This document shows, one piece after another, positions 1 to 64,000 of a stretch of DNA of 64,000 nt. The stretch is from NCBI RefSeq assembly GCF_964213995.1, contig NW_027590120.1, forward strand, positions 248,001-312,000, in the 5' to 3' direction. Source of the DNA: Mustelus asterias. Lineage: Eukaryota. Within the stretch, counting starts at the first letter, position 1. Each line of letters starts with the position of its first letter. A program made the position numbers and the translations under genes. The notes under the pieces are model-generated. The model saw nothing but the letters and a program-made list of their open reading frames with translations. It did no database searches and had not been told where the DNA came from.

Positions 1-27
1 CCGTGTACTGTCGGATGTCAGTTCCTT

Positions 28-297
28 CACGGGTCATAGGTTCAATGTGAAGGGGGGGAGGTTTAACACAGATATCAGACGGACATATTTTACACAGAGG
101 GTGGTGGGGGCCTGGAATGCGCTGCCAGGCAAGGTGGTGGAGGCGGACACACTGGGGACGTTTAAGACTTATCTAGACAGCCATATGAACGGAGTGGGAA
201 TGGAGGGATACAAAAGAATGGTCTAGTTTGGACCAGGGAGCGGCGCGGGCTTGGAGGGCCGAAGGGCCTGTTCCTGTGCTGTTTTGTTCTTTGTTCT
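28..297 (+). mobile_element. CR1 LINE 3' end (end of ORF2 plus 3'UTR)
   Basis: Reads ...YFTQRVVGAWNALP...; ends in GGGCCGAAGGGCCTGTTCCTGTGCTG followed by a (TGTTCTT)n tail; same family as the copy ending near 49077. Confidence 0.9.
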
Positions 298-2582
298 AAT
301 TTACAAACCACTTCTGCAATCTCACATCGGTGTTCCAATTCCTCCTTTAACCCCCTGTTGGAGTCTCAGGCTCATCAGCCATCTTCACACACGTCCCTCC
401 CTGTTAAACGTTGCCTCTCATTTTATTTTTAACCAGACAGACTTTTGTCATGCTTGTTGGCATCTCTTTTCCCTCTCCAACAAATCATTGTTTTACATTT
501 GTGGAAGGTTTATCAGGTCTTTTAGGATTGTGCTGTGTTTTTTACCAATCAGTTTCATCATCCTGGATTCCACTTTCTTACAAAGGAAGCACCATTAAAT
601 AATTCTGGAAGAATCTTCAGAAGAAAGTCAAAAGTCAGAGTCAAAGGGGTTCTTCATCTCAATGTCTTTGCTTATTTCCCCCTGTACAGTCCCAATGTCT
701 CATATGATGGCCAGATTATCAAATTCCGTTCTCTCAAATAGTTCATAGACAAAGAAACAAATATCTCCAAGAGAAAACTGTCACCTCATTCATCTCATCT
801 GGACTTCCCTTTCACTCAAATCTTCATAAACACCCAAATGTATGGATTGCTTTAAACTACACTTTCAGGAGTTCTGGAGAATCTTTGGAGTCAAATAAAT
901 CATTAAGTATTCTCATAATATCTTTTAACAGAAACCGAACATTTCTGTTTGATTCCAGGCATTATCAATTTTGTTCTTTCCCTTAAACACCAGGTAATTT
1001 CCATTTTAAATGCTTGAAATAGCAACCCAGGTCAGATATATCGATTCTAATCTCAAAAGCAGGCTTGTGGGCTTTCTGAAAGGTAAAGTCTTTTATTCTT
1101 TGCTTTAATTCTCAAAACTGCGGCCTTCACTCGGATTGTTTGTGAGTGAAACCGTCATCACCTGTTTAAAAAAACAATCCATCTGGCTCTGGCCAGGATC
1201 CCAGTGAGTTAATATGTCCAATCACAGGTTACATTAAAAAACAAAGGCTGTTTGGAGATTTATAAAAATCAACTGTCTGCTGAAAGGGTTAACTTCTCTG
1301 TGGAACCGAGAGAGGCGGGGAGTGGGCAGAGGAAACTTGGCAATTGCATCAACTTACATAATTTAAAAAACTTCTCTTGTGTTATTTTCTTCAATTTTGC
1401 TCAAATTTCATCTCTTTTGTCTGTCTTTTTTGTAAATGCCAATTTCCAATATTTGCTACTTAATCAAAGTTGAAAGAAATACTTTGTGAAATATGTTGTG
1501 AACCAAATCTCAACAATTTTAACTCAGATGTTTTGGAAAGTTGGAACGGTTTTGCTGCCAAACTGAAGCCTTATCTTTGTGTTTTGGGAGCAAATTGGCC
1601 TTCACAATTCTAACCTTGAACAACTTAATTTCAAACCCAAATACATTCCTTTCACATTTTAGTACAGTCTGAATTTATTTCAAACAGAAACACACGGCAG
1701 TTCAAATTAAATTAATTTTTATTCCCTTTCCAAACGAATTCTTCGAATCTATGATACTTGCAAAAAACACGCTGCTTTAAGAATTCCTTCAACTGGGCAA
1801 ACCAACTTGGAGTAAGGGTTGTGGATCATGATGGTGCAGAAGTCATGGCTAACCTCACACACCTGCATTCCCTTATCACACAGGAGAGGCAGAGGAGAGG
1901 GGGGAGTGCTTTCAGTGATTTTTGTTTTGGAGAAAACAACTACATCTGCTCGCTGGTGACTGATTTGTGTCTCAGGTTGTTTGATTTTAGCTAAACACAG
2001 GGAGTGGTCTGCTTCAGGGGAGGTGTCACTTTGTGGCTGAATTCACTTCCTCAAAGTCCCCACGGCATTTTCTAACTCTTCACTTGATCTGATATTTTCT
2101 GACTGTAAATCAATATCTTGTTCCAGAGTTTGGCCGAACAGCAGTAGATTTTTCTGAGCTCCACTCACCCTATCATCTGCCCCCTGTTCCCAATGTAACT
2201 GATTGTCCAGGTCAGACGTGCTCTCCTGCCAGCAATCAGCTCCATTCTGCCGCTTATCCACCAGTTCCCTCAACTCTTTATATTTTGTACTCAGCTGTGA
2301 GGCACAGGTTTCCAATGTAACTGGAAATTAATTTATTCTGGACTTTTTCCAACTCGCTATTTCCTTCCTGAATCTCTTTAGAAAACCTATCAAGGACCCG
2401 CTCGTAATCTCCGTCACATTCTTCTCCACCTCCCAGGGTATCTTGTACTCCTGATGCCTTTGACTCCGTTGTCAAACTGTCAGTCACATTGTAGCAGATG
2501 CCAAAGCCATTGTTGTATTTGTTTTTTTGAGGCAGCAGTGCTAACCACTGTGCCACTGGATGGAATGCTGGCCCAGTGGAGA

Positions 2583-2773
2583 GAAACATAGAAACTAGAA
2601 GCAGGAGTAGGCCATTCGGCCCTTTGAGCCTGCTCCACCATTCATCTTGACCATGGCTGATCATCAAATTCAATTTCCTGATTCCCCCCTTCCTTCCATA
2701 TCCCTTGATCCCTTTAGCCCCAAGAGTATATCTCATATCTTCTTGAAATCAGACAATGTTTTGGCTTCAACTA
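2583..2773 (-). mobile_element. CR1 LINE 3' fragment
   Basis: AGAAACATAGAAACTAGAAGCAGGAGTAGGCCATTCGGCCC is the reverse complement of the CR1 3'UTR/tail seen on + at 62230-62288. Confidence 0.85.
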
Positions 2774-2777
2774 TAGG

Positions 2778-2866
2778 GTGACATGGTGGCACCTTGGTTA
2801 GCACTGCTGCCTCACAGCGCCAGGGACCCATTTAATTCCAGCCTTGGGTGAGTGTCTGTATGGGAG
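2778..2866 (+). mobile_element. tRNA-derived SINE head fragment
   Basis: GGTGGCACCTTGGTTAGCACTGCTGCCTCACAGCGCCAGGGACC matches the 5' A-box region of the full SINEs at 19058-19400 and 56229-56571. Confidence 0.75.
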
Positions 2867-2966
2867 AGTGTTGTATCTCTCCCCTCTCACCTTAAACCTA
2901 TGCCTCTAGTTTAAATTCCCCTACCTTTGGGACAAGATGTTGACTATCTAGCTGATAAAAGTCCCA

Positions 2967-3210
2967 GGGGGCGATTCTCCCAACAGAATTCTAAGTGCTG
3001 AATTGGCTGGAAAGTTGGTGTAAATCACTCAGGTTTTTTTCAGTGGGAGTTCTGACTCGACTCTCTCACACTCTGTGCAACGCAAAAGCCACAATCATGA
3101 ATATCATTAAAAGCTCGGGGGATGGGGCCTATTCATGCCAGAGTCTGACAATTCCAGAACTCTGTGCATGTGCAGTGGCCCCGATCTGTCAACCTGCAGT
3201 TTGCCGGCCA
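2967..3210 (+). mobile_element. putative non-autonomous DNA transposon end
   Basis: Begins GGGGCGATTCTCCC...TTCTAAGTG, resembling the GGGCCCGATTTT...TTCTAAGTG terminus at 34993; no partner end found. Confidence 0.4.
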
Positions 3211-3214
3211 GCTC

Positions 3215-3560
3215 GATTGCTGGCCAGCCCGTTGCCGATGAGACGCGTCTGTGCGATTCCCCGCACTGGCGATTAGCCAGAAGTGTGTGATTTCCCCCCC
3301 TCCCCCCTTGCCGATGAGCTGGGTCTGTGTCATTCCCCCAATTGGCGATGAGCTGGGTCTGTGTGATTCTCCAATTGTTGATGAGCTGGGTCTGTGTGAT
3401 TCCCCCCATTGGTGATGAGCTGGGTCTGTGCGATTCCTCTCATTAGCAATTAGCTGGATCTGTGTGATTCCCCCATTGGTGATGAGCTGGGTCTGTGTGA
3501 TTCCCCCCATTGGCGATGAGCTGGGTCTGTGTGATTCCCCCCATTGGCGATGACCTGGGT
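3215..3560. repeat. 34-bp minisatellite (GTGTGATTCCCCCCATTGGCGATGAGCTGGGTCT), about 8-9 degenerate copies
   Basis: Period 34 seen directly, e.g. GATGAGCTGG at 3481 and 3515. Confidence 0.9.
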
Positions 3561-4051
3561 ATTTCATTTAAATGTTTTATTGTACTTAATTAATCATGTT
3601 TCTATGTTTCTTCTCCCCAGGAATTTGAATTTTGAAGACTGAAATGTGACTCGGAACTCTTGGACCAGAGGGTTTCTACAGAGGAGGAGGATGAACTGAG
3701 GCCTGTTCTACAGGCCACACTCACGTGTGTTGTTGTCACTTAATTGACCTGAACGAGGTGGGGGGTGGAGTTTCAAGACCTGTGGTTAAAATAACCCAGC
3801 TTTGCAATTCGTCACAAATATGTTAACCCTTTGGTGGATGATAAAGCGAAAATTAACTCTGTAATATGAAACGGTCTGTTAGTTTGTTTGTATCCAAATT
3901 ATCAGGAATTTGAGACAGAGCAATGAACCTAATTTTAAATAGAACGCACAGAGGCCTTTACAATTCAGTTTTTGAACTTCAGACGTTTGTCACTAATTCC
4001 TAGGGGGGTGGGGGGGGGGCGGGTGGAGTTGGGGTGGTTTTCACTGTTTCT

Positions 4052-4320
4052 GCCTCTCTCTCTCTCTGACACTCTCTCTCACACTTGCCTTCACGCTCCA
4101 CTCTCGCTCATGCTCTGACTCGCTCTCACTCTTGCTCTCTCCCTCTCTCTCTCTCTCGCTCTCTCTCTCTTGCTTCTCTCCCGCTCGCGCTCTCCCTCGC
4201 TCTCTCTCTTACTCTCGGCCTCTCGCTCTTCGCCTCTCCCTCTCAGCCTCTCTCTCTCGACCTCTGTCTGCCTCTCTTTGTCTACTTCTCTCTCTCTGCG
4301 TCTCTCTCATTCTCTGCGTC
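4052..4320. repeat. (CT)n-rich low-complexity tract
   Basis: Direct inspection; explains the spurious Ser/Leu ORFs. Confidence 0.9.
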
Positions 4321-4369
4321 GCAATGTCCGTGATATCTCTTGTGTGTTACTGGATTATGTTTTTAAAAG

Positions 4370-4580
4370 GATAAAAGCAAATTACTGCAGATGTTGGAAT
4401 CTGAAACCAAAAGAGAAAACGCTGGAAAATCTCAGTAGGTCTGGCAGCATCTGTAGGAGAGAAGAGAGCTGACGTTTCCAGTCAGCTTTGACCCTTTGTT
4501 AAAGCTCAAAGCTCAAAGCTTTGACAAAGGGTCGTCTGGAATTAAAACGTCAGCTCCTTTCTCTCCTTACAGATGCTGCC
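4370..4580. mobile_element. Penelope-derived inverted-repeat element (second family) with decayed hammerhead-like core
   Basis: Arms GGCAGCATCTGTAGGAGAGAAGAGAGCTGACGTTT (4443-) and AAACGTCAGCTCCTTTCTCTCCTTACAGATGCTGCC (-4580) are reverse complements. TGACAAAGGGTC...AAAACGTC resembles a decayed CUGANGA/GAAA core. Confidence 0.6.
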
Positions 4581-4665
4581 ATGTTTTTAAAAGGTTTCGG
4601 CTCAGCTTCAAGAGGAAGTTTAACGCCTCAGAGGACTGGAGGGAAATCTCCCGATTTGGGACAAT

Positions 4666-5142
4666 GCACACATACATACAGATTATACACAAAGATACAC
4701 ACACACAGACAGATGCACACTGATATGCACACGGATGCACACTGATGCACACACACATAGGCACACTGAGATACACACTGATAGACACTGATAGACACAC
4801 AAATACTGATACACACTGATAGACACACACAGATACACACTGATCGACACACAAACACTGATACACACTGATCGACACAAACACTGATACACACTGATAG
4901 ACACACATAGATGCACACTGATGTACGCACTGATAGGCACTGACAGACACACAAAAACTGATACGGACTGATGTGGACAAACACAGATACACGCTGATAG
5001 ACACACAAACTCTGATACACACTAACAGACACACACAGATAGAGACTGATAGACACACACTGGTACACACTGATAGACACACACTGATACACACACACAG
5101 ATACACGCTGATGTGCAAACAAATTGACACTCACGCATCCTG

Positions 5143-5178
<36 letters not shown>

Positions 5179-6209
5179 ATATGCACAGACACACACTGAT
5201 ACAAACACAGATACACGCACTGACGCACACACACACAATGACGCACACACACACAGACATTGACAGACCACACATAGACATTGACAGACACACACACACG
5301 CACAGACTCTGACAGACAGACATACATAGACACTGACAGACACACACACACGGACTCTGTCAGACACACACACATAGAGACTGACAGATACACACATAGA
5401 CACTGACATACACACACACAGACTCTGACAGATGCACACAGACTCTGACAGACACACACATAGACACTGACATACACACACACAGAATCTGACAGACACA
5501 CATGCACACTCTGACAGATACATACATAGACACTGACATACACAGACACAGACTTTGACAGACACACACACAGACACTCACAGACACACATACGTAGACA
5601 CTGACAGACACACGCACAGACACTGACAGGCACACACACACAGACTCTGACAGACACACATAGACATTGACAGACAGACACACACAGACTCTGACAGACA
5701 CACACACACTCTCACAGACACACACACATAGACACTGACAGACACACACACAGATTCTGACAGACACACACACACACACACACAGACACTGACAGACACA
5801 CACACAGACTCTGACAGACGCACACACACAGACACTGACAGACACACACACACATACTCTAACAGACACGCACACACGGACTCTGACAGACACACACACA
5901 GAGACACTGAAAGGCACACACACATAGACACTGACAGACACACACAGACTCTGACAGACACAAATACATAGACACTGACAGCCACACACACACACACTGA
6001 CACACACACATAGACACTGAGAGACACACACACACAGAGTCTGACAGACACACACACAGACTCTGACAGACACACACGCATAGACACTGACAGACACACA
6101 CAGAGACACGGACAGACACACACACACAGACTCTGACACACACACACACATACACACACAGAAACTGACAGGCACATACACGTACACACTGATAGAAACA
6201 AACACACAC
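4666..6209. repeat. compound (CA)/(GA)-based satellite (ACACACAGACACTGACAG-like units)
   Basis: Direct inspection; source of the many Val/Cys ORFs. Confidence 0.95.
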
Positions 6210-6304
6210 CAGCTCCCTGATTCGTTGAAGCGTCTGTCGCTCAGCGAATGGTGCTCCCGGATTTGTTCTGGGGGTTACTGCCGCTAGCGGTATGCTGCTG
6301 CTGT

Positions 6305-6860
6305 CCTCATTGGCTGACACAGCTGTGAGTCAGAAAGCTCAGCCTCTGATTGGCTCATCCGCTGTCAAAATGAGGAGACCAGTCGTTGGTGGGAAGCGAG
6401 CGGTAATTCTGATTGGCTGATTCATGCAATCGTCGGTCTGGCCTCCGATTGGCTGACGTGGTCAGTTATCAATCCTGTCCCTGATTGGCTGAGGGGGGAG
6501 TGGTCAGTTAGCCATCCAGTCTCTGATTGGCAGAGGCAGTCAGTTAACAATCCAGTCTCTGATTGGCTGAGGCGGTCATTTAGCAATACAGTCTCTGATT
6601 GGCTGAGGCGGTCAGTTAGCAATCCAGTCTCTGATTAGCTGAGGCGGTCAGTTAGCAATTCACTCTCTGATTGGCTGAGGCGGTCAGTTAGCAATCCAGT
6701 CTCTGATTGGCTGAGGCGGTCAGTTAGCAATCCAGTCTCTGATTAGCTGAGGCGGTCAGTTAGCAATCCAGTCTCTGATTGGCTGAGGCGGTCAGTTCGC
6801 AATCCAGTCTCTGATTGGCTGAGACGGTCAGTTAGTGATCCCGCTCTGTGATTGGCTGTC
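6305..6860 (-). repeat. 36-bp tandem array, each unit containing a CCAAT box (AGCCAATCAG on minus)
   Basis: Unit AATCCAGTCTCTGATTGGCTGAGGCGGTCAGTTAGC with period 36 (6621, 6657, 6693...); degenerate units extend down to about 6305. Confidence 0.9.
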
Positions 6861-6868
6861 AGTCAGTT

Positions 6869-7764
6869 TTATTTGCTCATTAATTGAATAATTGATGTAA
6901 GCGGATATTTCACCGCAATTCTTATCTGCTCCCTGAATTTGGATTGGGTCACCACGTAAATAAATGTGTTTGTGCAGGAATTTAAATCCTGCAGCATAAA
7001 TCCAACTATTTGAAATGTAAATTCAGGGATAGTGAGGTAAATTAATCCTTTCACTGTCACATAGAAAAATTTTATAACATACACCGACCAGAGGAGAATG
7101 AAAGCTCCGGATATGCTGAAGAGCAAAATCATTGACTTCTTTCTGCTCTCCATCTCGGGGTCTCTGCGATTCTCTCCCTGACTCTGAGCCCTCAGTCCCT
7201 TCCGGACTCGACTGGTCACCAAAATGTATCTGACTGTCAGCGTGTTAATCAACAGAATTAAACCAAATGGGATCAATGGGGTTAAAACCTTATCAAACCA
7301 GGAAAATCCAATCCAGCCAGGATCAGTCCAATAGATTGCCTTTGTCTGACAACCCCACTGGACATTGCCGATTACCCTTTGAGGTTGATTTGTAAAGTAC
7401 ACGGGGATGTTTTTCACAGAGAGCAGGATGCCGGTTGTTGCCAGAACCACAGCCGCAGTTATCCCAGTGCAATACTTAGTTTTCAGTTTCTGGCAGCGAA
7501 TGGCCACAAATCGATCAAAGGAGAAAGTGACGGTGAACCAGACAGAGCAGTCTGTGGCTGCATTCAGCAGGACAGCTTTAACGCGACACACAGAGGTGAG
7601 GTGCAGGAAATTCAGGGGGAAATAATAACCACTTATCTTGGTGAGAATGGGGTGAAATATGATGAACAGTAGATCCGCCGCTGCCATGGACACCAGGTAG
7701 CGAGTGGTGCAGGTGGAGAGGCCACACTTTCCCCGACTCAAGATCACAATTCCCAGTAAATTAA
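6869..7764 (-). CDS. GPR139/GPR142-like class A GPCR, exon 2 (TM1 end to C-terminus)
   Basis: Polypyrimidine tract plus CTGACAG acceptor ends at 7765. Translation VNLLGIVILSRGKCGLS...MAAADLL...FSFDRFVAI...NSCTNTFIY has 7TM motifs and is open to the stop at 6869-6871. The ORF-track N-terminal extension to 8032 is intronic. Confidence 0.93.
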
Positions 7765-9744
7765 CTGTCAGAGAAAAAGGGACAAGAGCCGGGAAATTAG
7801 TGAGTAAACATTCTCCATGTGTGAACCGACAGTAAGGGGAGGATTTCAGCATCAATCCAATGAACAGTGGTTCCCAGGGTGGCGGTGTTGTTGGAGGAGT
7901 TGTGTGAGAGATTAACATTGCTGACTCGAAAGTAGCCAATGTAACACCGCTGGTTAAGTAGGGACTGGGGGACAGACAGCTCTGAATTACACATCTCTCA
8001 CTTTTTGGAGCAAATCTGCAAATTCTGATCATTAAAATGTTTCAGAGAGATTGCATTTCTCATCTTATCTGTTTTACAGGATTAGTTCAGACTGGACGGG
8101 TTTCCCAATTAGACCCAAAGTGGACAGAGATAGAATCTGAATCCCTCCCTGCACCCAATTATTAGAGCCCGCCCCGGATTTAACACGTCTCAGGGCTGTA
8201 CAGCTGTTGGAGTTGGAAGTCAATTCAGGATTTTTCTATTTAATTTCCCCTCTCCAAATTTCTTCCCCATTCTGACTCTCCCCCGCAGCTTTTCCGCTTC
8301 TAATTTTCAGATTGTGTCCTCTGTCCGTCTCTTTCTTTCCTTTCTTCTCTCCCTCTCTCTGTGCCTTCTCCTTTGCTTCCCTTTCTGTCTCTTCCTAAAC
8401 TCTTCTTCTCTCAGACCAGCTTTATTCCCTCTATCTGGATTTCTCTCTTATCCAGTGCGTTTCCATTCTTCATTCACATTATAACTTTCCCCCATATCTC
8501 CCTATCGCTCTCCAATTGTTCTCTCTCTCCTCCTGTTTCTCCCCATATCTCTCTATCTCACCCCAGTATTGCTCTCTCCATGTTGCTCTCTCCCCATTTC
8601 TGTTCATCTCCCTCCAGAATCTCTCCCTCTCCCTTTCCAGCTTTCTGTGTGGGGCTTTTAAGCACCGCATGATCCCATGGGCAGCACTGTGACCATATCC
8701 AGAGAGGACAAAGTGGCCGGGGGGGGGGAGACATTTCATTCCCCCAGCCTCGCGTTTGGTGTAATCCTCCACCCAGCCACTGAGCGCCATGTGAATTCTG
8801 AGTTTGGATGCATATCCACTCAGTGACAGAAAGAGATGAACTCTCCTCTTTAAACTGGAAAAAAGCTGTGTAAGTTCCTTTGGTTCACTTTTTAAAATGA
8901 GCCTCCCAGTAGTTATTAATTAATAAATTAATCGATTTATTGATCTATTGATTGATTTCTGTAAATAAGGAATATCAGTGGATCAGACTGAGGCTATTCT
9001 CCAGAGACAGGGAGCTGGGCACTGACCCTTAACTGGAGACCTCCAGATAATGTGATTCTTCCCACTCCCCTCATAGCAATATGATTTGTGGTCATGGCAA
9101 TGTGGGTCACAAATATTGCAACGCTCCTTTCAACACAGTGCACATGAAAGAAGGGGGAAGAAGCAGAGATATGGACAGAAATAAGAAGTTAGAAGGAGAG
9201 ATGGAGTAAGGGTGTGGTTGCAAAGACCTGGACAGAGATAAGAACACCCACCTTTACAATGAGTGAGAGCGACAGTGGCAGGAGGAGTAAATAGAAGGAC
9301 GGAGGTGGAAGAGAGGTAGAGGAAGGCCCGAGAGGAGTGGAAAGTCAAAGCAGAGGTGGTGATGGAGGGAGCGCATTTGAGAATGAGAGACAGGATGTGA
9401 GGGTCTCCAGTGTGTAGTCACTAGATGCAGCTCCACTCAAACCCTGTCAGGTAGTCTGACTTGTGGAGAAACATCCTGGGAGGATTTCAAAAGTGTCCTG
9501 AAGTAATCAGCAGCCCCTTCCCAAACTGAAAGAGGGAGTTGAGCAACTTCTAGAGACTGAGAGGGAACAGGGGGTGGGCAGGATGCAGCAGGGCTGGCAT
9601 TTTAATTCAGGTTTAGAAGATTCGCTCTGTGGAACTTTCTCTTTCTCCATTTCAATGTTTCTGTCTGACTGGAAGAAATGGAGGGAAGGAAAGAGTGAGA
9701 GGAAATAATGAGAACCAAGAGAGAGAGAGGTATAGCATGAAAGG

Positions 9745-10555
9745 ATCATACAGAGCAGAAGAGGCACTTCGGCCCATCGAGTCCACACTGACACGTTAGA
9801 AATACCTGAAATGCCACCTAACCCCATCTGCCAGCACTTGTCTCATAGCCCTGAATGTAATGATGTGGTAAGTGCTCATCCACTTACTTTTTAAAGGGTG
9901 TGAGGCGAACCGCCTCCACCACCCTCCAAGGCAGCGCATTCCAGAACATCACCACCCTCTGGATAAAAAAAAGTATTTTCTCACATCCCCCCGAAGCTCC
10001 TTGCCCTCACCATGAAGCTATGTACCTTCATGACTGACACTTCAGATAAGGGGAACAGCTGCTCCTTATCCACTCTGTCCATGTCCCTCATAATCTTGTG
10101 CACCTCGATCAGGTCGCCCCACTGTCTTCTCTCCGAAAACGTTAATACCACAAGCCTACTCAACCTCTTTTCATAAGGTAGATATTCCATACAACATGCA
10201 GCATCTTGGTGAATCTCCTCTGCAACCCCTTCAGTGCAATAGCATCCTTCCCATAATGTGGCGATCAGAACTGCACACAGTACTCTCGCTCGGACCTCAC
10301 CAAAGTTCTATACAACACCAACATTACTTCCTGCTTTTGTAATTTATGCCTCGATTGATAAAGGCAAGTATCCCCAATGCCATTTTCACCACCCTACTAA
10401 CATGCCCTTCTGCTTTCTAAGATCTGTGGACAAACACGCCAAGGTCACATTCTGCCAGAGATCTTCCTGGAGTCCGAACATTCGTTGAGTACTTCCTTGT
10501 CAAATTACTCCTTCCAAAGTGTATCAGCTCAAACTTTCCAGGGTTACATTCCATT
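9745..10555 (-). mobile_element. CR1 LINE 3' fragment, degenerate (in GPCR intron)
   Basis: YEKRLSRL...GDLIEVHKIMRDMDRVD ORF2 C-terminal motif and CR1 3'UTR. Confidence 0.85.
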
Positions 10556-13500
10556 AAACGGTGTAAAAGACACTCCACACTGCTCACTGCACCTTGTGCG
10601 ATCTTGCTGCAGAACTTGTTTTAAAACGTTGTCTCAGTGTTAAGAGAGAGTTTCATCTTTCCAGGGAAGTGAAGGGAATTCTCCAGACTTGGGACAATGT
10701 ACACATACAGATTGGAAGGTGTGTGCGGCTTTTTGTTGGGTGCAGTGGGGGAAGGGGCTCACAGCTGGTGTGAGGATGGGGGCAGGGGAAGGGCTGCGTC
10801 TCATTTGATTAGTTTCACAGTGCAGCTGCTGTGGGATCTTGCTGTGCACGCACTGTCCTGGGCCCTTTGCCTGCCTTGAAACAATGATCAACCTCTTTGA
10901 AAATAGTTCACTGACTGCAAAGAAGGTTCCAAGGCCTTGAATATAAAAAAGCTTAAACTTGAAAAATGGGACTGAGGGAATTCATGAACACTTTGTGCAG
11001 AGGACTGAAGGGACATTCAGCCAAAGTCACATTGCTGCCTGTGGGATCTTACTGTGCGACCAATATTCCAGCCTCAGTTTGTACATTAATACAAGAAACA
11101 CACACAGAAAACAATCATAAACTTTGAACTGAATTTTGAAACTGCCTCTGTGCTTTGGATCTTCCTGTGCACAAGTTATATCAGAAATCTCTAAACTAGC
11201 AGCAGTGAGGTCAGATTGAAAATTACTGTCATCACTGTAAATAATTATTGGTGGTCTGGAATGAAAGTTCTTTAACTTGAGGCGGTGTAATTGTGGAATA
11301 ATAAATGTGTCTGAGGCAGAGAGATAAATGTGAGGGTGAAATGAAATGCACAGGGTTCCATTTGAACACAGTTTGCTGTAGTGGTGATTGTCGGCGCTCT
11401 CACTCTATCTCTGTTGTTGCGAAGCTGGGTTTGTGAAGTGTGGTCCCTTTAAGAGCGGGTTTTGTGTCCCTTTAAATTTGGACTTGTGTCAATGCTTGGA
11501 GGCTTAAAATGCAGGTACAGACAGAGTACCAAGACTGCAAGATTTGTCGCAAAGACCAAGCATCAAGGTTGCCTTAGTGACAGGCTTTGCAGGCTTTTGA
11601 ATTTTGAGTTCAGCCTATCTGTTCAAAGAAGACACTCAGCTATCAGGAATCTATCAGATGTTAATTTATTGTAGTGGACAAGATCAGATCAGTCCTGGTG
11701 CAGGAAAATTCAGAGGTCATCACAGTTATAAAAATAGGAGATCAATCTCCTGCCTGCAGTTCAACTGAAGTTCTGCCACCTTTCAAAGCCGAGAGAGGGA
11801 AAGAACAGCTCTCTCCAGCTTTGAATGTCACTTAATAGACCTCTCTATTCATTTATCTGAATCAGAAATAACTTGCAGGCAGCAGAATAGAAAGACGAAT
11901 GCCAAACGCTTTCCAAAGCCACAAAACCTAGTTGTGTACATTTTTGTGAGTGACTAAATCATGTTCTTTTTTTTCTGTTAATGAAAGTCCTTGTGTTTAT
12001 TTGAACAGCATTCCAGTAGAATCTTACTGTAATCACAATGTTACTTCTTTAACTAAAGTTCCCTGTTGTTTAAATAATTCAATTATTAATTGTTCACTTC
12101 AAGTTAGGGTCAGATATTTCTGTTGTTAGCCACTAAATGCTAATGAAGAATAGTTCACACCTTCCCACACTCCTTTCACAGATTACAAAGCAAGGTGTTC
12201 CTCTTTGAGAATTTGACGTGGCTTGTTAAAAGGGCATCAACCTCTGTCTCATGACACTGCCTCTCTACCTGTGTCTCTGTATCTCCATTGTGTGGCTTGT
12301 GAGAGAGGAAGTGACAGAGTTGGGAGACAGGCTGAGGAAGGGCTGATGTTACGGAGTGATCGAGAAAAGAGAGGATCAGGTAAAACAGGGGGAGAGATAG
12401 CTGAACATTGTGGAGTTGGGGTGGAGGGAAAATGGCACAGAAGTTGGGGGTAGAGATTTTCCTGTGTGCAGTCACTGCTGATGTCCCTGTCACATCTTTC
12501 CAGAAAGTATGATTTTCAAGCACTCCAATCCTGAGACAGCCTGTTTTGAAATGTATCCTGAGGAAATGAACAGCGTCTTCCCGATTGAGGTTTTAGCCAC
12601 TTGTCGGCTGGGTTGGGCGTTGTGGAAACAGTTCTGCCCATGGGATCCTGCTGTGCATCAATGACATGCAGCGTATACAGAACTGCAAATGGTAACCACA
12701 CAACTTAAAAAGCAATTTAGCTCAGTGACGATAAAGCACATGGGAGGTAGGAGGGGATAAAAAATCAAACTCCTGGCCTTGGTGAAGGCTTGTTCTCAAT
12801 CCCTGTGTCCTGTTTGCGTTTTTAGACAGGGTGGTGCGAGTTGGAGGATTTATTATTTTTTGAGTGGAGTGGGAAGGGAAGGGGGTTCAATATCTCGGCC
12901 TCTGTCACCATAACTTTCCATCCATTTGTTTCAATGTTGCATCCTGTAATTAATAAAAAATAAAATCCCCTTGCGTTTTGTTTTATTGTTGTGGGGTGTA
13001 TGAGGGGTATGCGGATCGGACAGATGATGGGGAACGGTGGTCCTCATTTCCCTCTTGCCCATTCCATCCGTATGTTGGATTTTTTGAGGCTGGAAAGGAC
13101 AGTTCTGTTTCACTGCGGTGGGAAGAATCCTGTTCTTTCTCCCCAAGGTTTGTTGCATTCTCTGTGACTGGGCCTCAATTGAAGCCCTAATCTCAGGGGC
13201 CTCGGGATGCCTTTTCCATTCGCTTCATTCCATAAAGTTACTGTGTTTAATTTTATGCGATCAATCGTTAAATAAAACTGCAGCAGCCACGTCAACTCAT
13301 TTCACTCAGGATGCAATTGTCGGTTTTCCAACTCTCTCACCCAACGTTGTCGTCAGATTATGTCATCAGTGAAGGAGAGAGAGAAAAAGAGGAGGGTGTA
13401 AGAGAGAGAAATAGAGAGGGAGAGAGAAGCCCGAGAGGAAGAGAGAAGTGAGAAGATAAATTGTCGTTGGCAGGGGGGTGCGGTCGATTGGGGGGAGCGG

Positions 13501-13559
13501 GGACGTGGTTTGGGCATCTTCCACTGTTTTATGCCAGCCGAGCCCCCCAGTCATTGAAA

Positions 13560-15400
13560 CATATAAACTAGAAGCATGAGTAGGAGCCTGCGCCGCCATT
13601 CATTTTTAATGCGGCTGACCATCAAATTTAATGTCTTGATCCCCCCTTACCCCAAATGCTTTGATCCCATTAGCCCCCAGAGGTATATCTAATTTATTTT
13701 TGAAATCAAAGAACGACTGTGAATTCCACATATTCACGACCCTCTGACTGAAGAAATTTCTCCTCCCCTCAGTTCCCTTATCATCAAACTAAGACAGCTA
13801 GTTTGAGACTCCCCCACTATTGGTAACATTCTTTGTGAGTGGACCCTGTTTGAATTTTATAAGTTTCTATGAGATCTCCTCTCACTATTCTGAATGCATT
13901 TGCCTGAGCAACATTCGGTAGGAGTGAATTCCATACATTCACCACCCTCTGACTGAATAAATTTCTACTCACCTGAGTTTGAAAAGCTTGGTCCCGAACC
14001 CTAAAACTATGACCCCTGGTTCTCGACTCCCCCACCATTGGTAACATTCTTTCTGAATCGACCTTGCTACATTCTGTTAGAATTTAATACGCTTCTATGA
14101 GGTCCCCTCTCACTCTACAAATTTTCATTGAACATAATACTAACCAATCTAATCTCTCCTCATATGTCAGACCTGCCATCCCAGGAATCAGCCTGGCAAA
14201 CCGTCGTTGGACTTCCTCTATAGCAGGGACATCCTTCCTCAGATAAGGACACCAAAACTGTGCAAACATCTCCAGGTGTGGCCTCACCAATGTTCTAGAA
14301 ATTGCAGCAAATCATCCCTGTCCCGAAATAGGAATAATCTCGCGATGAAAGCTTGCAGACCATTTGGCTCCATTACTGCCTGCTTTACATGCCTGGTTCC
14401 TTGTAGTGAATGATGCACGAGGAGACCAAGGTTTTGATGAGTACCACCTCCCTCAATTTACACCCATTCAAGTTATAACTTTACTTCCTAATATTCCTAC
14501 CGATATCCTCACAGTGATCCACATTAAACTGCATCTGCCATGCGTATGACCACACACTCAGCCTCTCCAAATCACGCTGAATATACTCTGCATCCTCCTT
14601 ACAGTTCACCCTCCCACCCAGCGCCGTACCATCTACAAATTTGGAGATGATGCATTCAGTAACCCTTCTGGAAGACTATTTAAACCACATCCACTGGCTC
14701 CCCTCGGTCAACTCTACCAGTTCCACCCTCAAACAATTCCAAGATATTCCCATCATGATTTCACTTTTGTAAATCCATGCTGAATTTGTCTGAATATGGC
14801 ACGGCCTTCCAAATGCCAAGTTAGGAAATCTTTGAAATTTGACTCTTGCAACTTCCCCAGCACCGACGTTAGGCTCACTGGTCTATAGTCACTGTTTTCT
14901 CTCTACAATCCTGTCTGAATACCGGGCTTGCATTAGCTACCCTCCAATCTGTACGAACCAGCCCAAAGTCCAATAAAATTGGAAAATAGCCACCATTAGA
15001 TCGGCTATTCCCAGGAAGACTTCCCTAAGTACTCTGGGATGAAGATTATCAGGACCTAGAGATTTATCCACCTTGAATCCCATCAATTTCCCCAAAACCA
15101 TTTCTCTACAAATGCAAAGTTTCGTCTGTTTCTCTCTAAAACTTGTTCCTCTCTGAACTTTTGATATATTCTTCATGTCTTCCTTTCTGAAGATGGAAAC
15201 AATGTACAATTTAATTCCTCAGCTATTACTTTGTTCCCCGTTATGGGATCTCCCGTTTCTGACTGCAAAGATCCTAGTTTGTCAATCTGTTTCTCTTTAC
15301 ATACCGATAGACATTTTTGACGTCAGTTGTCATGTTCCACGGTAGATTACTTTCCCACTCTTTTTTCTTTCCTTAATCATTCCCTTGCTCCTCCCAAAAG
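13560..15400 (-). mobile_element. degenerate CR1 LINE fragments (two adjacent 3' portions)
   Basis: KVDKSLGPDNLHPRVLRE, VRPHLE...FWCPYLRKD and GDLIEAY motifs, followed by a 3'UTR near 13565. Confidence 0.85.
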
Positions 15401-16199
15401 GCTGGATTGTTAAACAGTGACTGTGTTCCTGAGGGTGAATCGATGATGGTGTGTTTTAGCTTTTCACCAATCCACACCTACAATTGTGTTTTCTGTCTGG
15501 CTGCTCCCACATTGCAATGTAATTGTGGGATCTTGCTCTGCAGGATGACCAGCAGGATTTCTGAAATGACACAGGAACATTTTATTTTCCTCAGAGCCCC
15601 TCTAACCCTCCTGCTGCTGACCTTAATCTACACACCTTGCACATTGACCCACCTGCTAAGGGGATAACGTTTCTTCTTAACTATCCTATCTATGTTCCTC
15701 TTACTTTTGTACACGTCAGTGGCGACCACGCTCGGTGTTCACTGTGTGAAGGAAAGCAACCCTCGCCTAACCAGACTGTCTTCATTGCAGAAAAACTGCG
15801 GCCCAGGTAACATCCTGGTGAATCTCCTGTGCATTCCTTCCAGAGCAATCACATCCTCCATCTAGTGAGGCCAGTGTACTCCTCAGAGTATTCTCGCTGA
15901 AGACAAATGAGTGTTTCATACAGCGCCATCATGAACTCCCTGCTCCTAGCTTCTACACCTCGACTAATAAGGAAAATTGTCATGCCTGCCTTCTTAAGCA
16001 GCTGATCATCAGAAGTTACCCACTGGAATGGAAAACAACAGAAGGTTCATGTTTTTTGTTGAGTTCAAATAGAAATTAAATTTAAAAAAATCCAAAGAGC
16101 CGTTGTCCAGTCACAACCTCAACATAAAAATGAATAAATGAACTAACTTCAAAAGAGTAAAAAAAATGTCAAGTAACACAGGCATAAATAAAGAGCATT

Positions 16200-16910
16200 C
16201 ATCACATATTCCAAAATTAAGATCAATATTGACAGATTTCATTGAATAATTTTAGCAATTATCAGGAATGTTGATGTCCGACACATGGCGTTTCTAGATG
16301 CCTTCAGTGAGTTAACACTTAACAGACGCATGAGTGATCTCAGTGCAAGTGGAGTTAGAGAAACAGCAGCAGAATGACTCGAAGCTGGCTACAAAGATGC
16401 AACATAGGGAGTAGGAGTTAAAGGGATTTTCTCTGATTGCCGGAAGGTGGGCAGTGTTTTTCCACAAGGATCAGCGCTGGGGTCCTTTACCATTCACATG
16501 AACAACATGGAATCAGGAAGCAAAATTAACATTTCAAAATTTACAAACCAATCCAAACTGAAAATGAGAATGACCAGAGTGGAAGAATCCAACTCAACAC
16601 AATAACACATTCATAATAAATTATAAATTTGCAAATTGGGTTTTAGAATTGGAAATTAATTCCACCACAGCTCAACGTCGGATTCTGCGTTCTGAACAGA
16701 ACAATATGTTTCCCAATCAGTCTGTTGAAATCAAGTATCTGAATGCTTTCGAGGAGTTTCGGGCTTCAGGTGATCAGATACACAAATCGCTTTAAGAAGC
16801 AGCACAGTTTAGACAGAACCACAACAATCCAGAAAAAAAACATTGGAGTTCATTTATAGATTAATGGAAATGTGAACAAATCACAATATATTTGACAATC
16901 ACTGAATACT
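16200..16910 (+). mobile_element. highly decayed CR1 RT fragment
   Basis: CCACAAGGATCAGCGCTGGGG (PQGSALG) and flanking remnants of CR1 RT. Confidence 0.55.
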
Positions 16911-17671
16911 GCACGGTTTGTAATTGGTTTGTTTAAATATCAGGAACGAGCTGAAACTTCTTTATTTTCAATACAAAGCCGAGGTATGGAGAAATTTCAC
17001 ATCATACACTGACCACCAAACAAAGCCAAACTCTTCCTGTTTTCAGCAAATTCCAGAGATAAAAGACTGAGGCAGCTCCACAGAATGGGCATCTCACTCA
17101 CCAAATTAAAATAGTAGTTCTTTAAAATTGAACCAACTTATTTCATTCCAATTCTTTTCCTAAACACAATACAATTCTACATCGACAGATATAAATGGAG
17201 ACTTCGATCAGATATCCTACTCAGGTGAAAGAACCACAATCAGTGCAATTTTACACTGACAAATATACCCTGCAATACTTGTTCACTGGGTGTCAGGTCT
17301 TCCACTCTGGTTAGTGTTCCACATTCAAATTTCGATTATATTCTTACTCCCACTAAATATTATTTCAGAGAGATCGCCTTCACTGAGGTCCAATCTTACA
17401 ATAGATAAGATTGAGTCGTTCACTCCTCAATACATTAATTTCATTGAGTAGTGAGCCCGTGAATAACATACAGAGACTCATTTTCAGTTGATAAAAAGGA
17501 TTAAAACCACAGAGATATTTCAAGCCATTTGATTTCAGTAAATTACATCGTTGACCTGGTCTCTTTATAACAGTGACCATGAGATCAGCATGGAGCATTG
17601 TCAGTCAGATTTTAAATCAGAGAGCCGTTCACACACATATTTGCACAACCTCAATGATTAGAATCACTCAC

Positions 17672-17738
17672 CGGGAACACCAATAATGGCGATGATTGGG
17701 TAGAATATTTTCTCAGCTATCTGAACTGGATACAGCAT
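17672..17738 (-). CDS. GPR139-like GPCR, exon 1 (MLYPVQIAEKIFYPIIAIIGVP plus phase-1 G)
   Basis: ATG at 17738-17736; 67 nt ending CCC G|GTGAGT donor. Phase 1 joins exon 2 (G|TT AAT = V N), giving 963 nt = 320 aa plus stop. The intron lies within TM1, as in vertebrate GPR139. Confidence 0.88.
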
Positions 17739-17799
17739 CTTCGGTGTGAAGTGATGTGTCCCTTCGAGCTGCTGACAGTCTCTCTGACTTTAACATCTG

Positions 17800-17814
17800 A
17801 CGTTATATATTCCC
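17800..17814 (-). promoter_or_regulatory. candidate TATA box for the GPCR gene
   Basis: GGGAATATATAACG on minus, about 65 nt upstream of the ATG. Confidence 0.45.
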
Positions 17815-18659
17815 AAAGCCTTTAATTTATACGCCGTAATGTCACCTGAGGGACATTGCGGCAGCAACCTGGTTTGAAGTTTTTTTTAAAATATATGAAC
17901 AAACAGATTACGACATTGAGTTCAGTGATGGAAAATATTTATTTTTAGTACTGACTTACTTTGAGTGGAAAGATGCTGTCCATTCAAACACCTTCAGTCC
18001 CATCTCGAGATCTCAGAAAGTTTCAGTGGCATCTGTCACTGGACTGTGATATTTCAGTGATTGAGTTTCAATTGTTACCGTGTCTCTCTGTATGATTTTT
18101 AACAGTGGGCATTCTGCAATGTGATTTAAGTGGGTTAGAGTTTGGCATGAATTGCAAAATTATGTTGATCAATAATTTGGAACTATTTAGTCTGCAAATA
18201 AATTTGTTTTTTATCCCGAAATCTAATGCAGCTTCTCAAACTGAGAAAATATTCAGAAACAATGGGACATCTCAGAAAATTCAGACCCTGCAGCTGATAC
18301 CAACACATCACCTCTGAGAGCGGTAAAATAACAGATTTAACTGTGATGAGCAATACACAGGCTCCAAATGGCACTGGACCCACATCTGATACAGTGTTCA
18401 GAAATGTGCTCAGATGTGGAAGGAGAGAGATAAGTACGAGAGAGAGGGACAATTTGTGGGATGGGCTGAATCTAGAAAGGGTGCGAGGCTGGGAAAATGA
18501 AAGGATAAGAGTGAGAGAGAAAGACTGAGTGAGTGAAAGTGAAAAAGAGGAAGACAGAAGGATAGATAGGGCGGGATTGCGGGCGTGATGATGGGGGAAG
18601 CAGTTATTGTGAGAGGAATGGTGTTCATGACAGTAACAACTTAGAGAGAAGTCAGCTCC

Positions 18660-19455
18660 GTTGGTTATGAGGAGAGGTTGCATAAACCAGGATTGTTTTC
18701 AGTGGAAAGACGGAGGCTGAGGGGTGACCTGATCGAGGTTTACAAAATTGTGGGAGGCACAGACAGTTTGGATAGTCAGAAGCTTTTCTGCAAGGGTGGA
18801 AGTGTCAATTACAATCGTGCCGTGATTCCAAATGCACGAGGAAATATTAAAGGAGATGTGTGGGGGATGTATTTCACACAGAGAGTGTCGGTGCCTGGAA
18901 TGTGTTGCCAGAGGAGGTGGTTCAATCAGGCACATTAGCAACTTTTAAGATGCATCTGGATTGATACATTAATAGGAGGTAAGAGGGATACAGACCGAGT
19001 AAGCACAGCAGTTTTTATTTAAAATACGGCATCATGATCAGCACAGGTTTGGAGGGTCATAGAATCATAGTAACCATACAGCACAGAAAGAGGCCATTCG
19101 GCCAATCGAGTCTGCACCGACCACAATCCCACCCAGCTCTACCCCCCTATCCCTCCATACTTACCCACTAATCCCTCCAACCTACGCATCTCAGGACACT
19201 AAGGGCAAATTTAGCATTGTCAATCAACCTAACCCGCACATCTTTGGACTGTGGGAGGAAAGCGGAGCACCCGGAGGAAACCCACGCAGACACGAGGAGA
19301 ATGTGCAAACTCCACACAGACAGCGACCCAAGCTGTGAATCGAACACAGGTCCCTGGACCTGTGAAGCATCAGTGCTAACGACTGTGCGACCCTGCTGCC
19401 CTAGGTCGAAGGGCCTGTTCCTGTGCTGTCCATTTTTTTGCCCTTTGTTCTTTGA
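18660..19455 (+). mobile_element. CR1 3' fragment interrupted in its 3'UTR by a SINE
   Basis: GLFSVERRRLRGDLIEVYKI; the 3'UTR GGAGGGTC...GAAGGGCCTGTTCCTGTGCTG is split by the SINE. Confidence 0.85.
19058..19400 (-). mobile_element. V-domain tRNA-derived SINE (HE1-like) with CR1-derived tail
   Basis: tRNA-like head, V-domain GTGTCTGCGTGGGTTTCCTCCGGGTGCTCC, and CR1-type tail with (TCTATGA)-like repeats. Confidence 0.88.
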
Positions 19456-19499
19456 GAGTGTGTGCATCAGGAAACACGCAACTGGGGTAAGAGAGAGAC

Positions 19500-20340
19500 C
19501 GCAAGGCTGTGCTCCTGCTACAGGCTTACATGCAAAGGCTAAAGCGGGATGATCCATCAAATAATGTCATGTAATGTTGGTCTGAGGAATCGAAAGATCT
19601 CCTATGTGACTGTTTGGAGTCCGTGGACTGGTCAGTATTTAAAAACTCTGCGACCAGCCTGAACGAGAACGCCACTACAGTAACTGACTTCATGAGGAAG
19701 TGTGTAGAAGACTGTGTGCCCAACAAGATATTCCCTGTGTTTGCCAACGAGAAACCATGGATGAACAGGGATATCAACTGGTTACTGAGGTCTAGGTCTG
19801 AGGCGTTCAACTCTGACCGATAAAAGAAAGCCAGATATGATCCACACAGGTCCATCAAAAATGTCAAGAAGCCAGAACCGGACCAAGCTTTTGTCCCATC
19901 CGAGCCACACGGGCCCCCACCGGCTATGCCAAAGTCTGCAAGACATAGCAGGCTACAAGATCAGGGCATGTAAAATCGCTGGCTCAAACGGATCCCTCGC
20001 TAATAAGCTCAATGTGTTCTATGCCTGTGTTAAGCATGAGGTCAGCGGCAACATGCCCTCCACCCCGGACACCTCGGATGAAGCTGTGTCTGAGGTCACC
20101 ATTGCAGATGTCAGGACAGCATACTCGAAAGTCAACCCATGGAAAGCGACTGGCCCGGATGGGGTCCCCGGACAAGCACTCACACCCTGCATGGATCAAC
20201 TGGCGAAGGTATTCACAGTCATCTTCAAACTCTCTTTACAACAATCTGAGTTCCCGATCTGCTTCAAGAATACGACCATTATCCCAGTAGAAAAGATAAA
20301 ACAAGCAGCGTGCCTTAATCACAATCGTCTGGTGGCATTT
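19500..20340 (+). mobile_element. Rex1/Babar-type LINE ORF fragment
   Basis: ESVDWSVFK...CVEDCVP...NEKPWMN and KVNPWKATGPDGVPG...CMDQLAKVF...FKNTTIIPV motifs. Confidence 0.8.
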
Positions 20341-20344
20341 AAAT

Positions 20345-21677
20345 CGAATTAATGAACTGCCCGCCCAACTCAATCAGCATTCCCGACTGTACCACCGCGT
20401 TTGCCGATCCCAAATCGCGCTTTTAGCGACTTGCTAAATAAAAGTCTGAAGCGGGTGCTCCAGACTCTGAAGAGCGCGTTCAGTGTTTCCAACGGCTCTC
20501 TGGCTCAGACCAGTGAAGGGGGGGGGGGGAGGAGGGAGGCGGGCCAGCTCATTCTCTGGTTGGAGGGGGGAGGCGGGGAATTAGGTCAGATCGTTGTCTG
20601 GTTTGGGGAGGGGGGGGTGGGGAGGAGGAGGAGGCGGGTCAGATGTATCTCTGGCGGGAGGGGGGGCTGGAAAGGGCCGATAGTTGTCTGGTTGGGGGGG
20701 GGGGGGGAAGAAGGAGGAGGCGGGTCAGATGCATCTCTGGCGGGGGGGGGGGGGGGGGTTGGAGTGAGCCCAGACCATTATCTGGGAGGGGAGGGGGAGG
20801 ACAGATCGTCGTATAAGGGTGGGGGGATGGAGTGAGCCAGATCGTTGTATGGAGGGGGGGGGGGCGCTGAGGCCGAACCAGTCTCTGTGGGGGAAGGGGG
20901 GGAGGGAGTGAGGCCAGATCATTGTATTGGGGGGAAGGGAGTGAGGCCGGATCGTTGTCTTGGAGGGGAGGGAGGCGGGTAAAATGTATCTCGGATAGGG
21001 GGGGCAGATGGATATCTGGTGGGGGGTCAGACGCAGCCGAGGTGATGGGGGGGGCGGGGGGGAAGTGATCTCTGGTGGGGGAGGCAGGGGGTCCGCTGCC
21101 ACTCTGCGGGCGATCGGTGGCAGGGGAAGTGGGCAGTGGTGGCGATCGGTCTGGGTAGTGGGGGGGTTAATAATGGGGACACACACACAACATTGTCCCC
21201 CTTATCTACCACCCCCCACTACCCAGACCGATGGCCACCCTGCCCCCCTCACCCCCCTCCCCCCCATCGATCGCCCACAGAGTGGCAGCGGACCCCCCTG
21301 AGCCCCCCGCACCCCCACCAGAAATCCATTTGCCCCCCCCACCAGAGATCCATCTGCGCTCCCTCCCCCCCCCCCCCCACGTCCTGCTCCGAGATGCACC
21401 CTCACTCCCGCTTGTCACTGCCGGGCCGCTTTCTCTGCTCTCTGCTTTCTGCAGGTCGGAAATGATCCGACACAGGCGCGCTTTTTCCAGTATTTCTCTA
21501 ACTGCGCATGCACAGTTCAGAACTCAGAACGTTCCAGCAGCGCTCAGTCCCGCCCACAGCGCGAATGGGACTGGAGATGGCTGAGAGCGTATGGGGGCAC
21601 CTGAAAGCAGATTTCTAAGTCAGATCTGTACTCTGCCCAGATTCGGCACTTATAATGAAAATGGTAAAATCGGGCCC
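20345..21677 (-). mobile_element. GC-rich non-autonomous DNA transposon with internal hairpin (terminus GGGCCCGATTTTACC, Harbinger-like)
   Basis: 21400-21677 is the reverse complement of 34993-35270. Internal inverted repeat at about 21007-21180 / 21194-21357. Superfamily assignment is inference. Confidence 0.6.
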
Positions 21678-21691
21678 TTGGTCTGTTGTTG

Positions 21692-21977
21692 TAGGGGGCA
21701 AGGCCTCAAAATAAGGGGAAGCACATTTCGGACTGAGTTGTGGAGGAACTTCTTCACACAAAGGGTTGTGAATCTGTGAAATTCCCTGCCGAGTGAAGCA
21801 GTTGAGGCTGCCTCATTGGACGTTTTTAAGGCAAGGATAGATAGATTTTGAACAGGAAAGGAACTATTAGCTATGTTGAGCGCGCAGGTAAGTGGAGCTG
21901 AGTCCACGAAATGATCAGCCATGATCTTATTGAATGGCGGATCAGGCCTACTCTGCTCCTCGTTCTTATGTTCTTAT
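21692..21977 (+). mobile_element. CR1 3' fragment
   Basis: FRTELWRNFFTQRVVNL and a (TTCTTATG)n tail. Confidence 0.85.
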
Positions 21978-22106
21978 CTTCTTCTGTTTACGCCAGGCAT
22001 CAGTTTTATTCATAACACTGGGCATCTTATTACAGAGACTGGCTGTTTACTGAGGTCATGCTAGTGCTTGAAATTAGTGAGCACGTAAATAATCATCGGA
22101 GAACTA

Positions 22107-22137
<31 letters not shown>

Positions 22138-22739
22138 CACGTGCGCGCGTGCAAAACTTTACGTTTGTCTGTTAGTGTGTGCATGTGTGTGCATGGTTTT
22201 CTGTGTCCAATTTCGGTCACCACACTGCCAGAAGGATGCGGACAGGGTACAGAAAAGGTTTACCAGGACGTTGCCTGGCATTAGTTATGAGGGGAGATTG
22301 AATAAACTGTGATTGTTGTCCCTGGAAAGACGGAGGCTGAGGAACCATCGGATAGAAGTTAAAAAAATTATGAGAGGTATATTTTTTTTGTTCGAAGTGG
22401 TGCAGGACAGAGGGAGAGATTCTCAGCAGGAGTACTGAGGGTGAGTAAAGTGCTGTGATTTATTTATTTATTTAATCCGTTTTTTCGCGGGCTTTTTTCA
22501 AGGGTTTAAACGAAAGGAAGTGGGAGTAGGCTGCAGGGGATTCTGGGAGATTGTGTTTTTTAGTGTAAAAGTCACTCTATACAGCGGGCAGCGTTGGGAG
22601 CGGGCAGTGGAGTGAGTGGGAAGCTGAGTGAAAGCTGTAAGGGCTTTGGCTCACAGGGCATAGGCAGAAAGGGCGAGCAGGGGTGAGCTTAATTCATTTT
22701 TGCTGTTTCTACCTGGTACTGGCAAGGTATCTCGAGGGG

Positions 22740-23690
22740 ATGGATGTGCAAGCAGTGCAATCTTCCTCTTGCACTATGTTTAAGGTGAGGGACGACGTCA
22801 GTGTCCCTGCTGATTACATCTGTGGGAAGTGCACCCATCTGCAGCTCCTCCAAAGCCGTGTTAGGGAACTGGAGCTGGAGTTGGATGAACGTCGGAACAT
22901 TAGGGAGGCAGAGGTGGCCATAGACAGAAGCTTTAGGGATACAGTTACTCCAAGGAATGAAAATAGATGGGTGACGGTGAGAGGGGCTGGGAGGAAGCAG
23001 TCAGTGCAGGGATCCCGTGTGGTCGTTCCCCTTAGCAACAAGTATTCCGCTTTCGATATGGTTGAGGGGGACGACATACCAGTGGTGAGCCGCAGTGAGA
23101 GGATCTCCAGCACTGTGTCCATCTCTGTGGCTCGGGAGGGTAAGGGGGAGAGCGGGAGGGCAATAGTTATTAGGGACTCGTTAGTTAGAGGGATAGATAG
23201 GAGGTTCCGTGGCAGCAAAAGAGACTCGAGGATGGTATGTTGCCTACCGGATACCGGGGTCCGTGACGTCTCGGACCGTGTCTTCCGGATTCTTAAGGGG
23301 GAGGGGAAACAGTCACAAGTCATGGTGCACATTGGTACCAACGACATAGGTAAGAGAAGGGACGGGGATTTGAAACAGGAATTTCGGGAGCTGGGCAGGA
23401 AGCTGAGAGCCAAGACGAAACATGTGGTCATCTCTGGTGCGTTGCCACGTGATAGCGAGTTGAGGAACAGGGAGAGAGTGCAGTTAAACATGTGGTTGCA
23501 GGGATGGTGTAGGAGGGAGGGTTTCAGATACGTGGATAATTGGAACACATTCTGGGGAAGGTGGGACCTGTACAAACAGGACGGGGTGCACCTGAACCAG
23601 AGGGGCACCAATATCCTGGGAGGGAAATTTGATACGGCTCTTCAGGGGGGTTTAAACAATTTGTCAGGGGAGTGGGAAAAGGAGTTGTAG
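22740..23690 (+). CDS. CR1 ORF1 (zinc finger/leucine zipper plus SGNH esterase), outer element
   Basis: CGKC...LELELDE coiled coil; esterase blocks RDS (for GDS), HIGTND and DGVHLN. Confidence 0.85.
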   Translation: MDVQAVQSSSCTMFKVRDDVSVPADYICGKCTHLQLLQSRVRELELELDERRNIREAEVAIDRSFRDTVTPRNENRWVTVRGAGRKQSVQGSRVVVPLSNKYSAFDMVEGDDIPVVSRSERISSTVSISVAREGKGESGRAIVIRDSLVRGIDRRFRGSKRDSRMVCCLPDTGVRDVSDRVFRILKGEGKQSQVMVHIGTNDIGKRRDGDLKQEFRELGRKLRAKTKHVVISGALPRDSELRNRERVQLNMWLQGWCRREGFRYVDNWNTFWGRWDLYKQDGVHLNQRGTNILGGKFDTALQGGLNNLSGEWEKEL

Positions 23691-25500
23691 TCCAGAAGTC
23701 AGTGTTGAGGGTGGTGAGGTATTGGGGAAGGTATCAAGGTCAAGGGTGGGTACCAGTAGAAGGTGGTTGAAGTGTGTCTACTTCAATGCAAGGAGCATCC
23801 TGAACAAGGTAGATGAACTTGGGGTGTGGATTGGTACTTGGGACTGCGATGTTGTGGCCATTACGGAGACGTGGGTAGAACAAGGACAGGAATGGTTGTT
23901 GGACGTTCCAGAGCATAGATGTTTCAGTAAGTGTAGGGAAGCTGGTAAAAGAGGTGGAGGAGTAGCATTGTTAATCAAGGATAGTTTAACGGCTGCGGAA
24001 AGGCACTTCGAGGGGGATCTGCACACTGAGGTAATATGGGCTGAAGTTAGAAATAGGAAAGGAGCGCTCACATTGTTAGGAGTTTACTGTAGGCCCCCAA
24101 ATAGTAATAGAGATGTGGAGGAAGAAATTGCTAAGCAGATTATGGATATATGTGGGGGTCACAGGGTAGTTGTCATGGGGGACTTTAACTTTCCAAATAT
24201 TGATTGGAACCTTTGCAGGTCAAATAGTTCGAATGGGGCAGTTTTTGTGCAGTGTGTGCAGGAGGGTTTCCTGACACAATCTGGGGATAGGCCGACAAGA
24301 GGTGAGGCCACATTGGATTTGCTACTGGGAAATGAACCGGGCCAAGTCTAAGATTTGGTTGTGGGAGAGCACTTTGGAGATAGTGACCACAATTTGGAGT
24401 CTTTTGTTATTGCAATGGAGATGGATAGGGCCGTACGGCAGGGCAAGGTTTACAATTGGGGAAGAGGTAATTATGATGCGATTAGGCAAGAATTAGGGGG
24501 CATAAGATGGGAACAGAAACTGTCAGGGAAAGGCACTAATGAAAACTGGAACTTTTTCAAGGAACAAATACTGGGTGTCCTTGATAGGTATGTCCCTGTC
24601 AGGCAGGGAGGAAATGGCCAAGTGAGGGAACCATGGTTCACGAAAGAGGTGGAATGTCTTGTGAAAAGGAAGAGGGAAGCTTATGTAGGGATGAGGAAAC
24701 AAGGTTCAGTTGGCTCGATTGAGGGTTACAAGTTAGCAAGGAATGAGCTGAAAAAGGGGCTCAGGAGAGTTAGGAGGGGGCATGAGGAGTCCTTGGCGGG
24801 TCGGATCAAGGAAAACCCCAAGGCTTTTTACTCTTATGTGAGGAATAAAAGAATGACCAGGGTGAGGTTAAGACCGGTCATGGACAGTACTGGGAACTTG
24901 TGTATGGAGTCAGTAGATATAGGCGAGGTGATGAATGAATACTTTTCTTCAGTGTTCACCAAGGAGAGGGGCCATGTTTTTGAGGAAGAAAAGGTGTTAC
25001 AGACTAATAGGCTGGAGGAAAAAGATGTTCGGAGGGAGGATGTACTGCCAGTTTTGAATAAACTGAAGGTCGATAAGTCCCGTGGGCCTGATTAAATATA
25101 TCCTTGGATTCTTTGGGAGGCAAGGGATGAGATTTCAGAGCCTTTGGCTTTGATGTTTGGGTCCTCACTGTCCACGGGGATGATGCCAGAGGACTGGAGA
25201 GTGGCGAATGTTGTTCCTCTGTTTAAGAAGGGGAGTAGAAATGACCCTGGTAATTATAGACCGGTTAGTCCTACTTCGGTGGTTGGTAAATTGATGGAAA
25301 AAGTCCTTAGGGATGGGAATTACGACCATTTAGAAGGATGCGGATTAATCCGGGATAGTCAGCACGGATTCGTGAAGGGCAAGTCGTGCCTCACAAATTT
25401 GATTGAGTTTTTTGAGGAGGTAACTCAGTGTGTTGATGAAGGTAGGGCAGTTGATGTCATATACATGGATTTTAGTAAGGCGTTTGATAAGGTCTCCCAT
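23659..25500 (+). pseudogene. CR1 ORF2 5' part (APE endonuclease to RT), outer element, with stops/frameshift
   Basis: NARS, ITETW, GDFN, SDHN, NYRPVS, QHGF and DFSKAFD motifs; stops at 24349 and 25093. Confidence 0.9.
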
Positions 25501-25915
25501 GAGTGTGACAGTTGGTGTCTCAGTGAGGGAGTGCTGCTCGGGCTGCAGTAGAGTGTGACAGTTGGTGTCTCAGTGAGGGAGTGCTGCTCGGGCTGCAGTA
25601 GAGTGTGACAGTTGGTGTCTCACTGTGGGAGTGCTGCTCGGGCTGCAGTAGAGTGTGACAGTTGGTGTCTCAGTGAGGGAGTGCTGCTCAGGCTGCAGTA
25701 GAGTGTGACAGTTGGTGTCTCAGTGAGGGAGTGCTGCTCAGGCTGCAGTAGAGTGTGACAGTTGGTGTCTCAGTGAGGGAGTGCTGCTCAGGCTGCAGTA
25801 GAGTGTGACAGTTGGTGTCTCAGTGAGGGAGTGCTGCTCGGGCTGCAGTAGAGTGTGACAGTTGGTGTCTCAGTGAGGGAGTGTTGCTCGGGCTGCAGTG
25901 GAGAGTGACAGTTGG
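25501..25915 (+). repeat. 8 x 50-bp tandem monomers forming the 5'UTR of the young CR1
   Basis: GAGTGTGACAGTTGGTGTCTCAGTGAGGGAGTGCTGCTCGGGCTGCAGTA at 25501, 25551, ... 25851, near-identical, plus a partial copy. Confidence 0.97.
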
Positions 25916-25971
25916 GGAAGTGTGGGGAAGTTTTTTGTTTTCTTTTTTTCTTGCTGGTAATAGCTTCAGGG

Positions 25972-26890
25972 ATGGCAGTTCAGGCAGTATGCTGCATCTC
26001 CTGTGGGATGTATGTGGTGAGGAAATCCAGTAGTGTTTCAGGAGATTTTAGTTGTAAGAAGTGCATTAGATTGCAGCTTCTGGAGGAGCGTGTAAAGGAG
26101 CTGGAGGGGGAGGTAGAGGAACTCCGCATAATTCGGGAGGCGGAGGTGGAAGTTGATAGGAGTTATAGAGAAATAGTAACTCCTAGAAATGAGGCTTGGG
26201 TCAATGCCAGGAGGAGGGGTAAGAAGCAATCGGGAAGACAATCCCCTGGGGCGGTTCCCCTCCATAATAGGTTTTCGGTGCTGGAGGCTACAGTTGAGGA
26301 GGAATCAACTGAGCATAGAGAGCAGATCTCTGGGGGTGAGCCGAGTGAGAAAGCTCAGGTGGTTAGGGGCTGTAAAAGACTGGGCCTTGTGATTGGGGAC
26401 TCCACAATTAAGGGGACAGATAGGAGGGTCGGAATTAAAGGTAGGGACTCAGGGTTGGTGTGTTGCCTACCAGGGGCTGGGGTCCGGGATGTGTCTGACA
26501 GGGTATTCAGGACTCTTAGGGGGGAGGGAGATAAACCACAAGTTATTGTACATGTGGGGACACACGACATAGGGAGGATAGGGGAAGGGGATATTAGGCA
26601 GGGATTTATGGAGTTGGGGTGGAAACTAAAGGCCAAGACTGACAGAGTGGTTATCTCTGGACTCTTGCCTGTACCACGGGATAGTTTAGAGAGGAATAGG
26701 GAGAGGGAAGGTTTGAATTCATGGCTGAGGGGATGGTGCAGGAGGGAGGGGTTCAGGTACTTAAGCAATTGGGGCTCGTACTGGGGAAGGTGTGACCTCT
26801 ATGAGAAGGATGGTCTACACCTTAATCAGAAGGGGACCAATATCCTGGGGGGGTAAATTTGCTAAGGCCATGCAGGGAGGTTTAAACTGA
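25972..26890 (+). CDS. CR1 ORF1 (zinc finger plus esterase), inner element; one extra G in a homopolymer at about 26847-26853 ends it at 26856 as assembled
   Basis: CISC...CKKC, GDS, HVGTHD and DGLHLN motifs. Removing one G gives ILGGKFAKAMQGGLN*, matching the outer ORF1 end ILGGKFDTALQGGLN. Confidence 0.85.
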
Positions 26891-26941
26891 TTCGGGGGGG
26901 GGGGAGGGATCCTGAGTAGTGGGGCTGAAAGTGAGGGATGC

Positions 26942-29761
26942 ATGGATGGGGACTGCAATGCACGGCATTGCAGAGGTGGGGTGGAGCAGGGTTTGAAATG
27001 TGTATACTTCAATGCCAGGAGTATTCGCAATAAAGTGGGTGAACTTGCAGCGTGGATCAGTACCTGGGACTTCGATGTTGTGGCTATTTCAGAGACATGG
27101 ATAGAGCAGGGGCAGGAATGGATGCTGCAGGTCCCGGGGTTCAAATGTTTTAGTCGAAGTAGGGAAGGAGGTAGAAGAGGGGGAGGGGTAGCATTATTGG
27201 TCAGAGATTGTATCACAGTGTCAGAGAGGAGGTTTGATGAGGACTTATCTGTTGAGGTAGTATGGGCGGAGATTAGAAATAGGAGAGGAGAGGTCACCCT
27301 GTTGGGAGTCTTTTATAGACCTCCTAAAAGTTCTAGAGAGGTTGAGGAAAGGATTGCGGAGTCAATCCTGCTTAGGAGTGAAAGTAATAGGGCAATTGTT
27401 ATGGGGGATTTTAACTTGACTAATATTGACTGGAATTGTTATAGCTCTAGCTCGTTAGAGGGGTCAGTTTTTGTTCAAAGCGTGCAGGAAGGTTTTTTGA
27501 CTCAGTATGTAGACAGGCCAACTAGAGGTGAGGCTATATTGGATCTGGTGCTGGGAAATGAGCCAGACCAGGTGCTAGACTTGGAAGTTGGTGTGCATTT
27601 TGGTGATAGTGACCACAATTCGGTTACGTTCACCTTAGTGATGGAAAGGGATAGGCATGAACCTCGGGCCAATGGTTTTAGCTGGGGGAAGGGTAATTAT
27701 GAGGCTATTAGGAGAGAATTAGGAAACATAGGTTGGACTAGGAGATTACAGGGACTGGGAACGTCCGACATGTGGAGTTTTTTCAAGGAGCAGCTACTGC
27801 GAGTCTGTGATAGGTATGTCCCTGTCAGGCAAGGAGGAATTGGTAGGGCTAGGGAACCGTGGTGCACCAAAAAAGTTTCTTTGTTGGTTAAAAAGAAAAA
27901 GGAGGCTTATGTTCGGATGAGACGTGAGCACTCGGGTAGTGCACTAGAAAGCTTTAGATTGGCTAAGAGGGAGTTGAAGAGCGAGCTTAGAAGGGCTAAA
28001 AGGGGACATGAGAAGACTTTGGCGGATAGGGTTAAAGAGAATCCTAAGGCGTTCTATAGGTATGTCAAGAACAGAAGGTTGGTTAGGGCAAGTTTAGGGC
28101 CAGTTATAGATGGCAGAGGGAAGTTATGTGTGGAACCGGAGGAGATTGGTGAAGCATTGAACCAATATTTCTCTTCGGTGTTCACGCAAGGGGACATGAA
28201 TATAGCTGAGGAGGACACTGGGTTGCAAGGGAGTAGAATAGACAGTATTACAGTTGATAAGGAGGATGTGCAGGATATTCTGGAGGGTCTGAAAATAGAT
28301 AAATCCCCTGGTCCGGATGGGATTTATCCAAGGATTCTCTGGGAGGCAAGAGAAGTGATTGCAGAGCCTCTGGCTCTGATCTTCAGGTCGTCGTTGGCCT
28401 CTGGTATAGTACCAGAAGATTGGAGGTTAGCGAATGTTGTCCCATTGTTTAAGAAGGGGAACAGAGACTTCCCCGGGAATTATAGACCGGTGAGTCTCAC
28501 TTCTGTTGTCGGCAAGATGTTGGAAAAAATTATAAGGGATAGGATTTATAGTTATTTGGAGAGTAATGAATTGATAGGTGATAGTCAGCATGGTTTTGTG
28601 GCAGGTAGGTCGTGCCTTACTAACCTTATTGAGTTTTTTGAGAAAGTGACCAAGGAGGTGGATGGGGGCAAGGCAGTGGACGTGGTATATATGGATTTTA
28701 GTAAGGCGTTTGATAAGGTTCACCATGGTAGGCTTCTGCAGAAAATGCAGATGTATGGGATTGGGGGTGATCTAGGAAATTGGATCAGGAATTGGCTAGC
28801 GGATAGGAAACAGAGGGTGGTGGTTGATAGTAAATATTCATCATGGAGTGCGGTTACAAGTGGTGTACCTCAGGGATCTGTTTTGGGGCCACTGCTGTTT
28901 GTAATATTTATTAATGATCTGGATGAGGGTATAGTTGGGTGGATTAGCAAATTTGCTGATGACACCAAAGTCGGTGGTGTGGTAGACAGTGAGGAAGGGT
29001 GTCGTAGTTTGCAGGAAGACTTAGACAGGTTGCAAAGTTGGGCCGAGAGGTGGCGGATGGAGTTTAATGCGGAGAAGTGTGAGGTAATTCACTTTGGTAG
29101 GAATAACAGATGTGTTGAGTATAGGGCTAACGGGAGGACTTTGAATAGTGTGGAGGAGCAGAGGGATCTAGGTGTATGTGTGCATAGATCCCTGAAAGTT
29201 GGGAATCAAGTAGATAAGGTTGTTAAGAAGGCATATGGTGTCTTGGCGTTTATTGGTAGGGGGATTGAATTTAGGAGTCGTAGCGTTATGTTGCAACTGT
29301 ACACAACTCTGGTGCGGCCGCACTTGGAGTACTGTGTGCAGTTCTGGTCCCCACATTACAGGAAGGATGTGGAGGCTTTGGAGAGGGTGCAGAGGAGGTT
29401 TACCAGGATGTTGCCTGGTATGGAGGGGAGATCCTATGAGGAGAGGCTGAGGGATTTGGGATTGTTTTCGCTGGAATGGCGGCGGCTAAGAGGGGATCTT
29501 ATTGAAACATATAAGATGATTAGAGGTTTAGATAGGGTGGATAGTGATAGCCTTTTTCCTCTGATGGAGAAATCCAGCACGAGGGGGCATGGCTTTAAAT
29601 TGAGGGGGGGTAGTTATAGAACCGATGCCAGGGGTAGGTTCTTTACCCAGAGGGTGGTGAGGGATTGGAATGCCCTGCCAGCATCAGTAGTAAATGCGCC
29701 TAGTTTGGGGGCGTTTAAGAGATCCGTAGATAGGTTCATGGACGAAAAGAAATTGGTTTAG
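26942..29761 (+). CDS. CR1 ORF2 endonuclease-reverse transcriptase, intact
   Basis: 939-aa open frame with APE motifs (NARS, SETW, GDFN, SDHN) and RT motifs (PQGSVLGP, FADD). Confidence 0.95.
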   Translation: MDGDCNARHCRGGVEQGLKCVYFNARSIRNKVGELAAWISTWDFDVVAISETWIEQGQEWMLQVPGFKCFSRSREGGRRGGGVALLVRDCITVSERRFDEDLSVEVVWAEIRNRRGEVTLLGVFYRPPKSSREVEERIAESILLRSESNRAIVMGDFNLTNIDWNCYSSSSLEGSVFVQSVQEGFLTQYVDRPTRGEAILDLVLGNEPDQVLDLEVGVHFGDSDHNSVTFTLVMERDRHEPRANGFSWGKGNYEAIRRELGNIGWTRRLQGLGTSDMWSFFKEQLLRVCDRYVPVRQGGIGRAREPWCTKKVSLLVKKKKEAYVRMRREHSGSALESFRLAKRELKSELRRAKRGHEKTLADRVKENPKAFYRYVKNRRLVRASLGPVIDGRGKLCVEPEEIGEALNQYFSSVFTQGDMNIAEEDTGLQGSRIDSITVDKEDVQDILEGLKIDKSPGPDGIYPRILWEAREVIAEPLALIFRSSLASGIVPEDWRLANVVPLFKKGNRDFPGNYRPVSLTSVVGKMLEKIIRDRIYSYLESNELIGDSQHGFVAGRSCLTNLIEFFEKVTKEVDGGKAVDVVYMDFSKAFDKVHHGRLLQKMQMYGIGGDLGNWIRNWLADRKQRVVVDSKYSSWSAVTSGVPQGSVLGPLLFVIFINDLDEGIVGWISKFADDTKVGGVVDSEEGCRSLQEDLDRLQSWAERWRMEFNAEKCEVIHFGRNNRCVEYRANGRTLNSVEEQRDLGVCVHRSLKVGNQVDKVVKKAYGVLAFIGRGIEFRSRSVMLQLYTTLVRPHLEYCVQFWSPHYRKDVEALERVQRRFTRMLPGMEGRSYEERLRDLGLFSLEWRRLRGDLIETYKMIRGLDRVDSDSLFPLMEKSSTRGHGFKLRGGSYRTDARGRFFTQRVVRDWNALPASVVNAPSLGAFKRSVDRFMDEKKLV

Positions 29762-30387
29762 GTTGGAGGGTCACAGTTTTTTTTTAACTGGTCGGTGCAA
29801 CATCGTGGGCCGAAGGGCCTGTTCTGCGCTGTAATGTTCTATGTTCTATGTTCTATGTTCTATGGTCGGCTTATGATGAAAGTAAGGAGGTGTGGGATAG
29901 AGGGAAAGTTGGCCGATTGGACAGGTAACTGGCTATCTGATCGACGGCAGAGGGTGGTGGTGGATGGAAAATTTTCGGACTGGAGGCAGGTTCCTAGCGG
30001 AGTGCCACAAGGATCAGTGCTTGGTCCTCTGCTCTTTGTGATTTTTATTAATGACTTGGAGGAGGGGGCTGAAGGGTGGATCAGTAAATTCGCTGATGAC
30101 ACCAAGATTGGTGAAGTAGTGGATGAGGTGGAGGGCTGTTGTCGGCTGCAAAGAGACATAGATTGGATGCAAAGCTGGGCTGAAAAATGGCAAATGGAGT
30201 TTAACCCTGATAAATATGAGGTGATTCATTTTGGTAGGACGAATTGAAATGTGGATTACAGGGTCAAAGGTAGGGTTCTGAAGACCGTGGAGGAACAGAG
30301 AGATCTTGGGGTCCATATCCACAGATCTCTAAAGGTTGCCACTCAAGTGGTTAGAGCTGTGAAGGAGGCCTATGGTGTGTTAGCTGT

Positions 30388-30887
30388 AGTCGCGGGCATT
30401 CAGCCTGGGATCTTCAGGTAAGCGTTCTCCAAGGCGGCCTTCACGACACACGACAGCGCAGAGTCGCTGAGCAGAAACTGATAGCCAAGTTCCGCTCACA
30501 TGAGGACGGCCTAAACCGGGATGTTGGATTTATGTCACATTATCAGTAACCCCCACAGCTTGCCCCCTGATCTTGCAGAATCTCACTAGCTGCTCTGTCT
30601 GGAGACAATACACATCTCTTTAACCTGTGTTGAATGCTCCCTCCACCCACATTGTCTGTACCTTTCAGACCTGGCTGGCTGAAGAGATTCGCATTCTAAT
30701 TAGTATTCTGTAACTTGATTTCTGTGTCTGTGCACTGTTTGAGAGCACATTTGCACTCCATCTGACGAAGGAGCAGTGCTCCGAAAGCTTATGGTATTTG
30801 CTACCAAATAAATCTGTTGGACTTTAACCTGGTGTTGTGAGACTTCTTACTATGTTTACCCCAGTCCAACGCCAGCATCTCCACAGC
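30388..30887 (+). mobile_element. Penelope-like element 3' fragment (GIY-YIG C-terminus plus pseudo-LTR)
   Basis: SRGHSAWDLQVSVLQGGL...RRVAEQKLIAKFRSHEDGLNRD* to 30549; hammerhead core at 30762; TSD TTAGCTGT at 30380-30387 and 30888-30895. Confidence 0.9.
30757..30794 (+). ncRNA. minimal type I hammerhead ribozyme motif (Penelope pLTR)
   Basis: CCAT-CTGACGA-AGGAGC AGT GCTCC-GAAA-GCTT-ATGG. Confidence 0.8.
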
Positions 30888-31499
30888 TTAGCTGTTATTA
30901 ACAGGGGGTTGGAGTTTAAGAGCCGTGGGGTTATGCTGCAACTGTACAGGACCTTGGTGAGACCACATTTGGAATATTGTGTGCAGTTCTGGTCACCTCA
31001 CTATAAGAAGGATTTGGAAGCGCTGGAAAGAGTGCAGAGGGGATTTACGAGGATGCTGCCTGGTTTGGAGGGTAGGTCTTATGATGAAAGGTTGAGGGAG
31101 CTAGGGCTGTTCTCTCTGGAGCGGAGGAACTTGAGGGGAGACTTAATAGAGGTTTACAAAATGATGAAGGGGATAGATAGAGTGAACGTTCAAGGACCAT
31201 TTCCTCGGGTGGATGGAGCTATTACAAGGGGGCATAACTATAGGGTTCATGGTGGGAGATATAGGAAGGATATCAGAGTTAGGTTCTTTACGCAGAGAGT
31301 GGTTGGGGTGTGGAATGGACTGCCTGCAGTGATAGTGGAGTCAGACACTTTAGGATCATTTACGCGGTTATTGGATAGGCACATGGAGCAAACCAGGATG
31401 ATAGGGAATGCGATCGCTTGATCTTGATTTCAGATAAAGCTCGGCACAACATCGTGGGCCGAAGGGCATGTTCTGTGCTGTACTGTTCTATGTTCTATA

Positions 31500-31810
31500 C
31501 ATAAGGTGAACAGTTGTAAGCTTTTTCCCAGGGCAGACGTGACAACTACAAGGGGTCAGAAGTTCAAGATAAGGAGGGAAAGATTCAGTGGAGATGTGCG
31601 GGGGAAGGTTTTTACACAGAGGGTGGTGGGGGCCTTGAACGCACTGCCAACTGATGCAGTCACTTCAGCCACATTTAAGACATATCTTGATAGGCATATG
31701 AACAAGCGGGGAATAGCGGGATATAAGCGGTTGATCAGGATAGGTAAACATGATTGGCGCAGGCTTGGTGGGCCGGCCTGTTCCTGTTCTGCAGTGTTTT
31801 TTGTTCTTTG
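31500..31810 (+). mobile_element. CR1 3' fragment
   Basis: KVFTQRVVGALNALP and 3'UTR. Confidence 0.8.
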
Positions 31811-31849
31811 ATTGTGTGTATGTTTGCGTTCTCTTGTGTCTGTTTGTGC

Positions 31850-31893
<44 letters not shown>

Positions 31894-32759
31894 TTATCAG
31901 TGAGATTGTGTTTGTGAGCATGTGTGAGTGAGCCTATGCGTGTGTGTATGTGTGAGAGAGTTGGTGGTCGCGAATTTCACACATGAATCACCCTCTGGAT
32001 GAAAAGAAAATCTCCTCACCTCAGTTCTAAAAGGTTTACCCCTTATCCTCAAACTATGACCCCTAGTTCCGGACGCCCCCACCATCGGGAACAGTCTTTC
32101 GGAATCCACCCTGTCTAATCCTGTTAGAAATTTATCATTGATATAAGATCCATTCTAACCCTTTTAATCTCCAATTGAGTGTGAGATGTGTGATTGGGTG
32201 TCAGAGTTTGTTACTCTGAGCGTGCATGCGTGTGTGCATGTGTATGAGTATCTGTCTTTGAGTGTGAGAGTGTAAGATTTACTGACTCAGTGTGTGATTG
32301 GCTGTGTGAGATAGTGTGAGAGAATGTGTTTGTGAGAGGGTGTGCGTGTCAGCGAGATTTTGTCTGTGTGTGAGAGAGCGAGAGCTCTGCATGTGAGAGA
32401 CTGGCAATGTGGGAGAGACAGAGACGGACAAATTGACCAAGTGTCTAATGGAGACAGACACACAGAGAGACGCAGGGAAAGATTCGCTAATATTAAAATG
32501 ATTGTGGATTTGCAATAGGCCACAGGCAGTTTTAGAATTCATGACCAATTTCATCATGGAGTGACATTCTGGAAAATTGACACTGCGGAACACAGAAGCA
32601 CACACACATAAACTTGGACAGAGACACACACACACATATAGAACACACACACACACGCACACACATATAGAAACACACACACGCACACACAAAACATGGT
32701 GGCAAAGAAACAGACAATGACTGATTAACATTTTGATTTCAAACAAATAAAAGCCCTGT

Positions 32760-33930
32760 GTAAACTGTCACTGGAGTGTGGGGTTAACCCAGCAAACTCA
32801 CACAGCTGGGGCAGGATTAAGCACAAGATGGAGACTCGAAGATAAGGCAGGGCTGACAGCAAACTGCGCACTGTCAGCAATGAGAGAAAGAATCAAAGAA
32901 ATACGATGTCTTCAACAACCCTGCAGATGGAGTGCAGTATAGATCAGCATGGTTGCTGCCAGATGGGTCTGTCCGCTCCAGGATGGCCCTCCTGTCGCAA
33001 AAGTTCACAGTAATGTCCACCGATGCCAAGCCGGCATTCTCTTCTGACCACTGTCTCCTCCTGGACGAGCATCACCAACTGAAAACCCACAAAGTGGGCG
33101 AGGCGTACACTGAAGCTGAAGGTAAAACTTTTGACCCTGGAGAACCTTGAATAACTCAGAAGGGATTACAAAGGTTGGAGAATCGTGATACCCTTATTTA
33201 ATTTGATTTATTATTGTCGCATGTATTGCGAAAAGTTTTGTTTCTTGCGCACTATGCAGACAAAACATACCGTTCATAGAGTACGTAGAGGAAAAGGAAA
33301 CGAGAGAGTGCAGAATGTAGTGTTACAGTCACAGCAAGGGTGTAGATAAAGACCAACTTAATGCAAGGTAGGACCATTCAAAAGTTTGACAGCAGCAGGG
33401 AAGAAGCTGTGTTTGAGTCCGTTGGTACGGACCCTCAGACTTTTGTATCTTTTTTCCTGACGGAAGAAGGTGGAAGGGTGAATGTCAGGGGTGCGTAGGG
33501 TCCTTAATTATACAGGCTGCCTTTCCCGAGGCAGCGGGAAGTGTCGATGGAGTCAATGAATGGGAGGCTGGTTTGAGTGATGGACTGGGTTTTGTTCATG
33601 ATCGTTTGTAGTTTCTTGCTGTCTTGGGCAGAGCAGCAACCATATCAAGCTGTGATATAATCAGAAAGAATGTTTTATCTGCTGCATCTGGAGAAGTTGG
33701 TGAGAGTTGTAGCTGACAGGCCAACTTTCCTTAATTGAGTCTCCATCGCTTTTTTGGAAAGCTATTAAGGGGAACCCCAGGAGGTTCTTCATCCTGAAAG
33801 GAGTTCAGAATGTGAGAGAGAGATGAGGGGAATGTCCCGACCCCGAAAAACCATCTGCTCCGGCTGCCGTCTATGGGGGTGGATACCAGGGAGGATTGCC
33901 AGGAGTTGAAGAAACCAGGAGATCTCCCGG
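32760..33930 (+). mobile_element. Tx1/L1-clade LINE ORF2 fragment (endonuclease end), split by a Rex1-type insertion
   Basis: W..PDGSVRSR, FSSDHCLL and KLLTLEN; after the insertion, WKAIKGNPRRFFILKGVQ and MGVDTREDCQELK. Confidence 0.7.
33200..33735 (-). mobile_element. Rex1-type LINE 3' end
   Basis: GGGAAGAAGCTGTGTTTGAGTCCGTTGGTACG and flanking sequence resemble Rex1 3' ends in reverse orientation; interrupts the Tx1 reading. Confidence 0.6.
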
Positions 33931-34302
33931 ATAATTTTTTCCCCGTGAACGAAGGTAATGGTCCTCTTTCCAACACTCTGACTTTGTTACTGTGGGGAGA
34001 AGTTGGCCCATTGTCCATATCAGTGACAGGGAACTCAGTGCTACCTTACAGAAAGAGATAGGGAGAGCACCTCGCCTCACTCGAGTTAACACAGGCCTGG
34101 ATTACATCAACTGCTTCACCAACAGAGTCGAGAAACCACTTACTGTATTGAATGTTCCTGAATTCCAGCAAGTTACCTGTTCAATTCTTCTCCAGTCTCT
34201 GTCAATTGCCCTTGCTCTTCACAATGTGTTTTGTCTCTGTCTAGCAGTGGTAGTTCACTGGGAATGTTCCAGAGACCTGAACACTTGAGGCAAACACTGG
34301 TG

Positions 34303-34730
34303 CACTACTGAGGGCGCACTGTCAGAGGATCAGTACTGAGGGAGAGCTGCACTGTCAGAGGATCAGTACTAAGGGAGTTCCGCACTGTCAGAGGGTCAGA
34401 TTGAAGGAGTGCTGCATTGTCAGAGGGTCAGTGCTGAGACAGCACCGCACTGTCAGAGGATCAGTCCTGAGGGAGTGCCGCACTGTCAGAGGGCCAGTTT
34501 GAGGGAGTGCTGCACTGTGGGAGGGTCAGTACTGAGGGAGTGCTGCACTACCAGAGGATCAGGACTGAGGGAGTGCTGCACTGTCAGAGGGTCAGATTGA
34601 GGGAGTGCTGCATTGTCAGAGGGTCAGTACTGAGAGAGCACCGCACTGTCAGAGGGTCAGTACTGAGGGAATGCCGCACTGTCAGAGAGTCAGTACTGAG
34701 CTGGTGCTGCAATGTCAGAGGGTCAGTACA
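34303..34730. repeat. 33-bp minisatellite (CAGTACTGAGGGAGTGCTGCACTGTCAGAGGGT), about 13 copies
   Basis: Period 33 (GTCAGAG at 34321 and 34354, etc.). Confidence 0.92.
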
Positions 34731-34992
34731 TTAGATAGTTAACCTAACCCTTCGGTACCCTCCTTGGCACATGGTACATTTGAATATGAATTTTGCTCTA
34801 CTCCCTCATCTCCACCAATTAAGTATTCGTGTCCTGCACCTCAAAATGGTTTCGTTATAATAAATACAAACAAGATACTGTATGATAATGCTTGTAATGA
34901 ATTGGACCCAGTTGTATTAGATTTCACGAAAATGCATTTACAAGATTGGTGTCTCTCTCAACTTAGAGAATTATATTTGCATTTAACACAGA

Positions 34993-35470
34993 GGGCCCGA
35001 TTTTACTATTTTCATTCTAAGTGAAATCTGGGTAAAGTACGGATCCGACTTAGAAGTCTGCTTCCAGACGCCCCCATACACTTTCAGCCATCTCCAGTCC
35101 TATTCCCGCTGTGGACGGGGCTGAGTGCGGCCGGAACGATCAGATCTCGGAACTGATCATGCGCAGTTAGAAATAAATTGGAGAAAGTGCGCCCGTGTCG
35201 GACCGCACCCGACCCGCAGAAAGCACAGAAAGCGGACCCGGAGTGACAAGCAGGAGCGAGGGTGTATCTCGGGCGGTGGGGGCGGGGGCGCAGATGGATC
35301 TCTGGCGGGGGTGCAGGGGGTCCGCTGTCACTCTGCGGGCGATCGGTGGGGGGAAGGGGGCAGGAGTGGCGATCGGTCTGGGTAGCGGGGTGTGGTGAAT
35401 AAGGGAAACAGTGATCTGTGTGTGTATCCCTTATTCACCCCCCAACCGCCCCACTACCCAGACCACTACT
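34993..35470 (+). mobile_element. second copy of the GGGCCCGATTTT-terminus DNA element, truncated in its hairpin
   Basis: Homologous to 21677-21100 in opposite orientation; GGTCTGGGTAG...CTACCCAGACC hairpin at about 35376-35465. Confidence 0.65.
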
Positions 35471-35659
35471 CCCACTACTCTTCCATTTGGGCAGCACCAC
35501 AAACAGTGTCTTGTTATTTATTTCATTGGCAGCTGCCCCGGGTGCTCTTGATGCTCCTGCTGCAGCACCTTTGCTCTTAATGATGGGGGAATGAGGCTCT
35601 CAGAGCCCAGAGTAAACATCCAGCAACACCCACAACTCCCGGCTTCCCCCATCTCCAAT

Positions 35660-37270
35660 AAGAGAGACCTCTATCTCAATTTGAAGTGTGCCTTATCTCA
35701 ATTTAGATTGCTCACTATCCTGATTTAGAGTACCCCATCCCAATTTGGAGCATCCCCTAACTCGAATAAGAGCCTTCTATCTCAATTTAGATTTGGAGAC
35801 CGACTATTTCAGTTATGGGAGCAGCGAATAATTATGAGTGCCCGAATCTCAAATATGAGTGCCCGAGTCAATTAGGAGTGACCCCTGTCAATTCCGGGTG
35901 AATTATGAGTGCCCTGGTCAATTAGGATTGCCCCCTGTCAATTCTGAGTGCCCCCTGCCCATTTTGAGTGCCACCAGACAATTAGGAATACCAGTCTCCA
36001 TTATGAGTACCCCCTGTCATTTCTGACTGCTCAGGTCAATTAGGTGTGCCCCCTTTGAATTACCAGTACACGTGTCGATTTGTAGTGACCCCTATCTCGA
36101 TTTGGAGTGCCTCCGATCTCAATTAGGAGCATCTCCTATCTCGATTTGGAGTGACCCCCATCTCGATTTAGAGTGTTCCCTGTCTCGATGACAAGTGCCC
36201 CACATCTCGATGACAAGTGCCCGCTCCCCCCCCCCCCCCCATGACTATGAGGAGTGCCCCAATGTCAATTAGGAGGGCCCCCTGTCAATTACGGGTGGCC
36301 TCGTCAATTAGGGGTGACCCTGTCAATTAGGGGTGGCCCGCCAATCAGGAATACCTGGGTGAATTAGGTGCGCCCCCTGTCAATTATGTGCCAGTGTCAA
36401 CTCGGAGTGCCCCCGATCGATTATGAGTTCCAAATGTCAATTTCCAGTGCCCCGGGTCAATTAGGAATGCCCTATATCTCGATTTGGAATGCCCCCTATT
36501 TTGATTTGGAATGCTCCCATCTCAATTTGGAGTGCTCACTATTTCGATTAGGAGAGGCTGGGTCAATTATGAGTGCCCCTTGTTAATTATGAGTGTCCCT
36601 TGTCTATTATGAGTGCCCTCTGTCAATTAGGCATGCCCCTACCTTGACTAGGTGTGCCATTATCTCGAATTGGATTTCCCCCATTCGAGTTGGAGTGCAC
36701 CCCCATATCCCGATTTGGAGTGCCCCCCATATCTGGGTTTGCGGTTCCTCCCATATCTCGATTTGAAGATCCTCCAATCCCTCGATTTGGAGTGCCCCCC
36801 ATATCTCGATTTGGAGTTTTCCAACCTCCCCGTATCACGATTTGGAGTGCCCTGCATATCTCGGTTTGGAATGCCCCCCATATGTCGATTTGGAGTGCCC
36901 CCTATCTCGAATTGGAGTGCCCACCCTATCTTGGTTTGGAGTGCGCGCCATATCTCGATTTGGAGTGCCCCCTATCTCGATTGGAATGCCACCTATATCT
37001 CCATTAGGAATGCCCCCTATCTCGATTTGGAGTGCCCCCTATCTCGATTTGGAGTGCACTTATAGCGGTTTGGAATGCAACTTATTTAGATTTGGAGCAG
37101 CGACTCTTTCAGTTACGAGTGCTGAGTCTCAATTAGGAGTGCCCCTATCAATTAGGAGGGCCCCCCGTCAATCAGGAGTGCCCTTGTCAATTAGGAGTTC
37201 CCCCTGTCAGTTAGGCGTGCCACCTGTCAATTAGGAGTGCCCCCTGTCAATTAGGCATGCGCCATTCAAT
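35660..37270. repeat. degenerate 20-23-bp minisatellite (ATCTCGATTTGGAGTGCCCCCT / GTCAATTAGGAGTGCCCCCT variants)
   Basis: Direct inspection; two unit variants arranged in blocks. Confidence 0.9.
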
Positions 37271-37271
37271 T

Positions 37272-39572
37272 AGGATTTGAATATTCCAGGGTATAAGTGT
37301 TTTAGGCGAGACAGAGGAGGGGCTATGAGAGCAATGCTGGTTAGGGAGCATATTACAGCGGTACAGAGGGTGGACAATTTGGAAGGGTCAGGTAACGAGT
37401 CACTGTGGGTGGAGCTCAGAAACAGGAAGGGCGCAGTCACTATGCTGGGGGTATACTCCGGGCCTCCCAACAGCCCACGGGAAGTTGAAGAACGGATATG
37501 TAAGGAGATTCTGGACAGGTACAGAAAAAATAGGGTTGTTGTAGTGGGAGACTTTAATTTCCCTCACATAGACTGGAAATCGCTTAGGGCTGGGTACCTG
37601 GACGGGGAAGAATTTATAAAATGCGTACAGGAAGGACCTTTGGAATAATATGTTGACAGGGCAATTGAAAGGGGGCTATACTGGACCTAGTCCTGGGGAA
37701 TGAGCCCGGTCAGGTCATCAAAGTTTCAGTGGGGGAACATGTGGCAAATAGTGACCACAATTCTGTAAACGTTAGGATAGTAATGGAAAAAGATGAGTCT
37801 TGTCCTTTGGGTAAGGTGCTGAATAGGGGGAAGGCTAACTAAAGCCGGATTAGGCAGAATTTGGTGGCTGTTGATTGGGAGAGGCAGTTCGAGGATAAAT
37901 CCACAACTGGCGTGTGGGAGTATTTTAAGTAGCAGTTGATAGGACTGCAGGACAAGCATGTGCCTGTAAAGAGGAAGGATAGGAAAGGTAGGAATCGAGA
38001 GCCGTGGATAACCAGTGAAATTGTGGGTCTAATCAAAAAGAAAAAAGAGGCATACATGAGGTCCAGGCAGCTAAAAACAGATGGAGCACTGGAGGAATAC
38101 AGAGAAAGCAGAAAATAACCTAAACAGGGAGATAGAAGGGCAAAAAGGGGTCACGAAATGTCCTTGGCAGACAGGATTAAGGAGAATCCTAAGGCATTTT
38201 ATACATATGTTCTGAACAAGCGGGTTGTTAGGGAAAGAATCGGAACACTCAGGGACAAAGGAGGGGAATTATGCTGAGAAGCAAAGGAAGTAGGTGAGAT
38301 CCTAAACGAATACTTTTCATCAGTATTCACAAAGGAGAGGGACATGTTCACTGGTAGTGTCTCAGAGAGATGTGTTGACCCGTTAGAAAAAATCTCAATT
38401 ACAAGGAAGGAAGTGTTAGGTTCTTTAGGAAACATTAAGACAGACAAATCCCGAGGGCCGGATGGCATCTATCCTGGACTCCGCAGGTAGGCAAGAGATG
38501 AAATTTCTGGGCCTCTGACAGAAATCTTTGTCTCTTTGCTGGACAAAGGTGAGGTCCTAGAGGATTGGAGGATAGCAAATGTTGTCCCGTTATTTAAGAA
38601 GGGTAGGAAGGATAACCCGGACATTTATAGGCAGGTGAGCTTGACGTCGGTGGTAGGGGAATTGTTGGAGAAGATTCTTAGAGATAGGATATATGCGCAT
38701 TTAGAACTGAATAATCTCAGTAGCAATAGACAGCATGGTTTTGTACGAGAGAGGTCATGCCTCGCAAATTTGGTTGAGTTTTTTGAGGAGGTGACAAAAA
38801 CGATTGACGAGGGAAGGGCCGTGGATGTCGTCTACATGGATTTTAGTAAAGCGTTTGACAAGGTCCCTCATGGCAGGCTGGTGCAAAAGGTTAAATCTCA
38901 CGGGATAAAAGGTGAGCTAGCTAGATGGGTGGAGAACTGGCTTAGCCATATAAGACAGAGGGTAACAGTGGAGGGGTCTTTTTCCGGTTGGAGGTCTGTA
39001 ACTTGTGGTGTTCTGCAGGGCTCTGCACTGGGACCTCTGCGGTTTGTGATATATATAAATGATTTGGAGGAGGATGTAGCTGGTGTGATCAGTAAGTTTG
39101 CGGATGACACAAAGATTGCTGGAGTTGCGGATAGTGATGAACATTGTCAGTGAATACAGCAGGATATAGATAGGCTGGAACATTGGGCGGAAAAATGGCA
39201 GATAGAATTTAATCAAGATAAATGCGAAGTGATGCATTTCGGGAGATCTAATGTAAGGGGGAGCTGTACAATAAATGGCTGGACCATCAGGAGTACAGAA
39301 ACACAGAGGGACCTGGGTGTACAAGTCCACAGATCGTTAAAGCTGGCAGCACAGGTGGAGAGGGTGGTGAAGAAGGCATATGACATGCTTACCTTTATTG
39401 GACGGGGCATAGAATATAAAAGTTGGCATATGATGTAGCAGCTGTATAGAACGTTGGTTGGGCCACATTTGGAATACTGCGTCCAGTTCTGGTCGCCACA
39501 CTACCAGAAGGATGTGGAGGCTTTGGAGAGAGTGCAGAGAAGGTTTACCAGGATGTTGCCTGGTATGGAGGG
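37272..39572 (+). mobile_element. decayed CR1 ORF2 (APE plus RT), cut at its 3' end by the ERV 5' LTR
   Basis: GDFNFP, QHGF, DFSKAFDKVPH and FADD motifs with many stops; ends at ...[10 protein letters not shown] directly before TGAAGGGG. Confidence 0.9.
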
Positions 39573-40175
39573 TGAAGGGGGCGACCTTTATTCTTAAGAC
39601 GACTTTTATGCTTAATACCATGGAAATTTTACACGTGTATATCAAATTTATTTTAAAATATTGTCAGCAGCTCACAGCAATGCGATGACTCATGGGCACC
39701 CCTTAATCACTTCAGACAGCCTCATCACTTTAGACTCAAAGCAGGGGAAACATAGACAATAGCTCAACTGATTAGATTATGCAAGAAGCTCAAGACACAA
39801 AGGAAACCCTCCAGAAAGAGATCAGCCTCGGGAAATTGGTTCACAACATCATCAGCCACAGGTCAATTCCACCTATCTGTAATGGCTTTTTAATATCTTG
39901 CTATTGTGCCACTGCTTTGTGTTATTAGCAGGCACTGATCATGTAACAGGTAATACATGATGAGCCTATTCCCGTTTGTTTGGTGCGAAGTTCAAAGCCC
40001 TATAAATTGTAAAGCGCAGAATGTCCAGGGAGAGCAGTTGACGAGCAGCTGTCTCTCCCCAGGCCTGCTGTTTCTGTTATTTTAAACAGAGAATAAAGTT
40101 TGCGTTGCCTTTCTGTACTGTGCTCATGCCTGCCTGTCTTTTATGCTGGTAGGAAGCGAGTAATTTCCCCTTACA
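39573..40175 (+). repeat. ERV 5' LTR
   Basis: Starts TGAAGGGG and ends CCCCTTACA; TATAAA at 40001-40006, AATAAA at 40092-40097; homologous to 47457-47520 plus 49096-49676. Confidence 0.92.
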
Positions 40176-40178
40176 GTT

Positions 40179-40196
40179 TGGTGCCAAAACCCGGGA
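40179..40196 (+). promoter_or_regulatory. primer-binding site complementary to tRNA-Phe
   Basis: TGGTGCCAAAACCCGGGA versus the tRNA-Phe 3' complement TGGTGCCGAAACCCGGGA (1 mismatch). Confidence 0.88.
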
Positions 40197-40499
40197 GGAA
40201 GCGACCACTTGCTGGACCCACGGTGACAAGGATCAAGTGGGTGAGAAGTCAATTTCAGACGTCCAGAGTCCGGAAGGATCCGAGCGCCGTCGGGACCAGG
40301 AGGGGACTTCCTCCAACCTGGATAACAGCTGTAGACTGAGTGGGTACAAAAAGTGCACATACACTGATTGGCTACTGCACAAATTTCACTGATTGAGAAC
40401 TTTGAATTTGTAACACGGTTAGGTACACTGCTGTCGGCTACCTATTGGTCGGCTACCTATTGTGAGAGGGCCTTGTAAGCATCCACAAGAGGTGGACCA

Positions 40500-42102
40500 T
40501 TGTCATGGCAGGCCTTCATATCCCTGCTAACCACCCGGTGCGCCAATAAGGGTGATAAAGAAAAAGGCCTTATTGGATGACCGGGTAGGTTAGGCATACC
40601 TCTGTCAGCCAGGAACGTAGGGAACCGAAAGGGTTGACAGATTCCAGAAGCACTCAAAATAGGAGTGGGGTACGGGCTCAGGGAATGTGAAAGGTACAGA
40701 AAGGCAAGAGAGAGAAAGAGAGACAGAATGCCCCATGAAGGAAAGCCCGAGGAAAGATTACCTCAGGACAGAGATTCTGAAGTAGGTTGCGCATACGTAA
40801 GGGGAGGAAGGGAGCAAGAGGATAGCCTCTCCCTAGAATGGGGGCCAGAAGGATCTCTTATATTTGGGATGCAACAGCAGAAACTAATCAGGAAAATGTG
40901 AAAGGAGGGATGGGACTCCTGTGCGTCCTTCCCACTACAAAGGGAATGGTGGAATAGCCACCAGCGGGACGCTTCTAAAAAGGCTGCAGTAATTTTAGTT
41001 AAACAGTTAATGATAGCGGTCCGTATGAACCTGGTTTACCAGGAAAAGTTAGAGGAAAAGACGAAGAGTATTGCAAGTTTAGAGGCTCGGATCCCAGAAT
41101 TATGAGCCGAAACCCGTAAAATTAGCGCCCCGGAGACCACCACGTCTTCGGTGTACCCCGCACTTCCTAGTGCACCACCCGAGTACGAACCCGGCAGCGT
41201 ACAGAAATGTGCCCCAGTACAGAGGACTGCTAATGGCCAGGATCGCTATAAAGCATTCACTCCCTTAGAAAAGCAGACTATCCGAAAGGAGTTAGGTACT
41301 CTGCGCACCCGAAGTAAAAATACAGAGTTCTGTAGGACTCTTGAGGAGATGTGGGATGTCCACGATCTCCACCCCCGTGATATCCACCAGATAGTCAGAG
41401 CGAAGTGCCTCTCAGATGAATGGAGGACTCTAACCAGCACTGACCCGGAGAACCCTGTCACCTCCACGATCCAGGATGGGGCATGGGCGAACGGAGTCCC
41501 TAACAATGCCTCCAGGGCGATCCAGGGACGCATATAATGCCTTTAAACGTGCAGTCTGTACAGCTCTGGGAAACCCTGCCACCAACTGGGGAACACTCCA
41601 ATCCTGTAGGAAGGAAAAGGGAGAATCCAGCAGCAACTATGCTACTCGCCTGCATGAGGCTTATTATGAGTCGTCCGGGCAGGAAAACCCCGACCCTAAC
41701 GATGCCCCGTGCATCCAAATGTTTTTAGACGGGCTTTCCGCGACACATCAGGAAGTTTTAAAATTCGGAATCGTCACTGCGGACACCTACGATACCGCAG
41801 TCCAGTGGGCACGCCGGGTAGATGCCAGGGCCGGGGCAGGGAGCAACCGAACCGCACCCTGGTCCCGGACAGCCTCTTCAAAAATAGATGCCCCTAACTT
41901 TAAACCAACATCTAAGTGCTTCCGCTGCGGAAGACCCGGGCACATAGCTCGGCACTGTCGATCAGAACCTGGACAAGCTTGTGGGACCTGTGGCAGAACA
42001 GGTCACTCAGCTGAGCAGTGCAGGCTCAAGCCCAAGCCCGAACCCCACTTAGACATGCAGGAAGCCTTCCTGAAATGGCTGAGGGACCAGGGGAAGGCAT
42101 GA
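40500..42102 (+). pseudogene. gag: ERV gag (matrix-like WGPEGSL, PSAPP late-domain-like motif, capsid, two CCHC knuckles)
   Basis: CFRCGRPGHIARHC and CGTCGRTGHSAEQC; broken into several ORFs; 5' limit approximate. Confidence 0.85.
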
Positions 42103-43327
42103 GCACAGGCGGCTCCCATAGACACAGAGGGAGACAAGTTTGTCTACGTGCCTGCCCTCCTGGGGGGCCTGCCTTGCGAAATGTTAGTAGACACAGGAGC
42201 CTCTGTATCCCTGACCGACCTACCCCTTCCCGTGACCAAGGATTACACCCACCTAGTTGGGGTAGGGGGGAACTTGTATTAAGGCTTACAAGAGCAAGAC
42301 GGTCGTCTCAGAGGTAGCAGGGCGACTGGTGCCGGCCCAGTTCTTTGTATTCCAGAACAACGAGGGAACTATGCTAGGAATGGATATTTTAGAGGAATTA
42401 AGCATACTCATAGACCTCAGGAATCATAAGATTCATTGGTCCCACAGTAATGGGAACAAATGTAAGCTCCACCAATCCTGCCAAAGCATCGCAATGATCG
42501 GGAGCGTTAAAATGTTTCAGAGGGACTGGGACACAGAGCCCCAGCCTTTTGGAATAATTTGTAAAGTACTGACAGAAGTATGGGCCAGGGATAAGCAGGA
42601 CACAGGAAAGGTTCCTATGGATCCGGTCCATGTTCCCACCCCAGACCACAAACCACACAGACAGTACCCCATAAAGCCGGAGGCATACCAAGCTGTGTGG
42701 GCTCGTGTACAGGACCTAGAAGGGAGGGGGGTAATACGCTCCACTACTAGTACCACAAACTCCCCAGTATGGCCAGTAGCAAAGCCCGATAAAACCTTCC
42801 GTTTAACAATCGATTATACAGAGCTTAACAAAGTCACCCCAAAAGTACATCCCATAGTGGCAAGCCCCTCCATAATCCTGAATGGATAGGGCCCTAAGTA
42901 CAGCATTTTCACGGTGTTAGACATAGCAAATGGCTTCTGGTCGGTGCCGTTAGACACGGAGTCTCAGGACAAATTTGCATTCACTGTGGGCGAAAAGCAA
43001 TATACCTGGACGAGACTCCCTCAGGGGTTCCACAACAGTCCCGCCATCTTCCACCAGGTTATGAATAGGATATTAGAGGGAGTAGATCTCACCCCCGACC
43101 GCTTCACTGTCCTTCAGTATGTGGACGACATCCTAATTGCCTCAGAAGACAGGCAAGGACATCCTGTAGCCCTGATTGAGGTGCTGCGAGCCTTAGAAAG
43201 GGGCTGGTTGACGATGAACCCCAAAAAGGCCCATACAGGAAGAGACACTGTCATGTACTTAGGACAGGAGATATCCCAGGGTACTCGGACCATGCCTCAC
43301 GAGAGGAGGGTTTCCATCGAGGTCATG

Positions 43328-43560
43328 GTAAGAGTTTTAACAACACCAGGTTAAAGTCCAACAGGTTTATTTGGTAGCAAATACCATTAGCTTTCGGAGC
43401 GCTGGTTCTTCGTCAGATGGAGCAGATATCCACTCCATCTGACGAAGGAGCAGCGCTCCGAAAGCTAATGGCATTTGCTACCAAATAAACCTTTTGGACT
43501 TTAACCTGGTGTTGTTAAAACTCTTACTGTGTTTACCCCAGTCCAACGCTGGCATCTCCA
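43328..43560 (+). mobile_element. palindromic Penelope-derived mini-element inserted in ERV RT
   Basis: Arms 43328-43422 and 43433-43527 are reverse complements; TSD CATC(G/C)AGGTCATG at 43315-43327 and 43561-43573; removal restores RRVSI(E/Q)VMPRPVS. Confidence 0.9.
43434..43471 (+). ncRNA. minimal hammerhead ribozyme motif (mirror copy on minus at about 43384-43421)
   Basis: CCAT-CTGACGA-AGGAGC AGC GCTCC-GAAA-GCTA-ATGG. Confidence 0.8.
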
Positions 43561-45937
43561 CATCCAGGTCATGCCCAGGCCCGTCTCCCTGAGGGGAGTC
43601 CGCAAGGTTTTGGGACCGTTCAACTACAGCCGAACCTTTATTCCCAATTTTGCCACCTTAGCCGAGCCCATACAGCGGCTAGTAAATGGGGGAGGCCCCG
43701 GGGGGCAAACTGATAGAATGGGGACCCGAACAGGAGGAAGCTTATGCAAGGTTAAAACAAGCCCTTATAGCAGTTCCGAGTCTCGGTTTACCTGACCCGA
43801 GGAAGCCCTTCCATATATTTTGTGAGAATGAGGAGGGATTCTATGCCGCAGTAATAGCCCAAACACATGGGGAAACCCTGCGACCCGTAGCTTACTGCTC
43901 CACACAGCAGTCACCAGTGGCAGCCGGCTCGTCCTGCTGCGTTGCAGCAATTGACTGTGCTGCATGGGCAGTTAGTATTAGCGAGCCCACGGTGATGACG
44001 GGGGAAATCATCCTCCACACCAGGCATACCATCGTTGAAATGCTTAACAATAGTAAGCTCAGAGCAGTCTCTAATTAAAGGAGAGCTAAGTGGGAATCAG
44101 TTCTGCTCCCCAAAGGTCGATCAATCACCATAATAAGGGACACAGGAGTAAACCCCGCTGCAGGGATTTTAGCCACTGGCGAATTACATGTGTGCGCTGA
44201 AATCGACCTAGAGGTAGATGCAGCCCCAGTAGAAGAATTCCCCTGAGGACAGGCTGATTGAAGATTCTATGTAGATGGGTCCTGGAAATATATTGACGGT
44301 ACCCCCAAAACAGGGTGGGCAGCAGTTATCGACAAGTTAGAAGTGGAAGCCTCAGGGCGATTAGCCAGCACCCTGTCAGCACAAGTCGCAGAATTAGAGG
44401 CTTTAACACAGGCCCTGACCCTGGCAGAGGGCAAAACCGTGAATGTATATACCGACAGCCAATACGCGTTCGGAGTCATACATGATTATATGGCCGCCTG
44501 GGATCGCAGGGGGCTTGTCACGTCGGGAGGGGACAGGATAAAGCACCAGGAAAGGATTGAAGCTCTATCCCGCGCCTCAAAGCTGCCCAAAGAAGCAGCA
44601 GTAATTAAAGTCAAAGTGCATAGGGAAATAGAAACTCCAGAACAAGCAGGGAACGCTGCAGCTGATAAGGCAGCGCAGCAGGTTTTAAGTGATGCTCTCC
44701 CAACACCTAGTATCACCACAGACAGTGTGGATATAGTCCAGTTACACCGGGACACCCCCGAGGCAGAGAAGCAGGTCTGGGAAGAAAGAGGCGGGAAACC
44801 AGATGCCCAGGGCGCCTGGAGGAAGGAAAGAAAGGTAATAGCCCCAGATTGCATCAGGCGCACCCTGCTGCAGTTAAACCATGGCCGTGATCACACTGGC
44901 AGAAACGCCATGAATCATCTCCTGAGTAGGGATTGGTGGCCGGCGATGGGAAGAGACATAGCTGAATACTGTCAGCGATGTCTCATATGCGCGCAGCACA
45001 ACCGCGGGCTACCCATAAAGATCCGAATGGCTCATCATCCAAGACCCCGGGGGCCTTGGGAAAATCTCCAGATAGATTTCACAGGACCACTTCCCGCATC
45101 AGGGGGCAAGAGATATTGTTTAGTCATAATTGACCTATTCACCCGGTGGGTGGAAGCATTCCCCACCCGGATTGCATTGCTTCCACTGTTGCAGAAATCC
45201 TAGCGAGTGAAGTATTTCCCAGATGGGGGTCCCTTTGCAGATCGATTCCGATCAGGGCACCCACTTCACGGGAACAGTTATGAAAAAGACGTGCGAGTCG
45301 ATGGGAATAAAGCAGAAGTTCCGCATCCCCTACCATCCACAGAGTTCAGGTATGGTCGAGAGGATGAATCGGACCCTGCAGTCCGCTCTCGCAAAGGCTT
45401 GACATGGAAAACACAACAGGAGGACAGAGGTCCTACCCACTGTGCTTATGAAACTCATCCCCTAATCGCGTTACGAACTGATGACCGGGCGGGCCACGCA
45501 ATTGCCCCCAGGCATAATTACCGGAGGGGAAGATTTTGGACCCTTAACAGACAAAATCAGCAGATATGTCTTAGAACTGAGTGAGCAGCTAAAAGAAATG
45601 AGACAGCAGGCGAGAGAACAGCAGGAACTTAAAGATAAAGAAAGGCAGTACCCTGAACAGGCCACAGTGCGAAAAGCAGGATCCCATGTAATGGTTACAT
45701 TGCTACCTGAAAGGCCTGGTCTAGCGCCCCGGTGGTCGGGACGACACCGAGTCCTCATTAGTGGGGATACCTGCGCCTGCGTTGAAATCAGGGGAAAGGG
45801 GCAATGGAAGCATTGGTCACAACTAAAAAGATGCGAGAACAGCAATGATCCAGTAATGCGAGTCTAATAAGAATAATTGTACCTCCAAGCTCATTGTACC
45901 TGTTTTTCAGGCAGGTCACAGCACCGGACAGGAAGAT

Positions 45938-47217
45938 GTATATCGCTGTTTGTTTTTATGCTTTACTGCGTGGCAGGGGAGACTGTCTCTCAAAACGTTA
46001 CCGACGCGAGTTGAATGTAAATACGTACTTGTATATGTCGCGTGTATATGCTAAGAAATGGAATGCATCGAAATGCTGGATATGTACCCACATTCCAAAG
46101 TTGGAATCCCCCTCAGGCCAATCCCTTTGAGAGCCCAAGAGACCGTAGAGTGGGTTATACAGGAAGCAGGCAGGAGCCTCACGCACCACCTTAAATCTAT
46201 ACAGGAGAAGCTACAGTCTGCTGGGTGCAAGGCAGGGACACTCGGTAGATGGCGACTGCTGGGTCATGACCGCACACACCAGTCACCCTCCCTGACCCTG
46301 ACGAACACCACTGGGACAGGGCGCCCAATCAGGCCAGTCTGTATATCCAAAACAGGGACAGACAGGGCCCTCAGAGTAGGGAAGAGCGACTGTAGCCACG
46401 CCTTCAACATTACGCCAGCAGCACCTGATAGTTCCCTTAGAGTCCAGTGTGCACCAAACAGCACGGTGCAGATCCTTCTGCAGCCAGGAATTTTAAACAG
46501 CCCTGCTGCTTATAATGGAACTTACTTTGTCTGCGGTCACAGGGCATACCCTTGGTTCCCCCATGATTGGGCAGGGTCATGCTATCTAGGCTATGCTATT
46601 CCCTACATACACCACATCCCCACCCTAAAGGAGCATCGCCGATGGAAAGAGGGTATCCAGAGGAGGGGGGCCTTTCCGTACCTGGGAATCCTTATTCCTT
46701 CCCTGGGAGGGCTAGGATTACAGATGGGCGAACTCACAGCACGAGTGCAAAAAGAAAATCGCATTCTGGAAGAAGTTGCTAATGCTACTGCGGAGGCTGT
46801 GGCAGAGGTAAACAGCGAGCTAATAGCCCTTAGTACAGTAGCCCTACAGAACCGCCTAGCCTTAGATTATCTCCTTGCGAGTAAGGGAGGTACCTGTGCC
46901 TTAATAGGAACAGAATGCTGTACATATATTCCTGACGCCTCAGAGAACCTTACGAATTTAGCGGAACACATTCACAATGAAGTGACAAACTACATGAGAT
47001 CCCCAACAGCAGTTGGATGGATTGGCTGATGGGGGGCTCATGGGGGGTATTTTTAATGCAGGGAGCCATGGTTCTAATTGGCATAGTCATTGCTTGCTGT
47101 GTGCTGACTGACTGTCTGAGTGCAATTTGTAAAGGTTTTGTGCCCAGGCTAACTGCTGTCGCCGCGTATCGCACCGAGACTCCTTCTCAACCGCAGCTCC
47201 GCGACCACACTGCCTAG
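45938..47217 (+). pseudogene. env: ERV env, gamma-type (CWIC in SU; ISD plus CX6CC in TM), frameshifted
   Basis: Splice acceptor TTTTTCAG at 45910; MYIAVCF...KCWICTHIP; LQNRLALDYLLASKGGTCALIGTECC; membrane anchor in the next frame. Confidence 0.9.
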
Positions 47218-47456
47218 GCAGCGACAAGATTTATTTAAAGACCGCCATGGAGACACCTCCAGCAGACACCCATCATTGGAGCTCGGAGGAGCATGGCTCA
47301 CGCCAGGTCTGTCAACTGAAGGAAACCAAAGACTCTTTGACGAATTATTGAACATCTTTTAAACACTCTGGAATCTCTAAGAAATCATCGAACTCTTCAA
47401 TCAAGATGGTGTGCTCACTGGGGTGCAAGGAGGGTGCCCAGGAGCAAGAGGAGGTG

Positions 47457-49676
47457 TGGAAGGGGACGACTTTGATGCTTAATGTCATGGACATTTTTGC
47501 GCGGTTATATCGAATTCATGATGCCTAATGGCATCTATCCTAGATTGCTCAGAGAGACAAGAGATGCAATTGCTGGGCCTCTGACGGAAATCTTTGTCTC
47601 TTCGTTGGACGCAGGTGAGGTCCCTGAGGATTGGAGGATAGCGAATGTGGTACCGTTATTTAAGAAGGGTAGCAGGGATAACCCGAGTAATTATAGGTCA
47701 GTGAGCTTGACGTACGTGGTAGGGACGTTGTTGGAGAGGAATCTTAGAGACAGGATGTATGCGCATTTAGAACGGAACAATCTCATTAGTGACAGACAGC
47801 ATGGTTTTGTAAGAGGGAGGTCGTGTCTTACAAATTTGGTGGAGTTTTTTGAGGAAGTGGCAAAAATGGTTGACGAAGGAAGGGCCGTGGATGTCGTCTA
47901 TATGGATTTCAGTAAGACATTTGACAAAGTCCTACATGGCAGGTTGGTTAAGAAGGTTAAGGCTCATGGGATACAAGGAGAGGTGGCTAGATGCGTAGAA
48001 AACTGGCTTGGCCACAAGAGACAGAGGGTAGCAGTCGAAGCATCTTTTTCCGGCTGGAGATCTGTGACCAGTGCTGTTCCACAGGGCTCTGTACTGGGAC
48101 CTCTGCTATTTGTGAGATATATAAATGATTTGGAAGAAGGTGTAACTGGTGTTATCAGCAGGTTTGCGGATGACACGAAGATGGCTGGACTTGGGAATAG
48201 CGATGAACATTGTCGGACAATACAGCAGCATATAGATAGGCTGGAAAATTGGGTGGAGAAATGGCAGATGGAATTTAATCCAGATAACTGCGAAGTGATG
48301 CATTTTGGAAGATCTAATGTGGGGGGGGGGGAGTTATACAATAAATGGCAGAGCCATCAAGAGTATAGAAACACAGAGGGACCTAGGTGTGCAAGTCCAC
48401 AAATCCTTGAAGATGGCAGCACAGGTGGAGAAGGTGGTGAAGAAGGCATATGGTATGCTTGCCTTTATAGGATGGGGTATAGAATATAAAAGCTGGCGTC
48501 TGATGTTGCAGCTGTATAGAACGCTGGTTAGGCCACATTTGGAGTACTGCATCCAGTTCTGGTCGCTGCACTACCAGAAGGACGTGGAGGCTTTAGAGAG
48601 AGTGCAGAGAAAGTTTACCAGGATGTTGCCTGGTGTGGAAGGTCTTTGCTATGAGGAGAGATTGGGTAAACTGGGCGTGTTCTCCCTGGAAAAACAGAGA
48701 ATGAGGGGAGACCTAATAGAGGTGTACAAAACTATGAAGGGTATAGATAGGGTGAACAGTGGGAAGTTTTTTCCCAGGTTGGAGGTGACGATTACGAGGC
48801 ATCACGGGCTCAATGTGAGAGGGGCGAGGTAAAACTCAGGTATCAGAGGGACGTTTTTTACACAGAGAGTGATGGGGCCCTGGAATGCACTGCCAAGTAG
48901 GGTGGTGGAGGCAGACACGCTGGCATCGTTTCAGACTTACCTGGAAAGTCACATGAGCAGCCTGGGAATGGAGGGATACAAACGAATGATCCAGTTGGTC
49001 CAAGGAGCGGCACAGGCTTGGAGGGCCGAAGGGCCTGTTTCCTGTGCTGTACTGTTCTTTGTTCTTTGTTGTTCTTTGCCCGGTAATGAATGATGGGAAA
49101 TGTTGTCAGCACCTCACAGCAATACGATGACTCATGGAGAGGCTCCTTGCACCCCCTAATCACTTCAGTCTTAATCACTGTAGACTCCAGGCAGGGAAAA
49201 CATAGACAATAGCTCAACTGATTCGATTATGCAAGAACTTCAAATCACAAAGGGAACCCTCCAGAATGAGATCAGCCCAGGGGAAATATGATCACTTCAT
49301 CATTAGCCACAGATCAACTCCAACTATCTATAATGGCTTTTCAATACTTTGCTTTTGTGTCACTGCTTTGTGTTATTTGTTTTAGTAGTTACTGATCACA
49401 TAACTTGTAGTGAATGACAATAACCCACGTGGGTTCCATTCATGTTATCAGCAACCACTTTGAATGAGCCCATTACCATACATTTGGCGCGAAGTTCAAA
49501 ACCCTATAAATTGTAAAGCGCACAATGGCCACAGAAAGCTGTTGGCTAGCAGCTGTCTTCCCCCAAGCCTGTGGCTTTTTATTTGGACAGGGAATAAAGC
49601 TTGTGTTGCCTGTTTGTACTGTACTCATGTCTGCTTGTCTTTTTTGGTGGTATGAAGCAAGAAACTTCCCCTGACA
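47457..49676 (+). repeat. ERV 3' LTR, interrupted by CR1 at about 47524-49077
   Basis: Follows the purine tract GGAGCAAGAGGAGG; starts TGGAAGGGG and ends CCCCTGACA; TATAAA at about 49505 and AATAAA at about 49593. Confidence 0.9.
47524..49077 (+). mobile_element. 5'-truncated CR1 (RT to 3'UTR) inserted in the 3' LTR
   Basis: PNGIYPRLLRE...FADD...WNALP and a (TGTTCTT)n tail; possible TSD ATGATG at 47518-47523 and 49090-49095. Confidence 0.92.
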
Positions 49677-49848
49677 GTTATGAATATAAAGCAGATGTTT
49701 CTAAAAGTCGGTTTTATGTAGATCTCCAGGCCTCGAAGAAATTCATCAGTTTAAATATATTAGACCTGAGCCTGACTGATGCTGCCGCTTATTACTGCGT
49801 GTTCAGACGCACAATGATAGAAAGAAGGCCCACCTTCGTGCAAAAGCC
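49677..49848 (+). pseudogene. 3' half of a TCR alpha/delta-type V exon with 23-RSS
   Basis: YEYKADVSKSRFYVDLQASKKFISLNILDLSLTDAAAYYCVFR; heptamer CACAATG 49810-49816, 23-nt spacer, nonamer GCAAAAGCC 49840-49848; 5' half absent. Confidence 0.9.
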
Positions 49849-51764
49849 TGCTTACACTGGAGGAACGATCCCGTGACGATTGAGGATTGCTTAATGGCCA
49901 GATGTTATCTGAGCTGTCAGCCTCTCAAACACACACACAGAGGAAAGCAAGTTAACCTCAGATGAAACCACCACCCAAAATCCAACCTGGCAGGCAGATC
50001 CAGCACAGAACCATACTCGACTCATTCTTCCAAAAGACAATCAGGCCACTTTTGTGCTCTTGCTCTACAAGTCGGTGGTGGGCTGGAAACCAGAGAATGG
50101 AAATGCATCGAGCTGCGATACAATTAATGTCATGGTAATGGGAATATACCCATTGTTTGCGACCACGGTTTGAATTAAAGAATTACTTTTAAATTGGGGA
50201 ATGTTCGCAGAACATTGCAGGCGTTGAACCCAACGTCATTGCACTCAACAGCAAATTTCAAAGCTATTTGTGCAGAAAACAACTCGCATTCAGTTTCACA
50301 CTAGTCCTACAACCTATAGTTTACATCACAATAACAATAATACAAATCAGGGAACATTTGGCATTCACATAATTTGAGAATATAATGAATACAGTGAATC
50401 TCCAGAAATAAGGCAATTTAACAGTCACCGCCAACAGAGGGAGCCCATTCATTACGTATTCCTGACCACTGCACCTAATCAATCAATAAGACGCATGGCA
50501 CTGGGGGAATGGGGACTCTCATAATTCTCATCATAAGTCGCCAATTCAGAAAACTGCACCCATCCTTATAATTTGCCTTACTTGTTAGGAGACCACGATA
50601 TTTTTTTGGACTCTGCGACATTCGTCAACTTCCTTGATCTGTGCCCCAAATTTAAATTTATTTAAATGAACCTGTGGTCTTATGCTCCACAATCAGAGTT
50701 CAATTTAAATGATATTTCAAGATAAATCTTTCCCATATCAGATTGTACTTTATACTGTTGATTTTATGCCTTCCTTGAATTTCTTCTGCCATCTCAATCA
50801 TTGCTTCTCCTTTTTTCTATCTGCTTCTCTCACTGTATCTCCCCCTAACTCTTTCACTGACTTGTCATTGTCATTGTGTTTCTGTCCATTTCACTCCCTA
50901 TTATTCTGTGAATCCTCTGCGCCTAAGTCCATCTCTCCTTATATCAGGTGAAGAATGTTCATTTCCAACCAATGCATCAGCAGAGATTACAAATGACCTG
51001 AAATGAGTGTTGCTGACTTCACTTATCCATTTCATATTTACTGCGGCATCCTCATACTCTCTGATCATTATGAATTCACTGAATGAGACAAATAGAAAGA
51101 CATTTCTTGATTGGTATGTGTATGACCCGGTGGCTCGATTTCTTTTGTTGGTCAGTCATGTTTGCATTCCATTTTTGTACATTTCAGAGATATTCAATTC
51201 GGAATGAGGACATATATGTTAATTAAATGTATAGATTTTAAATGTTGAATGAAGAACAAATACTGTTTGAAATTGTTCGACGGAAGATGAGAATGATGCA
51301 TTAATGACTGAGCATATTCGATGATTCTATGATTTACAGCAGAAATCACTGTTCCCTTAGACATTTGCGGGATGAACGCTTTTAAATTTTGAAATTCCAG
51401 ATACGTTGAGGCATCACGTTGAAAGTAACGGTTGCCTTCTTGTATTGAGGGACATGGACTCTGATAGGGACATGAATTGCAGGCTCACAACCGCAGCCAG
51501 TAACAAGACGGAGAAAACGTCATTAAAAACAAATGTCGAAGCAGAAATATTATTTTAGCATTGATAGCGAACTTATATTGTTTGACGTGACATATTATGA
51601 TGAGTTGTCAAGGTTGGTATTACTGTTGGTATGCTGAAAACAAATCACCTCCGTTGAGCTTGGCGCTCGGCATTGTTTGTGCTGTGTAGCGGGTAAAATG
51701 TGTACTTCATACTCAAAAGCGTCCAGTTCCTAACATTCGAGTTAGCAACATCATGGAAACCCTC

Positions 51765-51975
51765 CAGTGCAGAAGTAGGCCATTTGGCTCATCAAGTCTG
51801 CACCAACAACAGACTCGTAGGCCCACATATTTACACTGCTAGCCTCCGCATCCCCGGACACTAAGAGGCTATTTAGCGTGGCCAATGCTCCTAACAGACA
51901 CATCTTTGGAGTGTGGGAGGAAACCGGAGCAACAGGACGAAACCCACGCAGCGCAGGGGGAACGTGTCACCTAAA
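51765..51975 (-). mobile_element. decayed V-domain SINE fragment
   Basis: CATCTTTGGAGTGTGGGAGGAAACCGGAGC...AACCCACGCAG matches the SINEs at 19058 and 56229. Confidence 0.75.
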
Positions 51976-52484
51976 ACCATCATCAATGCATAACTCTGAT
52001 ATGAATGCCAGAGTGGGATTCTAAAGCAGTTCCCCAGGACGTTACCCTGTGTCTCTGCATTATTAGTCCAGTGACAATACCACTGTGCATTCAGTCCTCA
52101 AATGCTGACGTGCTGATTTTTTCCAACATTGATGGCTTTTATCAGAAATGTCTGCGCTGCTTTGGATACAAACAAATTAGTTATATTTTGGTTAATGCAC
52201 CGGAAGGGCACGCTCGTTGGTCTAGGGCGAGCCACGTAATGTTGATTTCTATTGCCCAATCCGCAGGTTTTGTTCATTTCTTTCCGATAGAGACTTCGAG
52301 ATGCGTTCACATGTGGTTTGGTTTGAGAATCTAAGTACAAACTGCAGGGAATCCGTCAGCACAACACACTCGCTAGAAAAATATTTTCAAAAGATTTGAC
52401 TTGTAAGGAGACATTCATTTTATCACCATTCACCTGTTCAAGGGACACCATGATTGCCCTTTCAGGGATCCGGCTGGATGTTTC

Positions 52485-52935
52485 TTTTTATTCAATAACG
52501 AGATGTGGGTGTAGCTGGTTGTGTCAGCAATATTACCCATCAGTAATTGCTCTTGAGAAGGTGTTGGTGAGCTGCCTTCTTGAACCGCTGCAGTCTATTG
52601 GTTTAGGCACATCCATAGAGCTGTTGGGGGTGGGGTGGGAGGGCTTCGTTATTCCAGGACGTTGTCCCAGTGACAGTGAAGGAACAGCGATGTATTTCCA
52701 AGACAGTGTGGTGATTGGCCTGGAGGGGAGCTTCCAGGTGATAGTGGTCTTGGGTTTGGAAGCTGCTCTCTAAGGTGCATTTCGTGAGTTCATGCATCAT
52801 CCAGACAAGTGGAGAATATTCCATCACATTCTTGACTTGTGCCTTGTAAATGGTGGCCAGGTTTTAGGGACTCAGGAGGTGAATTCCTCACCGCAAGATT
52901 CCCAGCCTCTGACCTGCTCTTGTAGCCACTGCACG
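52485..52935 (-). mobile_element. non-LTR retrotransposon 3' fragment (family unassigned)
   Basis: YKAQV..VMEYSPLVWM motif; the same 3'UTR (CACCTTCTCAAGAGCAA..GATGG) recurs on + at 57185-57320. Confidence 0.65.
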
Positions 52936-53095
52936 AACTGATAAAATGTGTGCTGAGCAACAATATGAGCAACTCTTTTCGTGCTCAGTTTGTAGTGGAT
53001 TTTCAGCACTTCTATTCTTTTTTCCGAATGCATCTTGAGGCATATGTAACAGCCAGTGTCATATGCTTGTAAAATATTCTTTTCAAGTAAAATTC

Positions 53096-53265
53096 AGTAA
53101 GAAGTCTCACACCAGCTTAAAGTCCAAAGGGTTTATTTGGAATCACTCACCTGATGAAGGAGCAGCACTCCGAAAGCTCGAAATTCCGAATAAACGTGAT
53201 GGACTTTAACCTGATGTGAGACTTCTTACTTTGCCCACCCCAGTCCAACGCCGGACATCTCCACC
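53096..53265 (+). mobile_element. Penelope-derived hairpin mini-element with hammerhead core
   Basis: Inverted arms GTAAGAAGTCTCAC...GTGAGACTTCTTAC; CTGATGA at 53151 and GAAA at 53172; TSD TCAAGTAA(A/T)ATTC at 53083-53095 and 53266-53278. Confidence 0.85.
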
Positions 53266-53516
53266 TCAAGTAATATTCGATTATTGATCCAGTGAGGGGA
53301 GTGGTTAGTGGTTGGACAGAATTATTGTCTTTAATTGCAACATGGCAGATTAACTCAGCAATTCAATTCAAGGGCAATTAGGGATGACTACAAATGAATA
53401 AAGAAAATCACAATGATGGAACCTATCCTCATAAGTAAACAAATAATTTTGACAAAGCTTCTGCCCTATTCCGAAGCGTCGAGCCAATATGGAACAACTG
53501 CCATACATTTGCATAT

Positions 53517-53589
53517 GGGCCAGTGGCGCAATGGATGAAGTGTCTGACTATGGGGTAGATGGTTCCAAGTTCGATTTCTGACTTGTTCG
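53517..53589 (+). pseudogene. decayed tRNA-Arg(ACG) gene
   Basis: GGGCCAGTGGCGCAATGGAT...TCTGACT-ATG-G...GTTCGA aligns to vertebrate tRNA-Arg-ACG; anticodon ACG>ATG, stems broken; TTTT terminator at 53597-53600. Confidence 0.8.
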
Positions 53590-54084
53590 GTGCAACTTTT
53601 AAAAGAAGTTTACAAATTCCATGTTACTTTTGATGACTGTCTTTAATAACTTTAGACCAACTCAGATAAATTTCTCTGGAGAGATTTATCTTAGTTTTTC
53701 AACATAAACCGTGTATTTAAAGTTAAATTCTACTGAAAGATGAGCCTTAAATATGTTTAAAACGAGCTTTTTTTAACGAACTTTTGCTATATTGTTTGGA
53801 AAACATTTTGATAAGTTTAAGCTATTTTTTAAAAAGTTGGAGCCGCCTGGATGATGGTATGGAAAAGTTACTTTGGAAAATGCTGAAACGAGTTTCGAAA
53901 AAGTTGACCAACACTTGTCAAATACGAGGGAAGAATTTATTTAAGTCTGTTTAGTGCTAAGAAGTTCACAAGATATTTCAGTTCGATACCAGTTTTTCAA
54001 AAGTTGACCAATTCTAGTTAAACCCCATGGAGAAATATCTTTGAATAAGTTTCGTTTTGAAACGTTCACAAATTAGCCAGAAGG

Positions 54085-54420
54085 TGATGATGCTGTAGGT
54101 GTTCTCCAAGGGAGCGGAGGAGATTGAGGAGAGATGTAATCGAGGTGGATGAAATTAGGCCAGGTTTCGCTCAGGTAGATAAAGAAAAGATGTTCCCATT
54201 AGCTGGTGGTGCTAACGGAAGATAGGGTAGGGGTATGGAAGGGAACATATTTTTAAGGTTATGGGCAATGGACAGAGGGGGTGAGGACGATGGAGGAGGA
54301 ACATTTTTCCGCAGTGAGTACTAAGCACCCAGAACACTTTGCCTACGAGAGTGGTGGATAGGGTTATTTTCGGTAAATAGAAATTCTGAGGCCGGAAGGT
54401 TGACCTCCTGAGAAAGAAAA
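54085..54420 (+). mobile_element. old CR1 3' fragment
   Basis: RRLRRDVIEV...KMFPL remnants. Confidence 0.55.
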
Positions 54421-56228
54421 TTGATCTCTCGGAACATTATGGGGCAGCTAACTCCTCGATTCAATTTAACCTGTAAAGGCACCCAATGCTGTGGTGTTTG
54501 TTAAGAACCTCTCTGATGTTAAATGTGAGGGCATCCCAAAGTACACAAGAATTATTTGGAACACCAATTTTTAGTTGTGGAAATTTTCAATTTGACATAA
54601 CGTATATAAAAAAGGAAATGAGTGAGACATGGCCCAGCCTTGTTGCAAATAATTAGTAATGGATAATTATTAAATTAAAGCAGGCACACATCAAAAAAGG
54701 CACTTCAGCAGAACCGTTAACTTCAATGATGGCTGCACACAAAGTATCTCATGAGGTTGACCCCTTTTCCCAGCTGTCCAGTTTCCTGACCTCTGAGAAC
54801 TGCCCCTCTCCCGAACATCATTCGAAATTATATGACTATGAGTTTAATGCAGATTACAGTGACCACCCACAGGTTACTTTTCGGTTTGGGAAAACTTTTT
54901 TCAGTCCCGCGTAGCGGTTCTTCTGTGTTAGAGTTTTTTTACAGCAGCTTTTTTCAGTACATTGCCTTTCTGCAGAGTCTGCTTCCTACAGATGGCTGTG
55001 GCTATTGTAGCCGCTAAGCCTCTCCTCCTGTACTCTGCTCCCATGGCTATAGTTTCCATTCCTTTTGATGTTATGCTATCTTAAGTACAACTCTTCATTT
55101 CAATCCATAGTTACTCATGTAAACAATTGTTTCCCTGCTGCTTTGCTAATTCGCATATCAAAAACCCCTTCAGATAGATGTACTTTTATTTTTCCAATCC
55201 TTCAATTTATTTTATCCAAATTTGAATTTAAATCTTTATATTTATAAATCTTGTTATGTTCTGGGGACGACAGTTGAGAGTGGCTCCATTCTGAACTGGA
55301 GAGGCAGGCCAAGGCCTTGTTCAGGGGAGTCCTGACATCTGTACACTACGTTGTTCGGGCCTGGGTGAAAGAGTTTGGTCGGAATTGCGCTGCGAACGAG
55401 AACAGAGAAATTGGTGCTCAGCCAAATCTACGTTTACCGGAGAGTCGAGGTCAGAGAAACTCGTGTCATAGCAGTCTACGTCCACCTGGTGGCAGTTGGT
55501 TCAAGCTATGTTTCCAGACTGTCGACCTTTCCCATGTCAATGATTTTTAAAGGAGGTCCTCTCCCAGTTTTTGCTCTATCAGGCAATGTCTCTAGTCACT
55601 TTGCACCAGATGTATTTCTGTTGATATTGCAAGAAGTCCTCTTTATTTTGGCATACGAGTAGGCTTCTGGTGATAACAACCAGATCCTGCCTCATGTAAT
55701 ACTTCATTGGATCATCCTTGTGCTTAACTGAGGGTTTGTGTCTGTTGTAAGCAGCAAAATATATCTTTACATTTTATTATATGTCTTAGCTAATTTATTA
55801 TTAAACTGGACGTTCTCCCTGCCCACGTTTCCTGAGGCCATTGCCTGATTTCATATTACACTCGACAACTTTCTGTTTATACTATATGGTATCACTCCAT
55901 GATAATGTAAAGTCAGATCGTCCCTTTTCCATGCACTCAGCTCAACTGTGTCCCTGTTTGCATTAGAGAAGAATCGGCTTCTATAGAGCACATCTCTGTT
56001 AATGTTACAGTTGGCCAGTTCTTTGACATAAGTGCACTGAATTATGCTGCAGATTTATTACACTGGGACCTGATTCATTGCTTTCCTTGTGTTAGTCTTA
56101 GGCCTGCATTACTTAGTGCACGAGAACAAGTTATTGTTCATAATGCTTAAGGCCATTCCCAATTTCTGCTGCATAAGCTTCTCTCTCTGCTCATATCGCA
56201 CCCTGTTTGTATCACACTATATGGTCGC

Positions 56229-56571
56229 ATAGAAACCATAGAAACCCTACAGTACAGAAAGAGGCCGTTCGGCCCATCAAGTCTGCACCGACCACAATCC
56301 CACCCAGGCCCTACCCCCATATCCCTATATATTTTACCCGCTAATCCCTCTAATCTACGCATCCTAGGACACTAAGGGGCAATTTTAGCATGGCCAATCA
56401 ATCTAACCCGCACATCTTTGGACTGTGGGAGGAAACCGGAGCACTCGGAGGAAACCCACGCAGACACGAGGAGAATGTGCAAACTCCAGACAGACAGTGA
56501 CCCAAGCCGGGAATCGAACCCAGGTCCCTGGAGCTGTGAAGCAGCTGCGCTAACCACTGTGCTAGGGTGCC
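56229..56571 (-). mobile_element. full-length V-domain SINE (HE1-like)
   Basis: A box and B box (GGTTCGATTCCC), V domain, CR1-type tail (GGTTTCTAT)n. Confidence 0.9.
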
Positions 56572-57378
56572 GTGTTCTATCTATTAATGTTATGCCGTTC
56601 AAATGTGTATATTACAATCATCCTCCCTCAGTTATTAATGCACGCAAATTACCTCAGTTTATATTTCAGTAAAACCCTGCCTCAGCTATGCGTGCACCAG
56701 TATATGTATCTGTTTTTAAAAGACTAGGCCCTGCCTCTGTTTCTACGACAGTACAGAGCTTGTCTACATTTCTGTTGTATTGGATATTGCACATGTCATT
56801 TGCCGAGTTGTCTATTATTTCTGCACCATGTCTCCTTATCTGTAACTTATGTCGTTACCGTGCTGTATTGCTGTGCCCTGTTTCTAGCCTGGCAGCTGCT
56901 AATATTGCGCTTGGACCTCGCTCACTTATTACAGCACAAGACAATGCACTACTTACATTAGAAAAAGGTGTATCTTGTCGATATAAGTCCCGTCTCTGTC
57001 GCAGTTATTACTGTAGTAGACATGTCCGCGTCCTGAATACACTATACCCTGTATCAGTAGTTACTGCAATGAAGAAGATATGTTTTTCCATTCCTAAATG
57101 ATTGTCAGTCCGTAAACATCGTCTCTGTGTCAATTAAATCAGAACTAAACCATGTCTTTGTTTCAATTATACCAGACGCTTCCTCAGATTCCTAACAGCA
57201 CTGTGCGTGTACCTACACCTCGGGGACAGCAGAGGTTTAAGAAGGCAGCGGAACACCACCTTCTCAAGAGCAACTAGGGATGGACAATAAATCCAGGTCT
57301 GACCAGTGACGCCCATACCTGATCCATTATTTTAAAAATACAATTACAGCATACACACACACCCACACACACACATAC

Positions 57379-57427
<49 letters not shown>

Positions 57428-58092
57428 GTATAATTTAGTGCTTTACTAGAATACGTTCCTGTTAAAATGTATTGGACACTGATTATGTTTATATTGCACA
57501 AGGTTTGCATTCATTAATGCAGCAAGGTACCTTGCATTTATTTATAAAACACTGGATTATTTGTCTGTTTATATTACTCTGCTTTCTGTGTCAACTAACA
57601 CTACACTAGACCATCCCCTCAGCACGCACATGCGTGATACTTTCGATCGAAACGGACCAGCGCTCATGTGTGTTTTTTGTTTCTATCTTTCACGGAGGCA
57701 TTTCTGCTGTTTGTTCTGAAAAGCGTTTCGGAGCATCAATGGAATGATCGTGTCTCAAGGAAACTAAACTCACTGTGGGCACGTGGTCAAAAAGAATTGC
57801 ACGTTAGATTCTGGAATATATTGGCAGCACTGTAGAAATGACATCTATTCAACTTTTCCTCATTTCCTTTTTAATGGGTATAAAGGAATATGTGAAGCCT
57901 TCATTGATGTGAATTGTCAGTCTGTCCCCTATACTATCCAAATATTGAGATGTACTCCTTTCTCTCGGGTACATAATCCAAATGCCTCCTGTAATAGTTA
58001 GATTGCGATTGATTGTCCTCATTTTCGAAGAGGGAGAGATACGCTCGTAATCAACAAAGCGGTTTTCTAATGTTTTAAATGTTATTTTGCAG

Positions 58093-58423
58093 GTAAAATA
58101 CAATGGAATTCGGTTACACAATGTCAACCTAAGTTAAAGGTACCTGAGGGAGCTGATGTGCAATTGAACTCCAGTTCCGTTGATCCGGATTGCTACTAGC
58201 ACGGGCTGTACCCGAACCAGCCGCTCCAGTTTATATTGTATCGGGATAACACCAGGCGCAAGAACACCGTGTTTTCCAAAGGAAAATTCGATGCTCGATA
58301 TTTCATTCAATATCAGGTTTTCTCTTTGTCAAGTTTTGCAAATGGAGACTAAAGACAGCGTCTTCTATTTCTGTGGATTGAGTATCATGGTGCTTCAAAC
58401 CGGCTGCGACCCATGCAAAAACC
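58093..58423 (+). pseudogene. TCR alpha/delta-type V pseudogene
   Basis: Acceptor TTTTGCAG; NSVTQ..VPEGADVQLN(S)...Y*..YPNQPLQFILYRD...GKF...DSVFYFCG; first Cys lost, W>TAG, frameshift; RSS CATGGTG-22nt-GCAAAAACC. Confidence 0.85.
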
Positions 58424-59729
58424 TCGTTAAAACACAACGAAACCGGGGAGTTCAACAAAGGCATCTTCCAACCACGAAAAATAAAATCCCTCGTTTATAT
58501 GATGATTTTAAAAACTAACAGTTTTGTTCTGACAAATTGTTGTCGAGGATTGTAGGCATCACTTCCGCTTAGTGAATAGAGAAACTGAATTGTTCCTTTG
58601 GAAAAGAGAAGGTTCACGTGAATTTAAAATGAAGTGTCAAAATTAATGAAAGGGTTTTAACTAATATATGACGAGGAATTATTTACATGGGCAGCAGGGA
58701 TGACAATGAGAAGATACTGATTAAAGATCATCGGTAAATAGAAATGCTGAGAAATTTATGATTATGTTCAAAGCACGCCTTATGATCTTCAAAACACTGC
58801 CTGAAAGACTGGTGGAGGCATATGCAGTGATAAATAGAAGCAACAGCACGTTGGAAAAAGACCAAAGTAGAGGACAAATAATATGTATCTGATCTGAAGG
58901 AATAGCTCTTGCAGATTAGAAGTGCAAACAACTTAGCCGAATGCTTTCCTTCTGTGTCGTTTTATCCAGTCATTCAATAAATCATATCCAATCCTAACTC
59001 CGGCATAAACAACCGTTCCTGTTTTTGTCTCTCGTTCAAAATCTTAGAAGTGCCTCCAGAATAACATCGTGGAAGCACCTTCAACAGTCACACTGGCGTG
59101 GTACTCAGGATGAGAGCACAACGTATTTATGTGAAGTTCGCGATGGACAATAAATAGTGGCCTTGCTATAATCGCCGATAACTCGCGAAGAGATAGAACA
59201 ACACAAAAATATATGGCACCTTATGAATATCAGCACATAATTTATTCCTCCGTTTGCATAACTCATCCTTTCCTTTTTCATTTGTGTCTTGTTTGCTCTG
59301 CATTTTTCCTCTATTTCAGGACTGTTGCCGCTCTGCCAGTTTCTCTCATTCACCATTTTCATTTCTTTGCATCTATAATAAAGTTCAATGACAGATTACA
59401 TGGCCAAATGTATTCTTTTCTGAACAAGTAGCGTGAGGAGGGAAGGGGCGGGGCTGAATTCCAAACACAAGTGCCGCCCAGAGCAGTGACGCGATCAGAT
59501 GGTGGAACAGGAACTAGAGAGATAGTATCTGACCAGTCAGCACTCTTGTTAACATGCTGCTACCCAGTTATCACATTGCGACTTTATATTGGTAAACAAT
59601 TTCCCGGGACTCTTCCTCTCCTTCTGTTTTAGCTTTCTGTACAACAGTCGCTTAATTTAAAGGATTGCAATAGTAAATATATCTATATCTCCAAACATAC
59701 GATTCAAGGAGATCACTGGCCAAGAAATA

Positions 59730-60204
59730 ATGGGGCTCTTCTGGTTTTGTCATCTGGTTATATTGTGGCTGGTGTTCGGTATGTAAAACAATAACTTCTT
59801 ATCTGCTGGCAGTATTGTGATGTTAATGGACTCAGCAATCAGTGTTGCATTAAACTTTCCTTATATTTTATTCAGGGTTGATTCAAGCAGATTCTGTGGC
59901 GCAACCTCAGATTGAATTGTCTATTACTGAAGGAGACAGAATGAAAATGGACTGCAGCTACACGACAAGTCACAGAAATCCCTTTCTTTACAGAGAGCAC
60001 ACGGACCAGGCTCCGCATTTTATTTTGTACCGAGATTGAAGCAACAGAAGAGACGCAGGTTTTGCCAAGGGAAAATTCGAGGCCAGTCAGACGAATGCAG
60101 AAAATATTTTTTCTTTAACTATTACTCGAGCAGAAATCCAAGATATCGCTGTCTATTTCTGCGTGTTGAGAGACACAGAGGTCATCTATCGCTGTACAAA
60201 AACC
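59730..60204 (+). pseudogene. TCR alpha/delta-type V pseudogene with leader exon
   Basis: Leader 59730-59778 (MGLFWFCHLVILWLVF, G|GT); V exon from 59876 DSVAQP...MDCSYTTS...QAPHFILYRD*...DIAVYFCVLR; conserved Trp deleted; TGA at 60037; RSS CACAGAG-15nt-ACAAAAACC. Confidence 0.92.
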
Positions 60205-61369
60205 TCATCAAACAGAACTGGCACAGGTGGTGTCGCCAGTTCAAGTTCTATCTGCAGTTCCGTGTTAACTGTTACATTTCTCAATTCAATCGCCTCTTAT
60301 TCATGAAACTGTGGATTCAGGTGTCCCTTCAGAGACCTGAGCGCACATTCTAGCTGCCACTTCCACTGCCAGTGGTAATGGAGTCCGAGCGCCTCCGCAG
60401 TGAATTGCTCAGATAAACTACTAAATAGAGGCTCCGTCTGGCCTTTCTGGAGGATCCTAAACATTTCACCGCACTAGCCTCTAAAGCAGGGCAATTTTCC
60501 AAGACATTCAAACGCCAGTCGACAATCTGCAACAGATGACCACGTGACGAGGGATCTTGCTCTGTTCATAGCGACTCTTTCCTCCATTGCAATAGTGACT
60601 GCACTTCAGATTTATGTCATTTTTATTGTGGGCAGACTGGAGGGACTCGGCCGTCCTTCTCTGTCCGTCATGGTTGGCAGCAATAATAAATATTGCAACT
60701 TGCGGGCCTGCACACATCATTTTCGGTTTCCCACTCAACATTCGCCCAAACAAGGCCAATTGCCTGACTGGGCCTTAGGCCCGGCCCTGGGGCGCTAACT
60801 TTTCAAATAACCAAATTGGGGTTTCTGTACCAAATTCCTAGCGTGCAACATTTGACTGGATTCCAAACAGCTTTCAGGTCATTTGTCTCATTAACCTGCT
60901 CAAGCTTCATCCTCCACCTTCTCGTCATCCACCTTTTACACAAGAGCGTTTTCAATGACCTCGTTGCTATTCTTTGAGCAAAGGACAATGAAAGCCACAG
61001 GATGTCAATTATACCAATCAGGAAAAAATTCTGATGAAATATATGATTTCAACAGAAATTTATCTGGCTGTTTGCAAACAAGAGCATTTTGTTCTGACAA
61101 ATGCTTGTTAAGAAATCGTGAAGATGGCAGCATTAAACTCGAGATTTTCAGCTGTTATTGTGCTCCCTGTGTGGGAGTTAGAGAGGGGGCGTTGTAAAGC
61201 GGTGAGAACTGAGTAAAAGATGGAGAACAGCAATCATGGAAATGTTACAGTATATCATAAAGCAATGTAGTGCAATGGAAAACAGTTAGCTTCTGAATGT
61301 GACCGGCATCGACAGGCGCGATGTAAGCGACAAAGAGTTTTTGGGATTATCTACCTGATCTGCTGTTTG

Positions 61370-62288
61370 CAGGTGATAAAATGTTGGGTGGGAGGGTGAG
61401 CTGTGAAGAGGATGCAGAGATGCTTCAGTGTGATTTGGGCAGGCTGAGTGGGCGGGCATGTGCATGGCAGATGCAATATAATGTGGATCAATTTGAGGTT
61501 ATCCACTTTGATAGCAAAAATAGGAAGACAGATTTTTACTTGAATGGGTATAAATTGAAAGAGCTGGATACTCAACGAGACCTTGGACATTGAGCATTAA
61601 TAGCTGAAATTAAGCACGCAGGTACAGCAGGCAGTAAAGAAGGCAAATGGTATGTTGGCTTCATAGCGACAGGATTTGAGTATAGGGATAGGGATGTTTT
61701 GCTGCAATTCTATCGGGCGTTGGCGAGGCCACACCTGGAGTACTGTTTTGGTGTCCTTATCTGAGCAAGGATGTCCTTGTTATCGAGGGAGTACAGCGAA
61801 GGTTTACCAGGCTGATTCCTGTGAAGGCAGGTCTGTTCTAAGAGGAGAGATTAAGTCGGTTACGAATATATTCATTGGAGTTTAGAAGAGTGAGAGGGGA
61901 TCTCATAGAAACTTTGAAACTTCTAACAGGATGAGACAGGATAGATTCAGAAAGAATGTTCCCAATGGTGTGGAATTCCAGAATTAGGAGTCATATTTGA
62001 GGGTAAGGGGTAAACTATTTAGAACTGAAGTGAGGAGAAATGTCTTCATTCGGGGGGAGGTGAATGGGTGGAATTCCCTATCAGCGAATGTATTTGAGGT
62101 CAAAACGTTGTCTGATTTCAAGATGAAATTAGATATAACTCTTGGCGCTAAAGGGAATCAAGGGATGTGGGAGGAAGGGGGTAACCAGGATATTGGATTT
62201 GATGATCAGCTGTGATCAATATGAATGGCGGAGCAGGCTTGAAGGGCCGAATTGCCTACTCCTGCTTCTAGTTTCTATGTTTCTATGT
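61370..62288 (+). mobile_element. CR1 3' fragment
   Basis: WQMQYNV, RPHLEY and FRTEVRRN motifs; (TTTCTATG)n tail. Confidence 0.9.
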
Positions 62289-62416
62289 ATCAATTAACAG
62301 AGGGTAATTGAATTCCCCTCTATGTGTTTGAGTGGCTGACAGCCTCGTTGTGACTGCACCTTTCCGAGATTTTAGACAATCTCACCAGGCAGGAATCGCA
62401 GTTTCAATCAGAAGAC

Positions 62417-62900
62417 AGTTTTTGTACAGCGTAGGTACTGTTTTCTATTACTGTGAGTCCCAGGGCGCAGTAATAAACGGCGGCGTTAGTCGGTTGCAGG
62501 TCCATGATGGTTAATCTTGTGGTGGAGTCTGACAGCTGGAGGTCTGATGCAAAACGATTTCCTAACGCCGAGCCTTTCCATTCCACAACATCACAAGACC
62601 ATCTCCACACAACAAACTGGGGCTCTTTCGTTGCTTGCTGCAAGTACCAATATACATAATACCTTTCTTCTGTAGTGCTATAGATACATTTTATAGTCAC
62701 GGCTTCAGCTTCTTTCACGCTCACTGATGCGATGGACTGAGGAATTGAATCTCCATCACTCTGATTTGTAATGTGTTCAGGAACAAGACAAGATGGGCAT
62801 TAACAAAAAAGTAAAACTTTAATTTGAACGGAACACTGTTGAAATCGTCCTCACCGTCAAAAATTATCCCAAACACAATCCAGACTCTGAATATCTGCAC
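62417..62900 (-). pseudogene. TCR alpha/delta-type V segment: open V exon and good 23-RSS, but GTG start and AA splice acceptor
   Basis: Leader 62900-62855 (GTG QIFRVWIVFGIIFD, G|GTGAG); V exon DSIPQ..VTIKC..YWYLQQ..AAVYYCALG to 62456; heptamer CACAGTA 62455-62449, 23-nt spacer, nonamer ACAAAAACT; acceptor reads TTACAA|ATCAG. Confidence 0.88.
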
Positions 62901-63751
62901 GGCCGCCGCCGAGCCCGATCCTCTCTCCCTTTACAATGTCAAACCCGGAGCAGTTTAAAAACCCACACAGGATTGATTTGGTCAAAATCTCTTCCTCCTG
63001 CAATCATTTGCCGGCAATGACGCAATCCACAAGATACCCGCCAGATATTTAAATCAGATTCAAATGCGGGTCCTGGGTGAGCTGATGTTCTTTCACAGAC
63101 AGGATTAAATATTTCCTCGTGGTCAGTCATTCAGTGAGTCCACTCAAACCAGTAAGTTAACTGTCTTTACTGAGGTCTGTGATTTATTTCCTGGGGCCAC
63201 TGATCTTATTCCACTGATGTGTGATTATATTTAGTGGAGCCACTGATAAAATATAATCACACATCAGAAATCGAATAAGATGATATTAGACTGCATTTTT
63301 GCCTCTCTGTCTTTGTCTAAGGCCCTGTCTCGCTCTCTCTTATTATCTCCCTATTTCTCCCTCTCCCACTTCTATATATTCTTCTTACTTTCTTATTTTC
63401 TATTTTTCTGATCCTAACTCTCAGAGAGTCTTTCTTTAACTCTCTGGCATCCCGCGCGCTACCTCTTTGTGTCTCACGGCCTTTTACTCCCTTTTTTCGC
63501 TGCCGTTCTATCTTCCTGTTTATTTTTCCTTGCCTTTCCCTCGCCCTATTTTGTCAGGAGCTCAATCATTCAGAATGTCTTTTCACATCGATTAACTCTA
63601 TTTTCGACTACATTCACACAGCAATAAACGGTCTCGGTCTGATTCTGCAGCTGCCAGAGGTGAAGGTTCAGATTTCACAAACTGAGCTTCCATCACTCGG
63701 CTGATATGGCATTCCAGTGATAGTTTCCGTAGTTAGTTTGTTAGTTTGTAT

Positions 63752-64000
63752 CACTGCGAATGATCAGCGCACAATAATACACCCCAATGTCACTCAGCTG
63801 TATGTCTGTCAAGGTTAAACTGAAGAAACGATCCAATACTCAGAGCGTTGAAGAAAATCGGCCTCCCACACGCTCAACTTTCTCTGTTTCTCCCTCCGAA
63901 TTCCTTTTGATTAAAAATACCGGCTCTTCCCTCGGTTTTTGTCGGTACTAGAGCAGATCATAGCGGCGACTGGCTATGGAGAATGAATAGGGCAATGAAT
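63752..64000 (-). pseudogene. TCR alpha/delta-type V pseudogene (5' end beyond window)
   Basis: YDLL*YRQKPREEPVFLI...GRFSSTL*...FSLTLTDIQLSDIGVYYCALI; two stops; heptamer CGCAGTG with a decayed nonamer. Confidence 0.88.

Follow-up and report, generated by a model that had tools for sequence, protein, structure and literature searches.

A shark provirus with discordant terminal repeats and unrelated flanks, the probable product of a crossover between two proviruses

Results

Overall finding

The window analysed here, a stretch of 64,000 nucleotides from Mustelus asterias, contains a dead retrovirus copy whose two long terminal repeats (LTRs) fail to match and whose flanks are unrelated, and we consider it probable that this element arose when two proviruses belonging to the same family underwent homologous crossover. 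A single exchange between two elements would explain both the mismatched LTRs and the mismatched flanks most simply, since the LTRs belong to different subfamilies, their divergence is greater than the age of the element permits, and the junction on the right is real.

Anatomy of the element

The layout is that of an endogenous retrovirus, with LTR, primer site, gag, pol (RT, RNase H and integrase), env, polypurine tract and second LTR in order (Table 1). The primer-binding site resembles what we take to be the 3' end of tRNA-Phe; a search of the sequence found no tRNA gene and no Rfam family. Similarity matches point to a candidate Epsilon-like affinity, and the env remnant is 35–46% identical to named env-like proteins of other sharks (Scyliorhinus, Heptranchias, Pristiophorus and Heterodontus), with a narrower range of 40–43% given for the annotated remnant at 46055..47029. 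The same LTR-gag-pol-env order is seen in the shark CmiERV lineages, as far as the available text of PMC4422223 describes them. The multi-copy family contigs run directly from 43314 to 43561, without the 246-nt insertion in pol.

Table 1 Features of the element, its flanks and its context in the window
Feature	Position	Strand	Remarks
Rhodopsin-family GPCR open frame (context)	6869..8041	-	31 kb left of element
CR1-type LINE, left flank	37274..39572	+	3' end missing at LTR; ORF2 residues about 79-846 of 956
Provirus	39573-49676		gag-pol-env, broken
5' LTR, subfamily A	39573..40175	+	603 nt; TG...CA; TATAAA at 40001, AATAAA at 40092
Spacer, then primer-binding site	40176..40196	+	Spacer GTT (3 nt)
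gag	41106..42102	+	Split over two frames; zinc knuckle
pro-pol	42266..45867	+	Stops, frameshifts, insertion; RT, RNase H, integrase
pol insertion	43315..43560	.	246 nt; high-copy short repeat, back-to-back pair
env remnant	46055..47029	+	Pfam TLV_coat
Polypurine tract + TG	47438..47456	+	Precedes 3' LTR
3' LTR, first part	47457..47524	+	
CR1 within 3' LTR	47525..49078	+	About 1.55 kb; 5'-truncated, own 3' tail
3' LTR, main part, subfamily B	49079..49676	+	Ends CA; TATAAA at 49505, AATAAA at 49593
TCR alpha/delta-type V exon, 3' half	49677..49809	+	Open frame to YYC
23-spacer recombination signal	49810..49848	+	CACAATG / GCAAAAGCC
V segment (context)	about 58086-58390	+	
V segment (context)	59869-60168	+	
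V segment with 23-RSS (context)	62760-62455	-	
V segment (context)	about 64000-63760	-	

An earlier, preliminary description of this DNA was silent on three features: the start of the 3' LTR at 47457, behind the polypurine tract, the CR1 that splits this LTR, and the pol insertion. The internal CR1 is 85% identical to the CR1 of the left flank, and similarity to the 5' LTR within the main part begins at 49098. The target duplication around the internal CR1 is ambiguous, either ATGATG on each side or a longer decayed repeat, and was left out of dating.

Two unrelated flanks and a right junction bridged by contigs

The left flank is a CR1 cut in ORF2, its coverage measured on a 956-residue copy from the window, and it stops at the LTR at 39572/39573 (...ATGGAGGG/TG); compared with the inverse of its own end, the start of the 5' LTR lacks one base. 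At 49676/49677 the LTR abuts (CA/GTTATG) framework 3 of a V exon, with a Pfam V-set match, ending in YYC and followed by the recombination signal. The preliminary description had identified the flanks as a CR1 cut in mid-ORF2 and the 3' half of a V exon, and had also claimed that the target-site duplication is missing. Re-alignment bears this out: the exact ends, GGAGGG on the left and GTTATG on the right, share no exact duplication of 4–6 bases, and shifts of up to 4 bases yielded just chance-level or LTR-internal matches. The 4–6 bp duplication in a continuous target that marks a regular single integration is therefore absent, the flanks being CR1 on one side and V on the other.

Also in agreement with the preliminary description, neither the CR1 3' end nor the V 5' half was found in the window, in a search whose V queries came from two other V families and which a decayed half could escape. 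A CR1 piece at 18666-18887 starts near the codon at which the left CR1 breaks off, yet it was rejected as the missing half: identity to the internal CR1 is 73% for this piece and 85% for the cut CR1, and no LTR adjoins the piece. Recombination between the left and the internal CR1 accounts for neither junction and was likewise set aside.

Contigs with 0–1 differences bridge the LTR–V junction in three of four runs and in two of three samples from one study, so that this junction is not an assembly error. Twenty runs with a word share of 0.15 or less were left out of the contig evidence, and sites at which no contig carries the window's letter (e.g. 49435 and 50044-50110) were not scored as differences, the records having been filtered out.

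The fine structure of the right junction is nevertheless irregular. The GTT after CA is identical to the spacer that follows the 5' LTR, a match with a chance of 1 in 64. The last bases are TGACA in the 3' LTR but TTACA in the 5' LTR, and in one related V contig the alignment extends 7 bases into the LTR end (chance about 1%, with the aligner scoring not given). Five listed contigs of related V segments begin matching exactly at 49677. As read from these letters, the right junction is not cleanly integrase-like and appears to lie in a short stretch of similarity between V and the viral end.

LTRs of two subfamilies

Alignment of the 5' LTR with the main part of the 3' LTR gave 84 mismatches in 514 columns plus 8 gaps, and with its first part 14 mismatches in 65 columns. 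The mismatches are spread evenly from the first base to the last, and only 4 of the 84 are of CpG type. The many substitutions and indels already claimed for this pair are thus confirmed, and the block that had been placed near 49380-49465 and described as largely absent from the 5' LTR resolves into 47 nt within 49410-49463, with smaller 3' LTR-only blocks at 49138-49148 and 49376-49381.

In comparison, the interior differs from contigs of a young multi-copy family at 103 of 2837 positions (3.6%). Twice this rate, calculated from six of the seven listed family contig records (the V record being left out), predicts 37 mismatches in 514 columns where 84 are observed (P 3.5e-12). The LTR divergence is consequently more than twice what the interior allows, and is not that of a single integration of this age.

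Among the 17 majority differences listed on the 3' LTR (40 of 85 rows), 13 fall at positions alignable with the 5' LTR, and at 12 of these the contig majority has the 5' LTR letter; the other 4 fall in the block absent from the 5' LTR. This block is present in 7–17 other contigs and missing from others. Type A LTR contigs are found at about 10–11 copies and interior contigs at 5–7, a ratio of 2:1 that indicates one young family. Because contigs of the same species carry each LTR type in several copies, the two LTRs are, as judged from contig copies and block presence rather than from a tree, members of two different subfamilies, each multi-copy in the species.

The V segment and its neighbourhood

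The V-set fold with YYC and the 23-spacer signal identify the right flank as a TCR alpha/delta V segment. It is one of about 8–10 related cassettes (7–9 relatives), and as a coding unit it is dead. Four further V segments lie at 58086..64000 in both orientations; for the one at 62760-62455, TCR alpha and delta chains are among the best matches, and antibody fragments also score high. A word-based protein search returned no match with the V half and one match, to an unnamed entry, with the intact neighbour V. The preliminary description had the element probably joining a GPCR region to the V array, which the data do not show: the GPCR lies 31 kb away across repeats. Literature on GPR139 in sharks yielded no title on gene clusters, and the available text of PMC12227049 has no passage on GPCRs.

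Discussion

Under the crossover model, a type A provirus would have sat in a CR1 while a type B provirus abutted a V exon, and the exchange, probably in env or the 3' untranslated part (46.5–47.5 kb), would have produced a hybrid with A on its left side and B on its right. What the hybrid lacks, namely the end of the CR1 and the V leader with the 5' half, would then have been deleted, or shifted to a reciprocal product by inversion or translocation. The model is supported by the coincidence of both breaks with LTR termini; TG and CA are present at the element's ends, but the start one base short and the right end in the V-like patch speak against the model. As far as 46466 the interior closely resembles the type A family, in a comparison with type A interiors alone; with these as the sole comparison, the crossover point was not located within the element. 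We note that discordant LTRs alone are no proof of crossover, since LTR conversion without flank exchange is common (PMC6407205, available text).

Ectopic recombination between two proviruses, one in a CR1 and one in a V gene, had been put forward in the preliminary description. The exchange itself gains from the differing subfamilies, the excess divergence and the real right junction, while a second provirus regularly integrated in a V gene is uncertain. Of the proposed deletion or relocation of DNA at the edge of a V cluster, neither an event of any given size nor the cluster edge is established.

The main rival is one faulty integration followed by LTR conversion, which we regard as possible though doubtful; it draws on the resemblance between V and the viral end at the right junction. 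Integrase would have joined the left end to the CR1, host repair would have attached the right end, untrimmed and with the GTT spacer still following CA, to the V look-alike patch while rearranging the DNA between, and one LTR would later have been overwritten by the other subfamily. The spacer-like GTT, the TGACA end and the V contig reaching 7 bases into the LTR are as expected, and a shark-type V homolog (P0028, one of five compared) carries Asp at the position that is also Asp in the junction frame. Deletions and inversions are described for HIV integrations (PMC5041404) and LTR conversion is frequent (PMC6407205), in the text available for each. However, two rare events are required, the five other V contigs have no alignment into the five bases before 49677, and the similarity between V and viral end was spotted post hoc. 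Furthermore, since the differences between the LTRs are spread evenly over their whole length, conversion must have replaced an entire LTR from a diverged donor. An unlikely extension has the untrimmed end of a one-ended integration captured by the V-exon patch, so that a single germline infection would both have rearranged the TCR alpha/delta field of the shark and have placed an LTR promoter immediately ahead of an orphan 23-RSS, still usable by RAG as a decoy or deleting element.

An assembly misjoin, at the left junction or within the element, that fused two genuine loci each bearing a normal provirus is improbable. Several near-identical family copies exist, and among the contigs listed for 37000-52000, dominated by CR1, short repeat and satellite, none bridges the left junction or spans the element, a lack that we did not count as evidence. 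The misassembly check proposed earlier is thus answered on the right, where contigs bridge the junction, and not on the left. Against a misjoin, the right junction is real, the element is distinguishable by its 3.6% distance from the young family and by two private insertions, and residual single-copy depth of non-family letters at 42126, 44237 and 47109 suggests that the interior is present in the runs. Least probable is one old provirus whose LTRs drifted with age and whose flank was lost by an unrelated deletion ending at the LTR tip: small irregularities at both tips and the repeat-rich region agree with it, but the LTR divergence is too great for the interior, a random deletion is unlikely to stop at an LTR tip, and the contig evidence largely refutes drift, the insertion blocks being common to other copies and hence not decay.

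A crossover between two proviruses would leave a genomic scar of a known kind, the mechanism being known already from primates. HERV-K(HML-2) recombinant proviruses have been reported (Hughes and Coffin 2001 and 2005), and the gibbon SERV-K/MER11 provirus 10_73510506-gib has discordant LTRs, mismatched duplications and a reciprocal locus (PMC11379458). As far as these sources were available, the shark element is like the gibbon SERV-K and HERV-K cases in its LTRs of different groups, lack of a matching duplication and unrelated flanks. It is unlike gibbon SERV-K, for which the reciprocal locus is known, in being a shark class I-type element with a Phe-like primer site and a TCR V exon as one flank. 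In canids, the available text of PMC6407205 reports 6 aberrant LTR placements among 8 dog proviruses of CfERV-Fc1(a); there too the LTRs of one provirus fail to pair, but the duplications are all intact and matching, whereas the shark element has none and its flanks are unrelated. The aberrant HIV integrations that arise in cultured cells when integrase is mutant or a drug is present, and that bring deletions, duplications and inversions of host DNA (PMC5041404, available text), resemble it in the absence of a regular duplication, in rearranged host DNA and in a possible host-repair junction at one end; by themselves they do not yield LTRs of two subfamilies.

Our search of the open-access literature found no paper on ERV-mediated rearrangement in a TCR locus. 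If the crossover is true, the element is a concrete case of proviruses reshaping a shark antigen-receptor V field, a dated-looking scar with one V segment lost, and it would help to account for the mixed orientations of shark V segments and their position among other genes. Any effect on function is probably small, since the lost V has 7–9 relatives. The LTR divergence is 0.185, against 0.024–0.033 in two complete CmiERVs (PMC4422223, available text); if the crossover is true, an age read from this LTR pair would be overestimated several-fold.

Discordant LTRs and unrelated flanks

The proviral genes are all broken (Table), and the DNA is shark-like, with env relatives from four named shark genera and shark metagenomes among the runs sharing its words. 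We take the primer site to resemble the 3' end of tRNA-Phe.

Features of the provirus and its surroundings in window coordinates
Feature	Position	Description
GPCR frame	6869-8041	31 kb from provirus; CR1 nests and satellite between
CR1 pieces	9878-16007	all minus strand
CR1 nest	18600-31800, 37274-49078	nearly all plus strand
CR1 ORF2	26891-29761	within nest; open, 956 residues; long upstream frame
Mixed satellite	35645-37282	19-24 nt units; in many contigs of the species
Provirus	39573 (TG)-49676 (CA)	gag-pol-env layout
5' LTR		603 nt, then GTT and 18-nt primer site
Tandem repeat	39581-39616	~18 nt, near 5' LTR start; single in 3' LTR
gag		zinc knuckle; several frames, broken
pro-pol		RT, RNase H, integrase domains; several frames, broken
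pol insertion	43315-43560	246 nt, palindromic
env		several frames, broken
Polypurine tract		directly ahead of 3' LTR
3' LTR	start 47457	interrupted by 5'-truncated CR1 of 1.55 kb
ATG frame	49652-49809	ATG within last 25 bases of 3' LTR, in frame with V half: MKQETSPD-SYEYKADV...
V exon and downstream flank	49677-50300	~8-10x single-locus depth (at exon)
V segments	58086-64000	four, two plus and two minus; open frame and good 23-spacer signal only at 62760-62455

Alignment of the LTR pair reveals 84 differences in 514 columns (K2P 0.185) and 8 gaps, evenly along the length, bearing out the many substitutions and indels of the preliminary description. The longest interior contigs belong to a young family whose 5-7 copies are nearly identical; the window interior departs from them at 103 of 2837 bases (3.6%, from six records of X21, a sequencing run of the species). 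Decay since insertion can be no more than 3.6%, so two LTRs that started out identical would be expected to show about 37 differences in 514 columns; of the 84 observed, 80 lie outside CpG.

The 3' LTR shows at least 17 majority differences from other contigs (40 of 85 rows). Thirteen can be aligned to the 5' LTR, which has the contigs' letter at 12; the exception is 49170. The block near 49380-49465 described as largely missing from the 5' LTR is a 47-nt block present in 7-17 other contigs, while some contigs, judged by their loose ends, lack both it and an 11-nt block, as does the 5' LTR. Both LTR states are therefore multi-copy, and the depth of LTR to interior is about 2:1 for type A. The 5' LTR and interior group with this subfamily, and the 3' LTR belongs to a second, type B. 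It is established that the two LTRs of a provirus leave reverse transcription identical (PMC6407205), so exchange between elements happened after or apart from normal insertion.

As previously described, the left flank is a CR1 cut within ORF2 and the right flank a V exon (a TCR alpha/delta-type variable segment) reduced to its 3' half. The CR1 stops at ORF2 residue 846 of 956, and the V half has a YYC motif and a 23-spacer signal. We likewise find no target-site duplication at the element's ends, and neither the CR1 remainder nor the V 5' half within the window, where the V queries came from other V families.

Origin of the arrangement

We favor, with some confidence, a homologous crossover between two proviruses. 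If a type A provirus had sat in the CR1 and a type B element had adjoined the V exon, a single crossover would yield both discordant LTRs and unrelated flanks. The interior stays with type A as far as 46466 or beyond, and the 3' LTR already differs at its beginning (14 of the first 65), which probably places the switch at 46.5-47.5 kb, judged against type A interiors alone. Deletion, inversion and translocation are all compatible and are not discriminated by the data. Of the proposed ectopic recombination joining a GPCR region to a V array, the crossover would account for LTRs and flanks; host-repair features at the right junction weigh against the crossover.

Proviruses marking ectopic recombination were reportedly treated by Hughes and Coffin in 2001 and 2005. 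Such recombination is known to be marked by discordant LTRs together with mismatched duplications, and in a gibbon case the reciprocal locus is included (PMC11379458). The window provirus and the gibbon hybrid share discordant LTRs and the lack of a matching duplication; the window provirus is very probably a hybrid of an already known type. Shark ERVs have been described (PMC4422223, in part); no paper on ERV-mediated rearrangement in a TCR locus was found in the open-access literature.

A rather unlikely alternative to the crossover is one-ended faulty integration finished by microhomology, plus LTR conversion. Left untrimmed, the viral end would read CA-GTT, and the three bases after the 3' LTR's CA match the GTT spacer behind the 5' LTR (chance 1 in 64), so such an event fits. 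The last five bases are TGACA in the 3' LTR and TTACA in the 5' LTR. A related V contig, which extends 1 kb upstream, matches the LTR end over 7 bases (about 1% by chance, aligner scoring unspecified), though five others end their match at 49677; and one of five V homologs compared has Asp at the position matching the junction. These give the right junction features of a host-repair join. The 5' LTR start, one base shorter than the inverse of its own end, also counts against the crossover. Deletions and inversions accompany such events in HIV (PMC5041404). Faulty integration requires a second event for the LTRs, but LTR conversion is common in dog proviruses, with 6 aberrant placements among 8 (PMC6407205).

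An assembly misjoin is improbable. Among 24 runs listed by a read-run search, four (one organism, three samples, one study) share 28-55% of sampled words, and their contigs were compared over 49082-50300. In three of the four runs, which cover two of the three samples, contigs span the LTR-V junction; they show 0, 1 and 0 differences and reach 36, 63 and 36 bases into the LTR. The runs therefore come from the window's species, and assembly error is excluded at the right junction; as they may include the source animal, they are silent on how widespread the junction is. For the left junction and interior continuity, no bridging contig stands among the matches listed, which repeats dominate. At three positions in the interior, leftover depth at single-copy level suggests that the runs contain the letters of this copy. 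The hybrid provirus is very probably real. An old element with a chance deletion is the least credible reading and highly improbable.

Surroundings of the provirus

The GPCR frame is separated from the element by 31 kb of CR1 nests and satellite. G+C is 0.48 left of the element versus 0.42 right, a step that fits two kinds of region but is no proof of them. Not all TCR alpha/delta-type V exons of sharks are in the main array; some are found between IgH clusters (PMC12227049). The surroundings may therefore be old, and the event may have been local. Its depth places the flanking V in a duplicated cassette family. The left-flank CR1 starts directly behind the satellite.

The pol insertion, missing from family contigs, is a high-copy short repeat in two back-to-back copies (100-nt arms, 94% complementary, no loop) with CATC at each side; the pair makes up a single insert. 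The in-frame ATG ahead of the V half has no leader and is probably due to chance.
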